Source: an uncultured Bdellovibrionales bacterium (GTDB taxonomy: Bacteria; Patescibacteriota; Minisyncoccia; Moranbacterales; UBA1568). Taken from it: 64,000 nt of DNA. The DNA is taken from positions 73,366 to 137,365 of the forward strand of contig CAZOKB010000001.1 in assembly GCA_964580285.1 (NCBI GenBank), written 5' to 3'. Shown piece by piece: positions 1 through 64,000 of the stretch. Under the pieces are notes generated by a model. The model was not told the origin of the DNA. It ran no database searches and was given only the letters and a program-made list of their open reading frames with translations. The translations under genes were made by a program, and so were the position numbers. Within the stretch, counting starts at the first letter, position 1; every line of letters starts with the position of its first letter.

Positions 1-300
1 GAGCGTATCAGGCAAGCTTCCTCGGCACACCTGGCCAAGAAAATCGGCAACGATCCGATGTTTCAGGACAAGGTTCGCGCTGATTGGCAGGAGATCAAGC
101 ATGACATCATGGAAGAAATTCTCCGAGCCAAGCTGGTGCAGCACGAGTACGTCCAGAAGAAACTTCGCGAGAGTCGGGGGATGCTCTTGGTCGAAGATTC
201 GCATCGGGACTCCCACTGGGGACGAGGTGAGCACTGGAATGGAGAGAACTGGCTCGGTCAGATTTGGATGAAGCTCCGCGACGAAGTGTTCCCGGGCTGA
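1..300 (+). CDS. C-terminal fragment of a NADAR/YbiA-like (DUF1768) domain protein; the ORF is open to the window edge
   Basis: Frame 1 has no stop from nt 1. The HWGRGE...GENWLGQIWMKLR motif resembles the NADAR C-terminus. Confidence 0.35.
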   Translation, partial: ERIRQASSAHLAKKIGNDPMFQDKVRADWQEIKHDIMEEILRAKLVQHEYVQKKLRESRGMLLVEDSHRDSHWGRGEHWNGENWLGQIWMKLRDEVFPG

Positions 301-662
301 TCTTTGCTGGACGCTAATGTGCACAGAAGCCGCATAGGGGGAAACACAACGACTCGCCGCATTTTCTGATCAACGATTTGGAGGTGCGGCTTTTTTCTTT
401 TCATGCAAGCACCAGGAGCTTTCGTATTTCTCTCAATGAAACATCGGGATCAGGGAATGCCCTTTCCCATTCAAACGTTCGGAAGCTGTTCCGCCAAGCG
501 AGCTAAGAAAACAAGGCTTAGATGAGCCTTGTTTTTTTTACCCAGGATGGGATTCGAACACGTTTCTTTACATGACTGAGGAACTGTGCTGAAATAGGGT
601 GTTCTGGATGATGCCTTGGCTTAATTCAGGACAGTCCTTTAACTTAACTCGAGGAGCTTGTT

Positions 663-1415
663 ATGACGCTTGAAAAAAGTGTTACTGACGATCAACTCGG
701 CAAGTACTATCGTCGCGTGAACGCGATAGTGAGCCGACTTGGCAAATCCCTGTCCTACAGTGACGTCATGGATGCGTTGCAGCACCTCCATGATGGAACT
801 CTACGACTTGGCCTCAACACAGCTGAGGATTTGCAGCAGTTGTTGCAACGACCGCTTGGGGCAGAGGCTGTTCTGACTACTTTCCAGGAATCGGAAATCC
901 AGGCTTTTCCCACGAGGTCGCTCAAGGACTGCTTCGCGAACAAGAACCGTTACCCTCGTGGTTTCGATACCAGCGTAAGTGACGGCCGGTACATCTCATG
1001 GCCGGAAGTGATTCCGGAACAGGAGGCAGGGAGGGTTCGCGTGTTCAAGATGAAGGGTATGGCAAGCTATGCGATGCTTGCAGCAGAGTTACTACAGGTG
1101 TCGAACGAGACCCCGGTATCTTGGTTGCAGCAGCTTCTGGTGAAGCGCGGCCACACTTTGACCCTCTCTGCAATCGAGGGGATCATCGAGCTTCATACAG
1201 AAGGGAATGATCTTGGCCTTGCGCCTCCGCCTCGACACAATAACCGTAGTTTTCACCCAGGCAATCTTGCCTTTGTCGAGGTAAAGCACGGGGTGGTTGA
1301 TGTGATTCACTTCAATAGAAAGTCATCCAAGCGTTGGGATGTTTCCCGATACCCCTTCGATCAGAATGGTGGTCGGAGTTCCCAGAATGATCGCCATCTC
1401 GTGACCCGGGCATGA
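663..1415 (+). CDS. hypothetical protein
   Basis: 250-aa ORF with GC-rich codons and no recognisable motif. Confidence 0.4.
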   Translation: MTLEKSVTDDQLGKYYRRVNAIVSRLGKSLSYSDVMDALQHLHDGTLRLGLNTAEDLQQLLQRPLGAEAVLTTFQESEIQAFPTRSLKDCFANKNRYPRGFDTSVSDGRYISWPEVIPEQEAGRVRVFKMKGMASYAMLAAELLQVSNETPVSWLQQLLVKRGHTLTLSAIEGIIELHTEGNDLGLAPPPRHNNRSFHPGNLAFVEVKHGVVDVIHFNRKSSKRWDVSRYPFDQNGGRSSQNDRHLVTRA

Positions 1416-1742
1416 TCCAATGCCGGCAGCACTTCAAGGCCACGGCTAGTCTGTGGTCTTTTTTCTTACAAATCAGGACAAGTTTTTATAAAACAGTTTC
1501 TCACTTCATCCAACAGGTGGAGCTAATAATTTTTCAGGGCTTATTCAAAGTCCTATTTTTTATACCCGAGTAAGGCGATAGGGCTCATGATATAATTCAA
1601 ATATAAAAAATTAAAAAATATAGAGATGCTTCTTAACAAATTTAAATAAGCTATATTGTCATCAAGCAGATTCTAATGTTATCCACGATGCAGAGCTTAG
1701 TAAGAAAAAAGGCCTCTAAAGGCCTCTTTTCTGTGTATACCC

Positions 1743-1771
1743 CGCTGCTTTTAGTTTTGCAGTGGTATAAT
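1743..1771 (+). promoter_or_regulatory. sigma70-type promoter with extended -10 (TGgTATAAT at 1763-1771) for the DUF1428 gene
   Basis: Perfect TGnTATAAT lies 29 nt upstream of the ATG at 1800, preceded by an AT-rich tract. Confidence 0.45.
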
Positions 1772-1799
1772 GCTGGTGTAAATCGCTAACTTTAGATGT

Positions 1800-2174
1800 A
1801 TGCCTAAAGGAAAATATGTGGATGGTTTTGTTATCGCTATCCCCAAGAAGAATAAAGAAGCCTATATAAAAATGGCTAAGGAGGGCAGGGCTGCTTGGAA
1901 GAAATTTGGTGCTCTTGATTACAAGGAGTGCGTGTTGGATATTGAAAAGCCAAATGAATGTATCAGTCTGACTTTTCCGCAGATGATTCAGGCAAAGCCA
2001 GGGGAAACAGTCTGGTTTTCTTTTATTACCTATAAGTCCAAAAAACATCGTGACGAAGTGAACAAAAAAGTCATGGCGTATTTTGAGAAGAAGTACAGCG
2101 CAAAAGAGATGAAGATGCCTTTTGATATGCAGCGCTTTACGTGTGCTGGCTTTACGGTAGAGGTAGGTATGTAA
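1800..2174 (+). CDS. DUF1428 family protein
   Basis: N-terminal KYVDGFVIAIPKKNKEAY is typical of DUF1428. Length 124 aa. Confidence 0.55.
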   Translation: MPKGKYVDGFVIAIPKKNKEAYIKMAKEGRAAWKKFGALDYKECVLDIEKPNECISLTFPQMIQAKPGETVWFSFITYKSKKHRDEVNKKVMAYFEKKYSAKEMKMPFDMQRFTCAGFTVEVGM

Positions 2175-2333
2175 ATGGAGCAGAAGCTTCTTATACAAAG
2201 TTCGAATTTGATCGAAAAGGGGAGCTTCAATGAAGGCGCTGTTTTAATACGGGGGTATTTGCTATAGCCTAGAGCTCTCTCAAAGAGAGGTGTGGTATAC
2301 TCGATAGTATGGTAATTTTTCTGACTCTTAACT

Positions 2334-2885
2334 ATGACGGGCGTGATAAAGAAGGTGCTTTTGGTGGATGACAATGTCGAAATCCGCAGTCTGTATGCGG
2401 AAATTTTCCGGCAGGAGCAGTTTGATGTGCGGGAAGCGAATGATGGGCTGGAAGGCCTGGAGATGGCCAATCAGATAACGCCGGACATTATCGTGTCGGG
2501 CATCATTATGCCTCGCATGGATGGATTTCAATTTGTGGAGACGCTCAAGAAAAGCGTGGCGACCGCGGGTGTACCGGTGGTCTTCTTATCGCACTTGGGA
2601 CGAGAAGAGGATGAAGTGCGTTCCAAGGAACTGGGGGTCAAGGATTTTATCGTGCAGGGTATGGTCTCTCCGGTGGAGGCTCTAGCGCGGATTAAGGGCT
2701 TGCTCGAAAATAAGGAATATACCGTCAATATTGATCCGCACAGTCTGGATGCCGAACGACTCTCGAAAGAGTTGGGCATTGATGAGAATTTCAGTACAGC
2801 GGACGGTGGGAAATGGACGCTGCGCCTGCGTTTGCGAAGTCAGGATCGAAAACAATTTGATGCGGAGCTGAGAGCTGATGAATAG
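2334..2885 (+). CDS. orphan response regulator (CheY-like REC domain)
   Basis: KKVLLVDDN...PDIIVSGIIMPRMDGFQFV phospho-acceptor receiver motifs. Confidence 0.7.
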   Translation: MTGVIKKVLLVDDNVEIRSLYAEIFRQEQFDVREANDGLEGLEMANQITPDIIVSGIIMPRMDGFQFVETLKKSVATAGVPVVFLSHLGREEDEVRSKELGVKDFIVQGMVSPVEALARIKGLLENKEYTVNIDPHSLDAERLSKELGIDENFSTADGGKWTLRLRLRSQDRKQFDAELRADE

Positions 2886-2906
2886 GACTGGCTCCCGCTG
2901 TATTTT

Positions 2907-4610
2907 ATGGCTGTATGGAAGTTTCGTAGAAAAGAGCGCGCGTTGTTGCCGGGCGTAGGTCATCCTGTAACCAGTATGTTACTTGAGGCTCGGGGGTATG
3001 CGGATCCGGAAGCGCAAGCGTCTTTTTTTTCTCCCCAGTATGATCGTGATCTCCACGATCCGTTTTTGTTTTCTCAAATGGAACGAGCGGTCGAACGGAT
3101 CAAACAGGCGCTTTCGGCCCAAGAGGTTATCGGGATTTTTGGAGATTATGATGCGGACGGCGTGACTTCTTCGGTGGTCATGCGCGAAGCTTTGGAAGCT
3201 CTTGGAGGCAGAGTAGCGGTGTATATCCCGCAGAAAGATACGGAAGGACATGGGTTGAATTCCCAGGCACTCCATTTTTTTGTTGAGCAGGGAGCGAAAC
3301 TTATCATGACGCTTGACTGCGGCATGATGAATCACAAGGAAATTGAGGAAGCGAATGCTCTTGGTTTGGAAGTGATCATTGTCGATCATCACCATGTGCC
3401 GGAAATGCTCCCAGCCGCGTACGCCATTATCAATCCGAAATTGCCCGGAGAGACGTATCCTTTCCAGGATCTGTGCGGGGCGGGGACGGCGTTCAAGGTC
3501 GCTCAGGCATTGTTTCGTCGCTTGGCTCCAGAACAGGAAGAGCAGTTAAAGTGGCTGTTGGATGTGGTGGCGACGGGGACGGTGGCAGATGTGATGCCCC
3601 TCGTTGGCGAGAATCGGGTACTGGTGACCTATGGTCTGGTGGTGCTTTCGCGTACGCGCCGTGTGGGTTTTCAAGCGCTGTTCCAGGTGGGCAAATTGTC
3701 TATCGATGAAGAACGCCGGCCGACAGCGAGGGATATCGGGTTTCAGATCGCTCCGCGCATCAATGCGGCTTCGCGTATGGCGCACGCCATGCTCGCGCAT
3801 AATCTTTTGGTGGAGCAGAATACGGAGCGGGCACTCGAGTTAGCGCTGGAACTTGAAGCGCACAATGTGGCTCGTCAGAAATTAAGTACTTTAGCCACAG
3901 ATCGGGTCAGGTGTTTAGTGGAAGAACAGTATCAAGGAAAGAAATTTATCTTTGCTGTAGGAGAGGAGTATCCCTTTGGTATCGTTGGTTTGATAGCGGG
4001 TCGAGTGGCGAGCACGTATCGGAAACCGACCTGTGTGCTCTATCGAGGCGAGCATGAGAGTATGGGATCGTTTCGGAGTATTCCGGAGTTCAACATTATC
4101 GAAGCGATTGAACAGTGCGCGGATCTTTTGGTGAAATTCGGCGGGCACTCTCAGGCAGCAGGCATGACGATCAAGAATGAGCATCTTGAAGATTTCTATA
4201 CGCGTTTCAGTGGATTGGTAGAAAAAAAGCTAGAGGATGTTGTGACTGAACCGGAATTGTGGATTGATATGCTGCTCGATCCGAGAGATGTAGTTCCAGA
4301 GCTGGTAGCGGATATAACACGTTTTGCTCCTTTTGGTGAAGGGAACCCTGAGCCGGTGTTCTGTTTGACAGATATGGTGGTTCGGCAGGTGCGTTTTGTA
4401 GGGAATGGGAATAAGCACTTGAAACTTTCTCTCGAGACGAGTGACGGGTCTAAAATTTTTGATGCGATTGGTTTTTCGCTCGGAGAGAAGTTTTTGGATA
4501 TGGCTCCAGGGGATCGATTTGACGTGGCTTTTAACTTGGAAGAGAATGTGTGGAATGGACGAACATCCATTCAGTTGAAACTGATTGATTTGGTGCAGAA
4601 AGGAGAATAG
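2907..4610 (+). CDS. recJ: single-stranded-DNA-specific exonuclease RecJ
   Basis: DHH motifs (DYDADGVTS, DHHH) and overall RecJ architecture. Confidence 0.85.
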   Translation: MAVWKFRRKERALLPGVGHPVTSMLLEARGYADPEAQASFFSPQYDRDLHDPFLFSQMERAVERIKQALSAQEVIGIFGDYDADGVTSSVVMREALEALGGRVAVYIPQKDTEGHGLNSQALHFFVEQGAKLIMTLDCGMMNHKEIEEANALGLEVIIVDHHHVPEMLPAAYAIINPKLPGETYPFQDLCGAGTAFKVAQALFRRLAPEQEEQLKWLLDVVATGTVADVMPLVGENRVLVTYGLVVLSRTRRVGFQALFQVGKLSIDEERRPTARDIGFQIAPRINAASRMAHAMLAHNLLVEQNTERALELALELEAHNVARQKLSTLATDRVRCLVEEQYQGKKFIFAVGEEYPFGIVGLIAGRVASTYRKPTCVLYRGEHESMGSFRSIPEFNIIEAIEQCADLLVKFGGHSQAAGMTIKNEHLEDFYTRFSGLVEKKLEDVVTEPELWIDMLLDPRDVVPELVADITRFAPFGEGNPEPVFCLTDMVVRQVRFVGNGNKHLKLSLETSDGSKIFDAIGFSLGEKFLDMAPGDRFDVAFNLEENVWNGRTSIQLKLIDLVQKGE

Positions 4611-5001
4611 CGTGTGGAGAAAAGGACAGGTGGTGTGCGTGTCGATTTGGGAATCAGGATGCCTGATGTGGCATCTTGGTAAGGTTAGTGCCCATGTTTC
4701 ATCACGAACAAGTTCTTTGTACGACGTAGAAGTGCCAGTAGAAAAGGGTAGCTTTAGAGAAAACAGAGAGCCAGATGAAAGTTATATGTGGTCTGGTTAT
4801 ATACCGTTTTCAAAACACTCGCTCGCAGTGCTCTGCGCTCGCATCGCTAGCCGTACCTTCCTCGCGAATTTTCAGGCAGACAAGGTGCTGTGCCAACGAA
4901 CGGTGTATAAAAAAATACCCTTAACCCAACTCTGCGAACCGTCTCTGACAGCGCTTCTTACGCGTTTGCCGAGGACCTTTGGGTGATTCTGATTGAAGTT
5001 T

Positions 5002-5033
5002 GCCGCCTTGGAGAGAGGGCGGTTTCTTTTTTG
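5002..5033 (+). terminator. rho-independent terminator (CCGCC stem, 9-nt loop, GGCGG stem, then T-run)
   Basis: GC stem at 5003-5022 followed by tttcttttttgg. It ends a ~420 nt non-coding transcript region downstream of recJ. Confidence 0.6.
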
Positions 5034-5069
5034 GGAAAAAAACGAGAGGCATGATATCATACAGACATT

Positions 5070-5498
5070 ATGGAAAAAATCATTCTCTATACTGACGGTG
5101 GATCACGAGGAAATCCTGGTCCGGCGGCTCTTGGTGTGTACATTGAAACGCTTGATAGGCGTTACGGCGAATTTCTGGGTGAAAAAACAAACAATGAGGC
5201 AGAATATGCTGCGATTGTTTCGGCGCTCAAAAAGGTAAAGGCTTTGATCGGGAAGGAAAAATCCAAACAGACAGCGATTGAAGTGCGCATGGATAGCGAG
5301 TTGGCCTGTAAGCAGCTGAATCATGTCTACAAAATAGAGAACGAAAAGCTGCAGCCGCTCTTTTTGGTGGTGTGGAATCTGATATTGGATTTTAAGCAGG
5401 TGACTTTTGTGCACGTGCCACGCGAGCGTAATCAGGTGGCGGATGCGGAAGCGAATAAGGCGATGGATCTCGTTATGAAGCAGCCGGGCCTGCTGTAG
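5070..5498 (+). CDS. rnhA: ribonuclease HI
   Basis: YTDGGSRGNPGPAA, NNEAEYAA and C-terminal catalytic D motifs. Confidence 0.85.
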   Translation: MEKIILYTDGGSRGNPGPAALGVYIETLDRRYGEFLGEKTNNEAEYAAIVSALKKVKALIGKEKSKQTAIEVRMDSELACKQLNHVYKIENEKLQPLFLVVWNLILDFKQVTFVHVPRERNQVADAEANKAMDLVMKQPGLL

Positions 5499-5507
5499 GG
5501 AAGTGTG

Positions 5508-6530
5508 ATGTTAAACAAAACAAAAGAGTCTATGTTGGTAGGGAAAAAGAAAATATTCGTGATCATCCTGCTCGTGGGTGCCTTAGGTGGGTGGTTTTGG
5601 TGGCATGCTCGGGTACCGAAGGCTCTTTGGGAAACGGTTTCCGTGGGCCGGGGAGATGTATTGGAAACGGTTTCCGTGGTCGGTAAGCTGCGACCGGTTG
5701 AGTATGCCGATATTTCTTTTCCGACACTCGGAACGGTAGAAAAGATTTTTTTTGAAGAAGGCGAATCAGTGAAGCGGGGGGATGTGATTGCAGTGATGAA
5801 TACGGATATTCTTCAATCAGAGTTGAAGCAGGCGGTAGTTGCCTTGTCGATTGCAGAAGAAAATGAGAAACTGGCCCGCCGTGGGTGGGATGATTTGAAG
5901 CCGGAAGAACGTGCTGTAAAGAAACTCACCACAAAGCAGGCGCGTGAAAACGTGCGTACCGTGGCAGCACAGATCGATGAAGCGCGGGCGGTTGCCCCGC
6001 TTGATGGGACCGTGTCTCAGCTTGATATCCGTGCTGGTGAAACCGTGTTGGCGGGTAAAACGATTGGCCGCGTTTCAGGTCCGGGAAATTTCATCATCGA
6101 GGCGAACGTTCCGGAGGCGGATATAGCTCGGGTTGTTCCGGGGAAGCCAGCAACGGTAGTTTTCGATGCCCTTTCGTCGGATGAAAAATTTGAAGCGACG
6201 GTTGTATCGGTGGATCCTTCGGCGAATGTTATTCAAGACGTGATTTACTATACGGTAACGTTCAGTCTAGAGAATCAAGATGCGCGTCTGAAAGAAGGTA
6301 TGAGTGCGGATGTGGATGTGCGTATTTCTGAACGTAAGGATGTGCTTGTGGTACCATACCGCGCCTTGGAGCGTGATGGAAACAAAACATTTGTGGAAGT
6401 AGCTAAGAGCGCTACCGAGTCTGCGCGTCAGCCGGTTACTCTCGGTGTTGAAGGGGATGACGGATCGGTGGAAATCACGTCTGGTTTGGCTGAAGGCGAA
6501 TTGGTCGTTGTGGGGAGGAGTAAGCAGTAG
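5508..6530 (+). CDS. HlyD/MacA-family periplasmic adaptor (membrane fusion protein)
   Basis: N-terminal TM, coiled-coil and beta-barrel regions typical of efflux adaptor subunits. Confidence 0.7.
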   Translation: MLNKTKESMLVGKKKIFVIILLVGALGGWFWWHARVPKALWETVSVGRGDVLETVSVVGKLRPVEYADISFPTLGTVEKIFFEEGESVKRGDVIAVMNTDILQSELKQAVVALSIAEENEKLARRGWDDLKPEERAVKKLTTKQARENVRTVAAQIDEARAVAPLDGTVSQLDIRAGETVLAGKTIGRVSGPGNFIIEANVPEADIARVVPGKPATVVFDALSSDEKFEATVVSVDPSANVIQDVIYYTVTFSLENQDARLKEGMSADVDVRISERKDVLVVPYRALERDGNKTFVEVAKSATESARQPVTLGVEGDDGSVEITSGLAEGELVVVGRSKQ

Positions 6531-6546
6531 GGTAACATTGTGGAGT

Positions 6547-7167
6547 ATGGAATATTTTGGTATTGATCTCGCTGTGCTGATAAAAACCGTCGGACTCATT
6601 GGTTTGTTTGTGATTGTGTTTGCTGAAACCGGTTTGTTCTTAGGCTTCTTTTTTCCGGGGGATAGCCTTCTGTTTGTGGCCGGACTTTTGGCGGCTCAGG
6701 GATTTTTCTCTCCAGAAGCCCTTATTGTGACGATTGCAGTAGCGGCCATCACAGGCAATATGGCGGGGTATTGGTTTGGAGCGCGGGTCGGTCCGAAACT
6801 GTTTGATCGCGAGGACTCACTCTTCTTTAAAAAACAGTATGTTCATCGAGCGCAGGCTTTTTATGATGAACATGGGGCTAAAACGATTGCGTTAGCTCGT
6901 TTTGTGCCGATTGTGCGTACTTTCGCGCCGATTGTGGCCGGAATTGCACGTATGCGGTATCGAGCGTTTCTTCTGTATAATATTATCGGAGGGTTTGTTT
7001 GGACGGTACTTTTAGTGCTGATAGGGTATCTTTTTGGAAATTTGATCAGCGATGTTGATCGGTATATTCTCCCGGTTATTTTGGCTATCGTTATCCTTTC
7101 TTTCTTGCCTGCAGTGCTCCATATTCTTAAAGAACGGAAGCGTTTAGGGCAGCAAGAATCTAGGTAG
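6547..7167 (+). CDS. DedA/SNARE-associated family membrane protein
   Basis: VFAETGLFLGFFFPGDSLLFVAG signature. The ATG at 6547 has an SD-like sequence upstream. Confidence 0.75.
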   Translation: MEYFGIDLAVLIKTVGLIGLFVIVFAETGLFLGFFFPGDSLLFVAGLLAAQGFFSPEALIVTIAVAAITGNMAGYWFGARVGPKLFDREDSLFFKKQYVHRAQAFYDEHGAKTIALARFVPIVRTFAPIVAGIARMRYRAFLLYNIIGGFVWTVLLVLIGYLFGNLISDVDRYILPVILAIVILSFLPAVLHILKERKRLGQQESR

Positions 7168-7199
7168 GAGAGAAAGTAAGTTCCTTGTTCTCGGGCCTT

Positions 7200-7227
7200 T
7201 TGACAAAAAAATCGAGAGGTGTAAGAT
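7200..7227 (+). promoter_or_regulatory. sigma70-like promoter (TTGACA, 16-17 nt spacer, TGTAAGAT) for the Ehr-like operon
   Basis: Consensus -35 hexamer at 7200-7205 and extended -10 at 7220-7227, about 60 nt before the first gene. Confidence 0.5.
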
Positions 7228-7286
7228 ACCCTGGTGTTCCGAAAAGGAGGTATGGTGGTTTTTCTTTGTCTGAATGGAAGTAAAGT

Positions 7287-7832
7287 ATGTTTCAGATACT
7301 CAATAAAATTCGTAAAACGCCACGTTTAGTGGTTTCACAGTCAGAACTTCCGGAGTTAGAGCTTGAAGCTCTAGGTAAAGAAGTTTCGGGGGCTATCAAG
7401 AAGCTGTTTCGGGGATCATTTGCTATCCGTTCAGTAGCGGCAGGGTCATCCAATGCTGAGGAACAAGAACTGACAGCGCTTTCAAACGCCTACTATGACA
7501 TAGAGCGTTTCGGTATCCGTTTTGTGGCATCGCCTCGGCATGCCGATGCTTTGTTCGTGTCTGGTCCGGTATCAAGGAATATGGTGCAGGGACTCCGGCA
7601 CACCTATGCCGCCATGCCTACGCCAAAGCTCGTCGTGGCCTTGGGGGACGGCGCTATTGATGGCGGTGTCTTTAAAGATTCCTACGCGGTGGTGAATCGG
7701 GTGGAAGATGTTATTCCGGTAGATTGGAAAATTCCCGGAGACCCGCCTTCACCAAAACAGATTCTCGCAGCTCTTCTGCGGTTATTCCGCGAAATGGAAC
7801 GCACTGCGGATTCTCTTGAAACGAAACATTGA
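7287..7832 (+). CDS. NuoB/hydrogenase small-subunit homolog lacking all FeS-ligand cysteines (Ehr-like small subunit)
   Basis: NuoB-like FVASPRHADALFVSGPV...VALGDGAIDGG...IPGDPPSP, but the 181-aa protein contains no cysteine. Confidence 0.75.
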   Translation: MFQILNKIRKTPRLVVSQSELPELELEALGKEVSGAIKKLFRGSFAIRSVAAGSSNAEEQELTALSNAYYDIERFGIRFVASPRHADALFVSGPVSRNMVQGLRHTYAAMPTPKLVVALGDGAIDGGVFKDSYAVVNRVEDVIPVDWKIPGDPPSPKQILAALLRLFREMERTADSLETKH

Positions 7833-7838
7833 TAAGTT

Positions 7839-9899
7839 ATGGAACTTTTTTTTCAAACCGGAGTACTGCAGTGGGTGATAGCGCTCTATATAGGGTCTGC
7901 TGTACTTGCGCTTGTGGTAGAGTACTGGCTGCGTGACGGGCGGCTCGCCAATCGTTGCGCTCACGCGGGGGCATTTATAGCCTCGCTTCTCTTAGTGCTT
8001 TTTTCAGCAGGAGTATTTCTTTCAGGGGAAGGGAGGGCATTGCTCTACGCCACTCCATTTCCCGGGGTATCGTTTGTGTTTCGTGTTGATGGGCTGGCAG
8101 CTTTTTTCCTTGGCTTGATTGGTACCGTGGCTGCGTTGGCTTCGGTGTATGGTATAGCCTATCAAGAACATTTTTCTGGGAAGTATGCTCTTGGGCCATT
8201 TGGATTTTTTTATAATCTCTTTCTGCTCGGCATGGTGCTTACGGTTTCAGCTAATCATGCCCTCTTCTTTCTTTTTGCATGGGAGCTGATGTCTCTTGCT
8301 TCCTACTTTCTTGTGGTATTTGATCGTAACGAGGCGCGGAATGTGCGTGCGGGTTTTCTCTATCTGCTCATGACACAGCTCGGTACGGTTTTTGTTGCTA
8401 TAGCGCTGCTTTTGGCCTATCAGGCCACGGGATCCTTTGATTTTGATGTATGGCGTTCTCAAGGGTCTTCGCTCTCTGTTCTGTGGCAGGGGGTGCTCTA
8501 TGCTTCTGTACTCATTGGTTTTGGTGCTAAGGCAGGTATTATCCCTTTGCATATTTGGTTACCAGAAGCGCATCCAGCAGCACCATCGCATGTTTCGGCA
8601 CTGATGTCTGGAGTCATGATCAAGACGGCTCTGTTCATGATCATTCGCTTCTTTTTTGATTTTTTCCCGGGCGCATCGGTCGAATGGGGACTGGTGCTCT
8701 TGGCTTTCGGCGCCGTAGCGACTCTGTTAGGGGTGCTCTATGCGTTGTCTGAAAATGATATCAAGCGGCTCCTGGCCTACTCGAGCATTGAAAATATCGG
8801 CATTATTCTTTTGGGTATTGGAGCAGCCCTGGTGTTCATGAATTACGGCCTCCAGGATTTTTTTGTGTTTGCTTTGGCGGCAGCGTTGTTTCATATAGTC
8901 AATCATGCTCTATTCAAGTCACTGCTGTTTTTGACGGCTGGGTCAGTAGCAGCGGCTACCGGTACCCGCAACATGGAAGCTTATGGAGGGTTGATTCGTC
9001 TTCTTCCGTACACGGCCTTCTTCTTTTTCGTGGGGGCCTTGGCTATTTCTGCTTTTCCTCCGCTGAATGGCTTCGCAAGCGAATGGCTTATTTTTCAATC
9101 GCTCTTTGTAGGTATCGCTGCTTCAAGTCTCTTGGTGAAACTCACTTTTTTGGTGAGTATCGCGAGTCTATCTTTTTCTGGTGGCTTGGTGATGGCTTGT
9201 TTTGCCAAGGCTTTTGGAGTGACGTTCCTCGGGCGTTCTCGCGAAACGTTCTCCTCGCATACGTCTTTTCCAGAAAAGAAATCCTGGCTCATGCATGCCC
9301 CGATGGGAATCTTGAGTATTCTTTTGGTGGCTCTCGGGGTGGGAGCGCCTTTGGTGATTGCTTTTCTTGTCGGAATCGTTGCCAGCCTGGTCTTTGGAAC
9401 GAGCGGAACTCTGGTATTTCCGTACCTGCGTTTCATGGGGATGAGTGAGAATTTTTCCGGCATTCTTCCGGTGCAAGGAACGGCTGTAGCGTTGTTTTTG
9501 TGCGTAGCCATACTCGGTGCGCTCATAGGTTGGTTCACTCGCAAGCGTACCGTAACAGTAGCTCCAACCTGGGATTGCGGCATGCCATTGTCGGGTAAGA
9601 TGCAGATTACGTCAACAAGTTTCTCTCGCTCGTTGGTAACCATTTTCCGGGGTATTCTTCGACCGACTAAGCAAACAGATATCGAATATCGTGATGCTGA
9701 GACTCGTTACTTTACCTCCATACACAGTGTCAAGACGGATTTCTTTGATGTTTATCGAAACTATATCTTCCGGCCAATCACCCGGGTAATCGGATACATT
9801 TCGAGCCGAGCCAGAAAGATACAGAGCGGAAACGTCAATATTTATATGTTGTACGTGTTCGTGACGCTGGTGGTCTTGCTTATTCTTACGACGCGTTAA
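7839..9899 (+). CDS. NuoL/HyfB/MrpA-like proton-translocating antiporter-type membrane subunit
   Basis: 686 aa, polytopic, WLPEAHPAAPSHVSALMSGVMIKTALF antiporter motif. Confidence 0.75.
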   Translation: MELFFQTGVLQWVIALYIGSAVLALVVEYWLRDGRLANRCAHAGAFIASLLLVLFSAGVFLSGEGRALLYATPFPGVSFVFRVDGLAAFFLGLIGTVAALASVYGIAYQEHFSGKYALGPFGFFYNLFLLGMVLTVSANHALFFLFAWELMSLASYFLVVFDRNEARNVRAGFLYLLMTQLGTVFVAIALLLAYQATGSFDFDVWRSQGSSLSVLWQGVLYASVLIGFGAKAGIIPLHIWLPEAHPAAPSHVSALMSGVMIKTALFMIIRFFFDFFPGASVEWGLVLLAFGAVATLLGVLYALSENDIKRLLAYSSIENIGIILLGIGAALVFMNYGLQDFFVFALAAALFHIVNHALFKSLLFLTAGSVAAATGTRNMEAYGGLIRLLPYTAFFFFVGALAISAFPPLNGFASEWLIFQSLFVGIAASSLLVKLTFLVSIASLSFSGGLVMACFAKAFGVTFLGRSRETFSSHTSFPEKKSWLMHAPMGILSILLVALGVGAPLVIAFLVGIVASLVFGTSGTLVFPYLRFMGMSENFSGILPVQGTAVALFLCVAILGALIGWFTRKRTVTVAPTWDCGMPLSGKMQITSTSFSRSLVTIFRGILRPTKQTDIEYRDAETRYFTSIHSVKTDFFDVYRNYIFRPITRVIGYISSRARKIQSGNVNIYMLYVFVTLVVLLILTTR

Positions 9900-9904
9900 C
9901 GCTT

Positions 9905-10876
9905 ATGGACATACTTTTTTTCATACTTGAACTTATAGCGGTCCCAGCTCTCTCGCCGCTGCTTATCGGGGTTATCCGAAAATGTAAGGCGTGGTTGCAG
10001 AATCGGGTGGGGGCCGATGTGCTGCAACCGTATCGGGATCTTTGGAAATTATTCCAGAAAAATGAGGTGCTTTCTGAAAACGCCTCTTGGGTGACACGTT
10101 TTTTCCCGCTGGTTATTTTTGCGCTCACAGTGTTGATCGGTGGCGCAGTGCCTTTAGTGAGCGCTTTGAGCCCGGAGCTTTCTCTGGGCGGGTCATATGT
10201 ATTTTCTTTGGCTCCGGTTTCTGATTTTATTGTGATCGTGTATCTTTTTGCGCTCGCGACGTTCTTATTGGTGCTTATCGGTATGGATCAGGGGAGCGCT
10301 TTCGGTGGTTTTGGATCGAGTCGCGAAATGATGGTTTCGGCCTTGGCTGAAGGCGGTTTTTTCTTCGCTTTGCTTACGGTGTCGATTGCGGCTCAGACGG
10401 GTAATGTCATGGAAATGGTATCTGGACTGCAGAACTTGCCATTTCCGGTACTTCTCCCGCTCATGATCGCTTTCATTGGATTTTTTCTGGTACTGCTGGC
10501 TGAGAATGCTCGTTTTCCTTTTGATAATCCAGCCACGCATCTTGAACTCACTATGATTCATGAGGCAATGATCCTGGATCTTTCCGGAAAGCGGCTGGCG
10601 CTTATGGAGTGGGCAGCGGCTAATAAGCTCCTTATTTTTCTGGCACTGGGGGCTAATCTCTTCTTCCCGTGGGGAGTAGCGGTGACGTATGAGCCGAGCG
10701 CTTTTGTTGTCGCTTTGCCTTTGTTCTTGCTCAAGGTAGTGTTCCTGGCGATAGTGATTGCTGGTATCGAATCCCTCATGGCGAAGTTTCGCCTCTTCCG
10801 TCTGCCGGATCTCTTGTTCACCTCGTTCATTTTGTCGGTGATCGCTATTGGTATTTATGTAGGCGCCTATGTCTGA
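9905..10876 (+). CDS. NuoH/HycD/HyfC-like membrane subunit
   Basis: N-terminal KAWLQNRVGADVLQPYRDLWKLFQKNE is NuoH-like. 8 predicted TM segments. Confidence 0.7.
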   Translation: MDILFFILELIAVPALSPLLIGVIRKCKAWLQNRVGADVLQPYRDLWKLFQKNEVLSENASWVTRFFPLVIFALTVLIGGAVPLVSALSPELSLGGSYVFSLAPVSDFIVIVYLFALATFLLVLIGMDQGSAFGGFGSSREMMVSALAEGGFFFALLTVSIAAQTGNVMEMVSGLQNLPFPVLLPLMIAFIGFFLVLLAENARFPFDNPATHLELTMIHEAMILDLSGKRLALMEWAAANKLLIFLALGANLFFPWGVAVTYEPSAFVVALPLFLLKVVFLAIVIAGIESLMAKFRLFRLPDLLFTSFILSVIAIGIYVGAYV

Positions 10877-11525
10877 AAACTTTTTTGAAATTTTCTTTTT
10901 TCTGGATATTGTCGCTTTTCTGGCGGCGGTGTTTATGCACCTTGTGAAGCGGTCTCGTTCGCTGGTGCGCCTCTATGCGCTTCAGTCATTTGCTGTGGCT
11001 GGGACGCTCTTTTTTCTGGGTTTTCTGGAAGATGAACGCAGTCTTATGTTAGTAGGAGCTATTACGCTTTTGGTAAAGGCAGTCATCGCGCCAGTGTTTT
11101 TTGGTAAGGTCTTGCGTAAGCTTTCGTCGGCAGCGAGTGCTACCAACTATCTAAGCACGCCACTTACGCTATTTGTCCTGACAGGGCTTGTTCTGTTTTC
11201 TTATTCCAAGGTATTCCTTCCTCTTGCTACCTTATACCCGCAGGCATTTGTTTCGGTGGCTCTCAATATCTCGTTGATCTTTATTTCTATTTTTCTGTTG
11301 ATTAATCGTCGCGGAGTATTTACTCAGATGGTAGGTATGCTTTCGCTCGAGAATAGCATCGTTTTATTCGCGGCCTTTTTCGGTCTACACCATCCGTTGC
11401 CTCTGGAGATTGGAACCTTGTTTGATATTGTGATCTGGATGGTTATTGCATCTATGTTTTTGGGCATGATTTACCGTCAGTTCGGTACGTTGTCTACCGC
11501 TGATCTGAAACGTCTTACCGAATAA
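10869..11525 (+). CDS. HyfE-like small membrane subunit (NuoK/J-like)
   Basis: 218-aa polytopic protein inside a hydrogenase-4-like gene order. Confidence 0.55.
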   Translation: MSENFFEIFFFLDIVAFLAAVFMHLVKRSRSLVRLYALQSFAVAGTLFFLGFLEDERSLMLVGAITLLVKAVIAPVFFGKVLRKLSSAASATNYLSTPLTLFVLTGLVLFSYSKVFLPLATLYPQAFVSVALNISLIFISIFLLINRRGVFTQMVGMLSLENSIVLFAAFFGLHHPLPLEIGTLFDIVIWMVIASMFLGMIYRQFGTLSTADLKRLTE

Positions 11526-11535
11526 TCAACATTCT

Positions 11536-12993
11536 ATGCTGCTTGTCTATCTTATTGCGACTCCGCTCCTGGCTGCTTTTATACTTTTCTCACTCAAGCC
11601 TGGTCAGGTTCGCCTTATCGAACGTGTGGTCGGGTCAGCAGCGATTATAAGCGCCGTACTCTACACAGATATTCTCATGAGCTTTGAGTCAGGGATGACT
11701 CTTTCGGTGGGGAAGTACTTGGCTTTTGATGCGTTTTCAGCGCTCCTCTCTCTGATTATCTCCAGTATTGGTTTTTTTGTGGCGTTTTATGCGATCGGGT
11801 ATTTGCGTCATGAGGTTGCGAAGGGGATTGTGGGACCGCGCCGGGTAAAACAATTTTTCATACTTTTCGAGTTGTTTCTTTTTGCTATGCTCTTGGCATC
11901 GAGTGCTGCGAATCCGGTACTCATGTGGATCGCTATTGAGGCGACGACTTTAGCGACAGCTTTTCTTATCAGTTTTTATAACAAACCAACAGCTACGGAA
12001 GCTGCCTGGAAATACCTCATCATCAATTCACTGGGGCTGTTGGTAGGGTTTTTAGGAACCTTGCTGTTTCTTTCACTTCCGAATGAAATTGCGAGCGGTG
12101 GCATAATGACATGGGCGGATCTGCGTTCGGCGGCTCCAGAGTTTCATCCAATGGTAGCGAAGGTAGCTTTTTTGTTCGTTTTGGTCGGCTACGGAACCAA
12201 GGTAGGTCTCGTGCCAATGCACACGTGGCTACCGGATGCTCATGGCAAGGCTCCGTCGCCGATTTCTGCTCTCCTCTCCGGAGTACTGCTCAATGTAGCA
12301 CTGATCTCAATCTTGCGTTTCAAGGGCCTCGTGGACCTTTCTTTAGGAACGGCTTTTACTTCAACACTCCTCATGTATTTCGGTCTTGCTTCGCTCGTGT
12401 TGGCGGCACTCATTATTTTTACGCAACGGAGCTATAAACGCTTGTTGGCTTACTCGAGTATTGAACACATGGGCATTGTGGCCTTGGGTATTGGCTTTGG
12501 AGGAGTAGGCACGGTGGCGGCATTTTTCCATATTCTCTACCACGCGCTCTCCAAAGTATTCCTCTTCTTGGCAGCCGGAAACATTCTGCTTCGCTTTAGT
12601 TCTACAAAGTTTGCCTACGTTTCGGGTGTGATTCGTGCCTTGCCAGTAACAGGTGTGCTCTTTTTCGGCGGATTTTTGGCGATTTCCGGTTTGCCGCCCT
12701 TCGGAATGTTCTTTTCAAAATTCTTGATCCTTTCAGCTGGAGCAAACGAACATCTCTTGGTTATGGGAACGGCTGTAATAGCTCTAGCAGTCGTGTTTTA
12801 TGGATTTTTTCGACATGTTTCGCCGATGCTTTTTGGACCATTGCCAGAGGGTATTGAGCGAGGCGAGGCTAATTGGCTGACACTGTTTCCGCTTATAGCG
12901 CTGGCAGGCCTTTATCTTTTCTTGAGCTTCTCCGTGCCGGAACCTCTTTTAGCTATTCTTTCTGGCGCTGCTGATATGGTGAATTTCAAATAA
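11536..12993 (+). CDS. NuoN/NuoM/HyfF-like proton-translocating membrane subunit
   Basis: WLPDAHGKAPSPISALLSGVLLNVA antiporter-module motif. 485 aa. Confidence 0.75.
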   Translation: MLLVYLIATPLLAAFILFSLKPGQVRLIERVVGSAAIISAVLYTDILMSFESGMTLSVGKYLAFDAFSALLSLIISSIGFFVAFYAIGYLRHEVAKGIVGPRRVKQFFILFELFLFAMLLASSAANPVLMWIAIEATTLATAFLISFYNKPTATEAAWKYLIINSLGLLVGFLGTLLFLSLPNEIASGGIMTWADLRSAAPEFHPMVAKVAFLFVLVGYGTKVGLVPMHTWLPDAHGKAPSPISALLSGVLLNVALISILRFKGLVDLSLGTAFTSTLLMYFGLASLVLAALIIFTQRSYKRLLAYSSIEHMGIVALGIGFGGVGTVAAFFHILYHALSKVFLFLAAGNILLRFSSTKFAYVSGVIRALPVTGVLFFGGFLAISGLPPFGMFFSKFLILSAGANEHLLVMGTAVIALAVVFYGFFRHVSPMLFGPLPEGIERGEANWLTLFPLIALAGLYLFLSFSVPEPLLAILSGAADMVNFK

Positions 12994-13012
12994 TTTTTTC
13001 CACACTGATTCT

Positions 13013-14596
13013 ATGCACGATACGCACTCCCTTCTTTCTCGTCTTGGTCTCGATCATTTTCCTTCAAAAACGGAACGGAATCTGTTAGTGGTAACGGTAG
13101 CACAGGAACTCTTGCCTGGTGTAGCCCGAACGCTTCTGGCAGATCACGGTCTGCATCTTAAGACTGTCGTAGCCACGGATGAACGGCAGGCTGGAAGAGA
13201 TTTTGTGATCCGGTATATTTTTGGCTTACCCAAAGAGCCCGTGTTTGTGGTCTTGGAAATCGATGTGGATCGCTATGCTTGTACTTTCCCATCATTGGTT
13301 TTTGTGAGCCAAAGCTTCTCATTGTATGAACAGGAAATAAAGAGTTTGTTTGGACTTGAACCGGTAGGGCATCCTAAGCCAGATCGTATTATTTTGCATC
13401 GACACTATCCGAAAGAGTTCTATCCTTTGCGCAAAGATACTGCTTGGGATACCCGTTTTCCACTGCCCACTGAAGATACGGTGACGGAAGTGGAAGGAGT
13501 AGTGGGAGAGGGGATATATCAGATCCCCGTCGGACCGGTCCATGCAGGGATTATCGAGCCGGGGCATTTCCGTTTCAGTGCTCTGGGCGAAGAAATAGTG
13601 AAATTCGAAGCTGAGTTGGGGTATGTGCACAAAGGGACAGAAAAACTCTTTGAAACGCTGCCCTTGGAAAAAACGCTTTCTTTGGCAGAGCATATTTCCG
13701 GGGATAGCTCGGTGCATCATGCGTTAGTATTTGCCCAGGCTGTTGAGACTTTGACAGATGTCCGCGTGCCTGAGCGAGCGAAGCTGATTCGTATGGTATG
13801 TGCAGAACTGGAACGCCTAGCCAATCATTTCAATGATATCGGGTTCATTATGCTCGATACGGGTTTTTCATTCGGAGGGAGTCACGGAGCTCGCTTGCGT
13901 GAACGGGTGATGCAGTGGAACGAACGCCTTACGGGAAACCGTTTTTCTCGAGGGATGATTGCGTTTGGTGGCGTAAACCGAGACATTGAAGAAGCGCTCG
14001 TGGATGCCCTTCAGGATGATCTTGAATTATTGGAAGCTGATTTTAAGGAGGTGATAGAAATAGCCAAGGACTCGGATTCTCTTTATAATCGTTTGAAAGA
14101 AACGGGCCGATTGGATAAGGAGATCGCGGATGATTATGGAGTGATTGGAGTCGGGGCCCGAGCCCTGGGCTACGAGATAGATGCGCGTGTGGATTACCCG
14201 TATGCGGCGTATGAAGCCGTGCAGTTTGCGGTGGCTACCGAGAAACACGGAGATGTACATGCTCGTTTTTTTGTCCGGGTGAAAGAGGTATATCAATCAT
14301 TCCGTATCTTGAATCAGGTGTTAGCTCTACTGCCTTTTGAAACCTCAGCATTAAAAACAGCTCTTCCGGTACTTCCGAGAGAGGCTATGGCCGTAGGTAT
14401 GGTAGAAGGGTGGCGTGGTGATATTGTAACGTTTGTAGCCACAGATGCAGCTGGGAAATTGACTCGTGTCAAAGTGCGCGATACCTCATTCATCAATTGG
14501 CAAATTTTCCCTCACGTTTTATTGCGCGATATTGTTCCCGATTTCCCGCTCATCAACAAGAGCTTCGATCTTTCCTATTCAGGGAATGATCTTTAG
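13013..14596 (+). CDS. NuoC-NuoD fusion / HycE-like large subunit lacking the NiFe-binding CxxC motifs (Ehr-like large subunit)
   Basis: N-terminal NuoC-like domain plus NuoD/HycE-like core (GPVHAGIIEPGHFRFSALGEEIV). No N-terminal RxCGxC or C-terminal DPCxxC cysteines. Confidence 0.75.
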   Translation: MHDTHSLLSRLGLDHFPSKTERNLLVVTVAQELLPGVARTLLADHGLHLKTVVATDERQAGRDFVIRYIFGLPKEPVFVVLEIDVDRYACTFPSLVFVSQSFSLYEQEIKSLFGLEPVGHPKPDRIILHRHYPKEFYPLRKDTAWDTRFPLPTEDTVTEVEGVVGEGIYQIPVGPVHAGIIEPGHFRFSALGEEIVKFEAELGYVHKGTEKLFETLPLEKTLSLAEHISGDSSVHHALVFAQAVETLTDVRVPERAKLIRMVCAELERLANHFNDIGFIMLDTGFSFGGSHGARLRERVMQWNERLTGNRFSRGMIAFGGVNRDIEEALVDALQDDLELLEADFKEVIEIAKDSDSLYNRLKETGRLDKEIADDYGVIGVGARALGYEIDARVDYPYAAYEAVQFAVATEKHGDVHARFFVRVKEVYQSFRILNQVLALLPFETSALKTALPVLPREAMAVGMVEGWRGDIVTFVATDAAGKLTRVKVRDTSFINWQIFPHVLLRDIVPDFPLINKSFDLSYSGNDL

Positions 14597-14837
14597 TATC
14601 CTCTTGAAGAAATGGATTTTTCTGCTAGAAGAAGTGTCTTTTTTGGAGTATACTGAAAGCGCTTCATTCGTTCGAGGAGGATACTGATGAAAGCGTATAC
14701 TTCGGTCTCATTGGCCCCTTTGTTTCCGTGCGTCTGGTGGTATGCCTACTCTATGGGCATGTACGCCACTCTGACTCAGCGTATCATCCGGCATGCGGCC
14801 GAGCAGTATTGATGCTCTCCGTTCCTGTGAGAAGCAA

Positions 14838-14870
14838 CCCCCTTTGGTAGAACCGGAGGGGGATTTTTAT
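14838..14870 (+). terminator. rho-independent terminator after the Ehr-like operon
   Basis: 10-bp stem CCCCCTTTGG / CCGGAGGGGG with tagaa loop, followed by TTTTT. Confidence 0.65.
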
Positions 14871-15123
14871 TACCCAACGAAGGGAGTAAAGCGAAAGTAA
14901 GCTTTCGTTTCTGAGCGAGTGTAGGTAAAAGCCAGTCTAATACCCAGTGGTTTGCTATGAAACAAAATAAACATTATTTGTTTTTTTTGAGTTTAGCGTT
15001 CTTGAGGGTACATCTCTGTTGTTGGTTGAAGACAAAAATAATTCTTCTTTTTTGTTTATAGATAAAACCCCCGTCTGGTATCAACCGGACGGGGGAGGAA
15101 GGGGCCTCATGATTTCCCTCAGA

Positions 15124-15795
15124 TTAAATGAGGATGCAATGAGGGACAAATTCGTAGGTGCGACCATCTTTACCGACCCGCTGTTTGATACTGCCGGGGA
15201 GGCGAGGGAAGTGCTCACTGCCAAACTGGCGCTCGAGCTTCTTCTCCAGGTAGTCGCGCCGGGTCGAGGCGAAGGCTTCGAGCGCGCCGTCTTCGAGATA
15301 CTGCCGTACCTTGAGGTGCAGTGCATCGAAGACGAGACGGCTTCCGGAATTGTTGATCATCCGGCTTATCTCGACCGCCCTGCTGGGGTCGATCATCGTT
15401 TGGCCAGCTTCGTTCAGGGTTTCTTCCATAGGAAGTGGCCCATTAAGCAGGCTCTTGTGGATGATGCGGCAGCCAGCCACAACCGTGTCATCTTTGACGA
15501 CAACGATGAATTTGGCTGCACGATCGTAGCGATCGCGTTCCAGGCCGCGCGGTTCCTCCCATTCATACTTCTCCGCGAAAATCTGATCGCGGAGACGGTA
15601 GAAGCTCTGCGCCAAGAGGGCGTGAGCTGGGAAGGCGGGGTCGATGACCACAAGCCGGTACCCCTGCAGACGCAGCGCAAGACTGAGAAGGCAGAGTGTC
15701 GCTTCGGGGTGTGCCAGCGCGGTGTCGCGCAGAAATTTTTGAATTCGCATGAGGATTCTCCTAGAGTTGAGCCCGGGATAACGGGCAAGCTGCAA
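15124..15795 (-). CDS. LuxI-family autoinducer synthase-like GNAT acyltransferase
   Basis: LuxI block motifs RLRDQIFAEKYEW, ERDRYD, GCRII and EISRM. GC-rich gene flanked by AT-rich spacers. Confidence 0.6.
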   Translation of the reverse strand: MQLARYPGLNSRRILMRIQKFLRDTALAHPEATLCLLSLALRLQGYRLVVIDPAFPAHALLAQSFYRLRDQIFAEKYEWEEPRGLERDRYDRAAKFIVVVKDDTVVAGCRIIHKSLLNGPLPMEETLNEAGQTMIDPSRAVEISRMINNSGSRLVFDALHLKVRQYLEDGALEAFASTRRDYLEKKLERQFGSEHFPRLPGSIKQRVGKDGRTYEFVPHCILI

Positions 15796-15964
15796 ACGTG
15801 CAGCCAGAATTGTTATCCCTAAAGCCCCCCGAGGGGGACCCCTTTAAGGTACTAAATGTATATTATATACCTTTTTTTAATATTTGTCAATAGTAAAATA
15901 ATAATTTATTTAAGCTGTTATAAGATACTTTTGAAGAAATGTGGTAAACTAGTAACAAAGAATT

Positions 15965-16540
15965 ATGGATGCTTTTGAAAGTCAATTCAGCGGTCATCCT
16001 GCAGAAAGTCATCCTCAGCCTCGGGGATGGTCTTCGGGTATGCGTGCTGAATTTGCCACTCACCGTATTGAACCAGGTTGGCACATAAAACCCCTGACTC
16101 CAGAAGCTCAGGCACTTCTGTTTTCTCTTGGAAACGAAATTGTCGATGAGTTAGAGCGGAATATTATTCAGAGGGGTATAAAGCTTGGATTTTCTCGAGC
16201 TGATTTTCAACCATTGTTTGAGAAGATTCGTCCAGAGGCCGAAAAGTTTTTGGAAGAAACGCTGTATCCAGAAATACTCCCGAAAGTAGATGCCCAGGGA
16301 ATACTTGTCCAGGATGGCAGTCAAGAAATTTTTCTGGAAGAATGGGTGCAGGATGAGCAGGAGGCGCGCGAAGGAAAACATCCGCGGCCCGAGTTAGCAC
16401 ATGGCATGAAAAAGGACCATATTCTGTTATTGGCTGATGGGCGAGTAGCGGAAATGAAACTCGATGGAGTGCAGAGTTTTGAAGACTACTTGTTTCGTAT
16501 TGTTACGAGCGGATTATCACCAAAAACCAAGCGGCAATAG
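15965..16540 (+). CDS. hypothetical protein
   Basis: 191-aa ORF, divergently arranged from the LuxI-like gene. Confidence 0.4.
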   Translation: MDAFESQFSGHPAESHPQPRGWSSGMRAEFATHRIEPGWHIKPLTPEAQALLFSLGNEIVDELERNIIQRGIKLGFSRADFQPLFEKIRPEAEKFLEETLYPEILPKVDAQGILVQDGSQEIFLEEWVQDEQEAREGKHPRPELAHGMKKDHILLLADGRVAEMKLDGVQSFEDYLFRIVTSGLSPKTKRQ

Positions 16541-16627
16541 CGGATAATTGTCAGTCTTTACTTTTTATGCCACAATGGTATTCATTGCCGATAGAGACGG
16601 CTTTTTTGTTTGTAGAAGGAAGTGTAT

Positions 16628-18085
16628 ATGGCGAAGGATAATGTGGTTTTGAGGTTCGAGAAGGTGTCTTTTGAGTATGGGCACAAAAAGCCGATTCTCG
16701 AAGAGGTAAGCTTTGCGGTGCGTAATGGCGCTAAGTTAACGTTGATGGGTCAGAACGGGGCGGGAAAAAGCTCACTGTTCAAATTGATCATGGGAGAACT
16801 CACGCCTCAGGCAGGTCGGGTGTCGATAGATCAGCATGCCACCGTGGCAATTGGGCGCCAAACGATACCGCGTGATCAATTAGGGTTCACGGTTGAAGCA
16901 TTCTTTGAACAATTTTTTACTGAAAAACAGTGGAATCTCCCGAAGTTGATCGCGGAAGTACTGGACGCCGTTAACCTACCTATGCCGCCGCTTGATAAGA
17001 AGATGAATGAATTTTCGGGAGGGCAGCAGGCGCGCCTCTTATTGGCTTCGGCGCTTATTCAGAATCCGGATATTTTGCTCCTCGACGAGCCGACGAATAA
17101 TCTCGACTACGAAGGTATTGCTCACTTGACGAGCTTTCTCATTGGTTACGAAAAGACGGTATTAGTGATCTCTCATGATGCGGATTTTTTGAATGCTTTC
17201 ACGCACGGCGTTCTGTATCTTGATGTGCATACGCATACGATTGAACAGTATACGGGCGACTATTACGATGTTGTTGAAGAAATCAAACGGCGGATCGAGA
17301 AAGAGCAGAGCGAGAACGTGCGCCTTGAGCGGACGATACGCGAGAAAAAGGATCAGGCCAATGTGTTTGCGAATAAAGGCGGGAAGCTGCGTGCGGTCGC
17401 CAAGCGCATGCGTGATCTCGCTCTAGAGCTTGAAGAGAATAAAGTGGAAATTCGCCGAGAAGACAAGGCATTACCGGAATTCGAGATTCCGTTCCCGGAT
17501 ATCGTGGGGCCGATTGTGCACTTGAAGACCGTGTCATTAGTGGGCGAGTTCGGAGCCAATGTGAAAGGTATAGATCTGACGCTGAAAAAGAAAATGCATC
17601 TTTTGGTCTCAGGGCCGAACGGTATCGGTAAGAGCACCTTTCTTGAAGAACTGGCTTCTGGAAATACTGAGCGAGCGGATATCACACCAGGGGTACGCGT
17701 GGGTTATTACCGGCAGGATTTTTCCACGTTGGATTTTGATCGGACAGGATTTGAGGCGCTAGAAGAGGTTATGGAGCAAGGGACCAAGGAAGATATCTAT
17801 CGGATTGCGGCGAGCTTCCTTATCTCAGCTGAACTTTTGAATCATAAGGTAGCGAGCTTTTCGGAAGGACAGAAAGGACTTCTCTTGTTCGCTCGCTTGG
17901 TGATTGAGCGCCCACAGCTCCTTATTCTGGATGAGCCAACGAACCATATCAATTTCCGTCATTTACCGGTAATTGCACAGGCTCTTAACGAATATGAGGG
18001 TGCCATGATACTGGTATCGCACGTGCCGGATTTTGTGGCGCAGATCCGTATTGATGAGGAGCTCGATCTGGCGAAGCTCAGATAG
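16628..18085 (+). CDS. ABC-F family ATPase (two tandem ABC domains, no TMD)
   Basis: Two Walker A motifs (GQNGAGKS, GPNGIGKS), signature LSGGQQARLLLA and inter-domain linker. Confidence 0.8.
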   Translation: MAKDNVVLRFEKVSFEYGHKKPILEEVSFAVRNGAKLTLMGQNGAGKSSLFKLIMGELTPQAGRVSIDQHATVAIGRQTIPRDQLGFTVEAFFEQFFTEKQWNLPKLIAEVLDAVNLPMPPLDKKMNEFSGGQQARLLLASALIQNPDILLLDEPTNNLDYEGIAHLTSFLIGYEKTVLVISHDADFLNAFTHGVLYLDVHTHTIEQYTGDYYDVVEEIKRRIEKEQSENVRLERTIREKKDQANVFANKGGKLRAVAKRMRDLALELEENKVEIRREDKALPEFEIPFPDIVGPIVHLKTVSLVGEFGANVKGIDLTLKKKMHLLVSGPNGIGKSTFLEELASGNTERADITPGVRVGYYRQDFSTLDFDRTGFEALEEVMEQGTKEDIYRIAASFLISAELLNHKVASFSEGQKGLLLFARLVIERPQLLILDEPTNHINFRHLPVIAQALNEYEGAMILVSHVPDFVAQIRIDEELDLAKLR

Positions 18086-18336
18086 TCAGCGCAAGGAATA
18101 TGAAGATTATAAAAGGCTCTCCGACAGGAGTCTTTTTGTATAAAAAAATAACAGGTAATCACCCCAGAGCAAGCTCCGGACACTCAAACGAGTTAAGACT
18201 CGTTTGACTTCCGCGGCAAGCCGCGGGGTATGTACCCTGATTTTACCTACACTCGTTCAAATTCTTTTGGTAATGAAAAGCGAGTCACTGTAAGTGACTC
18301 GCTGGTTTTGTAGAACGAGAAGCGTGATTCTCGAAC

Positions 18337-18660
18337 TTAGCCGACCGACAAAGTTTTGCCGTTCCGGTCGATGATGCGGCAGCCTTGGGACTGGAGCAGG
18401 TTGATGGCCAGAACGTTGAGTTCGGCCTGGGTGGCTGCGATGCCGAAGCCGCTGTCGAGCGAGTGCTGCGTGCCAATCCCGATCTGGTCGCCCAAACGGA
18501 ACGTCTGGATCGAATGAGCGTTTCTGCGCGTGAGCGGATCATGACCGCTGTGCGAAGTGATCCCGAGTTCTTGGGGGTCGATGTTGATCTTCCGGCCGTG
18601 GGAATCGATGATCTGGATTGGTGCCTTGGGAATAGACATGTGCCGGTGCTTCTTATGCAT
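18337..18660 (-). CDS. hypothetical protein
   Basis: 107-aa ORF. A stem-loop (CGAGTCACT gtaa GTGACTCG, 18281-18302) lies 35 nt beyond its stop. Confidence 0.3.
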   Translation of the reverse strand: MHKKHRHMSIPKAPIQIIDSHGRKINIDPQELGITSHSGHDPLTRRNAHSIQTFRLGDQIGIGTQHSLDSGFGIAATQAELNVLAINLLQSQGCRIIDRNGKTLSVG

Positions 18661-18800
18661 GGGCTTTCTCCTTGAGGTAAGCTCAATTGGAAAAGAAAAA
18701 GTCGGGAGTAACCGACCAGGTAACTCTATCGTTTATAGGGTGTTTTGTCAACACGATTCAGTGAGATCAGCGAACTTGAAAAGGGAGTGAAGCGGATAAA

Positions 18801-18975
18801 CTAATTGTCAAATGTTTGACTGAGACGATAACCAGTATACACGCCGGCGAGTCCGCCGATGCCACTCAAGATCACTGAAGCGAGAGAAAAAGTACTGCCA
18901 CCCCAGAGAAGGGGCAGGTATCCTCCGAGTAGGGTTCCGATACAGAGAAAAATAAGGATAAGCTTTTTGGTCATA
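18801..18975 (-). CDS. small hydrophobic membrane protein (58 aa), below the ORF-track length cutoff
   Basis: ATG at 18975 to TAG at 18801 encodes MTKKLILIFLCIGTLLGGYLPLLWGGSTFSLASVILSGIGGLAGVYTGYRLSQTFDN, with two predicted TM helices. Confidence 0.3.
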
Positions 18976-19261
18976 GCTCAGGTTTTTCTGTCTTTCAGTA
19001 TAGTGTGTCTTGTTGTGAAGAGGAAAGAAGTACGTGGCAGGATAGGGCTGTTATCACTAGGAATATTCACTAAGATAAAGCCTAGTTCAGTCTTGCTGAA
19101 TAGGGTTAAAAACTCCTGTAGAGTAGCTCTTCTTGGTGGGATACTCAAACAGACTTTTTAATGGACATCGAGAATATATTTAAACCAGTAAATATCCTTT
19201 ACACGAGAGGAATTTGTGATACACTGGTCGTGGTCAATGTTACCAAGAAGGGAGACTGATC

Positions 19262-19810
19262 ATGCCCCGCTTTATAGTCTTATGGATTGCTCTGTTCTTT
19301 GTTTACCCCGTAGATGTTACAGCACGTATCACTCTTGTGGGTCAACACAAGCTTTCTGTGTACCAACAAGAGGATTTGGAACAGATTATGCATGATATGC
19401 TGGTCTGGATTGCTCATCATTCTGGTTATGCCGTCACGTTTGAACTTCCCAGCATCGAATTCGTTTCGCCGGAAACGCTGGCAGGAGGAGGAGACTACGG
19501 TGGCCCGGTGGCATTTTTTGCTTGGGATCAAGGAAGGCTTCAAATAAGTGAACACCTGGATGTATTCCAGAGCCCTCTTGACCAAGCGTTCCTGCTACAC
19601 GAATTGGTGCACTATTACCAGTGGTTAGCAGGGAAGTCGTTCAAAGACAATGCATGGGAGTGTCAGGAAGACCTTGCTTTGGAGGTGGAGGCGTATGTTT
19701 TGCAACGCCAATACTATTTCACGCATGGGGGGCGGTTTATGCCAGCCATGATACCGGTCTTATTCTGCGATGGAGGTGGCCAGCTTAAGATTAAGGCTGC
19801 ATTGGATTGA
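19262..19810 (+). CDS. secreted hypothetical protein with an HExxH zinc-metallopeptidase-like motif
   Basis: N-terminal signal peptide (MPRFIVLWIALFFVYPVDVTA) and LLHELVHYYQ motif. Confidence 0.45.
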   Translation: MPRFIVLWIALFFVYPVDVTARITLVGQHKLSVYQQEDLEQIMHDMLVWIAHHSGYAVTFELPSIEFVSPETLAGGGDYGGPVAFFAWDQGRLQISEHLDVFQSPLDQAFLLHELVHYYQWLAGKSFKDNAWECQEDLALEVEAYVLQRQYYFTHGGRFMPAMIPVLFCDGGGQLKIKAALD

Positions 19811-19872
19811 TGAGCCACTTACTCGAACGGGAGTTACTACTACTCCCGTTTTTGTTTGAAAAAAATCTGTAA

Positions 19873-19946
19873 TGCTGGGGAGGAAGGGATCGAACCTTCG
19901 TATGGAGGCTTCAAAGGCCCCTGCCTTACCACTTGGCTACTCCCCA
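19873..19946 (-). tRNA. tRNA-Gln (anticodon UUG)
   Basis: Reverse complement folds as a cloverleaf: acceptor TGGGGAG/CTCCCCA, anticodon loop CUUUGAA, T-arm GAAGG-TTCGATC-CCTTC. Confidence 0.8.
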
Positions 19947-20016
19947 AATCAGAGAACAGGCATCAATAAACAATCAACATGAAATACCAACTGCCTTACC
20001 TGTTTTTTATTAGTGG

Positions 20017-21651
20017 TTAATTGTTTTCTGTTATCACTCGGCCGCCGAGCATTTTGATAGCTTGGGATACTAGAGAAGGATCGGATTGTGTCGCGACGGA
20101 ATGACGCTCGGAAGAGCTTTCGAGGATAACTTTGAACTGCGGCTCGAACGAAAGAATCCTACCAAAGGCTTGCGCCAGCGTCAATCGGCTCTGCGGATCA
20201 TCGAGACGTTCTTTGTGGAAATTGTGCCGAGTACGCAGAATAAGGGTGTTTCCGTGAACTTCTACTGGTTTGGCTTGGACCAGCGCGAGCGCGAGCGAAG
20301 CATTGAGAATTTTCGTTTGTTCAAGAATGCTGGCCCAGGCAAGGACGATCTCATCGAGGGAGAAGGTAGTAGGCTCATGCGTCTCTGGCGTGCGCTCTGC
20401 GGCGGGTGCTGATGCAGCTGGTTCTGTCGAGACAACAGATTCTTCTGTAATCGGTACCACGGGTGTTGGTGTGGGAGCGGCTTTGGGCGGGAAAGACGAG
20501 GAGGGAGTAATGCGGGGAGTCGCGCTTGATTTTGGCGGTTGCGGGGGGATTGCGGATACCTCGACTGGGTCGAGCGTTTTGACGATAGCAATCTCAAGGG
20601 AGAGTTCCGGGGTTGAGCTGTTGCGGGCATCGCGTTTGGCAGTCTGAAAGAGCTCAAGCATGCGGACGATATCGCGAGGAGCGAAACGCTTCCCAAGATC
20701 AGATAATGCTTGGCGTTCGGTCTCAGCGAGTTCTTCGAAAAGCGAGGTAGCTTCTTTTGGGGCGGCGCTCATGAGGAGTACGCGACGAAGAAAATCAAGG
20801 AATGAACCAGTAAATATGGAAAGATCGCGCCCTTCTTCTGAAAGAGTAGTGATCATTCGGAGCGCGGCAAACAGGTCTTTATCAGCCAGGTGAGTGGCGA
20901 GAGTAATCAGGCTCTCAGTCTGTGAAGAACCGAAGAGTACAGCGACCGTTTCATCGCTGATAGCGCCATCGGCGAGGCTGGCTACTTGAGTGAGGAGGGA
21001 TTCGGCATCACGCATGCCGCCTTCGGCGATTTCAGCAATGGTACGGAGAGCACTCGGGCTCGCCTTGATATGTTCGGCCTTGGCGATGCGAGCGAGTTTT
21101 TCTTCAATGCTTTTGACTGGAAAACGTGAGAGATCAAAGCGTTGGCAGCGCGAAAGGATGGTTTCTGGAACTTTGTGAATTTCCGTTGTGGCAAGAATGA
21201 AAATGACGTGCGCTGGTGGCTCCTCGAGGGTTTTGAGGAGGGCATTAAAGGCACCGGTTGAGAGCATGTGTACTTCGTCGATGATGTAGATCTTATGGGA
21301 ACCGGTAGTCGGGAGGAGCTTTACGGTATCTCGGAGATCACGGATATTATCAACGCCCGTATGCGAAGCCGCATCGATTTCAATGACATCGAGCGAACGT
21401 CCTTCTTGCATGAGGCGGCAGTGTTCACAGGTATCACAGGGTTCAGCGCCTTTTCTCGAGCTACAGTTTACGGCCTTCGCAAAAAGACGAGCGAGAGTGG
21501 TTTTTCCGGTACCACGCGGCCCGGTAAAGAGGTAGGCTTGGCCAACACGCCCAAGTTTCAGGGCGTTTTCCAGGGTACGGACGAGCGGTTGTTGGCCGAT
21601 CACATCCGAGAAATGCTGGGGTCGGTACTTGCGATAGAGGGTAGTAGACAT
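20017..21651 (-). CDS. dnaX: DNA polymerase III subunit gamma/tau
   Basis: YRKYRPQHF, Walker A GPRGTGKTT, zinc module CDTCEHC, and a Pro/Ala-rich tau-like linker. Confidence 0.85.
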   Translation of the reverse strand: MSTTLYRKYRPQHFSDVIGQQPLVRTLENALKLGRVGQAYLFTGPRGTGKTTLARLFAKAVNCSSRKGAEPCDTCEHCRLMQEGRSLDVIEIDAASHTGVDNIRDLRDTVKLLPTTGSHKIYIIDEVHMLSTGAFNALLKTLEEPPAHVIFILATTEIHKVPETILSRCQRFDLSRFPVKSIEEKLARIAKAEHIKASPSALRTIAEIAEGGMRDAESLLTQVASLADGAISDETVAVLFGSSQTESLITLATHLADKDLFAALRMITTLSEEGRDLSIFTGSFLDFLRRVLLMSAAPKEATSLFEELAETERQALSDLGKRFAPRDIVRMLELFQTAKRDARNSSTPELSLEIAIVKTLDPVEVSAIPPQPPKSSATPRITPSSSFPPKAAPTPTPVVPITEESVVSTEPAASAPAAERTPETHEPTTFSLDEIVLAWASILEQTKILNASLALALVQAKPVEVHGNTLILRTRHNFHKERLDDPQSRLTLAQAFGRILSFEPQFKVILESSSERHSVATQSDPSLVSQAIKMLGGRVITENN

Positions 21652-21719
21652 AACGAGAGCTAACAAGCTTTGAGTTACTGAGTTTTTGAGGAAAAGTAAG
21701 TAAATGTATCAGGTTTCAA

Positions 21720-22265
21720 TCAACAACCCTGTGCCAAGAGCACAGGGTATGAACTAGAGGAGTCGCAATTGGACTGCCTCAGGTTCCACACCCTGATTTC
21801 TGACATACTTTTCAACCGCTTGCCAGCTTCCTCTTTCTCCAACGGTAGCTACATAGTAACCGTCTGACCAAAACTCTCCACCCCAGAGGTTTTTCTTGAT
21901 GTAGGGATGTTGTTTGAAGAGTTCTCTGGCCGTATTGCTTTTGTACAGACGTACAAATTGTCCGATACTGTACTTTGGATGAAAACTACACAGGAGATGG
22001 ATATGATCTTGGTCGCAACCAAGTTGTTCCATTTCGAACTCGTAGCAATCTTCCAGTGTTTTGGTCAGGTGCTTGAGCGTTGTCACTACCGGTTCGTCGA
22101 GGAGGGCTTTGCGATACTTGACGGGAAAGACGATGTGATAGTGAGTTTGATAGGCACAGTGCCAGCCTTTTTTGAGAGTTTCCATTGCGACTCTAGTCTA
22201 CCTTGAAAACCAACGGTTTTCAAACTTTCCTCATTTGTTCCTGCGGCAAGACCGCAGGGAAAAGG
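21720..22265 (-). mobile_element. IS200/IS605-family insertion sequence (tnpA only, no tnpB) with subterminal hairpins
   Basis: Perfect hairpin CCCTGTGC-caaga-GCACAGGG at 21728-21747 and CCTGCGG-caaga-CCGCAGG at 22240-22258 flank the tnpA ORF. Confidence 0.5.
21754..22185 (-). CDS. tnpA: IS200/IS605 family transposase TnpA (HUH Y1)
   Basis: Near-canonical HYHIVFPVKYRK...HIHLL...SNTARELF HUH-Y1 motifs, 143 aa. Confidence 0.85.
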   Translation of the reverse strand: METLKKGWHCAYQTHYHIVFPVKYRKALLDEPVVTTLKHLTKTLEDCYEFEMEQLGCDQDHIHLLCSFHPKYSIGQFVRLYKSNTARELFKQHPYIKKNLWGGEFWSDGYYVATVGERGSWQAVEKYVRNQGVEPEAVQLRLL

Positions 22266-22300
22266 CTACGCTATTGTACCTGTTTTTGGGGAAGAAAAAA

Positions 22301-22319
22301 AGCCTCCTGTAAGGAGGCT
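22301..22319 (-). terminator. bidirectional hairpin terminator (AGCCTCCT gtaa GGAGGCT) flanked by A/T runs
   Basis: Perfect 8-bp palindrome with A-runs on both sides, immediately downstream of the GtrA-like gene. Confidence 0.55.
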
Positions 22320-22336
22320 GAAAAAAAATCCTTCCC

Positions 22337-22948
22337 TTAATTTTCTTTCTTCTTGAAGACAAAGAATTTGTAGCCAACAAAGTTCCAGGTGAGTACCAGT
22401 ATGGTAGCCATGAGGGCGCCAACATTCGCCCAGGCCTTGTCTGAGAAGCCAGCAGGTGCCGAAAGCACATTGACGACGAAGCTGGTAATACCCACATTCA
22501 TAAGGAGGCCGACGAGGCTAACGGCGAGGAAGTGAGTGAATTCTTCGCCGACATTGTCGTTATCTTTTTTGGCAAAAGACCAGTATTTGTTCCACACAAA
22601 GCTGTTGACGATAGCTGCCAGAACAGAGAAGCTTTTGAAAACACTCACCATGTAGCCATCGGAAACATGGCTGAAATAGATGAAGAGATTGAACAGACCG
22701 AGATCGATAACGGTATTGGTGACTCCGATGAGTCCGAATTTGGCTAACTCAAAGAAGAAAGGTTTAAGGCGCGAGAGAAAATAGCCTACAGCGACACCAA
22801 TGGCGGAGAAGAGGGAGAGTAGAAAAACGAATATGATCTCTGAAACGGGGAGTTTAACGGAAAGATTAGCAAAGATGAATGGTGCGAGGATGCCGATAAA
22901 AGCGCCGTTGATGGCGGCGAAAAGAAGATCGCGATAAGAAAGTTTCAT
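22337..22948 (-). CDS. GtrA-family polysaccharide-synthesis membrane protein
   Basis: GLIGVTNTVIDLGLFNLFIY GtrA motif, polytopic. Confidence 0.55.
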   Translation of the reverse strand: MKLSYRDLLFAAINGAFIGILAPFIFANLSVKLPVSEIIFVFLLSLFSAIGVAVGYFLSRLKPFFFELAKFGLIGVTNTVIDLGLFNLFIYFSHVSDGYMVSVFKSFSVLAAIVNSFVWNKYWSFAKKDNDNVGEEFTHFLAVSLVGLLMNVGITSFVVNVLSAPAGFSDKAWANVGALMATILVLTWNFVGYKFFVFKKKEN

Positions 22949-22999
22949 GATGCTGCAATTACAATTTAGAAGAGAATTCTCTCCATTTAAGAGAAGTAC

Positions 23000-23785
23000 T
23001 TATTCAAGAGAGGTAGGTGAAGTCGGACGTTCGGAACGGATTTCTTTTTCGATTTCTTCCATATCGCGTACCCAGCTATCGAGGAGAGAAGGATCGCTTA
23101 CCGGGGTTTCGGCTTTTGGTGCTGCAGGAGCCGGAGCGATATCTTTCAAATCGTCTTTCCAGGCATTCATAGTTTCGTTGGCCTCGGTCGCTTTTTGAAA
23201 ATCATTCTGCCAATCTTTGTGAGCACCGCGTTCGATAACGTTTTCGATGGCTGACCAGTTGCTTTCAATGTCACGCGGGAGAACAATAGCGATTTCGTCT
23301 CCAGGAAGGGCTTTGAAATAAGTGACAGAGGCGAGGAGGACTCGGTAGGGCTTGCCATTAGCCAGGACGTAGTAATTACCGTTTTCATCCTGAGTCATGA
23401 CGCCAAGAGCATGTCGGCGCTCAACTGGACCGATTTGTTTGTAAATAAACATGCCATCATGGGTGATGGTGAGCTTGAGCATGTCGCCTTCCACTAACTT
23501 GGATTTGGAAGCGTAATTGGCAGGAACAGGGTATTGTTTGCCATCGGTACCAGTCATGATTTGACCATCAAAGGTGCCTTCAATGACGGTGCCGTCAGCT
23601 TCATTTTCCACTTTACGAGGCCGGCCAGCTTTCTTTTTGCCTTCGAGCTGAAGCAGCATGGCCTTGGCACTCTGGATAGTTTTTTCAGCGCTTTGCACCA
23701 TATCACGCAGCGCCTGAATCTTTTGAGTGCGCTCGGTTTCTGGAAGGCCTTCAAGTTCGGGAATGTCTGATGAATACTGCGTCAT
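23000..23785 (-). CDS. hypothetical protein
   Basis: 261-aa ORF with coherent codon usage and no recognisable motif. Confidence 0.4.
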   Translation of the reverse strand: MTQYSSDIPELEGLPETERTQKIQALRDMVQSAEKTIQSAKAMLLQLEGKKKAGRPRKVENEADGTVIEGTFDGQIMTGTDGKQYPVPANYASKSKLVEGDMLKLTITHDGMFIYKQIGPVERRHALGVMTQDENGNYYVLANGKPYRVLLASVTYFKALPGDEIAIVLPRDIESNWSAIENVIERGAHKDWQNDFQKATEANETMNAWKDDLKDIAPAPAAPKAETPVSDPSLLDSWVRDMEEIEKEIRSERPTSPTSLE

Positions 23786-24007
23786 AGTTTTTTTGTTTTT
23801 CCCGATGCGTAAGAACGTTCTCGGTACTGAGCTTTCTTTTTATTTTCATTGACATCATTATAATGATTTTCTCTAAAGCATGCAAATAGGAAGAGAAAAA
23901 GTTATTTTTTTATCGTATAAAAAGAAAGTTGCGGGCTTTGTATGATGGAAGAATAGGCTGACAGAAGACGGGGTGTTCCGTCAACCCTTGACATTTTTTA
24001 TGATTGT

Positions 24008-25138
24008 GTGTTAATGTTTCATGACAATATTGAGATTAAGAAAAGGCTTTTTACTGACTACTCATTGACGGAAAACACTATGGCATCAAAAAACACTAGC
24101 GTGGACAAAAAAACATTTTCTTATAAAGCAGCACTGGAGCTTCTTTTGGAGCGTCTGCCGGTGCGTTCACGCGAGATAGTAAAACTCCGCTTTGGTGTGA
24201 AGGACGGTAAGGTGCGGACATTGGAAGAAATTGGAAAGCAGTATGGCATTACGCGTGAGCGAGTACGCCAGGTTGTGGGGAGTGCTCTTACTCTGATTGC
24301 ATCACATAAGGAGTATCCGGAAGTCATCGAAATCACAGAACATATTCAGGCGGCTTTGGAAGAACGGAGCGGAGTCATGAAAGCGGATCATTTGATTGAA
24401 AAGCTTGCAGGTAAAGACGCCTCTGAACAAGGGGCTCTTTCGGTATTCTTAGAAAGTTTGCCTGCCTGTGGTACCGAGAAAGAAGATGAGAGTCGTGAGG
24501 AAGTATGTTTCCTGAACGGGTTTCTTTTTTCTGAGTGGAAAGAAATTCATGATGCTGTAGTGGCTATTCTCACGGCTTCCAAAGAAGCACTCTCGCTCGA
24601 AGAGTTGTATGGGCGCTTTGCGAAACAGGTGGAAGGTTTTTCTAAGGATCGTCTCCTGCATTTTTTGCTTATTTCGAAGTGTGTACAACAGAACGTCTTT
24701 GGGAAATGGGGTCTTTCTGAATGGAGTGAAATCAAACCTCGAGGGATGCGTGAAAAGGCACACTTAGTGCTCAAGACTTCGGCCCGGCCGCTGCACTTTC
24801 GTGACATTGCCAAGCTGATTGATGAATATGGTCTGCATGGAGCTAAGAAGAAAAAGAGTCATCCACAAACCGTACATAACGAACTCATCAAAGACCAGCG
24901 TTTTGTTTTAGTCGGTCGTGGAATCTATGCTCTTTCTGATTGGGGGTATACAAAAGGCACGGTGAAGGATGTGATTACGGATATTCTGCGAGAAGCTAAA
25001 GGACCGCTTTCGCGTGAAGAAATTCTCGAACGCGTACTCAAGATTCGTCAGGTGAAAAAATCAACGATTGTAATCAATTTGAATACGTATTTTGGTCGAG
25101 TAGGGAGGAATGCTTATACCCTCAAGGACAAAAAGTAG
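24008..25138 (+). CDS. sigma-70 region-4 (HTH) domain protein with a C-terminal extension
   Basis: SREIVKLRFGVKDGKVRTLEEIGKQYGITRERVRQV matches sigma70 region 4.2. The likely true start is the ATG at about 24080. Confidence 0.55.
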   Translation: MLMFHDNIEIKKRLFTDYSLTENTMASKNTSVDKKTFSYKAALELLLERLPVRSREIVKLRFGVKDGKVRTLEEIGKQYGITRERVRQVVGSALTLIASHKEYPEVIEITEHIQAALEERSGVMKADHLIEKLAGKDASEQGALSVFLESLPACGTEKEDESREEVCFLNGFLFSEWKEIHDAVVAILTASKEALSLEELYGRFAKQVEGFSKDRLLHFLLISKCVQQNVFGKWGLSEWSEIKPRGMREKAHLVLKTSARPLHFRDIAKLIDEYGLHGAKKKKSHPQTVHNELIKDQRFVLVGRGIYALSDWGYTKGTVKDVITDILREAKGPLSREEILERVLKIRQVKKSTIVINLNTYFGRVGRNAYTLKDKK

Positions 25139-25268
25139 ACTTTCAGGTACAATGGTATCAGGAGGGTATAGAAGTATATCCTTACCCCATACAGGGGTCA
25201 GTAGGAGTCATCTTTTTCTGGTGGCTCGATATTCAATGGTTCTCCTTTGACATACAGAAACCTCGAAC

Positions 25269-26564
25269 ATGGATCTTCTCGTTTCCAGCTTGCTCAACGC
25301 AGTAAGCGGCATGGGGCAAGGCTTCGCTGCTTTTCTTGACGTGTGGTTTATTGTACTCCCGCCTTTGCTGTATGGGATTTTTTTGCTTCTCTGGATGCAG
25401 TACGTGTGGGGAAAATGGGCTTCAAATGTGAAGTGGATACTGCTCGAGATTATCCCGCCGCGCGATATCGAGAAGAGTCCGCAACCTATGGAATCCATCT
25501 TTGCGGGTTTGGCGGGTGTCATCACTTCTCCCACAGCGATCGAGGAGTATATCAAGGGATTTATTCCTGTGTCGTTTAGTCTGGAATTAGTGAGTACTGA
25601 GGGAACCGTGCATTTCTATATCCGTACGCAGGCACAGTTCCGTAATCTCGTCGAAGCGCATTTTTACGCCCAGTATCCGGATGTGGAGATTATCGAAGTG
25701 CCGGATTATGTACGGGCGATACCGAAGACTATTCCTAATAAGGACTGGGACCTGTGGGGAACGGATTTCGAAGTGACAAAAGATGATCTCTATCCGATTC
25801 GCACCTACAAATATTTTGAGGAATCCGTGACCGGAAAGATGATTGATCCGGTGTCTGGCTTGATCGAGACAATGGGTAAGCTCGGACCGGGACAGCATCT
25901 CTGGTTACAGTTCATCACCACCCCATTGGGCGAAAAAGCTACCCGCGAAGCGCTCCAGAAAACCGTGGATAAATTTCTCGGCAAAGAGAAGCCCGAAGAG
26001 ATCGGAGTCTTTCGGATGTTCTTTATGGATATGTGGGATGTGATCCGTAATCTTCCAGCGGGCGTCTTGGCGAACGAACCGGAGTTTTTTTCCTACAAGC
26101 AAGAGAAGAAGGACGAGCAGCCGGTTGAGTTTCGTCTGACACCGGGTGAAAAAGATGTTTTGAAAGCGCTGCAGGCGAATCTTGGCAAACAGCAGTACAA
26201 GGTGCGTATGCGTATGGTGTATCTCGGCCGGCGTGATGGATTTTCCAAAACGGTCGTCTCATCCTTCATCGGAGGCATCAAGCAGTTTTCGGACCAGAAT
26301 ATGAACGGTTTCAAACCCAATGATGATTCCAAGACCTACGCGAACTATGTTATGACCCAGGAACGATTGCGGTTTCGACAACGGCGTCTCTTCCAGCGCT
26401 ATATCAGTCGGGATAGCACTCCTCAGGAAACCCGTTTTATTTTAAGCTCGGAAGAAATGGCAACGGTATTCCATCTGCCGGATATGTCGGTAGTGGCCCC
26501 AACCATGATGCGGGTTTCGGCTAAGCGCGGGAACGCACCTGCCAATTTGCCTATACAAGAATAG
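25269..26564 (+). CDS. membrane protein partnered with the downstream T4CP-like ATPase
   Basis: N-terminal TM helices. Stop is 7 nt before the ATPase gene start. Confidence 0.45.
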   Translation: MDLLVSSLLNAVSGMGQGFAAFLDVWFIVLPPLLYGIFLLLWMQYVWGKWASNVKWILLEIIPPRDIEKSPQPMESIFAGLAGVITSPTAIEEYIKGFIPVSFSLELVSTEGTVHFYIRTQAQFRNLVEAHFYAQYPDVEIIEVPDYVRAIPKTIPNKDWDLWGTDFEVTKDDLYPIRTYKYFEESVTGKMIDPVSGLIETMGKLGPGQHLWLQFITTPLGEKATREALQKTVDKFLGKEKPEEIGVFRMFFMDMWDVIRNLPAGVLANEPEFFSYKQEKKDEQPVEFRLTPGEKDVLKALQANLGKQQYKVRMRMVYLGRRDGFSKTVVSSFIGGIKQFSDQNMNGFKPNDDSKTYANYVMTQERLRFRQRRLFQRYISRDSTPQETRFILSSEEMATVFHLPDMSVVAPTMMRVSAKRGNAPANLPIQE

Positions 26565-26570
26565 AACCCT

Positions 26571-28811
26571 ATGAGCATGCAAGATGACATTGCTTTTTTC
26601 GCCAAAACGAACTTCCGTAATCAGGAGCGGGTGTTTGGTATCAAGATGGACGACCGTCGCCGACACATGTATGTGATCGGGAAGACGGGTATGGGGAAAA
26701 CCAATCTCCTTGAGAACCTGGTGATTCAGGATATCCAAAAAGGCCACGGCGTGGCGTTTGTCGACCCGCATGGTGATACGGCCGAGAAACTGATCAAGGC
26801 TATCCCAGCCAATCGGATCAACGATGTGATCTATTTCAACCCGTCTGATCAGGATTTCCCGATCGCTTTTAACGTGATGGAAAAAGTAGGTCCGGAATAT
26901 CGGCACCTGGTGGCTTCCGGTTTGGTGGGTGTATTCAAAAAAATCTGGGCAGATTCGTGGGGACCTCGGCTTGAATATATTTTACGGAACGCTATTTTGG
27001 CGCTTCTCGAATACCCGGGGGCTACCCTCTTAGGGGTAACGCGTATTTTGGTAGACAAGGGCTATCGGGAACGAGTGGTAGAAAAGGTAACAGATCCGGT
27101 CGTGAAGAGTTTCTGGGTGGATGAGTTTTCCAAATGGAATGACCGTGTTCTTCAAGAGGTTATCTCGCCGATCCAGAACAAAGTTGGGCAGTTTCTTTCG
27201 AGCTCGCTCATCCGGAATATTGTAGGCCAGACCACATCCTCGTTCGATGTGCGTGCGGCTATGGATAGCCGGAAGATTCTCATTATGAACCTTTCAAAGG
27301 GGCGTATTGGAGAAGATAACAGCGCGCTCCTCGGGGCCATGATGATTACCAAGATCCAGCTCGCGGCTATGGGCCGGGTGGATATGCCAGAAGAAGATCG
27401 GGCAGATTTCTATCTCTATGTCGATGAGTTCCAGAATTTCGCTACGGAATCATTCGCGAATATTCTTTCTGAGGCGAGAAAGTATCACCTCAATCTCGTC
27501 TTGGCCAATCAGTACGTGACGCAGATTGATGAGAAAGTACGGGATGCTATTTTCGGTAATGCAGGCAGCATCATCGCGTTTCGGGTTGGGGCGACCGATG
27601 CGGAATTTCTTGAAAAAGAATTTGATCCTGTTTTTCTCATGAATGACATTGTTAATCTCCCTAAGTACCATATTTACCTCAAACTCATGATTGATGGTAT
27701 TGCGGGGGATGCTTTTAGTGCTGTTTCTCTTCCGCCGATCCGATTGGATCAGACTGAGGAAAACGCCGAAAAAGTCATTCGAATTTCTCGAGAACGGTAC
27801 GCTGCCAACAAAGGGGAAGTGGAAGATAAAATCCGTCGCTGGAGCGGCTTGTTAACGGAAGAGGAAAAAGCGGCGCTCTATAGTGGTGGTGCAGCAGAAC
27901 GACGTTCATTGGAACGACCAGCGCCCAGGGCGGTTCCTCGTCCGGCGGCTACTGTGCCGAAAAAATCAACCGTGATAAGTAGTCGGCCAGCGGCACGGCC
28001 AGTAACACCAGTGGCTGCTCCGCCGCGCCCAGTGACGCCGGTTCCAAAACCGATACCGCAAGCGGTGGTGCCCCAGAAACCCGCAAGGGAACCGGAAGTG
28101 TCGGTAGCCAAGGTTCAAGCGTCTGTACCGGTGCAGGCCGAGACACCCGTGGTTGCCTCGAACCCACTGATAGGTACTGAAGGAGTGAAAAAGGATGCCC
28201 CAACACCTGTTTTTGACCCACGGAAGTTTCAACCGAACCTCATCCGCTGGTCGGGTCATGAAGAGACGGCTAAGAAAAAAGAGGAAGCGCTGCAACAAGA
28301 AGAGCTAACCAATACACCGCCAGTTGAGGAGACAGTGGCGTCCAGCGTTACTCACGAGCCGGTACCGGTTATTGAAATACCAGAGTCAGAAGAAGTATCT
28401 TTGGCAGCAGCAGCGTCGGAGGCAGAGCGTGATGAAGTGCCTGAGAAGGTGTTGTATCCAGCAGCGTGCGCCACGTGCGGTATCGATATCGAGGTTCCGT
28501 TTGAGCCTGTACCGGGGCGCCCCACTTTCTGTAAAGACTGTCTGAAAGATTATCAGCGAGCGACGGCGAAGGCTCGTCGAGAAATGGAATCAAAACAGCA
28601 TCCAATGACTACGACTGCCTCTCTGACACGTTCGTGTACTCCGTCACAACGGCATATGCAGCCACAACGACATATACCGACAGAAGCACCAATGTCGCTC
28701 GCACAGATGCAGCATATCCAGCCGAAAAAATTCAAAACAATCCGTAAAAAACCGGATATTGATTTAGGGGATGTACGTTCGATGATTCAGGCTGTCAGAA
28801 AGGCTCAGTAG
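26571..28811 (+). CDS. TraD/VirD4/HerA-like (type IV coupling protein-like) P-loop ATPase with a Pro/Ala/Val-rich tail and C-terminal C4 zinc ribbon
   Basis: Walker A GKTGMGKTN. T4CP-like LYVDEFQNF...LVLANQY block. Tail repeats of PAARPVTPV. CATCG...CKDC near the C-terminus. Confidence 0.65.
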   Translation: MSMQDDIAFFAKTNFRNQERVFGIKMDDRRRHMYVIGKTGMGKTNLLENLVIQDIQKGHGVAFVDPHGDTAEKLIKAIPANRINDVIYFNPSDQDFPIAFNVMEKVGPEYRHLVASGLVGVFKKIWADSWGPRLEYILRNAILALLEYPGATLLGVTRILVDKGYRERVVEKVTDPVVKSFWVDEFSKWNDRVLQEVISPIQNKVGQFLSSSLIRNIVGQTTSSFDVRAAMDSRKILIMNLSKGRIGEDNSALLGAMMITKIQLAAMGRVDMPEEDRADFYLYVDEFQNFATESFANILSEARKYHLNLVLANQYVTQIDEKVRDAIFGNAGSIIAFRVGATDAEFLEKEFDPVFLMNDIVNLPKYHIYLKLMIDGIAGDAFSAVSLPPIRLDQTEENAEKVIRISRERYAANKGEVEDKIRRWSGLLTEEEKAALYSGGAAERRSLERPAPRAVPRPAATVPKKSTVISSRPAARPVTPVAAPPRPVTPVPKPIPQAVVPQKPAREPEVSVAKVQASVPVQAETPVVASNPLIGTEGVKKDAPTPVFDPRKFQPNLIRWSGHEETAKKKEEALQQEELTNTPPVEETVASSVTHEPVPVIEIPESEEVSLAAAASEAERDEVPEKVLYPAACATCGIDIEVPFEPVPGRPTFCKDCLKDYQRATAKARREMESKQHPMTTTASLTRSCTPSQRHMQPQRHIPTEAPMSLAQMQHIQPKKFKTIRKKPDIDLGDVRSMIQAVRKAQ

Positions 28812-29019
28812 CGGAAGATGGATACAGGAACCAGTGAAACGCTTTGCCCGGCAGAGCGTTTTTTGGTATCCTATAAGGGTAACCGGACTGAAAAGAAGAG
28901 AGATATGAGCTTTCGTAAATGGCATCGCCGGGCCTATATATTTTGGGTGATCGCGTCTGGATTGGTAGCGCTTTCTATGATTGCTTTTTTGTTGGCGCCG
29001 CTCCTCTATTCGTAGGCAT

Positions 29020-29418
29020 ATGCAGAAGGAGAAATTGTTCTTTCGAATAGTACTCCTGGGAGCCTTGTTTCTGGTGATCTGGGTAGGGTTCGCTTCCTAT
29101 CGTTCGCTCAAGCGTACGTGGGCTATTGATCAGGAGATTGAAAAACTGGAAAACGAAGCGCAGCAGATTGAACGAGAGAACGCGACGTTACGAGAAAAGA
29201 TAACCTATTTTTCTTCAGCGAATTTCCAGGAGCGTGAAGCGAAGGAGAAGCTCGGATTGAAGAAGACTGGTGAACAGGTTGTGATTATCAAAGCCTTGCC
29301 GGAAACCGATGATGCACACGCTTTGATTCCGACTATCGATACGGGCCGCACTGCCGAGTTTCGTTCTCCCAACTATTACAAATGGTGGAAACTCTTTTTT
29401 AGTCGCACTACCTTATGA
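29020..29418 (+). CDS. FtsB/DivIC-like septum formation initiator
   Basis: Single TM then coiled coil (IEKLENEAQQIERENATLREKI) then the conserved KEKLGLKKTGEQVVII tail. Confidence 0.6.
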   Translation: MQKEKLFFRIVLLGALFLVIWVGFASYRSLKRTWAIDQEIEKLENEAQQIERENATLREKITYFSSANFQEREAKEKLGLKKTGEQVVIIKALPETDDAHALIPTIDTGRTAEFRSPNYYKWWKLFFSRTTL

Positions 29419-30470
29419 CGCAGGAAAAAAAACATCGGAGTATCACCCTTAAGCCTGCGCTCTTGGCAGTAGCAGGAATAGCGGGATTGGTGGCGGTCAT
29501 ACTGCTTGTCTTCGCGTATATGTTACCTGCGGAAAACCGGGTAGGGGAAACATTACGGCAAAGACTTCCTCTGCCGCTGGTTATTGTTGGGTATAAGCAT
29601 GTGATCACTACCCAGGAACTGGGCGCTAATATGCGTTCGGTGCGGCGTTTTTATGAAACACAAGATTTTTCACAATATGGTATTCGGATCGATTTCTCAA
29701 CGGATGAAGGAAAAAAACGCTTGCGTGTCCGAGAAAAGGAAGTATTGAATAAAATGCTTGAAGACCGCATGTTGGCTCTTCTGGCGCAGGAGAAGGGTAT
29801 TGTCGTCACCGAAGAAGCGGCGCGTGATGGCGTGCGGCGCAAGCTGGAAGAGTACGGCGGCAGCGAGGAAGCTATCCGATCGAATCTTGAGCGGCTCTAC
29901 GGGTGGTCGCTAAAAGATTTTGAAGAAAAAGTAGTCATTCCAAATCTCTATGAAGAGCGGTTAAGTGAGGTTTTTCAGAAGGAGTCGGATACGCGTACTC
30001 AGGCGGAACAGCGTATCCGTGAAGCTCGCGAGGCTATTCGGAACGGAGCTTCCTTTGAAGAAGCCGTGGAGAAATATTCAGAAGGGCGTACCCGTGAGCA
30101 GGGCGGCGAACTCGGTTGGTTCGCTCAGGCAGATTTAGCGCAAGAATTGCAGCGTCCGGTAGCAGCGCAGAAGGTTGGGGTGATCGGAGATATCATCGAA
30201 AGCGACCTGGGGTTCCATATTATTGTGGTGGAAGAAACGAAAAAAGAAAACGGTAAGGCGCTCTATCGTCTGAAACAGATTTTTTCCAAGAAAACCACGG
30301 TTGCTGATTGGTTGACTGAGCGGATGCGGGCTTCCCCACCATTGCTTCTTTCGAGAGAATATGTTTGGGATGCTGCGGAGGCGCGTATAGAATTTAAGAA
30401 CGCCGATATGCAGCGTTTTGAGCGGGATTTGATGGAGAAAACAGAAGGTAATTCTTTGCTCTTGTTTTAA
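29415..30470 (+). CDS. PpiC-type peptidyl-prolyl cis-trans isomerase (SurA/PrsA-like)
   Basis: Parvulin domain GGELGWF...GFHIIVV, N-terminal TM anchor. Confidence 0.7.
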   Translation: MTQEKKHRSITLKPALLAVAGIAGLVAVILLVFAYMLPAENRVGETLRQRLPLPLVIVGYKHVITTQELGANMRSVRRFYETQDFSQYGIRIDFSTDEGKKRLRVREKEVLNKMLEDRMLALLAQEKGIVVTEEAARDGVRRKLEEYGGSEEAIRSNLERLYGWSLKDFEEKVVIPNLYEERLSEVFQKESDTRTQAEQRIREAREAIRNGASFEEAVEKYSEGRTREQGGELGWFAQADLAQELQRPVAAQKVGVIGDIIESDLGFHIIVVEETKKENGKALYRLKQIFSKKTTVADWLTERMRASPPLLLSREYVWDAAEARIEFKNADMQRFERDLMEKTEGNSLLLF

Positions 30471-30509
30471 TCTCACAGTCAGAGTGTAATTTGTACAATA
30501 TATTACCCT

Positions 30510-31823
30510 ATGGATACTTTTCAAAATGAGAAAGAACCAATGAAAGAATCGATCAAGCCAGCTACTGCTTCTTCAGCGGCTTTCGATTGGGAGCGCCACA
30601 GCCGGTCTTCCTTGAAACTGTTTATGTTCCTTTTGGTGGCTGCCGTGTTTGGTTTCATTGGGGGAACCACGGCTCCTTTCTTTTCAGCTATGCTGAAACA
30701 GCACATGGCCACGCTCTCAACCGGAAAAGAAACATCAACTGGAGAACTTCCAAAACCAGGTCGTCAAGAAGTTTCTTCGCAAGATGATACTATCGTGGTG
30801 GATCTTGTAGGGCGTAATTCTCCAGGTGTCGTCAGTATTGTGATTACGAAAGACGTGCCAAAGGTACGGAATTTTTTCCAGAACCCGTTTTTCTTTGATC
30901 CATTTGGTAGTTCTTTCGGACAACAAAGAGGGTTGGGGGGCGGAGGAACAGAAAAGCAACAGGTAGGGAGTGGGTCCGGGTTTATTGTTTCGGAAGACGG
31001 TTTAGTGGTGACCAACCGGCATGTGGTGGTCGATGCAACAGCGGAGTATACCGTCATCACCAGTGATGGGAAGGAACATGCAGCGACGGTGCTCGCGCGT
31101 GATCCGAATAAAGATATCGCCGTACTTAAGATTGAAGGATCGAATCTGCCGGTACTTGATTTGGGGGATTCGGATACGGTGAAGGTGGGCCAGACGGTGA
31201 TTGCTATCGGGAATCCTTTAGGGGAATTTGCTAATTCCGTCACTCGCGGGATTATTTCTGGCGTAAAACGCGAGGTATATGCGGGCTCATCGAGGAGTGG
31301 TCAGTCTGAACAGCTTTCCGGAATTTTCCAGACGGATGCCGCTATTAATCCAGGGAATTCCGGTGGTCCACTTTTTAATTTGTCTGGTGAAGTGATTGGC
31401 GTAAATGTTGCGATGGCACAGGGGGCGGAAAATATCGCCTTTGCCCTGCCGATCAACCAAGTGAAGCGCGTTATTGATGAGGTGAAGACTACGGGGAAGA
31501 TTTCAACGCCCTATATTGGCGTGCGCTATCTGATTCTAGATGAAGCTATTGCGAAAGAGAATGGGCTACCGCTTGATCATGGTGCCTTAGTCATTCGTGG
31601 AGAAAAAATGACCGACTTCGCGGTGATTCCTGGTTCACCGGCGGATAAGGCGGGTATTGTTGAGAACGATATTCTCCTTGAGGTGAATGGTACGAAAATT
31701 GATGCACAGCATCAGCTCACAGACCTGATCGGGGACAAGCGTGTGGGGGATGAGATTACCTTGAAAGTGTGGCATAAAGGTGACGCCAAGGATGTAAAGC
31801 TCCGGCTTGAGGAGCGGAAGTAG
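30510..31823 (+). CDS. HtrA/DegP-family serine protease with C-terminal PDZ domain
   Basis: Catalytic triad contexts TNRHVV, DIAVLKI and GNSGGPL, plus a PDZ domain. Confidence 0.85.
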   Translation: MDTFQNEKEPMKESIKPATASSAAFDWERHSRSSLKLFMFLLVAAVFGFIGGTTAPFFSAMLKQHMATLSTGKETSTGELPKPGRQEVSSQDDTIVVDLVGRNSPGVVSIVITKDVPKVRNFFQNPFFFDPFGSSFGQQRGLGGGGTEKQQVGSGSGFIVSEDGLVVTNRHVVVDATAEYTVITSDGKEHAATVLARDPNKDIAVLKIEGSNLPVLDLGDSDTVKVGQTVIAIGNPLGEFANSVTRGIISGVKREVYAGSSRSGQSEQLSGIFQTDAAINPGNSGGPLFNLSGEVIGVNVAMAQGAENIAFALPINQVKRVIDEVKTTGKISTPYIGVRYLILDEAIAKENGLPLDHGALVIRGEKMTDFAVIPGSPADKAGIVENDILLEVNGTKIDAQHQLTDLIGDKRVGDEITLKVWHKGDAKDVKLRLEERK

Positions 31824-31866
31824 CGGAAAAGAGAATAGAGAATAGGGAATATTGAATAGTGGGATA

Positions 31867-31892
31867 AAGAGGCTTTTTAAAGCCTCTTTTAG
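31867..31892 (+). terminator. hairpin terminator after htrA (AAGAGGCT-ttttaa-AGCCTCTT, then TTTT)
   Basis: Perfect 8-bp inverted repeat at 31867-31888 followed by a short T-run. Confidence 0.55.
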
Positions 31893-31894
31893 TA

Positions 31895-31923
31895 TTGACA
31901 AAAATATGTAAATATGCTATTTT
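31895..31923 (+). promoter_or_regulatory. sigma70-like promoter of the island (TTGACA, 17 nt spacer, TGcTATTTT)
   Basis: Consensus -35 at 31895-31900 and extended -10 at 31915-31923. It is followed by a ~90 nt 5'-UTR with inverted repeats CTTGATC/GATCAAG and TGTGC/GCACA. Confidence 0.45.
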
Positions 31924-32014
31924 CTCTTGATCCCTGAGTCTGTGCATGGGGCACAATAACTCTTTGTGATCAAGCCGTTCTTTGGCAAATCAACCCTTCT
32001 TTAGGAGAAATACC

Positions 32015-32662
32015 ATGGCAAAAGCTGCCACTCAAGTACAAGACTCCCTCAAGCGCGTCATGCTGACCCTCGAGGGCATCCGGCCGCTCCTCATCAATAC
32101 CATGACGCCGTTTGAAGTCATGGCGCTGAACAAAGATCTTGCGCCGGACGCTGTCAACAAGGTGAAGGCATTGAAGCAGATGACACTGCCCGAGCAGATC
32201 AAGGTGAAGTACGAGCTCTGGCGCGATCCGGAAACCGGCAAGGTCGGCATTTGGTCGCACATGCTCTACGCTGCTCTGGTCGGCGCCGGCAAGTTCATCA
32301 AGTACGAGGGCAACATGAAGCTCTCGACTTCGAAGAGTTCGCTCGTGCCGAGTTTCCTTACCATCGTCGATGAACACCTACCCTTCGTTGATCAGGGTTC
32401 GGACGGGAAGGGAACGCCGTATACGGACGACTACCGGCGTGGCGAGGCCAATCAGGGCAGCGGTGCCGTGTGCGTCGCTCGTCCCATGATCGGAAGCGGC
32501 TGGCGGGTCGGTGTGGATATCGAGGTGGAGACCACTCTTCTCGATCTCGTCCGTACCCGCGAGCTCTTCGACAAGGCGGGGCGCATGTCTCGCTTGGGCT
32601 CTTTCCGCACCAAGGCTGACTTCGGGATGTTCCGGGTCGCCGAGTGGGAAGTGATGAACTAA
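32015..32662 (+). CDS. hypothetical protein (215 aa) and first gene of the GC3-rich island, of unrecognised family
   Basis: ATG at 32015 preceded by AGGAGA. Strongly GC3-biased codons unlike the flanking genes. Confidence 0.6.
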   Translation: MAKAATQVQDSLKRVMLTLEGIRPLLINTMTPFEVMALNKDLAPDAVNKVKALKQMTLPEQIKVKYELWRDPETGKVGIWSHMLYAALVGAGKFIKYEGNMKLSTSKSSLVPSFLTIVDEHLPFVDQGSDGKGTPYTDDYRRGEANQGSGAVCVARPMIGSGWRVGVDIEVETTLLDLVRTRELFDKAGRMSRLGSFRTKADFGMFRVAEWEVMN

Positions 32663-32674
32663 TATCACTCACGC

Positions 32675-34918
32675 AACTGCGGCGACTTCGGTTGCCGCAG
32701 TTCTCAAGTGTATTTGCAAGAGTATACTTGAGACTCTGCTTTTGAAAGAGAGCAGGGTATAGAGAGTATAGCAATGTATTCTTGTGCTACATTCGGTTTC
32801 GCGGATTTTTGTTTTGGATCGATCCTCTGCTTCAGCACGATCGATCATCTTATAAGGATTCGCAAGAGTTTTTATAAGACTTCGCTTTCGAAAAAGAGTG
32901 AAGCGAAAGATGCAGTTGTGTCGTATGCTGAGCTGTTAGGTATTTTGACCCAGTGTCCTTTATTGGCTCGTACCTCTATGAAAATATGCACGAGCATCTA
33001 AAGCATTTTGGTGACAGAATGTTTTGGACAATCTCTTCGTAAGAGGGGATTGTAATGTTGTTATGCAGCGCCGTGTGTTCTTCTTTCCTATACTTTCGCG
33101 TATCCTAGTGGACCGAGCCTCTCCACCAACGCTCGGTCATCCCTGAATACTTTCAAGAAGAGAGTATTGAGGACAACATCCTCGCAAGAGGGGGTTGTAC
33201 AGTAGTTTCGACTTAAGCTAAGCGTTGTTCTTTGACCTAATTTCCACAAGTGTTCTGGACTGAGCCTCTCCGTCAATGACGGACGCTCGGTCATCCTAAG
33301 CGCTTTTGTGAAAGAGTGTTTAGGACAGCATCCTCGTAAGAGGGGGTTGTGAAGTGTAAGTTCGGACTTGTAAAATTACGCAGTCCAAACTCCGCACGAG
33401 TTCTTTATATTACTGGAGCGAACCTCTCCGCCCAAGGCGGACGTTCGCTCGCTGTTCGCGGGATGTATGTCTCGCCTGATGAGCCGGAAACGGCGAAAAC
33501 AGTCGTTCTTTGATACGGTATCCTACCGTAGAGCTAACAGAAGTTATCCTAATTCGCTTCCTGTTTTGGCTCGTACCTCTGCTTTGGTACGTACGAGCAC
33601 CTTAAATATATTGGGAACAGTGTATTTAAGGCATCATCTTCGAAAAAGGATGATGTACTGGGTAGTGTTGGGTCTCGTCAAGCAACGAAAAGTTACCTTG
33701 GATCCTTTCCTGGATCAGCCCTCTGCCTCGGTACGACTGATCATCTTATGAGTATTCGCAAGAGTGTTCATAAGACTCTTCTCTTGGAAGAGAGTAGAGT
33801 GATTCCAGTTACATCCAGTTACGTACTGCTCTCCGTCGTAGTTTATGTTTCTGGCTCGCACCTCTGCTTCGGTACGTACGAGCATCCAAAGCATTTTAGA
33901 AACAGAATGTTTTGGACAATTTTCTTGGAAGAGAAAATTGTGAAGGGAATAATCTCCTATACCGTTGCGCAACGTACGGTCATGTAGCGTAGCGTAATGG
34001 ACCGAGTCTCTGTATAAATTCATACACGCTCGGTCATCTTATGAATATTTGCAAGAGTGTTCATAAGACTCTGCTTTCGAAAGAGAGCGGGGTACAGTAG
34101 TGTGCCGTCATGCATAGTGCAGTAATGTTTTTTACTGGCTCGTATCTCTGTGCAAGCATGTACGAGCAACTTAAATGCATTGTAAGCAGTGTATTTAAGA
34201 CTTCGCTTTCGCAAGAGAGTGAGGTGAAAGATGCAGTTTTGTCGCATGCTGTGTTGTTAGGTATTTTTATCTAGTGTCCTTTATTGGCTCGTGCCTCTAC
34301 TTCGGCACGCACGAGCACCTTAAACGCATTTACAGAAGTGTGTTTAAGACTTTGCTTTCGAAAGAAAGTAAGGTGTACCAATCTCGTAGCGTGTGGCATA
34401 GTTTTCTTCGGATCGGTGCTTTATTCTAAAGGCTCGCATCTCTCTGTTTCGGCGGATGTGTGAGCATCTTAAGTGCATTTGCAAAAGTGTATTTAAGACT
34501 TCGCTTTCGCAAGAGAGCAGAGTATTTCTGTAAAGCACTGTGGCGTACTGTGGCGTGAACTTCTTTGGACTGAATTGGAGCGGTCTGAATTGCTGGCTTG
34601 CGTCTCTGCGAAAGTACGCGCGAGCACCAAAAGTATTTTGGTAACAGAATATTTTGGGTATTATCTTCGCAAGAGGGTGATACTTGTAGATACGTATTCT
34701 CCGGTCCTGAACTGTGTGTTAAATCAATGCAATGGCTCGTACCTCTCTGTTTCGGCAGACGTACGAGCATCCTGAATATTTTCGAAAAGAGAATATTGAG
34801 GACAATCTCTTCGCAAGAGGGGGTTGTCATAGTAGCATCGTGTTGAGCTAGGTCATCTAGTGCACGTGTATAGTAAATTACTGGACCGAGCCTCTTCGTT
34901 AATGACGAACGCTCGGTC
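32675..34918 (+). repeat. tandem array of about 16 degenerate structured-RNA modules with ~146-nt period. Each module is hairpin E1 (5' stem arm then CCTCT), hairpin E2 (10-bp AT-rich stem), GNRA-tetraloop hairpin E3 (CYYYC-GNAA-GAGRG then GGGKTGT), then a ~50-nt variable linker
   Basis: E1 starts at 32675, 32817, 32965, 33110, 33257, 33415, 33568, 33712, 33853, 33998, 34137, 34285, 34430, 34595, 34733, 34882. Stems covary (GGCTCGTAC/GTACGAGC, GGACCGAGC/GCTCGGTC, GGAGCGAAC/GTTCGCTC, GGCTCGTGC/GCACGAGC, GGATCGATC/GATCGATC). ORFs in the region are repeat translations. Confidence 0.7.
33450..33504 (+). ncRNA. type III hammerhead ribozyme HHR-1, with predicted self-cleavage 3' of C33457
   Basis: Stem III CGCUGUU/AACAGUG. 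GUC-like site UUC, cleaved after it. Stem I GCGGG-atgtatgt-CTCGC. Core CUGAUGA at 33476-33482. Stem II GCCG-GAAA-CGGC, then GAAA at 33495-33498. Confidence 0.8.
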
Positions 34919-35018
34919 GCTGTCGGTAGGTGTGTGCCTATCCTGATGAGCCCAGCACTTACATCATCCGATTCATTGATGGTGTAAGTGCATTCCGTAA
35001 GTGCTGGGCGAAACAGCG
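34918..35018 (+). ncRNA. type III hammerhead ribozyme HHR-2, with predicted cleavage 3' of C34924, ending 30 nt upstream of the helicase start codon (in its 5'-UTR)
   Basis: Stem III CGCUGU/ACAGCG (6 bp). Cleavage site GUC at 34922-34924, cleaved after it. Stem I GGUAGG-ugugug-CCUAUC. CUGAUGA at 34943-34949. 12-bp stem II CCCAGCACUUAC/GUAAGUGCUGGG with a 34-nt loop. GAAA at 35010-35013. Confidence 0.85.
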
Positions 35019-35048
35019 TCATGGTTCATTTCCAAGAGGAGTTTGCAC

Positions 35049-36839
35049 ATGCAAACACATATCATGCAGTTTTTCCCGTACGAGAAGTACGAGCAGCCGA
35101 CAGCGCTGCAGGAAACAGCACTTGCCTTTATCGGCGAAAACGCTTCTTTTGGCCCCGTCGTCACTGAGCTCCCCACCGGGACCGGCAAGACCGCCATTGG
35201 CATCGCGTATTTGCGCGCCATGAGTCAGCCGAAACGTGTGAACTTCTACCTGGTTTCGAACAAAGTGCAGGCAGAGCAGGTGAAGTTGATGCACCCCGAG
35301 GTTGAAATCATGCTCGGCCGAAGCGAGCATCAGTGTCTCTATTACGAAGGTGAACAGGTGAACGCGGAAGAGATTCCGTGCATGGCTCTCAAGGACTGTC
35401 CGCATCGTGTGCACCAGCAAAGCGGCGAGACGCATACACTGGGCGCGATTCCGTGTCCGTACCTCAAGCAGAAGTACGACACGAAAAGTGCTCAGATCGT
35501 TGTTGCGACGGTCCCGTTTTATCTCTGCGCTGTTTTCTTCGGGAAGCAGTACGACGTGGGGGCTGTGGTGGTTGACGAGGCGCATAATATCGCCAAGATC
35601 GTGCGTGGGAGCTTGTCGCACCGTCTCTCCAATCACAAGTTGGAGCGGATGATCGGCGTGCTCGAACACTCAGGTTTCGGCGACGAAGCGGAAACGCTCG
35701 GACAGTTCCTCAAGCTGGTGCGTTCTACGATCACAAGGAATAAGAAACAAGAACGTTCGACGCTCGGGACGACGGAAGTGGAGAAGCTGCTTGGGACTTT
35801 GCGCGGGATTGATCGACGCAAGATTGAGGAAGCGATGTATGCTTCGCTCAAGCAGGGTATTCTCAATCCGGTGAGCGACCGCGATCTCTTGAAGCAATTC
35901 GAGGTGCTCTCGCGGGATCTCAAACGTTACATCAACTCGCTGGAGTTCTCTTTGCCGCAGGGTGATCATAAGCCGCTTGCGTATGCGTTTGGGTATCTGG
36001 ATCCGGAGTACGAGGACGGGAAGAAAGACTTTGCACTGGTGATCAAGAATTATCATGTCGCTGGTCTCATCCACCACATGCTTCCGGAGAAGACACTCGC
36101 GTACTCGGCAACCATCGGCGACGCGGAATGTTTCGGTTTTGAAACCGGGCTGCGTGGCGCGTTCACTTCACTTGAGTCGGAATTTGCTCATGAGAAGACG
36201 CGTATCTATATGCCGACCGACACGCAGGATCTTGCGTACGACAGTCGTGGTAATCGCGATGTAGCACGTTCGCTCCGGCTTGTAGCGCGTAGTGTCGCCA
36301 AGTTCAACATGCAAGGGTTGCGATCGCTCGTGGTGCTCGTATCTGAAGACGAACGGCAGCGGTTCTTGCGGATGTGTCCGGAAGCAGAACTAAACGGCGG
36401 AGCTCTTGAAGCTGTTTCGTACGGCAAAGGGGTGACAGCACGGGAAGCCGCGGTGCGGTTTAAGGATGGCGTTGGCGATGTGCTTGTGGGGACGGTGTCG
36501 CAGTACGGCGAGGGGGTTGATCTCCCGAATCGCATTGCACCGGTCATTTTTTATCTCCGACCGGCCTATCCCAATCCCTATGAACCGGAAGCGCAGTTTG
36601 AAGCTAGTCGGTACGGATCGCGCCGGTTTGCGGTTTGGAACTGGCGGGTGATGAACGATCTTCTGCAAGTGCGAGGGCGCAATATCCGCTCGGTGAATGA
36701 CGAAGGGGTCACCTTTCTCATTTCCCAGCAGTTTCGCAAGTTCGCCCGCCCGACACTTCCGAAGTGGCTCCTGCCGGCGTACGTGGCCGACAAGAGTATG
36801 GAAGAGTGCGTGGATGACGCGATGCGACTTCTCGTTTAA
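35049..36839 (+). CDS. DinG/XPD (Rad3)-family FeS-cluster DEAH-box helicase
   Basis: Motif I LPTGTGKT. Four-cysteine FeS insertion (HQCLYY...CMALKDCP...CPY). Motif II VVDEAHN. Strong SD AAGAGGAG 7 nt before ATG 35049. GC3-rich like the island ORF. Confidence 0.75.
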   Translation: MQTHIMQFFPYEKYEQPTALQETALAFIGENASFGPVVTELPTGTGKTAIGIAYLRAMSQPKRVNFYLVSNKVQAEQVKLMHPEVEIMLGRSEHQCLYYEGEQVNAEEIPCMALKDCPHRVHQQSGETHTLGAIPCPYLKQKYDTKSAQIVVATVPFYLCAVFFGKQYDVGAVVVDEAHNIAKIVRGSLSHRLSNHKLERMIGVLEHSGFGDEAETLGQFLKLVRSTITRNKKQERSTLGTTEVEKLLGTLRGIDRRKIEEAMYASLKQGILNPVSDRDLLKQFEVLSRDLKRYINSLEFSLPQGDHKPLAYAFGYLDPEYEDGKKDFALVIKNYHVAGLIHHMLPEKTLAYSATIGDAECFGFETGLRGAFTSLESEFAHEKTRIYMPTDTQDLAYDSRGNRDVARSLRLVARSVAKFNMQGLRSLVVLVSEDERQRFLRMCPEAELNGGALEAVSYGKGVTAREAAVRFKDGVGDVLVGTVSQYGEGVDLPNRIAPVIFYLRPAYPNPYEPEAQFEASRYGSRRFAVWNWRVMNDLLQVRGRNIRSVNDEGVTFLISQQFRKFARPTLPKWLLPAYVADKSMEECVDDAMRLLV

Positions 36840-36860
36840 TTTGGATCAGCTGATCCAATT

Positions 36861-36890
36861 GGCCTACTACTAAAATAGTAGGCCTTTTTC
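36861..36890 (+). terminator. rho-independent terminator of the island (GGCCTACTA-ctaaaa-TAGTAGGCC then TTTTT)
   Basis: Perfect 9-bp stem followed by a T-run, 22 nt after the helicase stop. Confidence 0.75.
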
Positions 36891-36901
36891 TTTTTCCTAA
36901 A

Positions 36902-36928
36902 TTAGCACTCTAGTACTGAGATTGCTAA
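36902..36928 (+). promoter_or_regulatory. CIRCE element (HrcA operator) upstream of clpB
   Basis: TTAGCACTC-N9-GATTGCTAA matches the consensus TTAGCACTC-N9-GAGTGCTAA with one mismatch. Confidence 0.65.
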
Positions 36929-37117
36929 TTTTTTATTGTGGTGATAGAGTAGTAATAAGAAAGATGGAGTACGGAGAAGGGAATAGATGCTATTTCAAGC
37001 GGGTCGATACATCTTCATCATGAAGAGAAAACGCAGATCCCTCGACAAGCTCGGGATGACAGATCAAAGGAATTTTATTCTTAAATCAAAAATCTTATAT
37101 CTTAAATCTTTTTTCTT

Positions 37118-39766
37118 ATGAACATCAACAAATTCACTACTAAAAGTCAGGAGGCGCTCCGGCACGCACAGGAGATTGCTTTGTCACGCAATAATCCGCA
37201 GATGGAGATCGCGCATCTTCTTTATGCGCTCCTCATGCAGGAAGATTCTATTGTGCCGGTGGTGATCGGAAAGTTAGGGATAGATATCGAGGTGGTACGA
37301 GGAGCCGTGCTGGATGAGATTGATAAGTTCCCGCGGGCTGAATCTGGGGCGATCGGCCAATTGTATCTGGCTCCGCATTTGGCACAGGTCTTTGCTGAGG
37401 CTGAAAAAGAAATGCAGAAAATCGGCGATACGTTTGTTTCGACGGAACACTTGCTGTTAGCTGTACTCTTGGTGCCGAGTCATGTGAAGTCGGCTCTTGA
37501 AAGTATGCAGGTGCGGTACGATGTCGTCTTGACGATGCTTAAGGAGGTGCGCGGTAATCAACGGGTGGAGAGTCAAGAACCGGAACAAACTTATCAAGCG
37601 CTGGAAAAATATGCCCTTAATCTTACCAAGCAGGCACGCGAAGAAAAGCTGGATCCTGTGATCGGTCGGGATGAAGAAATTCGCCGGGTGATGCAGGTCC
37701 TGTCACGGCGCACGAAGAATAATCCGGTACTGATCGGTGAGGCGGGTACGGGGAAGACGGCAATCGCGGAGGGTTTGGCGCAGCGGATCGTTTCGGGTGA
37801 TGTTCCCGAAAGTCTTAAGGAAAAAGAAATTATTTCGCTCGACTTAGGGGCGCTCTTGGCGGGAGCCAAGTTCCGAGGAGAATTTGAAGAACGCTTGAAA
37901 GCCATTCTGAAAGAGGTAGAGCGTTCAGCAGAGCGGTTCATTCTCTTTATCGATGAAATCCATACGCTCGTGGGGGCGGGAGCGACCGATGGAGCGCTGG
38001 ACGCTTCGAATATGCTGAAGCCGGCTTTGGCTCGAGGAAAGCTTCGGACGATTGGTGCTACTACGCTGAAGGAATATCAAAAATATATTGAGAAAGACGC
38101 GGCGTTTGAGCGGCGTTTTCAGCCGGTGTTTGTGAGTGAACCTTCAGAAGAGGACGCTATCGCTATTCTTCGGGGCATTAAGGAAAAGTATGAATTGCAT
38201 CATGGTGTGAAGATAGATGATGATGCGCTGATTGCAGCGGTGCGTTTATCACGCCGCTATATCAGTGACCGCTTCCTTCCGGACAAGGCTATCGACCTGA
38301 TTGATGAAGCTGCTTCGCTTCGGCGCATGGAAATTGATTCGATGCCGGAAGATTTGGATCAGTTGGAGCGGAATATCCGTCGACTGGAAATTGAGAAACG
38401 GGCGTTGGAAAAAGAGCGCGAGGCATCAGCCAAAAAGAAGATTGCTGCTATCAACCGGGAACTTTCTGAATTACGGGAACGCAGCCAGAAATTTTCTCTG
38501 CAATGGAAAGCGGAACGTGAACTGATCGCGGCTATACGGGCGCGTAAGGAAGAACTGGACCGCTACCGTTCGGAAGCGGATAGTGCTGAGCGGCGAGGCG
38601 AACTGGATCGGGTCGCGGAGATTCGCTATGGATTGATTCCTGAAACTGAGAAAAAGATGCGAGCGGAGGAAAAGAAGCTGGAAGGTTTGCAACAGTCAGG
38701 ATCCATCTTGCGGGAAGAGATTACGGAGGAAGAAATAGCGGCGGTGGTCTCGCGCTGGACGGGGGTACCTATAAAGAAGATGCTTGCAGGAGAAGAAGAA
38801 AAGCTGGTGTATATGGAAAAGGCTCTGCAAGAACGGGTGATCGGGCAGGATGATGCCATCCGTGTCGTTGCACAGGCGATTCGGCGTTCCCGGACCGGTC
38901 TGTCGGAAGAAGGTCGGCCGATTGGATCTTTTATGTTCCTCGGTATGACGGGTGTTGGAAAAACGGAGCTGGCTAAGGCGCTGGCGGCCTTCCTCTTTGA
39001 TGATGAACGGGCGTTGGTGCGGGTAGATATGAGTGAATACATGGAAGCGCATGCCACGGCCAAACTGATTGGATCACCTCCGGGGTATGTGGGGCACGAT
39101 GAGGGAGGACAGTTGACGGAGACGATTCGTCGGCGGCCGTATAGCGTGATCCTGTTTGATGAAATTGAAAAAGCCCATCCAGAAGTTTTCAATATTTTCT
39201 TGCAGATTCTGGATGATGGCCGGCTCACCGATGCCAAAGGGCGGGTGGTGAATTTCAAGAATAGTGTCATTATCATGACGTCGAATGTCGGCTCCGATGT
39301 TCTGCTGAGGATGCAGGCACTTGGTTTCCAGGGGGAGCGCAAAGATCGGGATGATCCACGAGAAGAAGATATGAAGTCGAAAATTATGGCCAGCTTGAAA
39401 GAAACATTTCGGCCGGAGTTTTTGAACCGTATTGACGAGATCGTGGTCTTTCATCCGCTTTCGAAGCAGGCGATTCGGAATATTGTGGATGCTGAATTGA
39501 AAAAATTGGATCGTCGACTTGCGGTACAAGAGATTCGTATAGAATGGCCAGAGAGCGTGCGGAAGCACTTGGCAGAAAAGGGGTATGATCCGCTCTACGG
39601 TGCGCGGCCGCTCAAGCGGGTGATACAGAACGATATTCTTGATGTACTGGCTCTGGATATCCTGGAGAAAAAATGGGAGGCCGGCCGATGGCTTCGGGCT
39701 TCAGTAGAGAAGGGGCGAATAGCTTTCGGGGTACGCCGTCCGATTCAAAAGAGGAAAAAGATCTAA
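37118..39766 (+). CDS. clpB: ATP-dependent chaperone ClpB
   Basis: Clp N-domain, NBD1 (GEAGTGKTA), long coiled-coil middle domain, NBD2 (GMTGVGKTE) and the ClpB C-terminus. Confidence 0.9.
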
Positions 39767-39842
39767 AGGAAGCTCGTATTTTGTTTTTTTGAGAGAACTG
39801 CTATAAGCTGAAAAGAGGAATCTGATCTGGCGAAATACCCGC

Positions 39843-40598
39843 ATGATATTTCATTTCACGATACTTTTGTGGTCATTCATCTTCTCGGCAGGGCTGTGGT
39901 TTGTGGCCCAGGGAGAAGTGGTTTTGGAATGGAGTTGGTATCTCTATACCATTGGTCCGTTGGCGCTTATCTCAGTCATTGCGGCGCAGCGAGTAACACA
40001 CAGGACTGTTGATGCGGCTATCCCGCTTCTTCTTTCCGTAACGGCCCCGGTGCTCCTTTCTTTGATTGATGCGCCATTGGAACGCCAGTTGTTTGTGATG
40101 ATTGCTGGCTCTATGTACTATCTGGGTCTCTTGGCGCTCTACCGTTTGCGGCATACTCCGAGTGATCAAACGGCACAATCAATGCTGTCGGTAGCTGTTA
40201 TGGCAGCGGTTTTCTTTTTCTATTCAGGAATCTACGGATTTTATGTTAATTTTAATTTCCCTCTCTGGGGACTGATACTCTTATTTGCTTCAGGAACAGC
40301 CGCAGCGAGCTACCAGACATTTGTGATTCGGGGTCGCAAGGAGCGTCGGCGAGCTCTGACATACAGCTTGGTAGTGGGTATCATCATGGGGGAAATGGCC
40401 TGGGCGCTTGGTTTTTGGCCGTTCGGTTATCTGACTACCGGAGCCATTGCGCTCATCCTCTATGCGATTCTTTGGGATATAGCTTTTGATGTCTTTCATC
40501 GAGAGCTTTCGCTCCGGCGTGCCGCCACCCGCATACTCTTTTTTTTAGCACTGATTTTCCTTTTGTTGTGGAGTACCCCGTGGCATATTCTTGCTTGA
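39843..40598 (+). CDS. hypothetical polytopic membrane protein
   Basis: 251 aa with about 7 predicted TM helices. Confidence 0.4.
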   Translation: MIFHFTILLWSFIFSAGLWFVAQGEVVLEWSWYLYTIGPLALISVIAAQRVTHRTVDAAIPLLLSVTAPVLLSLIDAPLERQLFVMIAGSMYYLGLLALYRLRHTPSDQTAQSMLSVAVMAAVFFFYSGIYGFYVNFNFPLWGLILLFASGTAAASYQTFVIRGRKERRRALTYSLVVGIIMGEMAWALGFWPFGYLTTGAIALILYAILWDIAFDVFHRELSLRRAATRILFFLALIFLLLWSTPWHILA

Positions 40599-40623
40599 TA
40601 GAAACAGGGAGATATGGTAGGGT

Positions 40624-41811
40624 GTGGCATCGGTATCGCTTGATAAGAAAACGATTATGACGCTGAAAAATGTAGTTCGAGGAGCAGTACTGGTGGCAGG
40701 GATCATGCTCTTAGGTGGTATAGGCAGCCTTATTATTGATCGGTCAATTTTGCCGTGGCTTTCTGCTCAAAACGGGTTGAGTCACTTCGAATTTTTGAAG
40801 CGCGCTGCGGACAACGTAACGATTGTAAATAAGACGGAACAGATAACCGTTCGTGAAGATGATTCATTGGAAAATATTGTGTCGCAGCCAGCCACCGCTG
40901 TGGTGACTCTGGTAACTCATCTGCCGGGTACAGCAGAACGGACGGGAGGAGAGGGTGATGTTGCATCAGGGGTACTCCTCACGAACGATGGTATTATCGC
41001 GACCTACCGGTCTTCGGATATACCTAAAATAGAGGGGCAGACATTCTCGGTCATTCTTTTTGATGGTTCAGTAGAGGAAGCGCGCTTTATTGGTTGGGAT
41101 TCGCTTACGAATATAGCCTTTTTCCGTATTGAGGTTTCCGATGCTCCGGCTATTGCTCTGGCAGATTCAGATAGTGCGCGGTTGGGAAAAAAACTCATCG
41201 CTATTGCGCATGGTGACGAGGCTCGTCAGAATCGATTTCTGACGGGTACGCTAGATGCTTTTGATGCCACCTTTAATCTTTCGGGTAAGACAGTGGCGTC
41301 AACTGAAAAATGGGAGGGTGTCTTCCGAATGAATACGCCTCTCGGTGTTGATTTTGTTGGCAGTCCGGTTATCCAGTATAACGGTGAGATGCTAGGGATC
41401 ATCGGAACACTCGTGATAGATAATGCCCCAGAAACCTTCATTATTCCAGCAAAAGCCATCCGTCAGTCGTTAGATTTTGTGCTTTCAGAAGAAGGGAAGA
41501 ATGGGCGACCATCTTTAGGGGTGTATTATCTTCCCTTGACGAAATCAGTGGCGTTGCTCCGTGGTATAGCGCGCGATCAGGGAGCGCTCGTGTACTCATC
41601 GTCCGGTCGGACAGGGCTGGCACTTATCGCCGGGTCACCGGCGGAAAAAGCCGGTCTTCGAGTGAATGATATTATTGTGGCGGTAGCCGGAGAACCGATA
41701 ACGCTTACTACTCCGCTGCCAGTAGCCCTCATGAAGTTTAAGCGAGGGGAAACCTTTGCTCTTACGGTGCTGCGCGACGGGACAGAGCAAGAGCTCCTGG
41801 TGACGCTCTAA
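40624..41811 (+). CDS. HtrA-like trypsin-fold plus PDZ protein with a degenerate catalytic triad (probable pseudoprotease)
   Basis: PDZ (GLALIAGSPAEKAGLRVNDIIVAV) and protease-fold blocks are present. The His context TNRHVV is replaced by TNDGII and the Asp context DIAVL by NIAFF. Confidence 0.5.
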   Translation: MASVSLDKKTIMTLKNVVRGAVLVAGIMLLGGIGSLIIDRSILPWLSAQNGLSHFEFLKRAADNVTIVNKTEQITVREDDSLENIVSQPATAVVTLVTHLPGTAERTGGEGDVASGVLLTNDGIIATYRSSDIPKIEGQTFSVILFDGSVEEARFIGWDSLTNIAFFRIEVSDAPAIALADSDSARLGKKLIAIAHGDEARQNRFLTGTLDAFDATFNLSGKTVASTEKWEGVFRMNTPLGVDFVGSPVIQYNGEMLGIIGTLVIDNAPETFIIPAKAIRQSLDFVLSEEGKNGRPSLGVYYLPLTKSVALLRGIARDQGALVYSSSGRTGLALIAGSPAEKAGLRVNDIIVAVAGEPITLTTPLPVALMKFKRGETFALTVLRDGTEQELLVTL

Positions 41812-41854
41812 AGAACAGGTCTAAATCCTTTTGACAGAGCCTTTTTTGAAAGGT

Positions 41855-43147
41855 ATGATACGGGAAGATAATTCATACTTCCTGTTTTGTATGCGACAAT
41901 CGCAACTCTTTACCAAGACGCTAAAACACGCTCCGAAAGATGAAGTCTCAAAAAACGCCCAGCTGTTGATTCGGGCTGGTTTTGTGCATAAGGAAATGGC
42001 TGGTGTCTACGCCTTTCTCCCGTTGGGCCTGCGGGTACTTGAGCACATCAAGAGTATTGTGCGGGAGGAAATGGATGCCCTGGGGTGCCAGGAGCTCATT
42101 ATGACGAGTTTGCAACGGAAAGAGCTATGGCAAAAAACTGATCGTTGGGATGATGAGAAAGTAGATGTATGGTTTAAATCGATGTTCAAAAATGGAGCCG
42201 AGGTTGGTTTTGGGTGGTCGCATGAAGAGCAGATTACAGAGATGATGAAAAATTATCTTTCTAGTTACCGCGATCTCCCTGCTAATGTCTATCAATTTCA
42301 AACCAAGCTGCGCAATGAAACGCGAGCGAAATCTGGGATCATGCGTTGCCGGGAGTTTGTGATGAAGGATTTGTATTCTTATTCGCGCACAGAAGAGCAT
42401 CACCAAAAGTTTTATGATTCTGTGACAAAGGCGTACCTGCGTGTTTTTGAAAGAGTCGGTTTAGGTGATCGGACATTTCTTACGTTTGCATCTGGCGGTG
42501 CGTTTACTCAGTTTAGTCACGAATTTCAAACGATTACGGATGCGGGTGAAGATATCGTGTATCTTGATCGAGAAAAAGGAGTAGCTATCAATGAAGAAGT
42601 GCTTACAGATGAAGTTATTGTTCAGCTTGGAGTCAATCGGGAAAATCTTGAAAAGATAAAAACTGCAGAAGTTGGTAATATCTTTAGTTTTGGCGGAACC
42701 AAGAGTGAACAGTTAGGATTGTATTTTAAGGACGATGACGGTGTGATGAAACCTGTTGTCCTTGGTTCTTATGGAATTGGAATAACACGACTTATGGGAG
42801 TTATAGCGGAGTGTTTTTCAGATGAAAAAGGGTTGGTGTGGCCAGAAAGCGTGGCGCCATTCCAGGTGCACTTGCTTTCGCTGGGACAAAACGAAAAGGC
42901 GGATGAAATCTATCGATCGCTTACTGAAGCGGGTTTTGAAGTGCTCTATGATGACCGTGATGTGACGCCAGGAGAAAAGTTTGCTGAAAGTGATCTTTTT
43001 GGTATTCCCTACCGTATGGTGATCGGTAAGCGTTCTCTTGAGAGCGGAGCGGCTGAAGTGAAACGGCGTATTGAAAGCGAGGCTATTCCAGTGGCTTTCG
43101 AACATCTCATTTCTTTCTTGAAAGAACACCTCCATGTCTCGGCATAA
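41855..43147 (+). CDS. proS: prolyl-tRNA synthetase (short form)
   Basis: MRQSQLFTKTLKHAPKDEVSKNAQLLIRAGF N-terminus, class II motifs and C-terminal anticodon-binding domain. Confidence 0.8.
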   Translation: MIREDNSYFLFCMRQSQLFTKTLKHAPKDEVSKNAQLLIRAGFVHKEMAGVYAFLPLGLRVLEHIKSIVREEMDALGCQELIMTSLQRKELWQKTDRWDDEKVDVWFKSMFKNGAEVGFGWSHEEQITEMMKNYLSSYRDLPANVYQFQTKLRNETRAKSGIMRCREFVMKDLYSYSRTEEHHQKFYDSVTKAYLRVFERVGLGDRTFLTFASGGAFTQFSHEFQTITDAGEDIVYLDREKGVAINEEVLTDEVIVQLGVNRENLEKIKTAEVGNIFSFGGTKSEQLGLYFKDDDGVMKPVVLGSYGIGITRLMGVIAECFSDEKGLVWPESVAPFQVHLLSLGQNEKADEIYRSLTEAGFEVLYDDRDVTPGEKFAESDLFGIPYRMVIGKRSLESGAAEVKRRIESEAIPVAFEHLISFLKEHLHVSA

Positions 43148-43838
43148 CGATGAGCGTATCATTATTTCTTTGGGTGGATCGCTCCTGGTGCCGGAAGCGA
43201 TTGATACGGCTTTTGTGAAGGTGTTTAAGCAGTGTCTTCTGAAGGAGATAAAGACCGGGAAGCGGTTCATTCTCGTAACCGGTGGCGGTAAGGTGGCGCG
43301 GCGCTATATTGAAGCGGCAGGTGAGGTGAGCCGGATTACTAATGATGACAAAGACTGGCTAGGGATTCATGCTACGCGGATGAATGCTCATTTCATTCGC
43401 ACGGTGTTTCGTGCACATGCGCACCCAAAAATCAATACCAATCCGCATGATCTGGAAGATTTCTACGGGGCCAAAGAAGCGATTCTGGTAGCTGGCGGTT
43501 GGCGGCCGGGACACTCAACCGATTTCAATGCTGTCGTCCTGGGGAAATATCTGGGAGCGAAACAGATTATCAATCTTTCAAATATTGATGCCGTGTATGA
43601 TCGGGATCCAAAACAATTTCCGGATGCGAAACCGATCAAGAGCATGCGCTGGAAAGCTTTTCGTAAACTGGTTGGTGATGAGTGGGATCCGGGTATGAAT
43701 ACTCCTTTTGATCCCATTGCGGCGCAATTAGCTCAGGAGGAAGGAATGGAAGTAGTGATTTTACATGGACGAAATATTGAGAATCTTGAGCGGTATTTAG
43801 CGAATAAAACTTTTGTGGGTACGGTAATCAAAGACTAA
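43134..43838 (+). CDS. pyrH: UMP kinase (archaeal-like amino-acid-kinase fold)
   Basis: IISLGGSLLVPE...ILVTGGGKVARRYIEAA. Confidence 0.7.
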   Translation: MSRHNDERIIISLGGSLLVPEAIDTAFVKVFKQCLLKEIKTGKRFILVTGGGKVARRYIEAAGEVSRITNDDKDWLGIHATRMNAHFIRTVFRAHAHPKINTNPHDLEDFYGAKEAILVAGGWRPGHSTDFNAVVLGKYLGAKQIINLSNIDAVYDRDPKQFPDAKPIKSMRWKAFRKLVGDEWDPGMNTPFDPIAAQLAQEEGMEVVILHGRNIENLERYLANKTFVGTVIKD

Positions 43839-43839
43839 T

Positions 43840-44790
43840 ATGATGGGAAAAAAAGTTTGGTTGGCGAGCCCCAGAGGCTTTTGTGCTGGAGTAGCGCGGG
43901 CAGTCAAAACGGTAGAAGAAGTATTGGAAATATTTGGAGCACCGGTATACGTTAAGCACGAAATCGTCCACAACAAGCACGTTGTAGAAGCGCTGCAAAA
44001 AAAAGGGGCTATTACGGTAGAGGATATCGCTCTGGTTCCGGAAGGATCTGTAGTGGTGTTTTCCGCGCATGGTTCTCCGCGAGAACACTACGCACAGGCT
44101 CGGGTTCGGAATCTCACACTGATTGATGCAACCTGTCCTTTGGTTACCAAAGTGCATCTCGAATTACTTCGCTACCTCAAAGAAGGGTACCGAGTAATCT
44201 ATATTGGCCATCGGGGGCATATTGAAGGAGTAGGCGTGTTAGGTGAGGCACCAGGAGTTGAGATTCCGATTGTTGAAACGGTGGAGGATGTTGAAAGGTT
44301 AGATATTGGCCAGCCAGATAAGGTGGTGTATCTCACCCAGACCACGCTTTCAGTGGATGAGACTCGAGGAGTGATTGAGGTGCTGACTCAGAAATATCCG
44401 AATATCATAGCTCCGCCGCTGCAGGATATTTGTTTTGCAACCACGAATCGTCAGGAGGCGGTAAAGGCTTTGGCGGAACGTTCCGAGCTTGTGCTTATTT
44501 TTGGATCACAAAATTCTTCGAACTCAAAACGGCTCATGGAAACAGCTCGGGCAGCCGGAGCCGAGGCATACCTGATTGATGATATTTCCATGCTTCAAGA
44601 TCACTGGTTCGAGAAGGTGACGACTATTGGGATCAGTGCGGGAGCGAGCGCTCCAGAACATGTGGTGTTTGAGGCAACTGAATATTTCCGTTCCCATGGC
44701 TATACAGTAGAAGATCTCATTGCCCTCGAAGAGCATATGCGTTTTGCTCCACCTCTTGAACTTATGCAGCTGAAAGAAAAGTCTGCGTAG
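43840..44790 (+). CDS. ispH: 4-hydroxy-3-methylbut-2-enyl diphosphate reductase
   Basis: LASPRGFCAGVARAV, HNKHVV and conserved cysteines of IspH/LytB. Confidence 0.85.
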   Translation: MMGKKVWLASPRGFCAGVARAVKTVEEVLEIFGAPVYVKHEIVHNKHVVEALQKKGAITVEDIALVPEGSVVVFSAHGSPREHYAQARVRNLTLIDATCPLVTKVHLELLRYLKEGYRVIYIGHRGHIEGVGVLGEAPGVEIPIVETVEDVERLDIGQPDKVVYLTQTTLSVDETRGVIEVLTQKYPNIIAPPLQDICFATTNRQEAVKALAERSELVLIFGSQNSSNSKRLMETARAAGAEAYLIDDISMLQDHWFEKVTTIGISAGASAPEHVVFEATEYFRSHGYTVEDLIALEEHMRFAPPLELMQLKEKSA

Positions 44791-45091
44791 TATAAGAAGC
44801 GTATACGGTATTGGGTATTGCATGCCTGTGACCTCTTCGGATTTTATCCGTTGCTTTTTTCTTTTTCCCTCCGTACACTATTTGTAACGGTCGTGTGCAA
44901 TTGTGTACACTTTTTTTCAAGTCTCACACTCAAAAGTCTCTGGATGGTTTTCCTTCCCAGCATTCCATTGTCTTCCTGTGGTGCTTTGCATCCAGCGGTC
45001 GCCAACGGAACGACCGGAAAGGAAAACGAATGCGGCTTGTTGTCAAACAAAAGAAAGGGTACACTAATCTTAACATTCCTAACACAAAACT

Positions 45092-45796
45092 ATGTCTTTT
45101 CTCAAACCCAAAAAAGGTTCCGTCCTCGTCTTCTCCCTCATTATCTTGAGCATCATCCTCTCTGCTGCCATTACCGTCGCCACGGTTTCCGTCACCAATC
45201 AACGTTCGGCTACCGCTACCGGTAAATCCGTCCAATCTTTCCAAGTAGCTGATTCCGGCATCGAACTGGCTCTCCAAAAGATCTACAAAGGTACCTATAC
45301 CTCTTCCGACTCTCTCGCTACCGCTATGACCGGTATGACCTGTTCTGGTACTACCCTCACCAAAAGCGATGTCGCCGGAGGCAATGTCTCCCTCACCCTC
45401 TTTGATACGGATGGTAACCCGATCAATTGCTCGGATACTAGCTGGAGAGACAAAGTGGTCAAAGTCAAATCAGAAGGCAGTGCTTTTGGAACGACACGAG
45501 TGGTGGAGACGGCGGTGGCGGCGACGAGTCCAGATTACAAAGTGTGTTATGGAGCCTATGCATCTCCATCATTCGCATCCGCATCTAATAGTCATATGTT
45601 TGAAACGGTAGTTCCTGATTCATGGACTAATGAGACTTGTCGTGCCCATGTGATGAGTATGAAAGGCGGAGCAAGCGAAGTCGTTTATCAATTAAAATGC
45701 TTTCTTTCCGGAGGCTCTATATCAACTGGTTCTACTTCATCTATTAATCCAAGCACAACAACAGGAGGAATTCCAAGTTCGAATTGCGGATGGTAG
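45092..45796 (+). CDS. hypothetical secreted/anchored protein (N-terminal hydrophobic anchor, Ser/Thr-rich C-terminus)
   Basis: MSFLKPKKGSVLVFSLIILSIILSAAITVATV is pseudopilin-like but lacks the canonical G-FTLIE motif. Confidence 0.4.
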   Translation: MSFLKPKKGSVLVFSLIILSIILSAAITVATVSVTNQRSATATGKSVQSFQVADSGIELALQKIYKGTYTSSDSLATAMTGMTCSGTTLTKSDVAGGNVSLTLFDTDGNPINCSDTSWRDKVVKVKSEGSAFGTTRVVETAVAATSPDYKVCYGAYASPSFASASNSHMFETVVPDSWTNETCRAHVMSMKGGASEVVYQLKCFLSGGSISTGSTSSINPSTTTGGIPSSNCGW

Positions 45797-45828
45797 TTGT
45801 TGTAGAAAATTGGCTAGAATCTTTAATT

Positions 45829-46944
45829 TCATTTAAGAATATATTCAAGGGTTTGTTGAGCACAGGTATCCCAAGAGAACGCTCTCAAGCGTTCTTTGCC
45901 TTTTTGTACGAGTGTATTACGGAGTATTTCGTCGCCCCAGAGTCGCAGGAGCTGTTCGGTGATCTCACCGGTATCAAAAGCGCTGGCATAGAGGGCGGCA
46001 TCGCCGGCGACTTCCGGGAGACTAGAATTGTTGGCGGTAAGCACGGGTGTGCCAGAGGCGAAGGCTTCGAGGAGCGGAATGCCGAAGCCTTCGTAGAGCG
46101 AAGGGAAAGCAAAGCAGCGAGCCCCTTGATAGAGAGCGGGCAGATGCGCGAAGGGAACCTGCCCAGTGAGCAGGATATCATCCCGATAGGGGGAAGATTC
46201 GCGAGCAGCCAAAATCGGATCCGATAACCAGGCGCGCTCACCAGCCAGCACCAGGATGGCCTCGGGAGCCGTATGTTTGAGTATACCGAAGGCTTCAATC
46301 AGGCGTACAAGATTTTTTCGCGGCTGGAGTGCACCGACATAGAGGATATATTGCTGATCGCGGAGCCCGTAATGCGTGAGAATCTCAAGTTTTTCTTTTT
46401 CTGGTACCGGAACAGAGAAGCGTGCTTGATCAAAACCATGATGAATAACGCGAACCTTTTCGGGTGGAAGCGCTGGAAAGAAGTGGAGGAGGTCTTTTTT
46501 AGTGGCTTCAGAAACGGCAACGATCTTGTTGGCACGCTGTACCGCTCTTTCAAGAAGAAAATTAAGCTTGAAACGAGTTTTGGGGGTGAAGGTTTCCGGG
46601 TAATGCTTCCAGGCGAGATCATGCACGGTAATCGTGACTTCGGAAGCGGAGGGTAGAAAGACGGGGACTGCCTGTACAGGGAAGAAGATTTTCTCCGGTT
46701 GAGTACGGAACATTGCGCGAGCGAAACGGGTTTGCATCCACTGACTCGGGAAAGGAAGGGTATGTACGGTGTAGTTAGGAAAGAGAGGTGGGGTGAGTTC
46801 GGGATTAAAACGGTGTTTGTGATAGAGGTGAAAGTCTGTCTCAGGGGCAAGAGAACCGAAACGTTTCAAGAGTTCCAGAAGATAGACGCGGGTACCGTCT
46901 ATACGAGAGGCGTCAAGATCGGCGGCTTGAACGGCAAGAGTCAT
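45829..46944 (-). CDS. glycosyltransferase family 4
   Basis: GT4 C-terminal EGFGIPLLEAFASGTPVL motif. Confidence 0.75.
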   Translation of the reverse strand: MTLAVQAADLDASRIDGTRVYLLELLKRFGSLAPETDFHLYHKHRFNPELTPPLFPNYTVHTLPFPSQWMQTRFARAMFRTQPEKIFFPVQAVPVFLPSASEVTITVHDLAWKHYPETFTPKTRFKLNFLLERAVQRANKIVAVSEATKKDLLHFFPALPPEKVRVIHHGFDQARFSVPVPEKEKLEILTHYGLRDQQYILYVGALQPRKNLVRLIEAFGILKHTAPEAILVLAGERAWLSDPILAARESSPYRDDILLTGQVPFAHLPALYQGARCFAFPSLYEGFGIPLLEAFASGTPVLTANNSSLPEVAGDAALYASAFDTGEITEQLLRLWGDEILRNTLVQKGKERLRAFSWDTCAQQTLEYILK

Positions 46945-46949
46945 AAGTT

Positions 46950-47345
46950 TTACCTATTTTTTCGAAACAGGAATCCGAGGAGGGCAAGCAGGCATAGGAT
47001 ACAGCCTATGATGATAGGTGGAAATTTGATGAGTGAGAGGAGAACCAGTGTGCCTCCCCAGAGACCAAGGAGGGCGAGGAAGATGAAAAAGAAGGAGCGT
47101 TGTGGAGTATGAATGTTTTGGTGAAAGGCGGTGAGAAGGACTTGATGGAGCATAAAGAGTGTGAGAATGCCACCAAAACAGAGAGCCAGATTGATACGGG
47201 CAGATACAAAGGTTGGAAGCAGTATTTCGATCGAGAGGAGAACAGCGAAACCAAAGAGGAGGATGAAGAGGAACTCCGTGAAGAGCGCTAGAATGACCGG
47301 AACGGAGGGGTGTTTTGCTTTGATGGTTTTTATAGAAAAAGACAT
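46950..47345 (-). CDS. small polytopic membrane protein in the glycosyltransferase cluster
   Basis: 131 aa, 4 predicted TM helices. Stop is 5 nt after the upstream ORF's stop. Confidence 0.4.
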   Translation of the reverse strand: MSFSIKTIKAKHPSVPVILALFTEFLFILLFGFAVLLSIEILLPTFVSARINLALCFGGILTLFMLHQVLLTAFHQNIHTPQRSFFFIFLALLGLWGGTLVLLSLIKFPPIIIGCILCLLALLGFLFRKNR

Positions 47346-47354
47346 AGGATGTGG

Positions 47355-48518
47355 TTATTCACCGAGGCCGAAGCGATTAAGGAGTCGGGATTTGATTTGG
47401 CTGGCGAAGAGACGGAAATTATGAGGAGTCCGATCAGTGATAAGCGATACTGTGAGCGTGTCGATGTCGATGGCAGTGTTGCTGCGTAGAGCCAGCTGGA
47501 AAGCGGTTCCCCAGCCTGAGGGAAGTGTGCTCTCAGGAATATCACAGACGAGACTCTTCCGGTACCAGGAAGCCAGAGGTATACAAGAAAGAGTTTGATT
47601 GCGCGCAGCGAGTGAAACGCTGATAGGAGTAGTGTGTTCGGTGAGAAACTTGCGGTATTCCGGCGAAGTGATGGGGCGGAGCTGCTGCTGGTCTACAATG
47701 AGCAGGGTGCCGCTATCGGTATCCCGGAACAGTGTTCCATCAGATTGGGCCGCTCCGTAGAGAAGGATGCGTCCGCGCTTATAGATACCGATTTCTTCTT
47801 CGTGAGCCGGGATAACGTCTTCGAAACGGTAGCCCATGGAAAGGAAGATACCTGGATCTCCGAATGGGCGGATCTCATGCTCATTGACGACGAGAAAAAT
47901 ACCATCGGCGAATGAAATAAGGCTACCGATACGGAAGCCGATCCATTCTTCGGAAACCGGAAGAGAGGCAGCGAGACTCGAAGAAAGCGGGAGCGCCAAG
48001 GATTCTGGATAGCGAGAGAGGTAGGCTTGGGTGGAAACAAAGCGTTTGAGTACTCCATCCTCTTCGGTGTAGTAGATACCGTGCTGATCTCGGTAGAGGG
48101 GCGGATGCTCGAAAGTGGCAACGGGTATTCCATCGATCGGCAAAAAGAAGGCGCGGTATGAGCGAGAGAAGGATGCTTTGAGATCAGAAGCCGGAGCTGA
48201 TTTCTTGTTCAGTGTGAGAGTTATCCGAATGCGCGAAAAAGTGCCCGGGCTATCAAAGTTGCCGATGAGTGTTTGATGAGCATTGATTTTCCCGTTGAGG
48301 AGTGGTGCTTGATTGCTGGCTTGCCGGGGATCAAGGAAAGTATTTTTAGTTGATTGCGGGGTGCGGAAATTGAAACTGAACGGTAGAGTGGGAAAAATAA
48401 TACGGAGCGCGAAGAAAAGAGCGAGAGAAAAACATGTGAGGTAGAGCGCTATGCGGAGAAAGGTATAGCGCCGCTGTTCGGCTTGAGGGATAGGCAGAAA
48501 GGGTTCGGTAAATGACAT
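47355..48518 (-). CDS. hypothetical membrane-anchored protein
   Basis: 387 aa with an N-terminal TM anchor. Confidence 0.4.
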   Translation of the reverse strand: MSFTEPFLPIPQAEQRRYTFLRIALYLTCFSLALFFALRIIFPTLPFSFNFRTPQSTKNTFLDPRQASNQAPLLNGKINAHQTLIGNFDSPGTFSRIRITLTLNKKSAPASDLKASFSRSYRAFFLPIDGIPVATFEHPPLYRDQHGIYYTEEDGVLKRFVSTQAYLSRYPESLALPLSSSLAASLPVSEEWIGFRIGSLISFADGIFLVVNEHEIRPFGDPGIFLSMGYRFEDVIPAHEEEIGIYKRGRILLYGAAQSDGTLFRDTDSGTLLIVDQQQLRPITSPEYRKFLTEHTTPISVSLAARNQTLSCIPLASWYRKSLVCDIPESTLPSGWGTAFQLALRSNTAIDIDTLTVSLITDRTPHNFRLFASQIKSRLLNRFGLGE

Positions 48519-48532
48519 ACGGAATAACGGTA

Positions 48533-50374
48533 TTATTGTATTTCAAAAATGACAGCCGTATTACTAAAGGGATTGGCCTCTGGAAAACGAAACCCTGAAT
48601 GAGAGCTGGTGTCTCGAGGAGCTAAAGAAGAGGAAGTGAAGATGAGTGTGTGTCGAGGCGTGAGCGTGTAGCCAGAGAGGCTGTGCATCCATTGATGAGC
48701 TTGATCTTGAGGTACAACGAGCCAGGTGTGTTCGTAGAGTGAGCGGTCAAGTCGGGAAAAGTCAGCTGGATTGAAAAAATAAGCTGCGTTTTTATGGTAG
48801 AGAGAAGCAAGAGGACCGGCGAGCATAGCAAATCCGGACCCGGTAGTATTGCGGTCAATCAGCACGAGATCATGCGGACCAAAGAAGGTGGCAGCTTGCC
48901 GGGTTTCTTCCAGGAGTACTGGATTTTCTCGTGCCAAGAGCCCTTGATACCAGGCGTGCGCTTGAGAAGAGAAGAGGCTTATGAAAATGAGTATCAGGAT
49001 AAAACGGCGCCGGGGACTTTCAGGGATATTAAGGGGAAAACGTTTGGTTTCAGCAAAGAAAAAAGAAGGACCAACTACGGCAAAGAAGAGGAAGACGGGA
49101 TAAATGGTAGGGAGGTAACGACGGAGCATCCAGGGGTGATCTGGGGTGATATTCGGAAAAAAAAGATAGGCAAAAGTGGGTAAGGCAATGATCGCGGGCA
49201 GAAGTGTTGAAAAGCGTTTTTTCCAGAGAAGAAAACAGAATCCGAATATGCCGAGTATCCAGACAAGAAGGAGGCCGTAAGAAAAGAGAAGGGATGAAAA
49301 AGAAAGAGAGGTGGAAGTGGATGTGAGGGTGTTTGAGTGAAGAGTGAAGCTCAACAGGAAGTCTCTTAGGGCTTTACCAATAGTGATAAAAAACGGCAGC
49401 ATGTCAGAAAGACTGGCAGCTAACGTAAGGAGAAAGAGGAGTGTTGGAGCAACAAGACTTTTGAGCGGGTACTGTTTCCACAGATTTCGAGTCTGTGGAT
49501 GAAAAGCGAGGAGAGCGCAGGTGAGGGGGAGAATGAGCGTGCCTTCAATGCGAGTAAAAAAAAGTATGCCTGCAGCCGATAAAGTGGCGGCGTAGTGAAG
49601 GAATTTTCCTTCTTGACGGAAGCGGATAAGAGAGAGGGTGAGGAAGAGGAAGAGAAAGAGGGCGAGATTTTCGGTGAGGGTGAATTTTACAAACCACACT
49701 GGAAGGAAGGCGGTGCTTAAAAGGAGTGCTCCTAAGAAGGCGAGGAGCCGGCGGAGGAAAATCCGAAGGAGAAAATAAAACGTACAAGAGGAGAAGGCGA
49801 GTAACACAGCATTACCGATTTGAAAGCCATTCAGGTGGAAGAGCTGGTAGAAGCTGCCTAGCCAGGCGGTGTAGGCGAGAGGGAATTGTGTCAGGAGTTC
49901 GCCGTGTTCGGTGTAAAAAAAGCCAGGGAAATTATAAGCGAGACCGGGACCATAGAGAGAAAAAAAAGTGGTGGCAACGGGCGTGGAAAAATGAAAGGCA
50001 TGATGTTCTGCGAGGGCGATGGCGGCGGTAGCGATGGCTCCCTGATCTCGACCGGTAAAGACCGTGGGCTCGGCAGAGAGAGCGCTTATCATCGCGAGAG
50101 CGGTGAGAACTAAAAGAAAGGCTTTTTCTGGAGCAGGAAGAAGGGAGAGTGTTTTGATGCACAGGAACAGAATAAGGGTGCTCATGAGCGAAAAACCAAA
50201 AGCGATGAGCGGGAGCATGAAAAGCCCGCTCACTCCGAGAGCCAGAGCGAACCAGATAAAAACGAGGATGGCGAGGCCGGTTAAAGTGAAAAAGTTTTGC
50301 GCTCGAAAGTGGTTACGGTGTTCGTGTTCCATATGTCTAGTGTACCGTAGAAAAGAGGTCTTTTCAATTTGCAA
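48533..50374 (-). CDS. polytopic membrane protein, putative GT39/ArnT/PMT-like glycosyltransferase
   Basis: 613 aa with more than 12 TM helices, located in the polysaccharide cluster. Confidence 0.35.
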   Translation of the reverse strand: MQIEKTSFLRYTRHMEHEHRNHFRAQNFFTLTGLAILVFIWFALALGVSGLFMLPLIAFGFSLMSTLILFLCIKTLSLLPAPEKAFLLVLTALAMISALSAEPTVFTGRDQGAIATAAIALAEHHAFHFSTPVATTFFSLYGPGLAYNFPGFFYTEHGELLTQFPLAYTAWLGSFYQLFHLNGFQIGNAVLLAFSSCTFYFLLRIFLRRLLAFLGALLLSTAFLPVWFVKFTLTENLALFLFLFLTLSLIRFRQEGKFLHYAATLSAAGILFFTRIEGTLILPLTCALLAFHPQTRNLWKQYPLKSLVAPTLLFLLTLAASLSDMLPFFITIGKALRDFLLSFTLHSNTLTSTSTSLSFSSLLFSYGLLLVWILGIFGFCFLLWKKRFSTLLPAIIALPTFAYLFFPNITPDHPWMLRRYLPTIYPVFLFFAVVGPSFFFAETKRFPLNIPESPRRRFILILIFISLFSSQAHAWYQGLLARENPVLLEETRQAATFFGPHDLVLIDRNTTGSGFAMLAGPLASLYHKNAAYFFNPADFSRLDRSLYEHTWLVVPQDQAHQWMHSLSGYTLTPRHTLIFTSSSLAPRDTSSHSGFRFPEANPFSNTAVIFEIQ

Positions 50375-50418
50375 AGCGAGATGCTCCCGTATAGAATGAA
50401 GAAAACAAATTTATCCAC

Positions 50419-52881
50419 ATGACTCATCTGGCTTTTTTTGCTTGGTACTATCGTGAGGGTGCGCGCAATGGTTTTTCAAATGTGAAAAATCTTTTACGTG
50501 CGGTGCTGCATCGTTTCAATACGCGTGAGCTAGCACTCACTCTTTTTGCTCCATGGAAGCGGGATATTGAATACCGCACGTGGCGTGGTTTTCATCCTTT
50601 GCGAGCGTTCGTGCGTTTTATCGATAATACTCTTTCTCGGTTTATGGGCATGTGGGTACGCTTGCCAGTAGTGCTCTATGGTTTCGCATATCTTTGTGTG
50701 GCTTTGGTGATTTCTTTTGCGGTCTATGTGTGGTATCTCGGAGCGCCTCTTTGCTTGCTCATAGGGCTGTACGGGTTTTTTACGGGTTTCTCATTAGCTC
50801 CTGTTTTGGTGCTGGCGGGTATCTTTGGAATGCTTTTTGGATTCCTGTGCTTTCTTATGCGCACACCGGAACTCGAAGTGATTGGTAATATTGATTTTTT
50901 GGCTCTTCAGAAAAAACCTTGGTTTTATCGAGTGTTGGCGCGATTAGAGATGGATATCAAAGATATTCCGGCTGATGCACTGGCCAATGTCAGGGCGTTT
51001 ATGGCGCTCCTTAAAATCCGCAATATTGATGAAGAAACCCTGGCCATCGCTTTAGATATCGAGCAACGAGCTTTTGTGCGGCAGGCCCGAGCTAAGCGTT
51101 TTTGGCTTTGGGAAAACCTGGAGAAAAAAACTCCTCTGGGTAAGGGGTGGCGTTTTGGGTACACTCCTCGACTTGATCGCTATTGTTTAGATCTCTCTCA
51201 GGAAGATCCAACGGAGTACCGTTCTATGGAACTTATCGGTCGTCAAGCGGAATTCCGAGTGGCAACTGTGGTGCTGGAGCGTCCTGAACAGAATAATATT
51301 TTCTTGGTGGGTGAGCCGGGTATTGGTAAAAAAATGTTTGTGCACTATCTGGCACGGTTGATTCGGGAAAGTGCCTTTCCCAAAAACAGCTCCTTGAATG
51401 ACCTGCGCGTACTCCTCTTTGATCTTGAAGAAGCGATTGGTGAAATATTGAATCGAGGAGAGAATCCAGAAGATACGTTGCGCGGACTCTTTTTTGAGGC
51501 TGCATCAGCAGGGAATGTGCTCCTGGTGGTTGAGGATGTCGATTTGTTTTTAGGGACAGATCCACAGAAACTGAATATCGCGCATCTTTTGAATGAATTT
51601 TTAGCACTCCCATCCTTCCGTTTCATTGGAACAGCGGTGGCGGCTCGGTATCATGCGCTCGCTAAAAAAGATGAACAAATCCTCAAACTCTTTGAAACTA
51701 TCTATCTTCGTCAGCCAAATGTGGCTGAGAACCGCGAGATCCTTGTCCAGTTTTTTGCACAATCAGAGCGGAGGCAGGTAGTGCTGACCCTGAAGGCGAT
51801 TGAGACGATTATTATGTCATCGCGTCGGTACAATTGGGAAATGCCGTATCCGGAACGGGTGCTTGATTTAGCTCAGCAGGTGATGATTTATTTCCGTAAT
51901 CAGCCAGGGCGTTTCTTGACGGAGAAGGTGGTGAACGAGTACGTGAGCATGAAGACGGGTATGCCGATCGGGGAAGTTGGTGCGGATGAACAGAAGAAGC
52001 TCTTAAATCTTGAAACTGAGCTCCATGAGCGTGTGATCGGCCAGAATGAAGCGGTGAACCAGGTGTCGCAGGTGCTCCGTAAGGCCCGAGCAGGCTTTCA
52101 TGATCCAAAACGACCACTGGGGAGTTTTCTCTTTATGGGCCCAACAGGTGTAGGGAAAACCGAAACCGTTAAAGCCTTGGCCGAATCGATTTTTGGTGAT
52201 GAGGAAAAAATGTTCCGGATTGACATGAGTGAGTTTCAGATCCCAAACAGTCTGGAACGTTTGCTTGGATCACAGGCCGACGGTTTGCCAGGCATTCTCA
52301 CGAAAGCCATGAAAGAGCATCCATACTGCATCTTGCTTTTGGACGAAATCGAAAAGGCTTACCCAAAAATTTTGGATGTGTTCCTGCAGATTATTGATGA
52401 AGGCATGGTGACGGATAGCTTTGGTGAAAAGATCAATTTCCGTAATGCCATTATTATTGCGACTTCGAATGCGGGGTCAGTATTGATCAAGGAGCTCTCT
52501 GAACAGGGGATACCGCTCAATGTGCTCCGGAAACAAGTCATTGATCAGGTGGTACATGAAGGTATTTTCCGTATCGAATTTATGAACCGCTTTGATAATC
52601 TCATTTTCTTCGAACCGCTCTCAGCTCCGCAATTGACTGATATCGCGGAACTGAAGCTCAAGAAATTTGTAGATCAGATCAAGGCTGAAAAAAATATCGA
52701 AGTGGTGATCGCGCCGGGAGTGACGGAGCGTATTGTGGCCCATGGGTACGAGCCACAGTTTGGGGCTCGCTCGGTGAATCGGTACATTATGGATCATATT
52801 GAAGATATCGTGGTGCGCAAGGTTATTTCGGGAGCCGTGAAGTCTGGCGGCAGTGTTATTATCGGCCCTGAGGATATCTAG
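50419..52881 (+). CDS. membrane-anchored ClpA/ClpB-like AAA+ ATPase (N-terminal 4-TM domain plus two NBDs)
   Basis: TM helices within the first ~150 residues. NBD1 GEPGIGKK. NBD2 GPTGVGKTE...LLLDEIEKA...IIDEGMVTD. ClpB C-terminal block GARSVNRYI. Confidence 0.65.
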   Translation: MTHLAFFAWYYREGARNGFSNVKNLLRAVLHRFNTRELALTLFAPWKRDIEYRTWRGFHPLRAFVRFIDNTLSRFMGMWVRLPVVLYGFAYLCVALVISFAVYVWYLGAPLCLLIGLYGFFTGFSLAPVLVLAGIFGMLFGFLCFLMRTPELEVIGNIDFLALQKKPWFYRVLARLEMDIKDIPADALANVRAFMALLKIRNIDEETLAIALDIEQRAFVRQARAKRFWLWENLEKKTPLGKGWRFGYTPRLDRYCLDLSQEDPTEYRSMELIGRQAEFRVATVVLERPEQNNIFLVGEPGIGKKMFVHYLARLIRESAFPKNSSLNDLRVLLFDLEEAIGEILNRGENPEDTLRGLFFEAASAGNVLLVVEDVDLFLGTDPQKLNIAHLLNEFLALPSFRFIGTAVAARYHALAKKDEQILKLFETIYLRQPNVAENREILVQFFAQSERRQVVLTLKAIETIIMSSRRYNWEMPYPERVLDLAQQVMIYFRNQPGRFLTEKVVNEYVSMKTGMPIGEVGADEQKKLLNLETELHERVIGQNEAVNQVSQVLRKARAGFHDPKRPLGSFLFMGPTGVGKTETVKALAESIFGDEEKMFRIDMSEFQIPNSLERLLGSQADGLPGILTKAMKEHPYCILLLDEIEKAYPKILDVFLQIIDEGMVTDSFGEKINFRNAIIIATSNAGSVLIKELSEQGIPLNVLRKQVIDQVVHEGIFRIEFMNRFDNLIFFEPLSAPQLTDIAELKLKKFVDQIKAEKNIEVVIAPGVTERIVAHGYEPQFGARSVNRYIMDHIEDIVVRKVISGAVKSGGSVIIGPEDI

Positions 52882-53012
52882 TTGATAGAGAGTCTTTGGA
52901 AGACCGCTCAAAAGGCGGTCTTTTTTTGTTGAATCCTCAAAAACTAACCCCTAAAAAAACTATCAGCTGTCCTTTGTTTTCCTTTGGGGAATAGGCTAAT
53001 ATAGAGGAGATT

Positions 53013-54224
53013 ATGTCTGAAACATTCAAGAAAAAACTCAAAATTCTTGTGGTTGCTCCGACCCCGTTTTTTGCTGATCGCGGGACACATATCCGGATTC
53101 TGGAAGAAGCGCTCGCGCTGGAGCGATTAGGAAATGAAGTGACGATTGCCACGTACCATATCGGTAACGATATTCCTGAAAGTCTTGGGTCTTCCATTGA
53201 TGTACGCCGTATTCGCCGGCTTCTTTTTTGGTATAAAAAATTGGAAGCGGGTCCGGATTGGCAGAAAATTGTACTGGATCTCTTGCTTATCAAGAAGACG
53301 CTTTTTTTGGCACGCACCAAACGGCCGGATATCATCCATGGCCATCTCCATGAGGGTGTGCTGATTGGTTGGATGGTGCAGAAGCTACTTTTTTGGCGCG
53401 GTATTAAGTTGGTCGGTGATTTTCATGGCAGCCTGGTAAAAGAGATGGTTTCTCATTCCTATCTTGGTGGGGGGGTATTGCGTAAGATATTTCAGTGGAT
53501 TGAACACAGGATCGATAACCTCGGTGACGCAGCCGTGACGAGCTCGTGGGAAAACACGGAAGAGATTGCACGTATTCGCACCAGAGGATCAACGGAAGTC
53601 TTATTGGATGGTGTGCGCGTGGAAATGTTTGATCACCTTCCAGAAAAAAATATTTTGCGCCGCGAATATGGCATACCGGAAGATAAGATAGTTGTTACCT
53701 ATACAGGTGCTTTGATTCCTAATAAGGGCATCCAGTTTTTTCTTGAGGCGATCCCTTTGGTTCTCGAAAAATACCCAGCGGCACATTTTCTTATTTCCGG
53801 ATTTCCCTATGATCAAATAGAGCATCGTATTCGGGGTCAGGCGTGGGAAAAAAATGTCAGCGTTGTTTCGCCGCTGCCATACTTCATACTACCCAAAATT
53901 CTTAAACTTTCTGATATTGGGGTGGATCCTAAGGAGGCATCTGTGAGACAGGCCAGTGGAAAGACACTGCAGTATATGGGGGCCGGATTGGCTATTGCTT
54001 GTTTTGATACGCGTAATAATCGAGAGTATCTCGGTGAAGGTGGTTCCTTCGCTCAGGATATTTCTGGCGCTGGACTTGCGGAAGCCATTGGAAGACTCGT
54101 AGAAAGTCCTGAACGACGAGAACGATACGGGACAATGAACCGAGAGCGAGCCAAGCAATTCACGTGGGTGCAGCCAGCCGAAAAGCTCGAAACGATCTAT
54201 AGACAACTAACAGCGAACAACTAA
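53013..54224 (+). CDS. glycosyltransferase family 4
   Basis: GT4 fold motifs. Confidence 0.65.
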   Translation: MSETFKKKLKILVVAPTPFFADRGTHIRILEEALALERLGNEVTIATYHIGNDIPESLGSSIDVRRIRRLLFWYKKLEAGPDWQKIVLDLLLIKKTLFLARTKRPDIIHGHLHEGVLIGWMVQKLLFWRGIKLVGDFHGSLVKEMVSHSYLGGGVLRKIFQWIEHRIDNLGDAAVTSSWENTEEIARIRTRGSTEVLLDGVRVEMFDHLPEKNILRREYGIPEDKIVVTYTGALIPNKGIQFFLEAIPLVLEKYPAAHFLISGFPYDQIEHRIRGQAWEKNVSVVSPLPYFILPKILKLSDIGVDPKEASVRQASGKTLQYMGAGLAIACFDTRNNREYLGEGGSFAQDISGAGLAEAIGRLVESPERRERYGTMNRERAKQFTWVQPAEKLETIYRQLTANN

Positions 54225-54233
54225 CATCAATCA

Positions 54234-54620
54234 ATGAACACCCAACAGCGCACAACTAAGAATATAAAGAGAGATATCTTGAAGGAAAAGATGGATGAGC
54301 TTGCGTATTCTGTATACAAAGAAACAAAAAGCTTTCCAAAGGATGAGATATTTGGTATAACTTCGCAGCTTCGTCGAGCGGTGCTTTCGATTGTTTTAAA
54401 TTATATTGAAGGATATGCTCGGAATGGAGCAAAAGAATACAGAAATTTCTTGAAAATTTCCTATGGATCTTTACAAGAAACAAAGTATCTCCTCTTTTTT
54501 TCAGCACGAGAGAATTATTTATCAGAAGGGAGCTATGCGAAGCTAGAGAAGTTAACCGACGAAGTAGGAGCTCTCTTGTGGACTACTCTCGAGAGAATAA
54601 AGGATAGCATCGGGAAGTAA
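54234..54620 (+). CDS. four-helix-bundle protein (23S rRNA intervening-sequence protein family)
   Basis: FPKDEIFGITSQLRRAVLSIVLNYIEGYAR...SLQETKYLL signature. Confidence 0.7.
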   Translation: MNTQQRTTKNIKRDILKEKMDELAYSVYKETKSFPKDEIFGITSQLRRAVLSIVLNYIEGYARNGAKEYRNFLKISYGSLQETKYLLFFSARENYLSEGSYAKLEKLTDEVGALLWTTLERIKDSIGK

Positions 54621-54741
54621 CGTGATGTTTCGGATGTTTATTTCTCGATAGTGACTGGTTATTGTTAGCTGATAGTTGCTCGTTGTTCAGTGTTAGATGT
54701 TAATTGTTCGATGATGATAGTTGATTATTGTTAGCTGATCT

Positions 54742-55917
54742 ATGAAATTGTGGCTGATTAATCTCGGAAAAGCATGGAGTACGCTCAAGCGTGAAGGAGT
54801 TCTCAGAGGAGCACAAAGAATCCTTGTGGGAGCCTGGAATCTTCTTCCACGTCGTTTGAATGGCGACATTTTGATTATCACGAGCGGTGTTGGGGACAGT
54901 GCACGATACCGAGGAGAATACGTAGCAGAGGAGTTGCGACTCAAAGGGTTCCGGGTGGCGGTAACCACGCAGCATAATCCTTGGCTAGCAAAGTACGCGG
55001 ATGATTTCTCTGTTTTTATCTTTCATCGGACACTCTACATTGGCCAGGTAAAAGAACTCTTTGATCGTGTAAAAGTGTTGAAGAAAACCGTTGTGTTTGA
55101 AACGGATGACTTGGTCTACGATCCGACGTATATCACAAAGACGGAGTATTATCAGAAAATGAATGCGCTTGAAAAGAAGTTGTATGAGCATGGGGTGGGA
55201 GGGGAAATTCTCAATGATGTGCAGGTTTGTACGACCACGACCTCGTATATCGCTGAAAAACTTCGGGAGAAAGGAAAGAAAGTCTTTATTGTCCGGAATA
55301 AACTTTCTCAAGAAGATATTGCATGGATCGAAAAGCTATCCGCTAAAAACTATCCGCTAAGAGCTGCTCTACGGATTGGATATGCAAGCGGTACGGCTAC
55401 GCATAATAAGGATTTTGCAACCATTACTGAGGCACTTCTCAAGCTTCTGGAGGCGTATCCGGAGATACGACTGGTCATTGCTGGGCCATTACTGCTGGAT
55501 GATCGTTTTGCTTCCTTTCATGAGCGGATCGAAAGATTGCCGTTTGCTAGTCGACGGCAGCATTTCAAAAATCTGGCAACATTAGATATCAATCTTGCGC
55601 CACTCGAAGTTGGTGCGCCGTTCTGCGAAGGGAAGTCGGAACTTAAGTGGTTTGAAGCGGGAGTTCTTGGTGTGCCAACGGTTGCCGCGGCGACAGAGAC
55701 ATTTCGCGAGGCAATCCGAGATGGTGTGGATGGTTTTGTAGCGCATGAGCGTGATGAATGGTATGCGAAGCTCGAGCGATTGATCCAGGATCCGGTCTTA
55801 AGAAAAACCATGGGCGAAGAGGCTCGGAAGACGGTGCTGGATGAATATGTGACCCAGGTGAATGATAATCAAGCGTATTATGATTTTCTGCATGGAGCGA
55901 TAACGCGAAACTCATAA
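54742..55917 (+). CDS. glycosyltransferase family 4
   Basis: GT4-like C-terminal domain. Confidence 0.55.
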   Translation: MKLWLINLGKAWSTLKREGVLRGAQRILVGAWNLLPRRLNGDILIITSGVGDSARYRGEYVAEELRLKGFRVAVTTQHNPWLAKYADDFSVFIFHRTLYIGQVKELFDRVKVLKKTVVFETDDLVYDPTYITKTEYYQKMNALEKKLYEHGVGGEILNDVQVCTTTTSYIAEKLREKGKKVFIVRNKLSQEDIAWIEKLSAKNYPLRAALRIGYASGTATHNKDFATITEALLKLLEAYPEIRLVIAGPLLLDDRFASFHERIERLPFASRRQHFKNLATLDINLAPLEVGAPFCEGKSELKWFEAGVLGVPTVAAATETFREAIRDGVDGFVAHERDEWYAKLERLIQDPVLRKTMGEEARKTVLDEYVTQVNDNQAYYDFLHGAITRNS

Positions 55918-55920
55918 GGA

Positions 55921-57081
55921 TTGGATTTTACTGTTGCGATTATGCACAAGAAAGAATGGTTGGAAAAGATAGAGAGACAAGGAAGAGATCTGAAAAATAA
56001 AATCAAACACTCCCCACGCTTGCTTAAAAAGAAGAAGGGGTTTTTGTGGGCAAGTTTTCTCGGATGGGGCTTAGTGGTTTTTGCTCTTGTTTTGGGCGTT
56101 TGGTTGCAAAAATATTTCTCCTTTCAACCAAAACCTTCTCAGGTTTCTAAACCAGAACCAGAAGCAATTGTGTTAGAGCGTGCGAGCCTGCTCAAAGTAG
56201 GCTTTGTTACGGATTGGGAATATGCAGATAAGATTCGTCTCAAGCAAAAAATCACCAGTGAGGCCCCGATTGAGCTTCGCAAGGTGGTGAGTTATTTTAA
56301 TACGACATTCTTGCCGGATGTGGTGGTGGGAGGTGGTGATTATATCGAGTCATCCAATGCCAAACCGGAGCGAGCCAGACGGCAACTGGCAGAGATGAAC
56401 GCTATTTTTTCCAAAGTCACAGCGCCAAGACTTTATGCTTTTGGAGATCATGATTTCCGATCGTTGACGCAGGAGGAGATCAAATCAGTGCTAGGACTTG
56501 CCGAAACGCACGATTGGAAAGATATTGGTGACTGGCGCATTATTACCATCGATCCGAACTATGACCGGGATGATAATCATCGCAATGCGAAGCCGTATGT
56601 TTTCGGGCACATGAGTCCTGCGGAGATGGATTGGCTGCGGGGAGCACTGCAGACAGAGCGGCCGGTGCTGGTGTTTTCTCACTATAATCTGATTCCGGTA
56701 CCGAATTCCAAGGGAGCCTATATTTACAATGTCGATAATGCGGATGCAGTACGGACACTTCTTGAAGAAGCCGGGAATGTCGTGGCGGTGGTTTCCGGGC
56801 ATAATCCAATGGGGTATTATGAAAAGCGGAACGGCATCCATTATTTCGTTGTCGATACGCTGGTGAATCGCAAGGCGATGGGAAGCTTCGCAACCATTGA
56901 AGCGCGCTATGTCCGTGAAGAGCATTATGCGCATATTTTTCTTCGTCAGTACGGAGCCAACAAAGTCCAGTATTCGGTAGATGGAAAAATCGGAAAGTCG
57001 GATACCCATTTGATCACGAGCCCACCGTTTGCATTGCAGCTTTCGGATGAGGTGACTGAGGCAGAATTGATGGATCAGTAA
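55921..57081 (+). CDS. membrane-anchored metallophosphoesterase (calcineurin-like)
   Basis: GDHDF...GHMSPAE...VFSHYNL...GHNP metal-binding motifs and an N-terminal TM. Confidence 0.6.
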   Translation: MDFTVAIMHKKEWLEKIERQGRDLKNKIKHSPRLLKKKKGFLWASFLGWGLVVFALVLGVWLQKYFSFQPKPSQVSKPEPEAIVLERASLLKVGFVTDWEYADKIRLKQKITSEAPIELRKVVSYFNTTFLPDVVVGGGDYIESSNAKPERARRQLAEMNAIFSKVTAPRLYAFGDHDFRSLTQEEIKSVLGLAETHDWKDIGDWRIITIDPNYDRDDNHRNAKPYVFGHMSPAEMDWLRGALQTERPVLVFSHYNLIPVPNSKGAYIYNVDNADAVRTLLEEAGNVVAVVSGHNPMGYYEKRNGIHYFVVDTLVNRKAMGSFATIEARYVREEHYAHIFLRQYGANKVQYSVDGKIGKSDTHLITSPPFALQLSDEVTEAELMDQ

Positions 57082-57101
57082 CTGAGTAACATAAAAACAC
57101 T

Positions 57102-58055
57102 ATGAGGATTCTTATTACAGGTGGAGCGGGATTTATTGGAAGCGCGTGTGCAAAAGCGTTGATGGAGCGAGGGGATATGCCGATTCTCGTCGATAACTTC
57201 AACGACTACTATGATCCGCAACTGAAGAAGGACCGTATTTCGAAGTTTCTCAAGGCTTATAAGGGAAAGTTCGTTTTGCGGAAGGGGGATATCCGTGACC
57301 GGAAGTTCATGGAGCGAGTGTTCAAAAAGGATCAACCAGAAAAAGTGATCCACTTGGCTGCTATGGCCGGAGTGCGGAATTCATTGCGCGATCCTTTGCT
57401 CTATGCGGATGTGAATGTGATGGGCACAACGAATCTTCTGGATCTCTCCGTGAAGTACAAGATCAAGAATTTCGTCTATGCGTCTTCGTCCTCAGTGTAT
57501 GGTACGAATACGCCGCCATTCTCCGAGACAGATAATGTTGATACGCCGATCTCTCCGTATGCCGCGACTAAGAAAGCTACCGAATTGATCGCGCATACGT
57601 TTAGTCATATCCACGGGCTACCGACGACAGGGCTACGATTCTTCACGGTCTATGGGCCATGGGGCCGGCCGGATATGGCGCTCTTCCATTTCACCAAGAG
57701 CATTCTCGAAGGGCAGGAAATTGAGGTCTACAATTTCGGCAAGATGTCACGTAATTTCACTTACGTCGACGATATTGTGTCAGGGACGATCGCTGTGCTC
57801 GATGCCAATTTGTCCTGCGATATCATGAATATCGGTGGAGATCGTGAAGAGACGTTGCTGGCTTTTATTGCGACGATCGAGAAGCATACTGGCAAGGAAG
57901 CGAAAAAGAAACTCATGCCGATGCAGCCGGGGGATGTGCCGAATACGGTGGCGAATATCAAAAAGCTCCGTAAACTCGGTTGGAAGCCGACGACGCGCAT
58001 CGACCAGGGCATCGGGAATTTCGTCGCGTGGTACCGAGAATATTTTAAAGTGTAA
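57102..58055 (+). CDS. NAD-dependent sugar epimerase/dehydratase (UDP-glucuronate 4-epimerase-like SDR)
   Basis: ILITGGAGFIGS Rossmann motif and catalytic YxxxK. Confidence 0.8.
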   Translation: MRILITGGAGFIGSACAKALMERGDMPILVDNFNDYYDPQLKKDRISKFLKAYKGKFVLRKGDIRDRKFMERVFKKDQPEKVIHLAAMAGVRNSLRDPLLYADVNVMGTTNLLDLSVKYKIKNFVYASSSSVYGTNTPPFSETDNVDTPISPYAATKKATELIAHTFSHIHGLPTTGLRFFTVYGPWGRPDMALFHFTKSILEGQEIEVYNFGKMSRNFTYVDDIVSGTIAVLDANLSCDIMNIGGDREETLLAFIATIEKHTGKEAKKKLMPMQPGDVPNTVANIKKLRKLGWKPTTRIDQGIGNFVAWYREYFKV

Positions 58056-58063
58056 CTCTGTTA

Positions 58064-58110
58064 GAGGGCGTAGAAAAAAACAACCCCGGTATCATTGCTG
58101 ATGCCGGGGC
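58064..58110 (-). terminator. hairpin terminator (CCCCGG...CCGGGG) with a T-run on the minus strand, between convergent genes
   Basis: Hairpin at 58084-58109. The minus-strand read continues into TTGTTTTTTTT. Confidence 0.55.
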
Positions 58111-58125
58111 GGGATCGTGTTAGAT

Positions 58126-58533
58126 CTAATTTTGTTGACGCCGGAGGATAGCGACGCAGGCGGACGCTACCTTGTCTTGTGCTTGCAACCGATCACGGAT
58201 GGCATAGGCCAGGCAAACAGAGACCATTTGTCGGAGCAAATCCTCGCAGTCGCCGGTGAAATGAACCTGCCGAAAAAGGTCTTCTTTGCTTGCCATGACG
58301 TCACCGATCTCGAACGCAGTCATGATCTTCCCAAGCGTTGCAGGGTTCATGTCACGGACATCGCCACTCTCCAAGTCAAGTTGGATATGAGACAACAGGG
58401 CATGAGAATCCAGGTTGTGTTGCAAGAGGTCGCCGTAGCGATTCTTCTTGATGAGGTGACTCGTGAGATCGAGAATATATGGGCTCATTTTTATCTCCTT
58501 TCGAGAGATTTCCCGCTCCCAAGATTGGATCAC
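58126..58533 (-). CDS. hypothetical protein
   Basis: 135-aa ORF terminated by the convergent hairpin. An AT-rich promoter region lies upstream (58534-58728). Confidence 0.4.
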   Translation of the reverse strand: MIQSWEREISRKEIKMSPYILDLTSHLIKKNRYGDLLQHNLDSHALLSHIQLDLESGDVRDMNPATLGKIMTAFEIGDVMASKEDLFRQVHFTGDCEDLLRQMVSVCLAYAIRDRLQAQDKVASACVAILRRQQN

Positions 58534-58728
58534 AGCAGCCAGATGATTCTGGAAGATGAGTGATGGGAACCAGAGCAGGTTCCTGGGCGGCCTGTTAGTC
58601 CGTAAACTAACAATATTAATATTATATCAAAATTAGTAGTAAATGTCAATATTGCTTTGAATCTGGGGAATACGTACCATTCGCTATGGTATGATTTTGT
58701 ATAACTGCTTTTTGGAGGAGGAAGAGAT

Positions 58729-59835
58729 ATGAAAATCGCGTTGGTACATGATTATTTGGTGCAGTACGGAGGAGCGGAGCGGGTGCTTGAGGCTTTTACA
58801 GAGCTTTACCCGTATGCGCCTATCTATACGCTTATCTATGATCCGGATGCGATGCATGGGGTTTTTGCAGCGAAGCGGATTTATACCTCGTTCCTTCAGA
58901 AATCACGCCTCGTACGGAAGCATCACCGGCTCTTTCCGCCGCTCATGCCGCTCGCGATCGAGCAGTTTGATTTTTCAAAATACGACGTCGTGCTTTCGGA
59001 TTCCTCGAGCTACGCCAAAGGCATCCTCACACGTCCAGAGACGCTGCATATTTCCTATATGCATACGCCGATGCGCTATGCCTGGGATGATTGCCAGAAG
59101 TATACGTCTGATTTTGGTTTCCCACGTTTCATTAAGAAACTCGTGCCGTTCTTCATGAATCCGATCCGGATTTGGGATCGGGTGAGTGCTGATCGGGTTG
59201 ATCGGATTATTGCGAACTCGAATTTCGTAGCGGCTCGGATTCAGAAGTACTACCGGAAGGATTCCATCGTGATTCATCCGCCCGTGGATATTAATCGCTT
59301 TTCGATCGCACCAGTGCAGAAGGATTATTATCTTATGGTGGGGCGTCTGATCGCCTACAAGCGGCACGATATTGCTATCGAAGCTTTTAATCGTCTCAAG
59401 CTGCCGCTCAAGATTATCGGTCGTGGACCAGAAATGGAACGGCTGAAGAAGCTCGCTGGACCAACGATTGAATTTTTGGGTCGGATCGATGAAGAAGAGC
59501 TTCCTCGCTACTACTCAGAGTGCCGCGGATTTATCTTCCCGCAAGAAGAAGACTTTGGCATCGTGGCGATTGAGGCGTTGGCTTCTGGCCGGCCGCTCAT
59601 CGCGTATCGGGGTGGAGATATCCCGGAACATATGGAAGAAGGGAGAATGGGAGTGTTTTTTGATGAGCAGACGAGCAAAGCGATCGTAGAAGCGGTGCAG
59701 AAATTTGAAACGATGACGTTTGACCCGGAGGAGATCCGGTCACAAGTGCTTCACTTTGACAAAGATCAATTTAAGGCTAAGATAAAAGACTACATTGAGG
59801 GGGAGGTAGCTAGACACCTAGCCCGAAAAATGTAG
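58729..59835 (+). CDS. glycosyltransferase family 4
   Basis: GT4 fold. RBS GGAGGAGGAAG before the ATG. Confidence 0.75.
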   Translation: MKIALVHDYLVQYGGAERVLEAFTELYPYAPIYTLIYDPDAMHGVFAAKRIYTSFLQKSRLVRKHHRLFPPLMPLAIEQFDFSKYDVVLSDSSSYAKGILTRPETLHISYMHTPMRYAWDDCQKYTSDFGFPRFIKKLVPFFMNPIRIWDRVSADRVDRIIANSNFVAARIQKYYRKDSIVIHPPVDINRFSIAPVQKDYYLMVGRLIAYKRHDIAIEAFNRLKLPLKIIGRGPEMERLKKLAGPTIEFLGRIDEEELPRYYSECRGFIFPQEEDFGIVAIEALASGRPLIAYRGGDIPEHMEEGRMGVFFDEQTSKAIVEAVQKFETMTFDPEEIRSQVLHFDKDQFKAKIKDYIEGEVARHLARKM

Positions 59836-60026
59836 CAAAGCCCAAAACAAAGAACAAAAAGCTTAAGCCTCTTGGATGAGGTAAGTTTTTGTTTTTTGAT
59901 GATCAGTTTTTGTTGTTGTTTGGCTGTAAAAGAAATTTTTCTGATGCCGTGTTCCGACACCAAGCAAGGAAAAATTTCTTTTACAGTCAAACAATACCTC
60001 TATTTAAAGAAGAAAAGGAAGAAGAT

Positions 60027-60635
60027 ATGGAATTCCGAGATATTGTAAAATTATATTGGGAAGAGCGTCGATTGTTTTTGTTAGTGGTTGCAGTCACAGT
60101 GTTTATGACACTGGTTTGGCAGGTGAATCAGCCAGTGATGTACCGAGCATCGCTTCTCTTAAATATCGGTCGTGAAGGCGCGAAAACAACCGTTGATTAC
60201 ACTTACGATAATTTTTATCGTCTTCAGGCGGATGAACGCTTTGCGGATACGGTAGTGCGCTGGCTGCAATCACCGCGCGTGGTATCGGACATTCTGACTG
60301 AGACGGGTATTCGCCCAGAAGCCGCTTCCGAACGTGAGCTCCGGAGCCGTATCGGAGCAAAGCGGCTTTCATCTCAGGTCGTGGAGGCTTCTTTTGTGGC
60401 GGGAGAAAGGAGCGTTCTAGAGAAAGAATCAGAGGTTATCGTCAAGATACTGAATGCGTATGCATCTGGTCTGAATCGGAATGGAACGAGTGAAGGCTGG
60501 TTCGTGGTGGTAGGAAGTAATCCGGTTATTCTGGATGCTCGTACAGCATCAGGAACAGCGATTGCTTTTGGTCTTGCTCTCGGTGTATTTTTGGCTTTTT
60601 GGGGCATTGCACTGAAGCGTTATGTGAACGGATAA
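60027..60635 (+). CDS. Wzz-like chain-length-determinant family membrane protein (two flanking TM helices)
   Basis: N-terminal TM LFLLVVAVTVFMTLV, periplasmic-type middle domain and C-terminal TM AIAFGLALGVFLAFWGIAL. Confidence 0.4.
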   Translation: MEFRDIVKLYWEERRLFLLVVAVTVFMTLVWQVNQPVMYRASLLLNIGREGAKTTVDYTYDNFYRLQADERFADTVVRWLQSPRVVSDILTETGIRPEAASERELRSRIGAKRLSSQVVEASFVAGERSVLEKESEVIVKILNAYASGLNRNGTSEGWFVVVGSNPVILDARTASGTAIAFGLALGVFLAFWGIALKRYVNG

Positions 60636-60679
60636 GACGACAAGGAGAAAGAAAGATTGGGTTGTTGACTGAGAATACT

Positions 60680-61831
60680 ATGAGAATTGGCATTGATGTA
60701 CGCTGTTTGCAGGATGGAACCCATTCGGGTGTGGAAGAATATGCCCGGTCGTTGCTTGAGGAAATTTTTGCTCAGGATACAAAGAATAAGTATATCCTTT
60801 TTGCGAACGCCTGGAATACATCACGGGTAGATTTTTCCTGGGCCACGGTTTACCCAAATGTGACGGTTCGACTCTCGCGGTGGCCGAACAAACTATTGAA
60901 TTTCTGTTTTTGGTATCTAGGATGGCCGAAAGTAGATCGTATGCTCGGCGGGATGGATGTCTTCTTCATGCCGAATCTCAACTTCATCGCGCTCTCCCGG
61001 GACGTGCGTTTCGTGCTGACGGCGCATGATCTTTCTTTCGAATTGTTTCCGGAGACGTTTTCGTGGAAACGGCGACTCTGGCATGTTTTTGTGAATTTTC
61101 GAGCCTTAGTACGGCGGGCCGATAAGGTTATCGCGGTATCGCAGTCGACAGCGGATGATCTTCGAGCAGTCTATTATACCCAGTTAGAGAAAATTACAGT
61201 GATTCCAAGTGGTATCCGGGATATCTTCAAACCGGTCGACCGTAATGACACGACGTTGCTTGCTATCAAGGAAAAACATGGTTTACCGTTCAAATTCATC
61301 CTTTCGCTCGGTACCATCGAGCCGCGCAAGAACCTGATTTCTCTCCTCCGAGCATTTGAAGTGATGCAAGCGAGTGGTCATTCGGAACTGATGAAGTATT
61401 CACTGGTGATCGCCGGGACTGAGGGCTGGGCCTCGCGTGATTTTTTCGACCAGGTACGGCGATCGCCGGTGAGGGATCGCATCATTCTGACTGGGTTTGT
61501 GGAGGATCAGGATAAACCAGGACTCTATTCGCTCGCGAGCGCTTTTGTCTATCCGTCGCTCTACGAAGGCTTCGGCTTTCCGCCGCTCGAAGCACTCTCA
61601 TGCGGGACGCCGGTGATTGCATCGCATTCGTCATCGCTACCAGAAATTATCGGTACTGAAGGAATACTCATCGATCCATACCGACCGGAGGAAATTCTGC
61701 AGGCATTGCGGCAGTTGCTCCTCTCGAGAGAGCTACAGGAAATGCTGCGTGACGCCGGTCCGGTGCAAGCCGCACGTTTTTCTTGGAAACATACGGCTAC
61801 AGCGGTGTTGCATTGCTTGACAGAAATCTAG
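60680..61831 (+). CDS. glycosyltransferase family 4
   Basis: MRIGIDVRCL N-terminus and EGFGFPPLEALSCGTPVI C-terminal motif. Confidence 0.75.
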   Translation: MRIGIDVRCLQDGTHSGVEEYARSLLEEIFAQDTKNKYILFANAWNTSRVDFSWATVYPNVTVRLSRWPNKLLNFCFWYLGWPKVDRMLGGMDVFFMPNLNFIALSRDVRFVLTAHDLSFELFPETFSWKRRLWHVFVNFRALVRRADKVIAVSQSTADDLRAVYYTQLEKITVIPSGIRDIFKPVDRNDTTLLAIKEKHGLPFKFILSLGTIEPRKNLISLLRAFEVMQASGHSELMKYSLVIAGTEGWASRDFFDQVRRSPVRDRIILTGFVEDQDKPGLYSLASAFVYPSLYEGFGFPPLEALSCGTPVIASHSSSLPEIIGTEGILIDPYRPEEILQALRQLLLSRELQEMLRDAGPVQAARFSWKHTATAVLHCLTEI

Positions 61832-61963
61832 GAAAACGTTCAGTGGGCTGATATACTATGGGTAGTGCAACGGACTCGAGTGGAGGAGTGCGTGAGCGCT
61901 ACCTGGTTTGACGCGGGGCGTTTACTAGGAGAGAAAAATTATTAAGGTAAAATAAATTTTTTT

Positions 61964-63337
61964 ATGGACAAACATCGTTCTCAGGCTGTGTCATTGCCAG
62001 CCGCTCTTATGATAGCCTTTATTTCTTTAGGAGCCTTTACGGGCGTAGCTAAGCTCGTGGCTCCTGACAAGCATTTTGGACTTACTTCTTTTTCGTTCGC
62101 GAAGGATGGTGAAGATGATAATGAAGGTGATAGCGAAGATAATAATGATGATAACGATGGTGATAGCCAGGATAAGTCTTCTGAAAAGGCCAAGAAAGAC
62201 GCTGAAAAGCAGAAAAAAGATGCTGAACGTCAGCGCGAGACGCTGAAGAAAGCTTCTGAACGATCGGGATCGAGAGTAGTGGAAAACGAAAATGAAGATG
62301 ATACCGCTGATGTTAACGGTGATGACGCTGAAAATGATGATGATACCGCTAAGGTAGAGGATGACACTGAACATTCAGGTTCATCGGAAGGCATGTATAA
62401 GGACAAGAATAAGACGCTTGAAAAGCTCAATGAAGAGCTCGCTAAAGCTGAGGAAGATATTCTTAAGCAGCAGGCAAAAGGGGCAAATGTCTCGGTACAG
62501 CTTGCAGCTTTGGCTGCCTACAAAGATCAATTGAATGCCGTGGGAGGGTCCTTTGATGCCAATAACTTAGATGCCGCCAAAGCTTTGGCCAAGCAGATTA
62601 AGAAAGAAGCACATTTCTTGAAGAAGGATGCTCAAGATGCTGAAAAAGTAGCTAAGGAAATGGCAGATGTTTTGAAGCGTTTTGCTAAGGCCGAAGCCAA
62701 GGTAGCTGAACTCGAAGCGCTTGGGGGAGACGTGACTTCTTTGAAGAATCAATTGTCAGTTCTAAGATCAGACTATGCGGTGCTTCAATCAACGATTGAT
62801 TCGGCTCCAGGAACTATCTCTCGGGAAACCGTGAAGGCGTTGGGAAAGAAAGTGCAACGGGTGAAGAGTTTGGCAGAATCAGCTATCTTCGCACTTGGTG
62901 GCGATGATGATGGTGAACTGGCAGCAGATCATGAGGACGAGTCTGATGATATCGCTGAACACCTGATGGATGTAGCAGAAGTGGAAGATGGGGATCATAC
63001 CGATGTCGCTACCAAAGTTCGCACGGTGGCTACGAGCCAGAAGCTTGCTGCTCAGACCGTAAAAACTTCTCTCCAGAACTTTGAACGACGCAGTAAAGTA
63101 ACGAAGTTTTTCTTGGGTGCTGATCAGACGGCATCGGCTCAGCTGACCGCAGAAGTGAATGCGATGCAATCGCGAGCAGCTACCTTGGAAACCTCGGCTG
63201 CCGCTCTCACTGATCCAGATATGAAGCAGATTCTTTTGGATCAGGCAGCAGCGCTTAAGTCTGAGGCCACAAAGCTTGCAACCTACCTCAATAGTCAGAA
63301 TTCAGACTTCAGCCTCTTTGGCTGGTTGTTCCGGTAA
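61964..63337 (+). CDS. secreted acidic low-complexity coiled-coil protein
   Basis: Signal peptide, D/E-rich blocks (GDSEDNNDDNDGDSQD) and long alpha-helical Lys/Ala/Glu-rich segments. Confidence 0.45.
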   Translation: MDKHRSQAVSLPAALMIAFISLGAFTGVAKLVAPDKHFGLTSFSFAKDGEDDNEGDSEDNNDDNDGDSQDKSSEKAKKDAEKQKKDAERQRETLKKASERSGSRVVENENEDDTADVNGDDAENDDDTAKVEDDTEHSGSSEGMYKDKNKTLEKLNEELAKAEEDILKQQAKGANVSVQLAALAAYKDQLNAVGGSFDANNLDAAKALAKQIKKEAHFLKKDAQDAEKVAKEMADVLKRFAKAEAKVAELEALGGDVTSLKNQLSVLRSDYAVLQSTIDSAPGTISRETVKALGKKVQRVKSLAESAIFALGGDDDGELAADHEDESDDIAEHLMDVAEVEDGDHTDVATKVRTVATSQKLAAQTVKTSLQNFERRSKVTKFFLGADQTASAQLTAEVNAMQSRAATLETSAAALTDPDMKQILLDQAAALKSEATKLATYLNSQNSDFSLFGWLFR

Positions 63338-63473
63338 AGGAAGTTTAAGGAAATATCACCTCACTTCAAGTGGGGTGATATTTTTATAGCGAAGAAAATG
63401 TAAAAGAAAGTCTCTTTTTAAGAGACTTTCTTTATGATATTATGTAAAAGAGTGATGAACTTTTTATTGTGTT

Positions 63474-63959
63474 ATGAATATAAAATCAAAAATCTTACTG
63501 AGCCTTTTTGTTATCTTTGCTCTTGCGTGTGTAGGCTTGACGTACTTTAAATTGATGGTGAAGAAGGATTACGTTATTGAGGCTCAGGCAAGTTGTGATC
63601 CTTCTGTAGAAAAATGTTTTGTAGCTATGTGTGATCCGAGTGCCGAAGAATGTACGGGTAATGTTCAAGAGGATACTTCTTATTATAAAATTATTCATCG
63701 AAATGCTGAGAATATGCCACTCTGCAATCCTGAAGAAGAGGGTTGCGAAGCACTTGTCTGTCCAGTAAATGAGTTAGGGTGCGAGATTATTTTTTGTGAT
63801 GAAGAAAAAGCGGCGGAAAATGGCACAACATGTAGTGATCCAGAAATATATACACTGTTGCGTGAAGAGCAAAAAAATGTTGTTGATACAGAAGAAAATT
63901 CAGATTCAGAAGTATCTCATGAGAATCTCATTGATGAAAATTCACAAGATCTTCAATAG
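63474..63959 (+). CDS. small secreted cysteine-rich protein
   Basis: Signal peptide then about 12 cysteines in repeated CxPxxEECxG-like units. Confidence 0.45.
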   Translation: MNIKSKILLSLFVIFALACVGLTYFKLMVKKDYVIEAQASCDPSVEKCFVAMCDPSAEECTGNVQEDTSYYKIIHRNAENMPLCNPEEEGCEALVCPVNELGCEIIFCDEEKAAENGTTCSDPEIYTLLREEQKNVVDTEENSDSEVSHENLIDENSQDLQ

Positions 63960-64000
63960 TAGGGTCTTTCTGGTAGTATATTTGTTAGTAACGGTTTTAT

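What the first reader, a model, noticed from the sequence alone, without database searches (positions are those of the whole stretch)
31866..36900. Compositionally foreign about 5 kb island carrying the protein, RNA array and helicase cassette
Seen: the 215-aa ORF and the helicase use strongly GC3-biased codons (CTC, GGC, AAG, GTC, CGC). The flanking htrA and clpB do not. The cassette has its own promoter (TTGACA-17-TGcTATTTT at 31895-31923) just after the htrA terminator. It also has a 5'-UTR with nested inverted repeats (CTTGATC...GATCAAG, TGTGCATGGGGCACA), and a strong terminator at 36861-36890 just before the clpB CIRCE. This points to horizontal acquisition of the whole unit as a module. 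Helicases with accessory RNA and protein on foreign islands are typical of defence or mobile-element functions.
Basis: partly seen in the sequence, partly recalled or inferred. Interest (0 to 1): 0.6.

Follow-up and report, generated by a model that had tools for sequence, protein, structure and literature searches.

The report
VIPR RNA-guided system with DinG helicase
The 5-kb island is an inserted VIPR system, an RNA-guided DNA-recognition system related to CRISPR that was first described in 2026. It has a small Cas7-like Vipr protein, 15 guide RNAs made of 5-base repeats, two hammerhead ribozymes and a DinG/XPD-type helicase, and it sits in a Moranbacteria (CPR) chromosome.

Summary
The two genes have the highest GC3 of 46 ORFs in the window (0.76 and 0.66, against a mean of 0.50). 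The promoter, the 5'-UTR hairpin and the terminator are all present.

- **Protein:** the 215-aa protein is a Vipr homologue (profile match to the SUSP1 Vipr structure, E 1.5e-13; Cas7/Csm3-like fold).
- **RNA array:** it holds 15 vrRNA guide tracts of 8-13 pentamers with consensus N-G-Y-N-N. Each tract is capped by a covarying hairpin.
- **Separators:** units are separated either by a conserved double hairpin or by one of two type III hammerhead ribozymes.
- **Helicase:** it is an Fe-S XPD/DinG-type enzyme.
- **Linkage:** in 22 of 22 helicase-retrieved metagenomic loci with enough upstream sequence, a Vipr gene lies upstream on the same strand.

Thirty-four related Moranbacteria loci lack both genes, and several have htrA next to clpB, so this is an insertion. 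In homologous guides the NN positions are conserved while positions 1 and 3 drift, which fits the published dinucleotide code. No target was found.

Verdict: a new member of the recently described VIPR class, of the helicase-associated kind that has not been characterised. One caveat: the high GC3 is a trait of the whole family, not only a mark of recent transfer.

The parts
31867..31890 (+). Hairpin plus T-run (terminator-like) at the left edge of the cassette
   Evidence: Read from the sequence. Homology to L001 and L002 starts at 31868/31869. Each homologue has its own hairpin just before the -35 box.
31895..31923 (+). Sigma-70-type promoter TTGACA-17-(TG)cTATTTT
   Evidence: 10 of 12 matches, with a TG extension. 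The -35 and -10 boxes are conserved in L001-L005.
31928..31975 (+). Conserved 5'-UTR nested hairpin (CTTGATC...GATCAAG around TGTGC-loop-GCACA), followed by GTTCTTTG at 31977-31984 and the RBS AGGAG at 32003-32007
32015..32662 (+). vipr: 215-aa single-RRM RAMP (Cas7-like) protein
   Evidence: A family profile hits PDB 36pp_D 'SUSP1 Vipr protein' at E 1.5e-13 over the full length. phrog_4652 matches all 74 family members. The AF2 model has pLDDT 90.7. The best Foldseek matches are Csm3/Cas7 of CRISPR types III-A and VII, from E 3e-7. The family has 409 representatives.
32677..32700 (+). Plain UUCG-loop hairpin just after the vipr stop codon, followed by the first hp2-hp3 module (32702-32758)
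   Evidence: Tail model R1 scores 57 bits at 32675-32763.
32675..34924 (+). vrRNA array: 15 units, each a pentamer tract plus hairpin hp1. Units are separated by hp2-hp3 double hairpins (13 times) or by a hammerhead ribozyme (twice)
32759..32814 (+). Guide tract w1 (11 pentamers). The NN code is kept in the L002 orthologue.
32907..32963 (+). Guide tract w2 (a paralogue of w11)
33054..33108 (+). Guide tract w3
33199..33255 (+). Guide tract w4
33351..33413 (+). Guide tract w5. Its hp1 (33414-33450) is followed directly by HH1.
33451..33502 (+). Hammerhead ribozyme 1 (type III). The predicted cleavage site is after C33457.
   Evidence: Rfam RF00008 scores 27 bits, E 0.017. It folds as a canonical three-way junction. 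The L001 orthologue shows compensatory changes in stems I and II.
33504..33566 (+). Guide tract w6, which begins right after HH1. The L001 orthologue keeps the NN code.
33657..33710 (+). Guide tract w7
33802..33851 (+). Guide tract w8
33942..33997 (+). Guide tract w9
34096..34135 (+). Guide tract w10 (8 pentamers)
34227..34284 (+). Guide tract w11
34376..34429 (+). Guide tract w12
34525..34593 (+). Guide tract w13 (13 pentamers)
34684..34732 (+). Guide tract w14. The NN code is kept in the L001 orthologue.
34828..34881 (+). Guide tract w15. Its hp1 (34882-34918) is followed directly by HH2.
34919..35022 (+). Hammerhead ribozyme 2 (type III, with a 52-nt insertion in stem II). The predicted cleavage site is after C34924.
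   Evidence: Rfam RF00008 scores 34 bits, E 1.7e-4. The L001 orthologue scores 39.5 bits. A hammerhead lies directly upstream of the helicase gene in 12 of 29 related loci.
35049..36839 (+). Accessory (vap-type) helicase of 596 aa: an SF2 XPD/DinG-family enzyme with Walker A PTGTGKT, a DEAH box and four conserved Cys (Fe-S cluster)
   Evidence: Pfam Helicase_C_2 and DEAD_2. PADLOC typeIV_DinG model PDLC01439 matches the full length at E 2e-33. NCBIfam rad3/DinG matches are weak. The best PDB matches are archaeal XPD at E 1e-6. Invariant residues are listed.
36861..36894 (+). Intrinsic terminator closing the cassette

Best explanation
The island is a complete VIPR (Viral Interference Programmable Repeat) system of the helicase-associated kind. 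It was inserted as one transcription unit between htrA and clpB of a Candidatus Moranbacteria (Patescibacteria) chromosome.

**Transcription and processing.** One promoter drives vipr, a 2.3-kb precursor of 15 vrRNAs, and a DinG/XPD-type helicase gene. Each vrRNA has a tract of 8-13 pentamers (N-G-Y-N-N) and a 3' capping hairpin (hp1). Transcripts are cut just 3' of hp1. At two places a type III hammerhead does this. The second cut also releases the helicase mRNA. At the other 13 junctions the cut is made at or next to a conserved pair of hairpins with GNRA-type loops (hp2-hp3), by an unknown nuclease (inferred).

**Target recognition.** By homology with SUSP1 Vipr, Vipr protomers polymerise on the tract, one per pentamer. 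They hold the G-Y part and present the two following bases (positions 4-5). These read double-stranded DNA with every third target base skipped.

**Role of the helicase.** It is then inferred to act on the bound target, strengthening interference by unwinding DNA or displacing polymerases. This is analogous to DinG in type IV-A CRISPR systems.

**Likely role.** Silencing or exclusion of phages or other mobile elements of the host.

**Shown here:** gene identities, array anatomy, pentamer periodicity, covarying hairpins, the ribozyme motifs, the Vipr-helicase linkage, the insertion, and the conservation pattern of the code positions.

**Inferred:** RNP assembly, DNA targeting, the role of the helicase, the processing at hp2-hp3, and the biological targets.
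For: **Vipr identity**
- Full-length profile match to the solved SUSP1 Vipr.
- phrog_4652 matches 74 of 74 family members.
- The confident AF2 model resembles Csm3/Cas7. It also resembles three viral proteins of about 200-250 aa, one of them annotated as a RAMP superfamily protein.

**Guide tracts**
- Position 2 is G in 55% of pentamers. Position 3 is T in 76%, C in 16% and G in 0%.
- GY autocorrelation has z = 11.8 at lag 5 and 9.4 at lag 10.
- Tract lengths of 8-13 repeats are close to the published 9-16. The consensus matches the published alternative YNNNG.

**Code positions**
- In four homologous tract pairs the mismatch rates at positions 1-5 are 0.43, 0.09, 0.32, 0.09 and 0.15.
- NN positions against positions 1+3: 11/91 against 32/86, Fisher p = 1e-4.

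**Tails and separators**
- 23 of 31 base pairs show compensatory changes across 21 copies.
- A model built from them finds only the cassette in the window, plus two copies in the distant locus L064. There hp2-hp3 and hammerheads occupy the same slot.

**Hammerheads:**. Hammerhead-interspersed VIPR arrays and helicase accessory genes are reported in 10.64898/2026.04.26.720920.

**Module linkage**
- 22 of 22 helicase-retrieved loci with enough upstream DNA carry a Vipr gene upstream on the same strand.
- All the gaps between the two genes carry a period-5 signal at 4-27 times the control rate.
- Vipr and helicase pairwise identities are correlated (Pearson 0.76).

**Insertion:**
Against: - No target was found. 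There are no matches above shuffled controls in the 64-kb window under 0-3-nt skip rules, or in 1.2 Mb of fetched loci.
- Five IMG/VR pattern scans gave chance-level numbers of hits, with no convergence of several guides on one contig.
- The G of the motif is present in only 55% of pentamers, so the repeats are more degenerate than SUSP1's GGY.
- The hammerhead scores are below Rfam's gathering threshold.
- No RNA data exist for this locus, so the unit boundaries and the processing at hp2-hp3 are models.
- The helicase mechanism has not been studied in any VIPR system.
- This helicase is nearer to XPD than to solved CasDinG chains by sequence.
Confidence: 0.85

Rival explanations
1. A degenerate or minimal type IV CRISPR-Cas system: a Cas7-like protein plus CasDinG, with an unusual CRISPR array.
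For: The helicase matches PADLOC typeIV_DinG (CAS-IV-A associated) over its full length at E 2e-33. The Vipr fold is Cas7/Csm3-like.
Against: - The repeats are about 95-nt structured units only 60-80% identical, which evolve by compensatory change and unit duplication. They are not short identical CRISPR repeats.
- The 'spacers' are period-5 tracts.
- PADLOC Cas models do not hit the 215-aa protein.
- No csf1, csf3 or cas6-like gene lies in the cassette.
- Other Csf4 models match only weakly (E 6e-4 or worse).
- The best PDB relatives are XPD.
Confidence: 0.03
2. The system is a VIPR, but it has been domesticated for regulating host genes, or genes of the organism the CPR cell lives on, rather than for defence against mobile elements.
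For: - The location is chromosomal, among housekeeping genes. There is no prophage and no defence island nearby.
- Guide NN codes are conserved between lineages, as expected for stable targets.
- No viral target was found.
- This helicase family is absent from IMG/VR and from GenBank phages.
Against: - No self-target exists in the 64-kb window. The rest of the genome was not available.
- The cassette is patchily distributed and mobile, which is more typical of conflict systems.
- The published host-encoded VIPR types with enzymatic accessory genes have guides that match viruses.
Confidence: 0.1
3. The array is a set of structured small RNAs unrelated to guiding (for example scaffolds or decoys), and the helicase is an RNA chaperone for them.
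For: The three hairpins are strongly conserved, and the guide function is not demonstrated for this locus.
Against: - The variable stretches have the 5-nt periodicity specific to vrRNAs.
- Their substitution pattern spares exactly the two positions predicted to carry information.
- The adjacent protein is homologous to a protein shown to bind such RNAs.
- Fe-S XPD/DinG helicases act on DNA (established knowledge of the family).
Confidence: 0.02

Closest known systems
VIPR systems (Viral Interference Programmable Repeat), bioRxiv 10.64898/2026.04.26.720920 and 10.64898/2026.04.26.720927. The closest are the types reported to carry enzymatic accessory genes (types III-V) and hammerhead-interspersed arrays (types I and V).
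   Same: - A Vipr RAMP protein of about 200 aa.
- Guide RNAs built of pentanucleotide repeats with two variable bases.
- A structured 3' cap.
- A minimal locus of vipr plus one accessory gene.
- Hammerhead ribozymes inside the array.
- A helicase accessory gene.
- Some members are chromosomal.
   Different: - The repeat consensus is N-G-Y-N-N (the published alternative 'YNNNG'), not GGY/NN.
- The cap is a hairpin (hp1), not the SUSP1 pseudoknot.
- Most units are separated by a conserved double hairpin (hp2-hp3) that occupies the same slot as a hammerhead. That layout is not among the array architectures named in the paper's text.
- The host is a CPR bacterium.
- The paper's type number could not be assigned, because its supplementary data are not held.
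SUSP1 / Pseudomonas fulva type II VIPR (the experimentally characterised systems)
   Same: Homologous Vipr (E 1.5e-13 by profile), with the shared motifs RP..f..W and AG..G.GD.RP....FGRF.V. The guide length is similar.
   Different: - The type II systems are encoded by phages or prophages.
- Their accessory gene is a DNA-binding protein, not a helicase.
- They have 3-4 vrRNAs, not 15.
- They have no ribozymes.
- tblastn finds no direct similarity to any GenBank phage.
Type IV-A CRISPR-Cas (Csf complex plus CasDinG)
   Same: A filament of Cas7-like RAMP subunits on a guide RNA, combined with a DinG-family 5'-3' helicase and no nuclease. Interference is expected to occur without cleavage. One PADLOC typeIV_DinG model matches the helicase over its full length.
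   Different: - No CRISPR array, and no Csf1, Csf3 or Cas6.
- The helicase keeps four Fe-S cysteines. CasDinG is described as having only a vestigial Fe-S domain (from my own knowledge, not tested here).
- No solved CasDinG chain was matched at E 0.01 or better.
Type III hammerhead ribozymes (Rfam RF00008)
   Same: The CUGAUGA and GAAA cores, three helices, and a cleavage triplet (UUC or GUC) at the expected place.
   Different: - The scores are below the gathering threshold.
- HH2 has a 52-nt insertion in stem II.
- The ribozymes are used here as processing devices within an operon.

Membership tests
VIPR system | Vipr protein: a single-RRM RAMP homologue with a G-loop and a thumb | tested here: met
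   The family profile hits the SUSP1 Vipr chain 36pp_D over residues 1-191 of 202 at E 1.5e-13. phrog_4652 matches 74 of 74 members. The AF2 model (pLDDT 90.7) matches Csm3/Cas7 at probability 1.0. The C-terminal G-rich motif LGSFRTKADFGMFRV can be read from the sequence.
VIPR system | vrRNAs made of tandem pentanucleotide repeats (GGY/NN or a related consensus), about 9-16 units | tested here: met
   There are 15 tracts of 8-13 pentamers with consensus N-G-Y-N-N. Lag-5 z = 11.8. This corresponds to the alternative YNNNG consensus named in the paper. The same periodicity is found in the gaps of 19 related loci.
VIPR system | A conserved structured element capping the 3' end of each repeat tract | tested here: met
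   hp1 follows every tract. Across 21 copies of the three hairpins (hp1-hp3), 23 of 31 pairs covary. The structure differs from the SUSP1 pseudoknot.
VIPR system | A minimal locus (vipr plus an accessory vap gene) with no CRISPR array and no adaptation genes | tested here: met
   The cassette holds only vipr, the array and the helicase between one promoter and one terminator. Its repeats are not CRISPR-like. The rest of the window was not screened for cas genes.
VIPR system | NN dinucleotides specify a DNA target under the 1-nt skip rule | tested here: inconclusive
   Indirect support: NN positions are conserved while positions 1 and 3 drift in homologous guides (p = 1e-4). No natural target was found. 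Binding cannot be tested with these tools.
VIPR system | vrRNAs are expressed, processed and bound by Vipr | not testable with these tools
   This needs small-RNA sequencing and pull-downs.
Type IV CRISPR-Cas | A CRISPR array of short near-identical repeats with unique spacers | tested here: not met
   The units are about 145-150 nt. Their conserved part is 60-80% identical with compensatory changes, and the variable parts are period-5 tracts.
Type IV CRISPR-Cas | Csf1, Csf2, Csf3 (and Cas6/Csf5) effector genes | tested here: not met
   PADLOC finds no Cas family for the 215-aa protein. No further genes lie in the cassette.
Type IV CRISPR-Cas | CasDinG (Csf4) helicase | tested here: inconclusive
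   One typeIV_DinG model matches the full length at E 2e-33, but the Csf4_IVA and IVE models reach only E 6e-4 to 9e-3. The nearest solved structures are XPD.
XPD/DinG Fe-S helicases (SF2) | Walker A, a DEAH box, four Cys in the Fe-S domain, and a Helicase_C_2 domain | tested here: met
   PTGTGKT at 42-48, DEAH at 176-179, and C96, C111, C117 and C136 are invariant in three orthologues. Pfam DEAD_2 and Helicase_C_2 both match.
Hammerhead ribozyme type III (RF00008) | Conserved core, three helices and a cleavage triplet | tested here: met
   Both copies align to the full core. HH1 folds canonically. Orthologues in L001 and L006 score 26-47 bits, with compensatory changes. All scores are below the gathering threshold of 48.5 bits, and catalysis cannot be tested here.

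The most novel reading that the evidence does not exclude
The Vipr-DinG loci form a distinct branch of VIPR with two new features.

1. A conserved double hairpin with GNRA-type loops (hp2-hp3) is a new kind of guide-RNA separator or processing signal. It is interchangeable with a hammerhead ribozyme.
2. A RAMP filament recruits an Fe-S DinG/XPD helicase to an RNA-specified DNA site. This would be the functional counterpart, and perhaps the evolutionary source or sister, of type IV-A CRISPR interference.

In a CPR bacterium with a reduced genome, such a system might also target the DNA of the cell it lives on.
Probability: 0.25. Interest if true: 0.65.

Novelty: new member of a known kind. Interest (0 to 1): 0.45.

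Why it matters
VIPR was described only in 2026, and its helicase-associated forms have not been characterised. This locus is a compact natural example of 5 kb with two proteins and 15 guides.

It offers several things that can be tested:
- a defined grammar of (tract-hp1)-[hp2-hp3 or hammerhead];
- comparative evidence that only positions 4-5 of each pentamer carry information in a variant (N-G-Y-N-N) repeat;
- a tight linkage between Vipr and a DinG/XPD helicase, seen in 22 of 22 loci.

It could serve as a starting construct to ask what the helicase adds to RNA-guided DNA binding, and how vrRNAs are matured without a Cas6. It also places VIPR in a CPR (Moranbacteria) chromosome.

Tried and rejected
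- **Pfam, NCBIfam and PADLOC on the 215-aa protein:** no hit. The word-indexed protein search found only four close relatives. The exhaustive profile search was needed to see the family.
- **Vipr-pattern scans** of GTDB genomes and JGI metagenomes: nothing.
- **tblastn of Vipr and the helicase** against GenBank phages: no match. The helicase scan of IMG/VR found none.
- **CRISPR reading:** rejected (see the rival explanations).
- **Rfam on the array:** only the two hammerheads. The weak mir-33 and SCARNA7 matches are chance. hp2-hp3 matches no known ribozyme family at E 1 or better.
- **Self-targeting:** none under skip rules of 0-3 nt.
- **Target scans in IMG/VR:** five guide patterns with 18-20 specified bases gave 2, 4, 3, 1 and 0 hits. 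This is about the number expected by my rough estimate of chance. Extensions were 18-22 matched bases with no second guide on any contig. The single w1 hit (L094) lies in an AT-rich stretch of a 33%-GC contig. I treat all of these as chance.
- **tRNA adjacency** as an integration signal: not consistent across loci.
- **Calibrating GC3 against highly expressed genes:** the window holds none that can be recognised.
- **The 5'-UTR hairpin as a decayed hammerhead:** the topology and core do not fit (reading).
- **ORFs called inside the array,** such as 34426-35022 on the minus strand: no support, and they overlap the structured repeats.


Full report
**1. The observation**

ORF listing and composition profiles show two genes on the + strand between htrA (30510-31823) and clpB (37118-39766). 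One encodes 215 aa (ATG 32015 to 32662) and the other about 600 aa. About 2.3 kb without credible coding lies between them.

Among 46 non-overlapping ORFs of at least 150 aa, these two genes have the highest GC3: 0.76 and 0.66. The window mean is 0.50 (sd 0.08), htrA is 0.48 and clpB is 0.54.

- The promoter at 31895-31923 and the terminator at 36861-36884 are found by the consensus scan.
- The CIRCE operator is at 36902-36928.
- The promoter, the nested 5'-UTR hairpin and the RBS are conserved in five homologous loci.

**2. The protein**

Pfam, NCBIfam and PADLOC give nothing for the 215-aa protein. The word-indexed search found only four relatives at 79-96% identity.

An exhaustive profile search found 409 cluster representatives at E 1e-3 or better.

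- A 74-sequence alignment of them (A2) matches phrog_4652 in all 74 members.
- As a profile, A2 matches PDB chain 36pp_D, 'SUSP1 Vipr protein', over its full length at E 1.5e-13.
- The AlphaFold model is confident (pLDDT 90.7).
- Its best solved-structure matches are Csm3/Cas7 subunits of CRISPR types III-A and VII.
- In BFVD it matches three viral proteins of about 200-250 aa, one annotated as a RAMP superfamily protein.

**3. What VIPR is**

Two 2026 preprints describe Viral Interference Programmable Repeat systems (10.64898/2026.04.26.720920 and 10.64898/2026.04.26.720927). Their main points:

- A Vipr RAMP polymerises on a vrRNA made of 9-16 pentamers, GGY/NN or the alternatives NNNGG, YNNNG and NNNNG. 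The tract is followed by a structured 3' element.
- The NN bases read double-stranded DNA with one target base skipped per repeat, and this causes transcriptional silencing.
- Seven types exist. Some arrays are interspersed with hammerhead ribozymes.
- Types III-V carry nuclease or helicase accessory genes, whose roles are unknown.

**4. The array**

Repeat finding and direct reading show about 15 units of 145-150 nt. I anchored them on the start of a conserved hairpin (hp1). The roughly 50 nt upstream of each hp1 fall into one pentamer register:

| Pentamer position | Composition |
|---|---|
| 2 | G 55% |
| 3 | T 76%, C 16%, G 0% |
| 1, 4, 5 | variable |

GY autocorrelation has z = 11.8 at lag 5 and 9.4 at lag 10 against shuffles. 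The tracts hold 8-13 pentamers. The consensus N-G-Y-N-N is the paper's 'YNNNG' variant.

The conserved part of the unit is three hairpins, hp1, hp2 and hp3. In 21 copies from the window, L001 and L002, 23 of 31 pairs show compensatory double changes. A covariance model built from them finds only the cassette within the window. It finds nothing in Moranbacteria relatives that lack Vipr. It finds two copies in the distant locus L064.

**5. The ribozymes and the grammar of the array**

Rfam finds two type III hammerhead motifs, at 33456-33498 (27 bits) and 34917-35019 (34 bits).

- Both scores are below the gathering threshold, but both have complete cores.
- HH1 folds as the canonical junction.
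- Orthologues in L001 and L006 score 26-47 bits.
- Stems I and II differ between the window and L001 by compensatory changes.
- The predicted cleavage sites are after 33457 and after 34924.

Each hammerhead follows an hp1 directly, in the slot that hp2-hp3 occupies elsewhere. In L064 the same rule holds, and a hammerhead precedes each protein-coding gene. A hammerhead lies 60-160 nt upstream of the helicase start in 12 of 29 related loci.

I therefore read the array as (tract-hp1) units separated either by hp2-hp3 or by a hammerhead. HH2 also frees the helicase mRNA, whose likely start is ATG 35049.

Whether hp2-hp3 stays attached to a mature vrRNA, and what cuts there, is inferred and not shown.

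**6. The code**

Four homologous tract pairs were compared: w1/L002, w6/L001, w14/L001, and the paralogues w2/w11.

| Pentamer position | 1 | 2 | 3 | 4 | 5 |
|---|---|---|---|---|---|
| Mismatch rate | 0.43 | 0.09 | 0.32 | 0.09 | 0.15 |

For positions 4-5 against positions 1+3 the counts are 11/91 against 32/86, Fisher p = 1e-4.

This is what is expected if G is a protein-binding anchor, position 3 need only be a pyrimidine, position 1 is not read, and positions 4-5 carry target information. The sample is small.

**7. The helicase**

- Pfam Helicase_C_2 and DEAD_2 match.
- NCBIfam rad3 and DinG matches are weak.
- The best PDB hits are archaeal XPD, at E 1e-6.
- PTGTGKT, DEAH and four cysteines are invariant.

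One PADLOC model labelled typeIV_DinG ('CAS-IV-A; associated') matches the full length at E 2e-33. The Csf4 models proper match only weakly.

The helicase is therefore an Fe-S XPD/DinG-type enzyme. A specific kinship with CasDinG is not established.

**8. Linkage**

- L001 (Vipr 82% identical) has vipr, 7 units with 2 hammerheads, the helicase and then clpB.
- L006 (Vipr 38-39% identical) has vipr, a 3.6-kb array with four hammerheads, and the helicase.

A metagenome scan that started from the helicase alone returned 30 loci. All 22 with enough upstream sequence carry a Vipr gene upstream on the same strand, with gaps of 180-3,990 nt.

- Every gap shows a period-5 signal at 4-27 times the rate in helicase coding sequence.
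- Vipr and helicase divergences are correlated.
- Many of these loci also carry a third small gene that this window lacks.

**9. Insertion**

The gene just upstream of htrA retrieves 34 Moranbacteria/Patescibacteria loci that encode close relatives of it (36-60% identity by the scan's best segment).

- Most of these loci show the TraG-FtsB-PpiC backbone, and 31 also have an HtrA hit. clpB, the membrane-protein gene and the second htrA follow where the sequence reaches that far.
- None has Vipr or the helicase.
- In L041, L034, L031, L021 and L020, htrA is followed by clpB after 89-740 nt.
- In the closest relative, L018, the same interval holds 7.6 kb of other genes: Dps, a P-type ATPase, NUDIX and others. 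L019, another close relative, holds a reverse transcriptase downstream of htrA, and no clpB was seen in the 8.6 kb available.

The junction is therefore variable. The 96%-identical Vipr of L002 lies next to gdh and a trxB-like gene that are absent from this window.

**10. Caveat on composition**

In 13 other Vipr-DinG loci with flanking ORFs, vipr GC3 exceeds the flank mean in all 13 (mean +0.19). The helicase exceeds it in 12 (mean +0.09).

The excess is a family trait. It could reflect selection on a protein needed in many copies per guide, or a composition carried between hosts. It is not simply a recent-transfer signal.

**11. Targets**

No self-match above shuffled controls was found. Five IMG/VR scans gave chance-level hits without convergence. 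The biological target remains unknown.

This helicase family was not found in IMG/VR or in GenBank phages. That fits a host-domesticated branch, though the pattern-based search is not exhaustive.

**12. Verdict**

The island is a new member of the recently described VIPR class, of the helicase-associated kind that has not been characterised.

Its separator grammar, its variant repeat consensus and the conservation pattern of its code are useful details. The kind of system itself is already known.

Noticed in passing
L006:3336-3689 and 4163-4549; also L065, L067, L068, L072, L074, L075, L078, L079, L080, L089, L091: A third conserved small gene of about 110-128 aa, with an N-terminus MPLxKxG..RG...HV and no convincing Pfam match. 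It lies inside or just after the array in at least 13 Vipr-DinG loci, sometimes in two paralogous copies. It is absent from this window and from L001. It may be a further accessory gene of this VIPR branch.
   Followed up: partly
window 34943-35016: Stem II of hammerhead 2 carries a 52-nt insertion with two mutually exclusive pairings (arms 34943-62/34997-35016 against 34955-68/34978-91). The second pairing would sequester one strand of stem II. This could act as a switch on cleavage just upstream of the helicase mRNA. The L001 orthologue has a minimal stem II.
   Followed up: no
window 31977-31984 and 33505-33512; L001 about 1354; L006 and L064 after most hammerheads: The motif GTTCTTTG (more generally TTTG[ACT]TCTTTG) follows the 5'-UTR hairpin and most hammerhead ribozymes in several loci. 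The window holds 8 copies against 3.5 expected. Its role is unknown.
   Followed up: partly
13 Vipr-DinG metagenome loci with flanking ORFs, from L064 to L092: vipr has a higher GC3 than its neighbours in every locus examined. One example is L073: flanks 0.27, vipr 0.83, helicase 0.60. This is either a codon bias that travels with the gene or selection for GC-ending codons.
   Followed up: partly
L018:12383-20025 and L019:2492-11123: In the closest Moranbacteria relatives the region downstream of htrA holds other cargo. In L018, between htrA and clpB, it is Dps/ferritin, a P-type ATPase, an AAA kinase, NUDIX and DUF389. L019 has a 351-aa reverse transcriptase downstream of htrA, and no clpB was seen in the 8.6 kb available. 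The junction behaves as a variable hot spot.
   Followed up: partly
window 26571-28811: A TraG/VirD4-like coupling-protein ATPase with a proline-rich linker and a C-terminal treble-clef zinc finger. It is 84-94% conserved across most of the Moranbacteria loci, as part of a fixed TraG-FtsB-PpiC backbone that is usually followed by HtrA. It therefore appears to be a core gene here, not part of a conjugative element.
   Followed up: no
L062, L063, L061, L003-L005: Contigs that carry Vipr homologues repeatedly end right after the vipr gene. This fits assemblies breaking in the repetitive vrRNA arrays. Surveys based on short contigs will under-count the arrays and accessory genes.
   Followed up: no
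L064:11590-11860: In L064 a further stretch of hp1-hp2-hp3, a tract, hp1 and a hammerhead lies downstream of the helicase, directly before another gene that has a strong RBS. Arrays of this VIPR branch can therefore flank the helicase on both sides.
   Followed up: partly

What the first reader, a model, noticed from the sequence alone, without database searches (positions are those of the whole stretch)
32675..35018. Unexplained 2.3 kb tandem array of about 16 covarying three-hairpin RNA modules between an unknown protein and a DinG-like helicase
Seen directly: 16 module starts spaced 138-165 nt apart (mean about 146). Each module has the same order: hairpin E1 (a CCTCT pentamer follows the 5' arm), hairpin E2 (about 10-bp stem), hairpin E3 with a GNAA tetraloop (CTTCG-C/T-AAGAG), a G-run (GGGGTTGT), and a poorly conserved ~50-nt linker. 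Primary sequence is degenerate but pairing is preserved by compensatory substitutions. E1 examples are GGCTCGTAC..GTACGAGC, GGACCGAGC..GCTCGGTC, GGAGCGAAC..GTTCGCTC and GGCTCGTGC..GCACGAGC. E2 examples are CTTAAATGCA..TGTATTTAAG, CTTATGAATA..TGTTCATAAG and AAAGCATT..AATGTTTT. This pattern is the hallmark of a selected RNA structure rather than a MITE or protein repeat. The modules are far too long, degenerate and structured to be CRISPR repeats, and no cas genes are present. Inference: this is a transcribed structured-RNA array, possibly processed into units by the embedded ribozymes. It is co-operonic with an FeS helicase on a compositionally foreign island. I cannot match it to any RNA family I know (not OLE, GOLLD, ROOL, HEARO or type III TA repeats). 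This is the best candidate for a new system in the window.
Basis: partly seen in the sequence, partly recalled or inferred. Interest (0 to 1): 0.92.

Follow-up and report, generated by a model that had tools for sequence, protein, structure and literature searches.

The report
VIPR guide-RNA array in a Patescibacterium
The 2.3 kb "mystery" RNA array is the guide-RNA array of a VIPR system, a CRISPR-like RNA-guided DNA-recognition system first described in 2026 preprints; it sits between its small Cas7-like protein and a DinG/XPD-type helicase in a Patescibacteria chromosome.

Summary
There are 16 tandem units with 138-164 nt spacing. Thirteen carry the three hairpins E1-E2-E3, which covary strongly: 96% of cells are paired and 21 of 32 pairs show double changes. 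Two units carry E1 plus a type III hammerhead instead. No Rfam family matches the modules.

The interpretation missed two things.
- The "unknown 215-aa protein" is a minimal Cas7-like RAMP. It is homologous to the Vipr protein of phage SUSP1 (profile E 1.5e-16; hhalign 98%).
- The "poorly conserved ~50-nt linkers" are about ten pentanucleotide repeats, YNNNG (equivalently N-G-Y-N-N). They are in phase with E1 and give a lag-5 autocorrelation z of 6.3.

This is the signature of vrRNAs of VIPR systems (bioRxiv 10.64898/2026.04.26.720920). That preprint also reports YNNNG repeats, hammerhead-interspersed arrays and helicase accessory genes.

The cassette of Vipr, array and helicase is widespread in Patescibacteria. 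A Vipr gene lies within 3 kb of the helicase homologue in 59 of 73 species-representative loci.

Verdict: this is a new member of a very recently described kind, with 15 guides. Expression, processing, targets and the helicase's role are inferred, not shown. One perfect 20/20 candidate target in a viral contig cannot be distinguished from chance.

The parts
31895..31923 (+). Promoter-like site (TTGACA-17-TATTTT, with TG) upstream of vipr
   Evidence: This is a consensus match only; the number of such sites in the region is not above the shuffle expectation.
32015..32662 (+). vipr: a 215-aa minimal RAMP (Cas7-like) protein with the C-terminal G-loop LGSFRTKADFGMF
   Evidence: The AF2 model has pLDDT 79.7. 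The top 50 Foldseek PDB hits are all Csm3, Cmr4 or type VII Cas7, best E 5e-7. BFVD hits are phage RAMP-like proteins. The family profile A2 hits SUSP1 ALH47069.1 at E 1.5e-16, and hhalign gives 98.2%. It matches phrog_4652. There are 363 representative homologues.
32675..32758 (+). Unit 0, directly after the vipr stop: variant E1' hairpin 32675-32702 (no CUCU loop), E2 32703-32732, E3 32733-32758. No pentamer tract lies upstream of it.
   Evidence: Read from the sequence. CM R1 scores 56.8 bits.
32759..32904 (+). vrRNA unit 1: pentamer tract 32759-32815, E1 32816-32847, E2 32849-32878, E3 32879-32904
   Evidence: An orthologous tract is in L002 (43/50 identical).
32905..33053 (+). vrRNA unit 2: tract 32905-32964, E1 32965-32996, E2 32998-33027, E3 33028-33053
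33054..33198 (+). vrRNA unit 3: tract 33054-33109, E1 33110-33139, E2 33142-33172, E3 33173-33198
33199..33350 (+). vrRNA unit 4: tract 33199-33256, E1 33257-33293, E2 33295-33324, E3 33325-33350
33351..33503 (+). vrRNA unit 5: tract 33351-33414, E1 33415-33450, then type III hammerhead HHR1 33451-33503 in place of E2/E3. Predicted self-cleavage is after C33457.
   Evidence: Rfam RF00008 27 bits. CM R2 74.7 bits. Compensatory changes against the L001 copy.
33504..33656 (+). vrRNA unit 6: tract 33504-33567, E1 33568-33599, E2 33601-33630, E3 33631-33656
33657..33800 (+). vrRNA unit 7: tract 33657-33711, E1 33712-33743, E2 33745-33774, E3 33775-33800
33801..33941 (+). vrRNA unit 8: tract 33801-33852 (contains a 10-nt, two-pentamer duplication at 33804-33822), E1 33853-33884, E2 33886-33915, E3 33916-33941
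33942..34093 (+). vrRNA unit 9: tract 33942-33998, E1 33999-34036, E2 34038-34067, E3 34068-34093. This guide gave the 20/20 candidate target in IMG/VR.
34094..34225 (+). vrRNA unit 10: tract 34094-34136 (the cleanest run: TACAG TAGTG TGCCG TCATG CATAG TGCAG TAATG), E1 34137-34168, E2 34170-34199, E3 34200-34225
34226..34374 (+). vrRNA unit 11: tract 34226-34285 (a paralogue of the unit 2 tract, within the 77%-identical 172-nt repeat D6), E1 34286-34317, E2 34319-34348, E3 34349-34374
34375..34523 (+). vrRNA unit 12: tract 34375-34430, E1 34431-34466, E2 34468-34497, E3 34498-34523
   Evidence: An orthologous tract is in L002 (37/50).
34524..34683 (+). vrRNA unit 13: tract 34524-34594 (the longest; contains a 10-nt duplication at 34537-34556; out of phase with E1), E1 34595-34626, E2 34628-34657, E3 34658-34683
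34684..34827 (+). vrRNA unit 14: tract 34684-34733, E1 34734-34769, E2 34771-34801, E3 34802-34827
   Evidence: An orthologous tract is in L001 (37/50).
34828..35017 (+). vrRNA unit 15: tract 34828-34882, E1 34883-34918, then type III hammerhead HHR2 34919-35017 with a long stem II insertion. Predicted cleavage is after C34924. It ends 31 nt before the helicase ATG.
   Evidence: Rfam RF00008 34 bits over the full model 1-54. The orthologous hammerhead in L001 at 2019-2073 scores 39.5 bits.
35049..36839 (+). Candidate vap: a 596-aa DinG/XPD(Rad3)-family SF2 helicase with a Cys-rich insert consistent with a 4Fe-4S domain. RBS AGGAG at 35037-35041.
   Evidence: Pfam Helicase_C_2, DEAD_2, ResIII. 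The best PADLOC model is typeIV_DinG PDLC01439, E 2e-33, full length. A Vipr gene lies next to its homologues in 7 of 7 loci and in 59 of 73 loci.
36861..36894 (+). Intrinsic terminator (9-bp stem plus a T-run) that ends the vipr-array-helicase unit
   Evidence: sequence

Best explanation
The locus 31.9-36.9 kb is a VIPR (Viral Interference Programmable Repeat) system on a Patescibacteria chromosome. It consists of vipr (32015-32662), a 15-guide vrRNA array (32675-35017) and a DinG/XPD-like helicase as the accessory (vap) gene (35049-36839).

**Shown here**
- The protein is a Vipr-family RAMP.
- Each array unit holds about ten N-G-Y-N-N pentamers (written YNNNG in the array's register). G and Y are conserved, and the two bases after Y are at maximum entropy.
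- The pentamers abut, and are in phase with, a conserved covarying hairpin, E1.
- E1 is followed either by two more GNRA-capped hairpins (E2-E3, 13 units) or by a hammerhead (2 units).
- The cassette is conserved across Patescibacteria.

**Inferred by analogy with the SUSP1 system** (preprints 10.64898/2026.04.26.720920 and 10.64898/2026.04.26.720927)
1. One long transcript is made from the promoter upstream of vipr.
2. The two hammerheads cut after C33457 and C34924. This splits the array and frees the helicase mRNA with a 5'-OH structured leader.
3. The other unit boundaries are cut by an unidentified RNase, or by Vipr. The cut lies either between E1 and E2 or after E3.
4. About ten Vipr protomers polymerise on each tract, one per pentamer. 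They hold G and Y and present the NN dinucleotides. The filament is registered or capped by E1.
5. The filament reads double-stranded DNA by a gapped code (NN plus one skipped base), so about 20 nt of specificity is spread over about 30 bp.
6. The helicase is recruited to bound targets, presumably phages or other mobile elements of these CRISPR-poor bacteria, to unwind or clear them. This would add to the pure transcriptional silencing shown for SUSP1.
For: **Protein**
- Foldseek top hits are all Cas7 proteins.
- The A2 profile finds exactly one ORF in the first 50 kb of phage SUSP1, ALH47069.1, at E 1.5e-16. hhalign gives 98.2% over 171 columns.
- That ORF is flanked by the published GGYNN repeat RNAs.
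- The thumb RP motif and the G-loop (GxG-[FW]-R...FG-F) align with SUSP1 R138, W178 and R179 (residue roles from 10.64898/2026.04.26.720927).

**RNA**
- Autocorrelation in the 15 linkers gives z = 6.3, 5.3 and 4.8 at lags 5, 10 and 15, and negative or near-zero z at every other lag tested.
- With one fixed anchor (the first G of E1) and no per-unit fitting, the pentamer composition over 150 pentamers is:
  - position 1: T 76%, C 16%, G 0%
  - positions 2-3: 0.06 and 0.01 bits
  - position 4: T 47%
  - position 5: G 59%
- The preprint lists YNNNG as a natural vrRNA variant, 9-16 repeats per vrRNA, a structured 3' tail, hammerhead-interspersed arrays and helicase vap genes.
- The same periodicity appears in the intergenic RNA of homologous loci and in the SUSP1 positive control, but not in coding controls.

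**Conservation**
- Vipr is directly upstream of the helicase in 7 of 7 sampled loci with different neighbours.
- Vipr is within 3 kb in 59 of 73 GTDB species loci.
- Hammerheads on the same strand flank the helicase in 10 of those loci.
- Guides differ, and are reordered, between strains whose Vipr proteins are 81-96% identical, while the tails are kept.

**Structure and ribozymes**: covariation of the tails and of the hammerheads.
Against: - Nothing here shows transcription, processing, Vipr binding or DNA targeting.
- The conserved motif is weaker than canonical GGY. G1 is lost and G2 is only 59% G.
- The tail (about 95 nt, three hairpins) is much longer than in SUSP1. Whether E2-E3 belong to the 3' tail, to the 5' leader of the next guide, or to a discarded processing spacer is unknown.
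- Only 2 of 15 junctions have a ribozyme.
- No convincing target was found.
  - There is no self-target in the window above shuffled controls.
  - One perfect 20/20 match in IMG/VR has its skipped bases at codon position 1 or 2 in the plausible ORFs, not at wobble.
  - With four 20-base guides scanned, that hit could be chance.
- The helicase could be a merely syntenic housekeeping gene.
- The VIPR type (I-VII) could not be assigned, because the preprint's figures and tables are not held.
Confidence: 0.85

Rival explanations
1. A degenerate type IV-like CRISPR-Cas remnant. The RAMP would be a Cas7 (Csf2-like), the helicase a CasDinG, and the array a decayed CRISPR array with very long repeats and about 50-nt spacers.
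For: The best PADLOC hit of the helicase is typeIV_DinG (E 2e-33). The RAMP fold is Cas7-like. The layout alternates conserved and variable segments.
Against: - No Cas5, Cas6, Cas8 or Cas1/2 was found among the larger ORFs (>=140 aa) covering most of the window.
- The repeats are about 64% identical and are maintained by compensatory change, not by identity.
- The "spacers" have a 5-nt periodic conserved frame, which CRISPR spacers lack.
- The protein is sequence-homologous to SUSP1 Vipr.
Confidence: 0.03
2. A structured non-coding RNA array whose function lies in the hairpins, for example a protein sponge or scaffold, or a novel processing or ribozyme module. The RAMP-like protein would only bind or process it, and the linkers would not act as guides.
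For: Selection on E1-E3 pairing is very strong. E2-E3 occupy the same position as the hammerhead in two units. No target was proven.
Against: - The linkers have a protein-sized 5-nt register locked to E1, with conserved G/Y and free NN. This is exactly the vrRNA grammar.
- Linkers turn over between strains while tails persist, as expected for guides.
- The three-hairpin tail is clade-specific, whereas the pentamer tracts and Vipr are general.
Confidence: 0.07
3. A hammerhead-delimited RNA that is excised (33458-34924, 1467 nt) and circularised, like retrozyme or viroid-like RNAs. The modules would be its structural body.
For: Two same-strand type III hammerheads lie 1467 nt apart. The cleavage products would carry 5'-OH and 2',3'-cyclic phosphate ends, which RtcB-type ligases could join (general knowledge).
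Against: - Related loci place hammerheads at quite different intervals and around the helicase ORF itself. That fits operon and guide processing, not a defined replicon.
- No reverse transcriptase is found nearby.
- This reading does not explain the pentamer code or the Vipr linkage.
Confidence: 0.03
4. DNA-level repeats (MITE, REP/BIME or integron attC-like sites) rather than an RNA.
For: The units are tandem, imperfect palindromes with conserved structure but poor sequence identity.
Against: - Many pairs are G.U on the + strand and would be A.C on the other strand.
- All units are on one strand, with GNRA or UUCG loops.
- Functional hammerheads are embedded.
- There are no terminal inverted repeats, target duplications or cassettes.
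- The module model R1 gives no significant hit elsewhere in the window.
Confidence: 0.01

Closest known systems
VIPR systems, reference type II of Escherichia phage SUSP1 (bioRxiv 10.64898/2026.04.26.720920; structures in 10.64898/2026.04.26.720927)
   Same: - A small single-RRM RAMP (Vipr) that is sequence-homologous (E 1.5e-16).
- Guide RNAs built from about 10 tandem pentamers with conserved G/Y and hypervariable NN.
- A structured conserved element 3' of each tract.
- Several guides in an array next to vipr, with an adjacent accessory gene.
- No Cas1/2.
   Different: - The repeat is N-G-Y-N-N (YNNNG), not G-G-Y-N-N.
- There are 15 guides rather than 4.
- The tail is about 95 nt and has three hairpins.
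- Two hammerheads are present.
- The accessory gene is a 596-aa DinG/XPD helicase, not a small DNA-binding Vap1.
- It is chromosomal in Patescibacteria rather than phage-borne.
- The G1-contacting residues H17 and D177 of SUSP1 are N28 and S196 here.
Other VIPR types in the same preprint: hammerhead-interspersed arrays (examples from types I and V), enzyme-associated types III-V (nucleases or helicases), and alternative repeats NNNGG/YNNNG/NNNNG
   Same: Each unusual feature of this locus (YNNNG repeats, hammerheads between guides, a helicase neighbour, a cellular chromosome) is mentioned there as occurring in some VIPR type.
   Different: The type of this locus could not be assigned, because the figures and tables are not held. 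Neither 'Patescibacteria' nor 'CPR' occurs in the preprint's text. The mix of mostly ribozyme-free junctions with two hammerheads, and the covarying E1-E2-E3 tail, are not described in the text available.
Type IV-A CRISPR-Cas (Csf complex with CasDinG)
   Same: A Cas7-fold RNA-binding backbone protein together with a DinG-family helicase. The likely logic is RNA-guided DNA binding followed by helicase action.
   Different: There is no Csf1, Cas5 or Cas6 and no CRISPR repeats. The guide is non-contiguous. The helicase is only distantly related to CasDinG (it hits one PADLOC model at 114 bits; the others are weak).
Csm3/Cmr4/type VII Cas7 (RAMP backbone subunits)
   Same: The predicted fold matches, TM about 0.5 and E down to 5e-7. 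A G-rich loop and a thumb are present.
   Different: Sequence identity is 8-14%. The protein is smaller, and there is no partner Cas10/Cas5 or other subunit.
Type III hammerhead ribozyme (Rfam RF00008)
   Same: The full catalytic core is present, with a three-stem type III topology and a C at the cleavage site. Stem covariation is strong.
   Different: Scores are below Rfam's gathering threshold (27-40 bits against 48.5). HHR2 has a 52-nt insertion in stem II. Here the ribozyme is used as a guide-array and operon processing element.

Membership tests
VIPR system | A Vipr protein: a minimal RAMP homologous to the SUSP1 Vipr | tested here: met
   hmmsearch of profile A2 against SUSP1 ORFs gives a single hit, ALH47069.1, at E 1.5e-16. 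hhalign gives 98.2%, E 3e-14. That ORF is confirmed as the SUSP1 Vipr by its flanking GGYNN repeat RNAs. The fold matches Cas7.
VIPR system | vrRNAs made of 9-16 tandem pentanucleotide repeats with conserved GGY-type positions alternating with hypervariable NN | tested here: met
   The lag-5, lag-10 and lag-15 z-scores are 6.3, 5.3 and 4.8. The anchored logo is Y(92%)-N-N-n-G(59%) over about 10 units in each of 15 tracts. This is the YNNNG variant named in the preprint. The canonical GG is reduced to a single, weaker G.
VIPR system | A conserved structured element (tail) 3' of the repeat tract | tested here: met
   E1 directly follows every tract and is in phase with it in 13 of 15 units. E1-E3 covary. 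Which hairpins remain in the mature RNA is not known.
VIPR system | A minimal locus: vipr plus an accessory vap gene, with no CRISPR array and no adaptation genes | tested here: met
   The helicase is adjacent, and the linkage is conserved in 59 of 73 loci. No cas genes were found by Pfam or PADLOC among the larger ORFs covering most of the window.
VIPR system | vrRNAs are expressed, co-purify with Vipr and direct gapped (1-nt skip) DNA recognition | not testable with these tools
   This needs small-RNA sequencing, pull-down and binding or repression assays. The in-silico target search was inconclusive.
VIPR type I-VII assignment | Position in the Vipr phylogeny, together with vrRNA architecture and vap identity | not testable with these tools
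   The classification data (Fig. 5A, fig. S16-S17, data S4) are not held. The text says only that types III-V carry nucleases or helicases and that types I and V have ribozyme arrays.
CRISPR-Cas type IV | A Csf1/Cas8-like subunit, Cas5 (Csf3), Cas7 (Csf2), usually Cas6 (Csf5), and a CRISPR array of near-identical short repeats | tested here: not met
   Only one RAMP and a DinG-like helicase are present. The repeats are about 95 nt and about 64% identical. No other cas hits were found.
Hammerhead ribozyme type III (RF00008) | The conserved core CUGAUGA...GAAA, a cleavage-site NUH, and three helices with stems I and II closed | tested here: met
   Alignments to RF00008. Ten homologous copies have an invariant core, and 14 of 17 pairs are compensated. 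Scores are below Rfam's gathering cut-off. Cleavage activity was not tested.
Any Rfam family for the E1-E2-E3 module | A score at or above a family's gathering threshold | tested here: not met
   There is no hit at gathering level. At E<=10 only chance-level miRNA and snoRNA matches appear.

The most novel reading that the evidence does not exclude
The Vipr-array-DinG/XPD helicase cassette may be a distinct, Patescibacteria-wide VIPR subtype. It would be chromosomally maintained, with large self-processing multi-guide arrays and a helicase effector, and it would serve as the main RNA-guided defence of a radiation otherwise almost devoid of CRISPR-Cas (the latter point is from my own knowledge: Burstein et al. 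2016). Within it, the E2-E3 double hairpin would be a ribozyme-independent processing signal, functionally interchangeable with the hammerhead, and possibly a new self-cleaving or RNase-recruiting motif.
Probability: 0.3. Interest if true: 0.7.

Novelty: new member of a known kind. Interest (0 to 1): 0.5.

Why it matters
VIPR is a newly reported way of recognising DNA with RNA. The guide is non-contiguous and built from pentamer repeats, it is read by a filament of a primitive RAMP, and the system has been proposed as the ancestor of CRISPR effectors.

What this locus adds:
- It is one of the larger natural guide arrays, with 15 guides.
- It uses a weakened N-G-Y-N-N grammar.
- It couples the guides to a DinG/XPD helicase instead of a DNA-binding protein.
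- It mixes hammerhead and non-ribozyme junctions in one array. That makes it a natural experiment on how vrRNAs are processed.

The survey here (59 of 73 species-level loci) suggests that many Patescibacteria carry the cassette. These are tiny episymbiotic bacteria that generally lack CRISPR-Cas. If the cassette works as inferred, it would change the picture of how they defend themselves. It would also offer a compact two-protein system of RNA-guided binder plus helicase.

Tried and rejected
- **Tandem Repeats Finder** misses the array because it is too degenerate.
- **Rfam**, at gathering and at E<=10, has no family for the modules.
- **tblastn of the 215-aa protein against 50,697 phage records** gave no match. 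Only the family profile reaches SUSP1 Vipr.
- **The search for related loci.** The 40-sequence Vipr alignment was too diverse to use. The 5-sequence alignment found nothing in GTDB genomes, so this lineage has no close representative there. The best helicase identity is 49%.
- **Pfam, NCBIfam, PADLOC and PDB sequence searches** give nothing significant for the 215-aa protein.
- **G1 loss explained by G-loop residues?** I considered that the loss of G1 in the repeat is explained by H17->N and D177->S in the G-loop. I rejected this as unsupported: L009 Vipr also has GLGSFRP, but its repeats keep R-G-Y.
- **Self-targeting** was tested under eight codes (NN or NNN, with skip 0-3). Nothing exceeded shuffled controls. 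One 23/30 match at 16883 includes non-guide bases and is taken as chance.
- **IMG/VR exact scans with the 1-nt-skip code**:
  - The unit 9 guide gave one 20/20 hit (L012 6407-6435, next to an integrase) and a 16/20 second site in the same 8 kb.
  - Three other guides gave no hits.
  - Two composition-matched shuffles gave no hits.
  - An 18-base guide gave one chance-level hit.
  - The skipped bases are not at wobble positions, so this is kept only as a lead.
- **Other readings rejected** for the reasons given under rivals: type IV CRISPR, MITE/attC, and retrozyme-like circular RNA.
- **"Foreign island".** GC deviates only modestly, and there are no integrase or prophage genes beside the cassette.


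Full report
**1. The observation**

Reading 32000-35600 and searching for GG-N7-CTCT gives 15 unit starts between 32816 and 34883, spaced 138-164 nt. One more, atypical, unit lies directly after the upstream gene's stop codon at 32675-32758. Thirteen units have three hairpins.

An alignment of those 13 units (A1) has only 64% mean column identity. RNAalifold nevertheless predicts 32 pairs, and 21 of them show changes on both sides. In the explicit count:
- 96.2% of cells form standard pairs.
- Column shuffles give 77%, and 0 of 500 reach the observed value.
- Sliding the 3' partners by 1-3 columns gives 39-50%.

G.U pairs are frequent, which fixes the + strand as the RNA strand.

The hairpins are as follows:
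- E1 is an 8-bp stem with an invariant CUCU/AC internal loop and a variable distal hairpin.
- E2 and E3 both end in GNRA-type loops.

Units 33415 and 34883 have E1 followed at once by a type III hammerhead. These score 27 and 34 bits in Rfam, below the gathering score. Ten copies from four genomes share an invariant CUGAUGA/GAAA core and show compensatory changes in 14 of 17 stem pairs. No Rfam family fits the modules.

**2. The flanking protein**

The 215-aa protein (32015-32662) has no Pfam, NCBIfam, PADLOC or PDB sequence match. It does match phrog_4652, a family of unknown function.

An exhaustive HMMER search finds 363 representative homologues of about 200-230 aa. Their alignment (A2) shows an invariant RP motif and a C-terminal glycine-rich loop, GLGxFRPxxxGxFGRF.

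An AlphaFold model built on that alignment has pLDDT 79.7. Every one of its top 50 PDB matches is a Cas7-family RAMP (Csm3, Cmr4 or type VII Cas7), with E down to 5e-7. Against viral models it matches about 200-aa phage proteins, one of them annotated as a RAMP. So a cas-like gene is present after all.

**3. Identification as VIPR**

A literature search found a June 2026 bioRxiv preprint, 10.64898/2026.04.26.720920. It describes Viral Interference Programmable Repeat systems with these features:
- a minimal ancestral RAMP (Vipr);
- an accessory gene (vap);
- vrRNAs made of 9-16 YNNGG pentamers followed by a structured tail;
- natural variants that include YNNNG repeats, hammerhead-interspersed arrays, and nuclease or helicase vap genes.

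A companion paper shows one Vipr protomer per pentamer. The protomers hold GGY and present NN for gapped DNA pairing.

I tested each defining feature.

(a) *Protein homology.* I fetched phage SUSP1 (KT454805). The A2 profile hits exactly one ORF in its first 50 kb, ALH47069.1, at E 1.5e-16, and hhalign gives 98.2%. That ORF is flanked by one upstream and three downstream runs of GGYNN repeats. This is the published layout, so the ORF is the SUSP1 Vipr.

(b) *Pentamer repeats.* The 15 "linkers" of the window show base autocorrelation at lags 5, 10 and 15 with z = 6.3, 5.3 and 4.8. No other lag stands out. I then anchored all tracts on the first G of E1, with no per-unit phase fitting. The ten pentamers upstream read:

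| Position | Composition | Information |
|---|---|---|
| 1 | T 76%, C 16%, G 0% | 0.98 bits |
| 2 | near uniform | 0.06 bits |
| 3 | near uniform | 0.01 bits |
| 4 | T 47% | 0.18 bits |
| 5 | G 59% | 0.44 bits |

That is YNNNG, or N-G-Y-N-N in the canonical register. The tract is in phase with E1 in 13 of 15 units.

(c) *Minimal locus.* The locus is vipr, the array and one adjacent gene. No other cas genes were found among the larger ORFs covering most of the window.

**4. The helicase and the distribution**

The downstream 596-aa protein is a DinG/XPD-family helicase. Its best defence-model match is a type IV CasDinG model, E 2e-33. It has about 200 homologues of 41-50% identity in Patescibacteria MAGs.

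*Sampled loci.* In seven independent loci (the window, L001, L004-6, L007, L009, L010 and L011), a Vipr homologue lies directly upstream of the helicase on the same strand. The genes beyond the cassette are different housekeeping genes in each case.

*Species representatives.* A scan of GTDB species representatives with a helicase alignment returned 73 loci. Most come from Patescibacteria-type MAGs, among them Parcu-, Kaiser-, Taylor-, Moran-, Uhr-, Kerfeld-, Doudna-, Komeili-, Berkel- and Portnoybacteria and Paceibacterota. A few records carry other labels, such as Gammaproteobacteria or archaeal names. Of these 73, 59 have a Vipr-family ORF within the 3-kb flank. About half of the 14 exceptions have truncated upstream flanks or only a partial or weak helicase match; in others the array may simply exceed 3 kb, as it does in the window.

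*RNA elements in those loci.*
- Their intergenic RNA shows the same 5-nt periodicity, as does the SUSP1 positive control. Coding controls do not.
- In L009 the repeat is the near-canonical NN-R-G-U.
- Same-strand hammerheads occur in ten of the loci, up to eleven in L014. They often bracket the helicase ORF itself.
- The three-hairpin tail is restricted to the window's relatives, L004-6 and L014.

*Guide turnover.* Between strains whose Vipr proteins are 81-96% identical, some tracts are orthologous (43/50, 37/50 and 37/50 identical). Others are unique, and the order differs. This is the pattern expected of guides that turn over while tails persist. Two tracts contain 10-nt duplications, that is two pentamers each, which suggests growth by slippage in units of the code.

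**5. How it most likely works**

*Shown:* the parts, their order, their covariation, the pentamer grammar and the conserved gene linkage.

*Inferred:*
1. A single transcript runs from the promoter-like site at 31895-31923 to the terminator at 36861-36884.
2. The hammerheads cleave after C33457 and C34924. This releases the helicase mRNA, whose start codon lies 31 nt after HHR2, and splits the array.
3. The other junctions are processed by an unknown nuclease.
4. About ten Vipr protomers coat each tract, registered by E1.
5. The NN positions read DNA with one skipped base, giving about 20 nt of specificity.
6. The helicase acts on the bound target.

Two maturation models remain open. In the first, each vrRNA is tract plus E1-E2-E3. 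In the second, cleavage falls between E1 and E2, so that each vrRNA is E2-E3 (or a hammerhead body) plus tract plus E1. The second model accounts neatly for three facts: the tract-less first unit, the exact replacement of E2-E3 by a hammerhead, and E1 being the only element always next to a tract.

**6. Targets**

Under eight candidate codes, no site in the window exceeds shuffled controls. This agrees with the absence of self-targeting reported in the preprint.

Exact-pattern scans of IMG/VR with the 1-nt-skip code gave:
- one 20/20 match for the unit 9 guide, in a 132.8-kb viral contig (L012 6407-6435). It lies in a 67-aa ORF just upstream of an integrase, and a 16/20 second site lies 5 kb away;
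- no matches for three other guides;
- no matches for two composition-matched shuffles;
- one match for an 18-base guide, at the level expected by chance.

The skipped bases of the 20/20 site do not fall on wobble positions. With four 20-base guides tried, I cannot exclude chance, so this stays a lead.

**7. Comparison and novelty**

The locus meets every VIPR criterion that sequence analysis can test. It fails the criteria for a type IV CRISPR-Cas system. Each of its unusual features is mentioned in the preprint as occurring in some VIPR type: YNNNG repeats, hammerheads, a helicase and a cellular chromosome. I therefore rate it a new member of a known, though months-old, kind.

What the text available to me does not describe:
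- the breadth across Patescibacteria;
- the long covarying E1-E2-E3 tail;
- the mixture of ribozyme and non-ribozyme junctions.

The type (I-VII) cannot be assigned without the preprint's figures and data, which are not held.

**8. Verdict**

Its interpretation is partly supported: it was right about a selected, ribozyme-containing RNA array in an operon with the helicase. It was wrong about the absence of cas-like genes and about the linkers, and the system is not new in kind. Confidence that this is a VIPR system is 0.85. Interest is 0.5.

Noticed in passing
L012 6407-6435 and 1341-1370 (IMGVR_UViG_3300045988_157634): The unit 9 guide, read as NN plus one skipped base, matches a viral contig 20/20. 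The site is in a 67-aa ORF beside an integrase. A second site in the same 8 kb matches 16/20 and shares the first five units. Five other 20-base patterns (three real guides and two shuffles) gave no hit. The skipped bases are not at wobble positions.
   Followed up: partly
window 33804-33822 and 34537-34556: Exact 10-nt tandem duplications (TCCAGTTACA x1.9 and ACTGTGGCGT x2) lie inside two guide tracts. Each is two pentamer units, which suggests tracts lengthen by slippage in multiples of the 5-nt code.
   Followed up: no
L014 1595-5790 (Candidatus Parcubacteria bacterium S40-23, JANLIU010000041.1): This is the richest related locus: 11 hammerheads and 7 three-hairpin modules on one strand, on both sides of the helicase gene. 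It would be a good comparator for working out processing rules.
   Followed up: partly
L007 3945-4643 (GCA_964424235.1): The public gene call here is a 201-aa ORF on the opposite strand (4140-4745). The Vipr homologue on the + strand (profile E 9e-72) is not called. Vipr genes may be under-annotated in MAGs.
   Followed up: partly
L004 8107-8295 and L007 5457-5813: Small ORFs (62 and 118 aa, no Pfam match) sit next to hammerheads within the same cassettes. The L007 ORF is bracketed by hammerheads on both sides, and the L004 ORF follows one directly. They may be further accessory genes released as separate mRNAs.
   Followed up: no
protein P0005 (4004 aa, from the representative library): A giant protein has 24 separate stretches matching residues about 18-92 of the Vipr protein (E 1e-32). 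It may be a tandem multi-RAMP fusion or an assembly or gene-calling artefact.
   Followed up: no
window 7287-14596: A cluster encodes complex I / Mrp-Mbh-like subunits (Oxidored_q6, two Proton_antipo_M, NADHdh, Oxidored_q2, and a fused 30-kDa/49-kDa subunit). This is unexpected in a Patescibacteria-type genome, since these are usually described as lacking respiratory complexes (own knowledge).
   Followed up: no
window 21754-22185 (-) and 19874-19946 (-): An IS200-type Y1 transposase gene lies about 1.8 kb from the only tRNA of the window (tRNA-Gln), with dnaX between them. No TnpB partner was seen.
   Followed up: no
window 25269-28811: Two adjacent genes match phrog_5156. The second is a VirD4/TraD-like coupling ATPase with a C-terminal CxxC-x17-CxxC treble-clef zinc finger, and it also matches the PADLOC model mad8. 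It may belong to the Patescibacteria type IV secretion or DNA-uptake machinery. It is not obviously linked to the VIPR cassette.
   Followed up: no
window 37118-39766 and 50419-52881: There are two ClpB-like AAA+ genes in one window. The second (820 aa) lacks a Clp_N match.
   Followed up: no
window 32816-34918 (E1 of all 15 units): The CUCU/AC internal loop of E1 is invariant, even in the two units where E2-E3 are replaced by a hammerhead. Its role therefore does not depend on E2-E3. It may be a protein-recognition or filament-capping site.
   Followed up: no

What the first reader, a model, noticed from the sequence alone, without database searches (positions are those of the whole stretch)
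33450..33504. Complete type III hammerhead ribozyme (HHR-1) embedded in the array
All conserved hammerhead core nucleotides are present in the correct topology. The 6-bp stem III (CGCUGUU pairing with AACAGUG) closes around the cleavage site UUC, with cleavage predicted after C33457. Stem I is GCGGG-loop-CTCGC. CUGAUGA is at 33476-33482. Stem II is GCCG-GAAA-CGGC with G10.1-C11.1. GAAA is at 33495-33498 with A15.1 pairing U16.1. The ribozyme directly follows a type-B E1 hairpin, whose 3' arm abuts stem III.
Basis: partly seen in the sequence, partly recalled or inferred. Interest (0 to 1): 0.75.

Follow-up and report, generated by a model that had tools for sequence, protein, structure and literature searches.

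The report
Hammerhead ribozyme inside a VIPR guide-RNA array
The flagged 53-nt sequence is very probably a genuine self-cleaving hammerhead ribozyme that cuts up a long precursor carrying about 15 guide RNAs of a VIPR system (a CRISPR-like RNA-guided system first described in a 2026 preprint), here in a Patescibacteria-type bacterial chromosome.

Summary
Positions 33451-33503 (+) carry every hammerhead core nucleotide in type III topology, with predicted cleavage after C33457. A descriptor scan finds only this site and a second one (34918-35018) in the whole window. Rfam's Hammerhead_3 model scores it at 27 bits, below its 48.5-bit threshold. A covariance model built only from 32 homologous hammerheads at other loci scores it at 73.6 bits (E 5e-21). 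Across 35 homologues, 97% of stem positions pair and 14 of 16 pairs show compensatory changes.

The context explains it. The upstream 215-aa protein is a Vipr-family RAMP (profile E 5e-15 to the SUSP1 Vipr structure; Cas7-like predicted fold). The "array" is 15 vrRNA units. Each has 8-11 pentanucleotide NGY/NN repeats followed by a conserved E1 hairpin, and then either two further hairpins or a hammerhead. A DinG-like helicase gene follows the array.

"Hammerhead ribozyme-interspersed" VIPR arrays were already reported in bioRxiv 10.64898/2026.04.26.720920. This is therefore a new member of a known, very recent kind, not a new mechanism.

Two side results look undescribed. The same hairpin-plus-hammerhead cassette recurs in Patescibacteria, also between ordinary genes. 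It is often followed by a GTTCTTTGA-like motif.

The parts
31895..31923 (+). Promoter-like site (TTGACA-17-TATTTT, with TG) upstream of vipr; the likely start of a single vipr-array-helicase transcript
   Evidence: Best sigma-70 match in 31700-37200, 10 of 12 positions. It follows a terminator-like hairpin at about 31868-31892. Function is inferred.
32015..32662 (+). vipr gene (215 aa), a Vipr-family RAMP protein; AGGAG ribosome-binding site at 32003-32007
   Evidence: No Pfam, NCBIfam or PADLOC hit. A family profile (A2, 42 sequences) hits PDB 36pp_D 'SUSP1 Vipr protein' at E 5.4e-15 over 193 of 206 profile positions. The AF2 model (pLDDT 85.6) matches Cas7, Csm3 and Cmr4 at Foldseek probability 1.0. 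HMMER finds 409 cluster representatives at E<=1e-3.
32673..32758 (+). Leader module: a plain GC hairpin plus E2 and E3 hairpins, with no pentamer tract, directly after the vipr stop codon
   Evidence: RNAfold (unit 1). The same element follows vipr in L001, L002, L006 and L011.
32775..34917 (+). vrRNA array of 15 units, about 139-164 nt apart. Each unit is 8-11 pentamers (NGY/NN), then the E1 hairpin, then E2+E3 hairpins. E1 has an 8-bp outer stem, a 5' CUC bulge and an inner stem-loop. In the two hammerhead units a hammerhead replaces E2+E3. E1 'TGG' anchors: 32815, 32964, 33109, 33256, 33414, 33567, 33711, 33852, 33998, 34136, 34285, 34430, 34594, 34733, 34882
   Evidence: Repeat families. 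Per-unit folds. Period-5 signal in the 50 nt upstream of each anchor: phase 3 is a pyrimidine in 92% (G 0 of 150), phase 2 is G in 55%, chi-square 253.8 against a shuffle maximum of 36. E2 and E3: 15 of 23 pairs show compensatory changes over 24 copies.
33353..33413 (+). Pentamer (guide) tract of the vrRNA whose 3' end HHR-1 would generate
   Evidence: Lies between the E3 hairpin of unit 5 (its last paired base is 33350) and the E1 anchor at 33414. The 5' boundary is approximate.
33416..33450 (+). E1 hairpin (type B), the conserved 3' handle of the vrRNA, abutting stem III of HHR-1
   Evidence: RNAfold. The outer stem GGAGCGAAC/GUUCGCUC is identical in the L001 orthologue.
33451..33503 (+). 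HHR-1, a type III hammerhead; predicted scissile bond between C33457 and G33458
   Evidence: See the observation check.
33506..33514 (+). GTTCTTTGA motif just downstream of HHR-1; function unknown
   Evidence: A G[T/A]TCTTT[G/A]A-like motif lies within 25 nt downstream of 17 of 46 Patescibacteria hammerheads, against 4.4% background.
34884..34918 (+). E1 hairpin (type B) of the last vrRNA unit
   Evidence: RNAfold.
34918..35018 (+). HHR-2, a type III hammerhead with a 52-nt insertion in stem II; predicted cleavage after C34924; it ends 30 nt before the helicase start codon
   Evidence: RF00008 34.0 bits, E 1.6e-4. Found by the descriptor scan. The L001 orthologue 2019-2073 has a short stem II (39.5 bits). 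The hammerhead fold is the minimum-energy fold for 34882-35024, but an alternative stem II pairing wins with slightly longer flanks.
35049..36839 (+). Accessory (vap-like) gene: a DinG/Rad3-family helicase of 596 aa; AGGAG ribosome-binding site at about 35037
   Evidence: Pfam Helicase_C_2 and DEAD_2. PADLOC typeIV_DinG (CAS-IV-A associated), E 1.8e-33, full length. Encoded next to vipr in the window, L001, L006-L009 and L011.
36861..36894 (+). Intrinsic terminator-like hairpin with a T-run that ends the operon

Best explanation
HHR-1 is a functional type III hammerhead ribozyme that belongs to a VIPR (Viral Interference Programmable Repeat) locus in a Patescibacteria-type chromosome.

One promoter (about 31895) probably drives a transcript of about 5 kb: vipr mRNA, 15 vrRNA units, then the DinG-like helicase mRNA. 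This is inferred.

Each vrRNA is a tract of 8-11 pentamers (NGY/NN, a variant of the published GGY/NN code) followed by the conserved E1 hairpin handle. Between vrRNAs sits one of two alternative 'punctuation' modules: two stable hairpins (E2+E3) or a hammerhead.

HHR-1 folds right behind E1 and cleaves after C33457. This leaves the upstream vrRNA ending in E1-GCUGUUC with a 2',3'-cyclic phosphate. The ribozyme body stays on the 5' end of the next vrRNA. HHR-2 does the same after the last vrRNA and thereby frees the helicase mRNA.

By analogy with the published SUSP1 system, Vipr protomers would then coat the pentamer tract and guide DNA recognition, with the helicase acting as effector.

Shown here: the sequence, the structure, its conservation and the locus identity. 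Inferred: co-transcription, cleavage, ribonucleoprotein formation and targeting.
For: Core and helices are present, and only 2 such sites occur in 64 kb against 0.067 expected.

The family-specific covariance model gives 73.6 bits, E 4.6e-21.

Covariation over 35 distinct sequences: 97.1% of cells pair, against 37-48% in the slid controls. Stem I has 6 of 6 pairs with compensatory changes, stem II 3 of 4, and stem III 5 of 6.

An unbiased retrieval supports this. The pattern CTGATGAGNNNGAAANNNCGAAAACAG constrains no stem complementarity. It gave 26 matches in 16 loci of 185,579 species genomes, and 14 of the 16 loci are from MAGs with Patescibacteria-lineage names. All 25 matches I checked against the descriptor carry complete stems I-III; the 26th, at the end of contig L014, shows stem I and the 5' strand of stem III by eye.

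Orthologous hammerheads sit at the same two positions in L001, where vipr is 81% and the helicase 82% identical. They carry compensatory changes: stem I G-C to A-U and stem II C-G to U-A.

More distant vipr-array-helicase loci (L006-L009, L011; Vipr about 30% identical) also carry several hammerheads in the array.

VIPR identity rests on the Vipr profile hit at E 5.4e-15, the RAMP fold, the pentamer periodicity and the adjacent helicase.

Literature: bioRxiv 10.64898/2026.04.26.720920 describes vrRNAs as a pentamer tract plus a structured 3' tail. [quoted passage not shown]
Against: No cleavage assay or RNA-seq exists for this locus.

Rfam RF00008 is below its gathering score (27 against 48.5).

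Only 2 of the 16 inter-unit positions in the window carry a hammerhead. Most vrRNAs must therefore mature some other way, and HHR-1 may not be essential for guide maturation.

My covariation set was filtered for pairing, which inflates the percentage paired. The pattern-only retrieval partly answers this.

The VIPR type, and whether Patescibacteria loci were in the published set, could not be checked because the figures and data tables are not held.

The target search under the published 1-nt-skip rule was inconclusive.
Confidence: 0.85

Rival explanations
1. The hairpin-plus-hammerhead unit is a general Patescibacteria transcript-punctuation cassette, not a dedicated guide-maturation device. 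In this locus it only splits the long transcript into blocks (array half 1, array half 2, helicase mRNA), for example to set differential stability or to uncouple helicase translation. The individual vrRNAs would be matured by host RNases or by Vipr itself at the E2/E3 modules.
For: The same cassette lies between small protein-coding ORFs, with no vipr or helicase within the 8-kb locus, in L016; L010 and L012-L025 also carry the hammerhead without vipr or helicase nearby. Only 2 of 16 junctions in the window have a hammerhead. HHR-2 sits exactly at the array/helicase-mRNA boundary. L006 has a hammerhead in front of a downstream small ORF.
Against: In L011, 7 of 10 junctions of the upstream array are hammerheads, so there the ribozyme does delimit single vrRNAs. 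The VIPR preprint shows hammerheads between adjacent vrRNAs and reports sRNA-seq support. The two views are compatible rather than exclusive.
Confidence: 0.3
2. HHR-1 is a decayed or inactive relic: a sequence that keeps the consensus but no longer cleaves, retained only as a structured spacer equivalent to E2+E3.
For: Some family members carry non-canonical 10.1/11.1 pairs: U-U in L009:7151 and L011:3219, and A-C in L001:2019. Hammerhead and E2+E3 occupy the same slot, so mere structure might suffice.
Against: HHR-1 itself has a fully canonical core. The core columns are invariant across 35 sequences while the stems vary freely. Loop 1 keeps U15, G16 and U17, and loop 2 keeps GAAA. This is the pattern of purifying selection on catalysis and on the loop-loop contact, not on hairpins alone.
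Confidence: 0.07
3. Chance match: the motif arose by accident in a structured, repeat-rich region.
For: A single descriptor hit occurs in about 6% of shuffled windows. The Rfam score is below threshold.
Against: There are two hits at equivalent positions behind type-B E1 hairpins. Orthologues exist in L001, L006, L009 and L011. The family covariance model gives E 4.6e-21, and there is strong covariation.
Confidence: 0.01
4. The locus is a degenerate or atypical type IV-A CRISPR-Cas system, and the array is a CRISPR array.
For: The helicase's best defence-library match is type IV-A DinG/Csf4, E 1.8e-33. The small protein has a Cas7-like fold.
Against: There are no short, near-identical direct repeats. 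The units are only 60-80% alike and are long structured modules. The variable parts are pentamer-periodic, not free spacers. There is a single RAMP gene and no Csf1, Csf3 or Csf5. The protein profile matches Vipr, not any Cas family model.
Confidence: 0.03

Closest known systems
VIPR systems with hammerhead ribozyme-interspersed vrRNA arrays (bioRxiv 10.64898/2026.04.26.720920, also PMC13142463; companion cryo-EM preprint 10.64898/2026.04.26.720927)
   Same: A single Vipr RAMP gene. A long intergenic array of RNAs, each made of a pentanucleotide tandem-repeat tract followed by a conserved structured 3' part. One accessory gene, here a helicase; the paper reports helicases or nucleases in types III-V. 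Hammerheads lie between vrRNAs (fig. S19, types I and V). The pyrimidine at the third conserved position matches the purine-excluding pocket described in the companion paper; here it is Y in 92% with G never seen.
   Different: The consensus here is NGY/NN rather than GGY/NN: the first G is not conserved and the second is G in only 55%. The 3' handle is a bulged hairpin (E1), not the SUSP1 pseudoknot tail. Hammerhead and a two-hairpin module (E2+E3) alternate in the same slot, which the text I could read does not mention. The locus sits among housekeeping genes (HtrA, PPIase, ClpB) of a Patescibacteria-like chromosome, and the helicase is conserved across that lineage. The type could not be assigned.
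Type III hammerhead ribozymes (Rfam RF00008 Hammerhead_3)
   Same: All 11 core nucleotides plus A15.1-U16.1 and H17. Three helices with an open stem III. Closed stems I and II. The hammerhead fold is the minimum-energy fold.
   Different: Very compact: a 5-6 bp stem I with a 6-8 nt UGU-containing loop, and a 4-bp stem II with a GAAA tetraloop. UUC is the usual cleavage triplet. Scores are only 26-40 bits on RF00008 (gathering score 48.5), so this clade is not captured by Rfam's threshold.
Bacterial and phage hammerheads within polycistronic transcripts (Perreault et al. 2011, PLoS Comput Biol; recalled from memory, not checked here)
   Same: Several hammerheads in intergenic positions of one operon, suggesting that a polycistronic RNA is cut into pieces.
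   Different: As I recall, those are mostly type II and prophage-associated. Here they are type III and coupled to an upstream hairpin. No paper in the searchable library mentions hammerhead ribozymes together with Patescibacteria; the only two that pair 'hammerhead' with 'candidate phyla radiation' are one RNA-polymerase domain study, as preprint and journal version.
CRISPR pre-crRNA processing by Cas6, and type IV-A CRISPR-Cas with a DinG helicase
   Same: A multi-guide precursor is cut at a conserved structured element next to each guide. A RAMP backbone protein works with a DinG-family helicase effector.
   Different: The cutter is the RNA itself, not a Cas6 protein. The guides are gapped pentamer tracts. 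No adaptation genes and no other Cas proteins are present.
Engineered ribozyme-flanked guide RNAs (RGR design; recalled from memory)
   Same: A hammerhead is placed next to a guide RNA to define its end from a longer Pol transcript.
   Different: In the engineered design the hammerhead is 5' of the guide and removes itself. Here the hammerhead is 3' of the guide's handle and stays on the next RNA. This one is natural, not engineered.

Membership tests
Hammerhead ribozyme, type III | Conserved catalytic core: C3 U4 G5 A6 N7 G8 A9, G12 A13 A14, A15.1-U16.1, and H17 not G | tested here: met
   CUGAUGA at 33476-82, GAAA at 33495-98, U33456-A33498, C33457. These core columns are invariant in 35 homologues.
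Hammerhead ribozyme, type III | Three helices around the core, stems I and II closed by loops, stem III open | tested here: met
   Descriptor hit. The RNAfold minimum-energy structure equals the hammerhead junction, z = -3.57.
Hammerhead ribozyme, type III | Helices supported by covariation in homologues | tested here: met
   97.1% of cells pair. 14 of 16 pairs have changes on both sides. Slid controls give 37-48%. Caveat: the sequence set was filtered for pairing.
Hammerhead ribozyme, type III | Rfam RF00008 gathering score (48.5 bits) | tested here: not met
   27.0 bits, E 0.016, as a local match to model positions 7-48. Not listed at gathering threshold. A clade-specific covariance model gives 73.6 bits.
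Hammerhead ribozyme, type III | Site-specific self-cleavage giving 2',3'-cyclic phosphate and 5'-OH ends | not testable with these tools
   Needs in vitro transcription or end-specific RNA-seq.
Hammerhead ribozyme, type III | Loop I-loop II tertiary contact for activity at low Mg2+ | tested here: inconclusive
   Loop 1 U15, G16 and U17 and the loop 2 GAAA are at least 90% conserved. This is consistent with a contact but does not prove one.
VIPR system | Vipr protein, a minimal RAMP homologue | tested here: met
   Profile A2 against PDB 36pp_D SUSP1 Vipr, E 5.4e-15. The single window sequence alone gives no PDB hit. The AF2 model (pLDDT 85.6) matches Cas7, Csm3 and Cmr4 at probability 1.0.
VIPR system | vrRNA with tandem pentanucleotide repeats (GGY/NN or a related consensus), 9-16 units | tested here: met
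   8-11 pentamers per unit. Phase 3 is Y in 92% (G 0 of 150), phase 2 is G in 55%. Chi-square 253.8 against a shuffle maximum of 36. This is a related consensus (NGY/NN), not strict GGY.
VIPR system | Conserved structured 3' tail after the repeat tract | tested here: met
   The E1 hairpin follows every tract. E2 and E3 covary. The shape differs from the SUSP1 pseudoknot.
VIPR system | Minimal locus: vipr plus one accessory (vap) gene acting on DNA | tested here: met
   A DinG/Rad3-like helicase is adjacent. The same pairing occurs in 7 loci. The neighbouring genes are housekeeping genes.
VIPR system | Vipr-vrRNA ribonucleoprotein recognising DNA by the 1-nt-skip rule | tested here: inconclusive
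   One 20-of-20 NN exact match in IMG/VR (L026:6407-6435), against 0 for a permuted control and 0 for another vrRNA. An 18-base pattern gave 3 hits, near chance. The skip bases fall on codon position 1, not on the wobble position as published.
VIPR system | Assignment to one of types I-VII | not testable with these tools
   The classification is in figures and data files that are not held.
CRISPR-Cas type IV-A | CRISPR array of short near-identical direct repeats with unique spacers, plus Csf1, Csf2, Csf3 and Csf5 | tested here: not met
   Units are 60-80% identical long modules. There are no Cas family hits except a DinG-like helicase.

The most novel reading that the evidence does not exclude
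The [hairpin]-[compact type III hammerhead]-[GTTCTTTGA] cassette may be a lineage-wide RNA 'punctuation' system of Patescibacteria. It would be used both between ordinary genes and inside VIPR arrays, and it is missed by Rfam thresholds.

The vipr-array-DinG operon, conserved among Kaiserbacteria/Paceibacteria-type genomes and lying among housekeeping genes, may be a domesticated chromosomal RNA-guided system. Its guides would be separated by two interchangeable modules, a ribozyme or an E2+E3 hairpin pair. That would imply a second, still unknown, protein-dependent processing route and possibly a function beyond phage-phage conflict.
Probability: 0.3. Interest if true: 0.65.

Novelty: new member of a known kind. 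Interest (0 to 1): 0.45.

Why it matters
The result shows that a reader working from sequence alone correctly spotted a natural ribozyme. It also ties that ribozyme to VIPR, an RNA-guided DNA-recognition system proposed in 2026 as older than CRISPR.

Natural self-processing multi-guide arrays are directly useful as compact multiplex guide-expression designs.

This locus adds a Patescibacteria, helicase-associated example with 15 guides. It is a ready-made comparison of ribozyme and non-ribozyme junctions within one array. It also comes with a clade of more than 40 compact hammerheads that current Rfam thresholds miss.

The mechanism has already been described in a preprint, so the surprise value for a specialist is moderate.

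Tried and rejected
- Rfam at gathering threshold found only a tRNA.
- blastn of the array against 50,697 phage records gave no match.
- The Vipr alignment was used to scan genome contigs and metagenome contigs. Nothing was confirmed, probably because the back-translated peptide patterns were too specific to the close clade.
- I considered a phage origin because the genes are mostly on the + strand. I rejected it: the neighbours are HtrA, PPIase, ClpB and DUF5656, and the helicase homologues are named Kaiserbacteria, Paceibacterota or Patescibacteria.
- I considered TIGR-Tas arrays and a type IV-A CRISPR. I set TIGR-Tas aside from memory, because I recall those guides as about 36 nt and Nop-domain associated, which does not fit a 146-nt structured unit. 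I rejected type IV-A after the repeat analysis and the Vipr hit.
- I considered E2+E3 as another ribozyme or a decayed hammerhead. They have no conserved single-stranded core and no Rfam hit, and they are plain covarying hairpins with tetraloops.
- Target search with the published 1-nt-skip rule in IMG/VR used 4 scans, including one permuted control. There was one perfect 20-of-20 hit, but in the wrong codon phase and at about 0.1 expected by chance. I treat this as inconclusive.
- The VIPR preprint's supplements held as text contain no taxon or accession lists, so the type and prior inclusion of this clade could not be checked.
Full report
**1. The observation**

The sequence at 33450-33504 (+) reads CGCUGUUC|GCGGGAUGUAUGUCUCGC CUGAUGA GCCGGAAACGGC GAAA ACAGUC.
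- CUGAUGA at 33476-82.
- Stem II GCCG-GAAA-CGGC, with G10.1-C11.1.
- GAAA at 33495-98, with A15.1 (33498) paired to U16.1 (33456).
- C17 at 33457.
- Stem I GCGGG/CUCGC.

Two details are wrong. The 3' strand of stem III is AACAGUC, not AACAGUG. Stem III is therefore the 6 bp 33451-33456 with 33498-33503. C33450 is the last paired base of the preceding E1 hairpin (33416-33450).

RNAfold's minimum-energy structure for 33410-33512 is exactly E1 followed by the hammerhead three-way junction (-43.7 kcal/mol, z = -3.57).

A descriptor scan I wrote required the core, U16.1, H17, stem I of at least 4 bp, stem II of at least 3 bp and stem III of at least 4 bp. It finds exactly two sites on both strands of the 64-kb window: this one and 34918-35018. 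In 300 dinucleotide shuffles the mean was 0.067 per window, and only 2 shuffles had two or more hits.

**2. The Rfam test**

At gathering thresholds the window has only a tRNA. In E-value mode RF00008 (Hammerhead_3) gives 27.0 bits (E 0.016) for HHR-1 and 34.0 bits (E 1.6e-4) for the second site, against a gathering score of 48.5.

I do not accept it as a refutation. A covariance model built from 32 such hammerheads of other loci, excluding the window and its close relative L001, scores HHR-1 at 73.6 bits, E 4.6e-21, end to end. HHR-2 matches that model only partially (22.9 bits), because its stem II carries a 52-nt insertion.

**3. Comparative evidence**

The upstream 215-aa protein has only four close homologues. 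One of them lies on a 4.7-kb contig (L001) with the same layout. It has hammerheads at the two equivalent positions, 1299-1353 and 2019-2073. Relative to the window, HHR-1 shows G-C to A-U in stem I and C-G to U-A in stem II.

The downstream helicase is widespread in Patescibacteria. In the more distant loci L006-L008, L009 and L011, a roughly 200-aa protein about 30% identical to the window protein sits upstream. Several hammerheads lie in the intergenic array between that gene and the helicase gene.

I also scanned 185,579 species genomes with the pattern CTGATGAGNNNGAAANNNCGAAAACAG, which constrains no helix complementarity.
- It returned 26 matches in 16 loci, and 14 of the 16 loci come from MAGs with Patescibacteria-lineage names.
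- All 25 matches I checked against the descriptor have complete stems I, II and III.
- The 26th match, at the end of contig L014, shows stem I and the 5' strand of stem III by eye.

On an ungapped alignment of 35 distinct sequences, the covariation counts are as follows.

| Measure | Result |
|---|---|
| Cells forming a standard pair | 97.1% |
| Same, with partners slid 1-3 columns | 37-48% |
| Stem I pairs with changes on both sides | 6 of 6 |
| Stem II pairs with changes on both sides | 3 of 4 |
| Stem III pairs with changes on both sides | 5 of 6 |
| All pairs with changes on both sides | 14 of 16 |

The core columns, loop-1 U15/G16/U17 and the loop-2 GAAA are invariant or nearly so. The set was filtered for pairing, which inflates the percentage paired. 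The pattern-only retrieval shows that the pairing is not an artefact of that filter.

**4. What the array is**

The region 32664-35020 contains 16 modules spaced 139-164 nt apart. Fifteen of them consist of the following parts:
- A variable stretch of about 40-55 nt.
- The E1 hairpin: an 8-bp outer stem, a 5' CUC bulge and an inner stem-loop.
- Either two further hairpins or a hammerhead. The hairpins are E2 (13 bp) and E3 (11 bp), both with stable tetraloops. The hammerhead replaces them in units 6 and 16.

E2 and E3 covary over 24 copies from four loci, with 15 of 23 pairs showing compensatory changes.

The "variable" stretch is not free sequence. Read in register with the E1 anchor, it is a run of pentamers. 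Phase 3 is a pyrimidine in 92% (T 76%, G 0 of 150) and phase 2 is G in 55%. The chi-square is 253.8, against a maximum of 36 in 2,000 shuffles.

**5. The proteins**

The 215-aa protein has no Pfam, NCBIfam or PADLOC hit. An exhaustive HMMER search finds 409 cluster representatives at E<=1e-3. A profile of 42 members hits one solved structure, 36pp_D "SUSP1 Vipr protein", at E 5.4e-15 over nearly the full length. The AlphaFold model (pLDDT 85.6) matches Cas7-type RAMPs (type VII Cas7, Csm3, Cmr4) at Foldseek probability 1.0.

The downstream 596-aa protein is a DinG/Rad3-family helicase. Its best defence-library match is type IV-A DinG, E 1.8e-33.

The best promoter-like site lies upstream of vipr (31895-31923). 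The best terminator lies after the helicase (36861-36894). This suggests one operon.

**6. Literature**

The PDB name led to bioRxiv 10.64898/2026.04.26.720920 (also PMC13142463) and its cryo-EM companion 10.64898/2026.04.26.720927. These describe VIPR systems as follows:
- A minimal RAMP protein, Vipr.
- vrRNAs made of 9-16 pentamers (GGY/NN "or a related consensus", including YNNNG or NNNGG variants) followed by a conserved structured 3' tail.
- One accessory gene, which is a nuclease or helicase in types III-V.
- DNA recognition by the NN dinucleotides with a 1-nt skip.

[quoted passage not shown] S20). The companion paper describes a pocket that excludes purines at the Y position, which fits the 92% pyrimidine, 0% G result here.

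The window locus meets every VIPR feature I could test. I could not assign the type or check whether Patescibacteria loci were in the published set. No paper in the library mentions hammerhead ribozymes together with Patescibacteria. The only two that pair "hammerhead" with "candidate phyla radiation" are one RNA-polymerase domain study, as preprint and journal version.

**7. Mechanism**

Shown here: the ribozyme's sequence, fold and conservation; its position directly 3' of the E1 handle; and the identity of the locus.

Inferred:
- The operon is transcribed as one precursor.
- HHR-1 cleaves after C33457. The upstream vrRNA then ends in E1-GCUGUUC with a 2',3'-cyclic phosphate, and the next RNA starts with the ribozyme body.
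- HHR-2 cleaves after C34924 and separates the array from the helicase mRNA, whose start codon is 30 nt past the ribozyme.
- Vipr coats the pentamer tracts.

Only 2 of the 16 junctions in the window are ribozymes, compared with 7 of 10 in L011. The E2+E3 junctions must therefore be handled differently, or not cut at all.

The same hairpin-plus-hammerhead cassette lies between small ORFs in loci without vipr, such as L016. So the ribozyme is probably a general Patescibacteria punctuation device that VIPR arrays also use.

**8. Rivals**

Chance is excluded. An inactive relic is unlikely, given the invariant core against freely varying stems. A type IV-A CRISPR is excluded by the repeat structure and the gene content. 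The "general punctuation" reading is compatible with the main explanation and is kept at 0.3.

**9. Target search**

Under the published 1-nt-skip rule, results were as follows:
- The tract at about 33948-33997 gave one perfect 20-of-20 match in IMG/VR (L026:6407-6435).
- A permuted control gave none.
- Another tract gave none.
- An 18-base pattern gave three hits, which is near the chance expectation.

In the L026 hit the skip bases fall on codon position 1, not the wobble position. I treat this as inconclusive.

**10. Verdict**

The element is a new member of a kind first reported in a 2026 preprint. Interest is moderate (0.45).

The parts I did not find in the text I could read are:
- The alternation of ribozyme and E2+E3 modules in the same slot.
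- The Patescibacteria-wide cassette with its downstream GTTCTTTGA-like motif.
- The conserved chromosomal pairing of vipr with a DinG-like helicase.

Noticed in passing
window 33506-33514 and 31977-31985; downstream of hammerheads in L001, L006, L009-L014, L016-L019 and L025: A G[T/A]TCTTT[G/A]A-like motif lies within 25 nt downstream of 17 of 46 Patescibacteria hammerheads, against 4.4% of random 25-mers. A similar GTTCTTTGG sits in the vipr 5' leader. Its function is unknown; a leader, ribosome or RNase signal is possible.
   Followed up: partly
L017:366-1472 (-), MAG JBDHUT010000011.1, Candidatus Paceibacteria: Three identical hammerheads sit 526 nt apart inside a perfect tandem repeat. This is the layout expected for a DNA-encoded unit-length or circular RNA, like a retrozyme or satellite. 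It is not near any vipr gene.
   Followed up: no
window 34950-35009 (stem II of HHR-2): The 52-nt insertion contains GUAAGUGC twice, so AGCACUUAC can pair with either copy. The hammerhead fold and a fold that disrupts the base of stem II are nearly isoenergetic (-60.6 against -60.9 kcal/mol in slightly different sequence windows). This could be a switch controlling release of the helicase mRNA. The L001 orthologue has a plain 4-bp stem II.
   Followed up: partly
L009:7151-7205, L011:3219-3273, L001:2019-2073: Hammerheads with a non-canonical 10.1/11.1 pair: U-U in two unrelated loci and A-C in L001 HHR-2. The recurrence of U-U suggests a tolerated or deliberately slow variant.
   Followed up: no
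L006:8000-8300 and L011:5880-6530: In these related loci, further vrRNA-like units and hammerheads lie downstream of the helicase gene. In L006 the last one sits directly before a 62-aa ORF. The window has a terminator at that position instead.
   Followed up: partly
window 32807-32978 vs 34128-34299: A 172-nt stretch covering a tail plus the next pentamer tract is duplicated at 77% identity (family D6). The array therefore grows by segmental duplication and divergence, and the differences include the NN positions. This is not CRISPR-like spacer acquisition.
   Followed up: partly
L026:6407-6435 (IMGVR_UViG_3300045988_157634, 132.8-kb viral contig): A perfect 20-of-20 match to the NN dinucleotides of the vrRNA tract at window 33948-33997 under the published 1-nt-skip rule. 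It lies inside a 67-aa ORF. The expected count is about 0.1 and a permuted control gave 0 hits. The skip bases fall on codon position 1.
   Followed up: partly
window 35049-36839: The helicase next to the array is conserved at 42-50% identity across many Kaiserbacteria, Paceibacterota and Patescibacteria genomes. Its best defence-library match is the type IV-A CRISPR DinG. This parallels RAMP-plus-DinG interference in type IV-A systems.
   Followed up: partly
window 26571-28811 and 24008-25138: Upstream genes include a TraG/VirD4/HerA-like ATPase with a treble-clef zinc finger (PADLOC mad8-like, E 5e-17) and a sigma-70 region-4 plus RNA polymerase delta-like fusion protein. Whether they mark a mobile or defence region next to the VIPR locus was not examined.
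   Followed up: no
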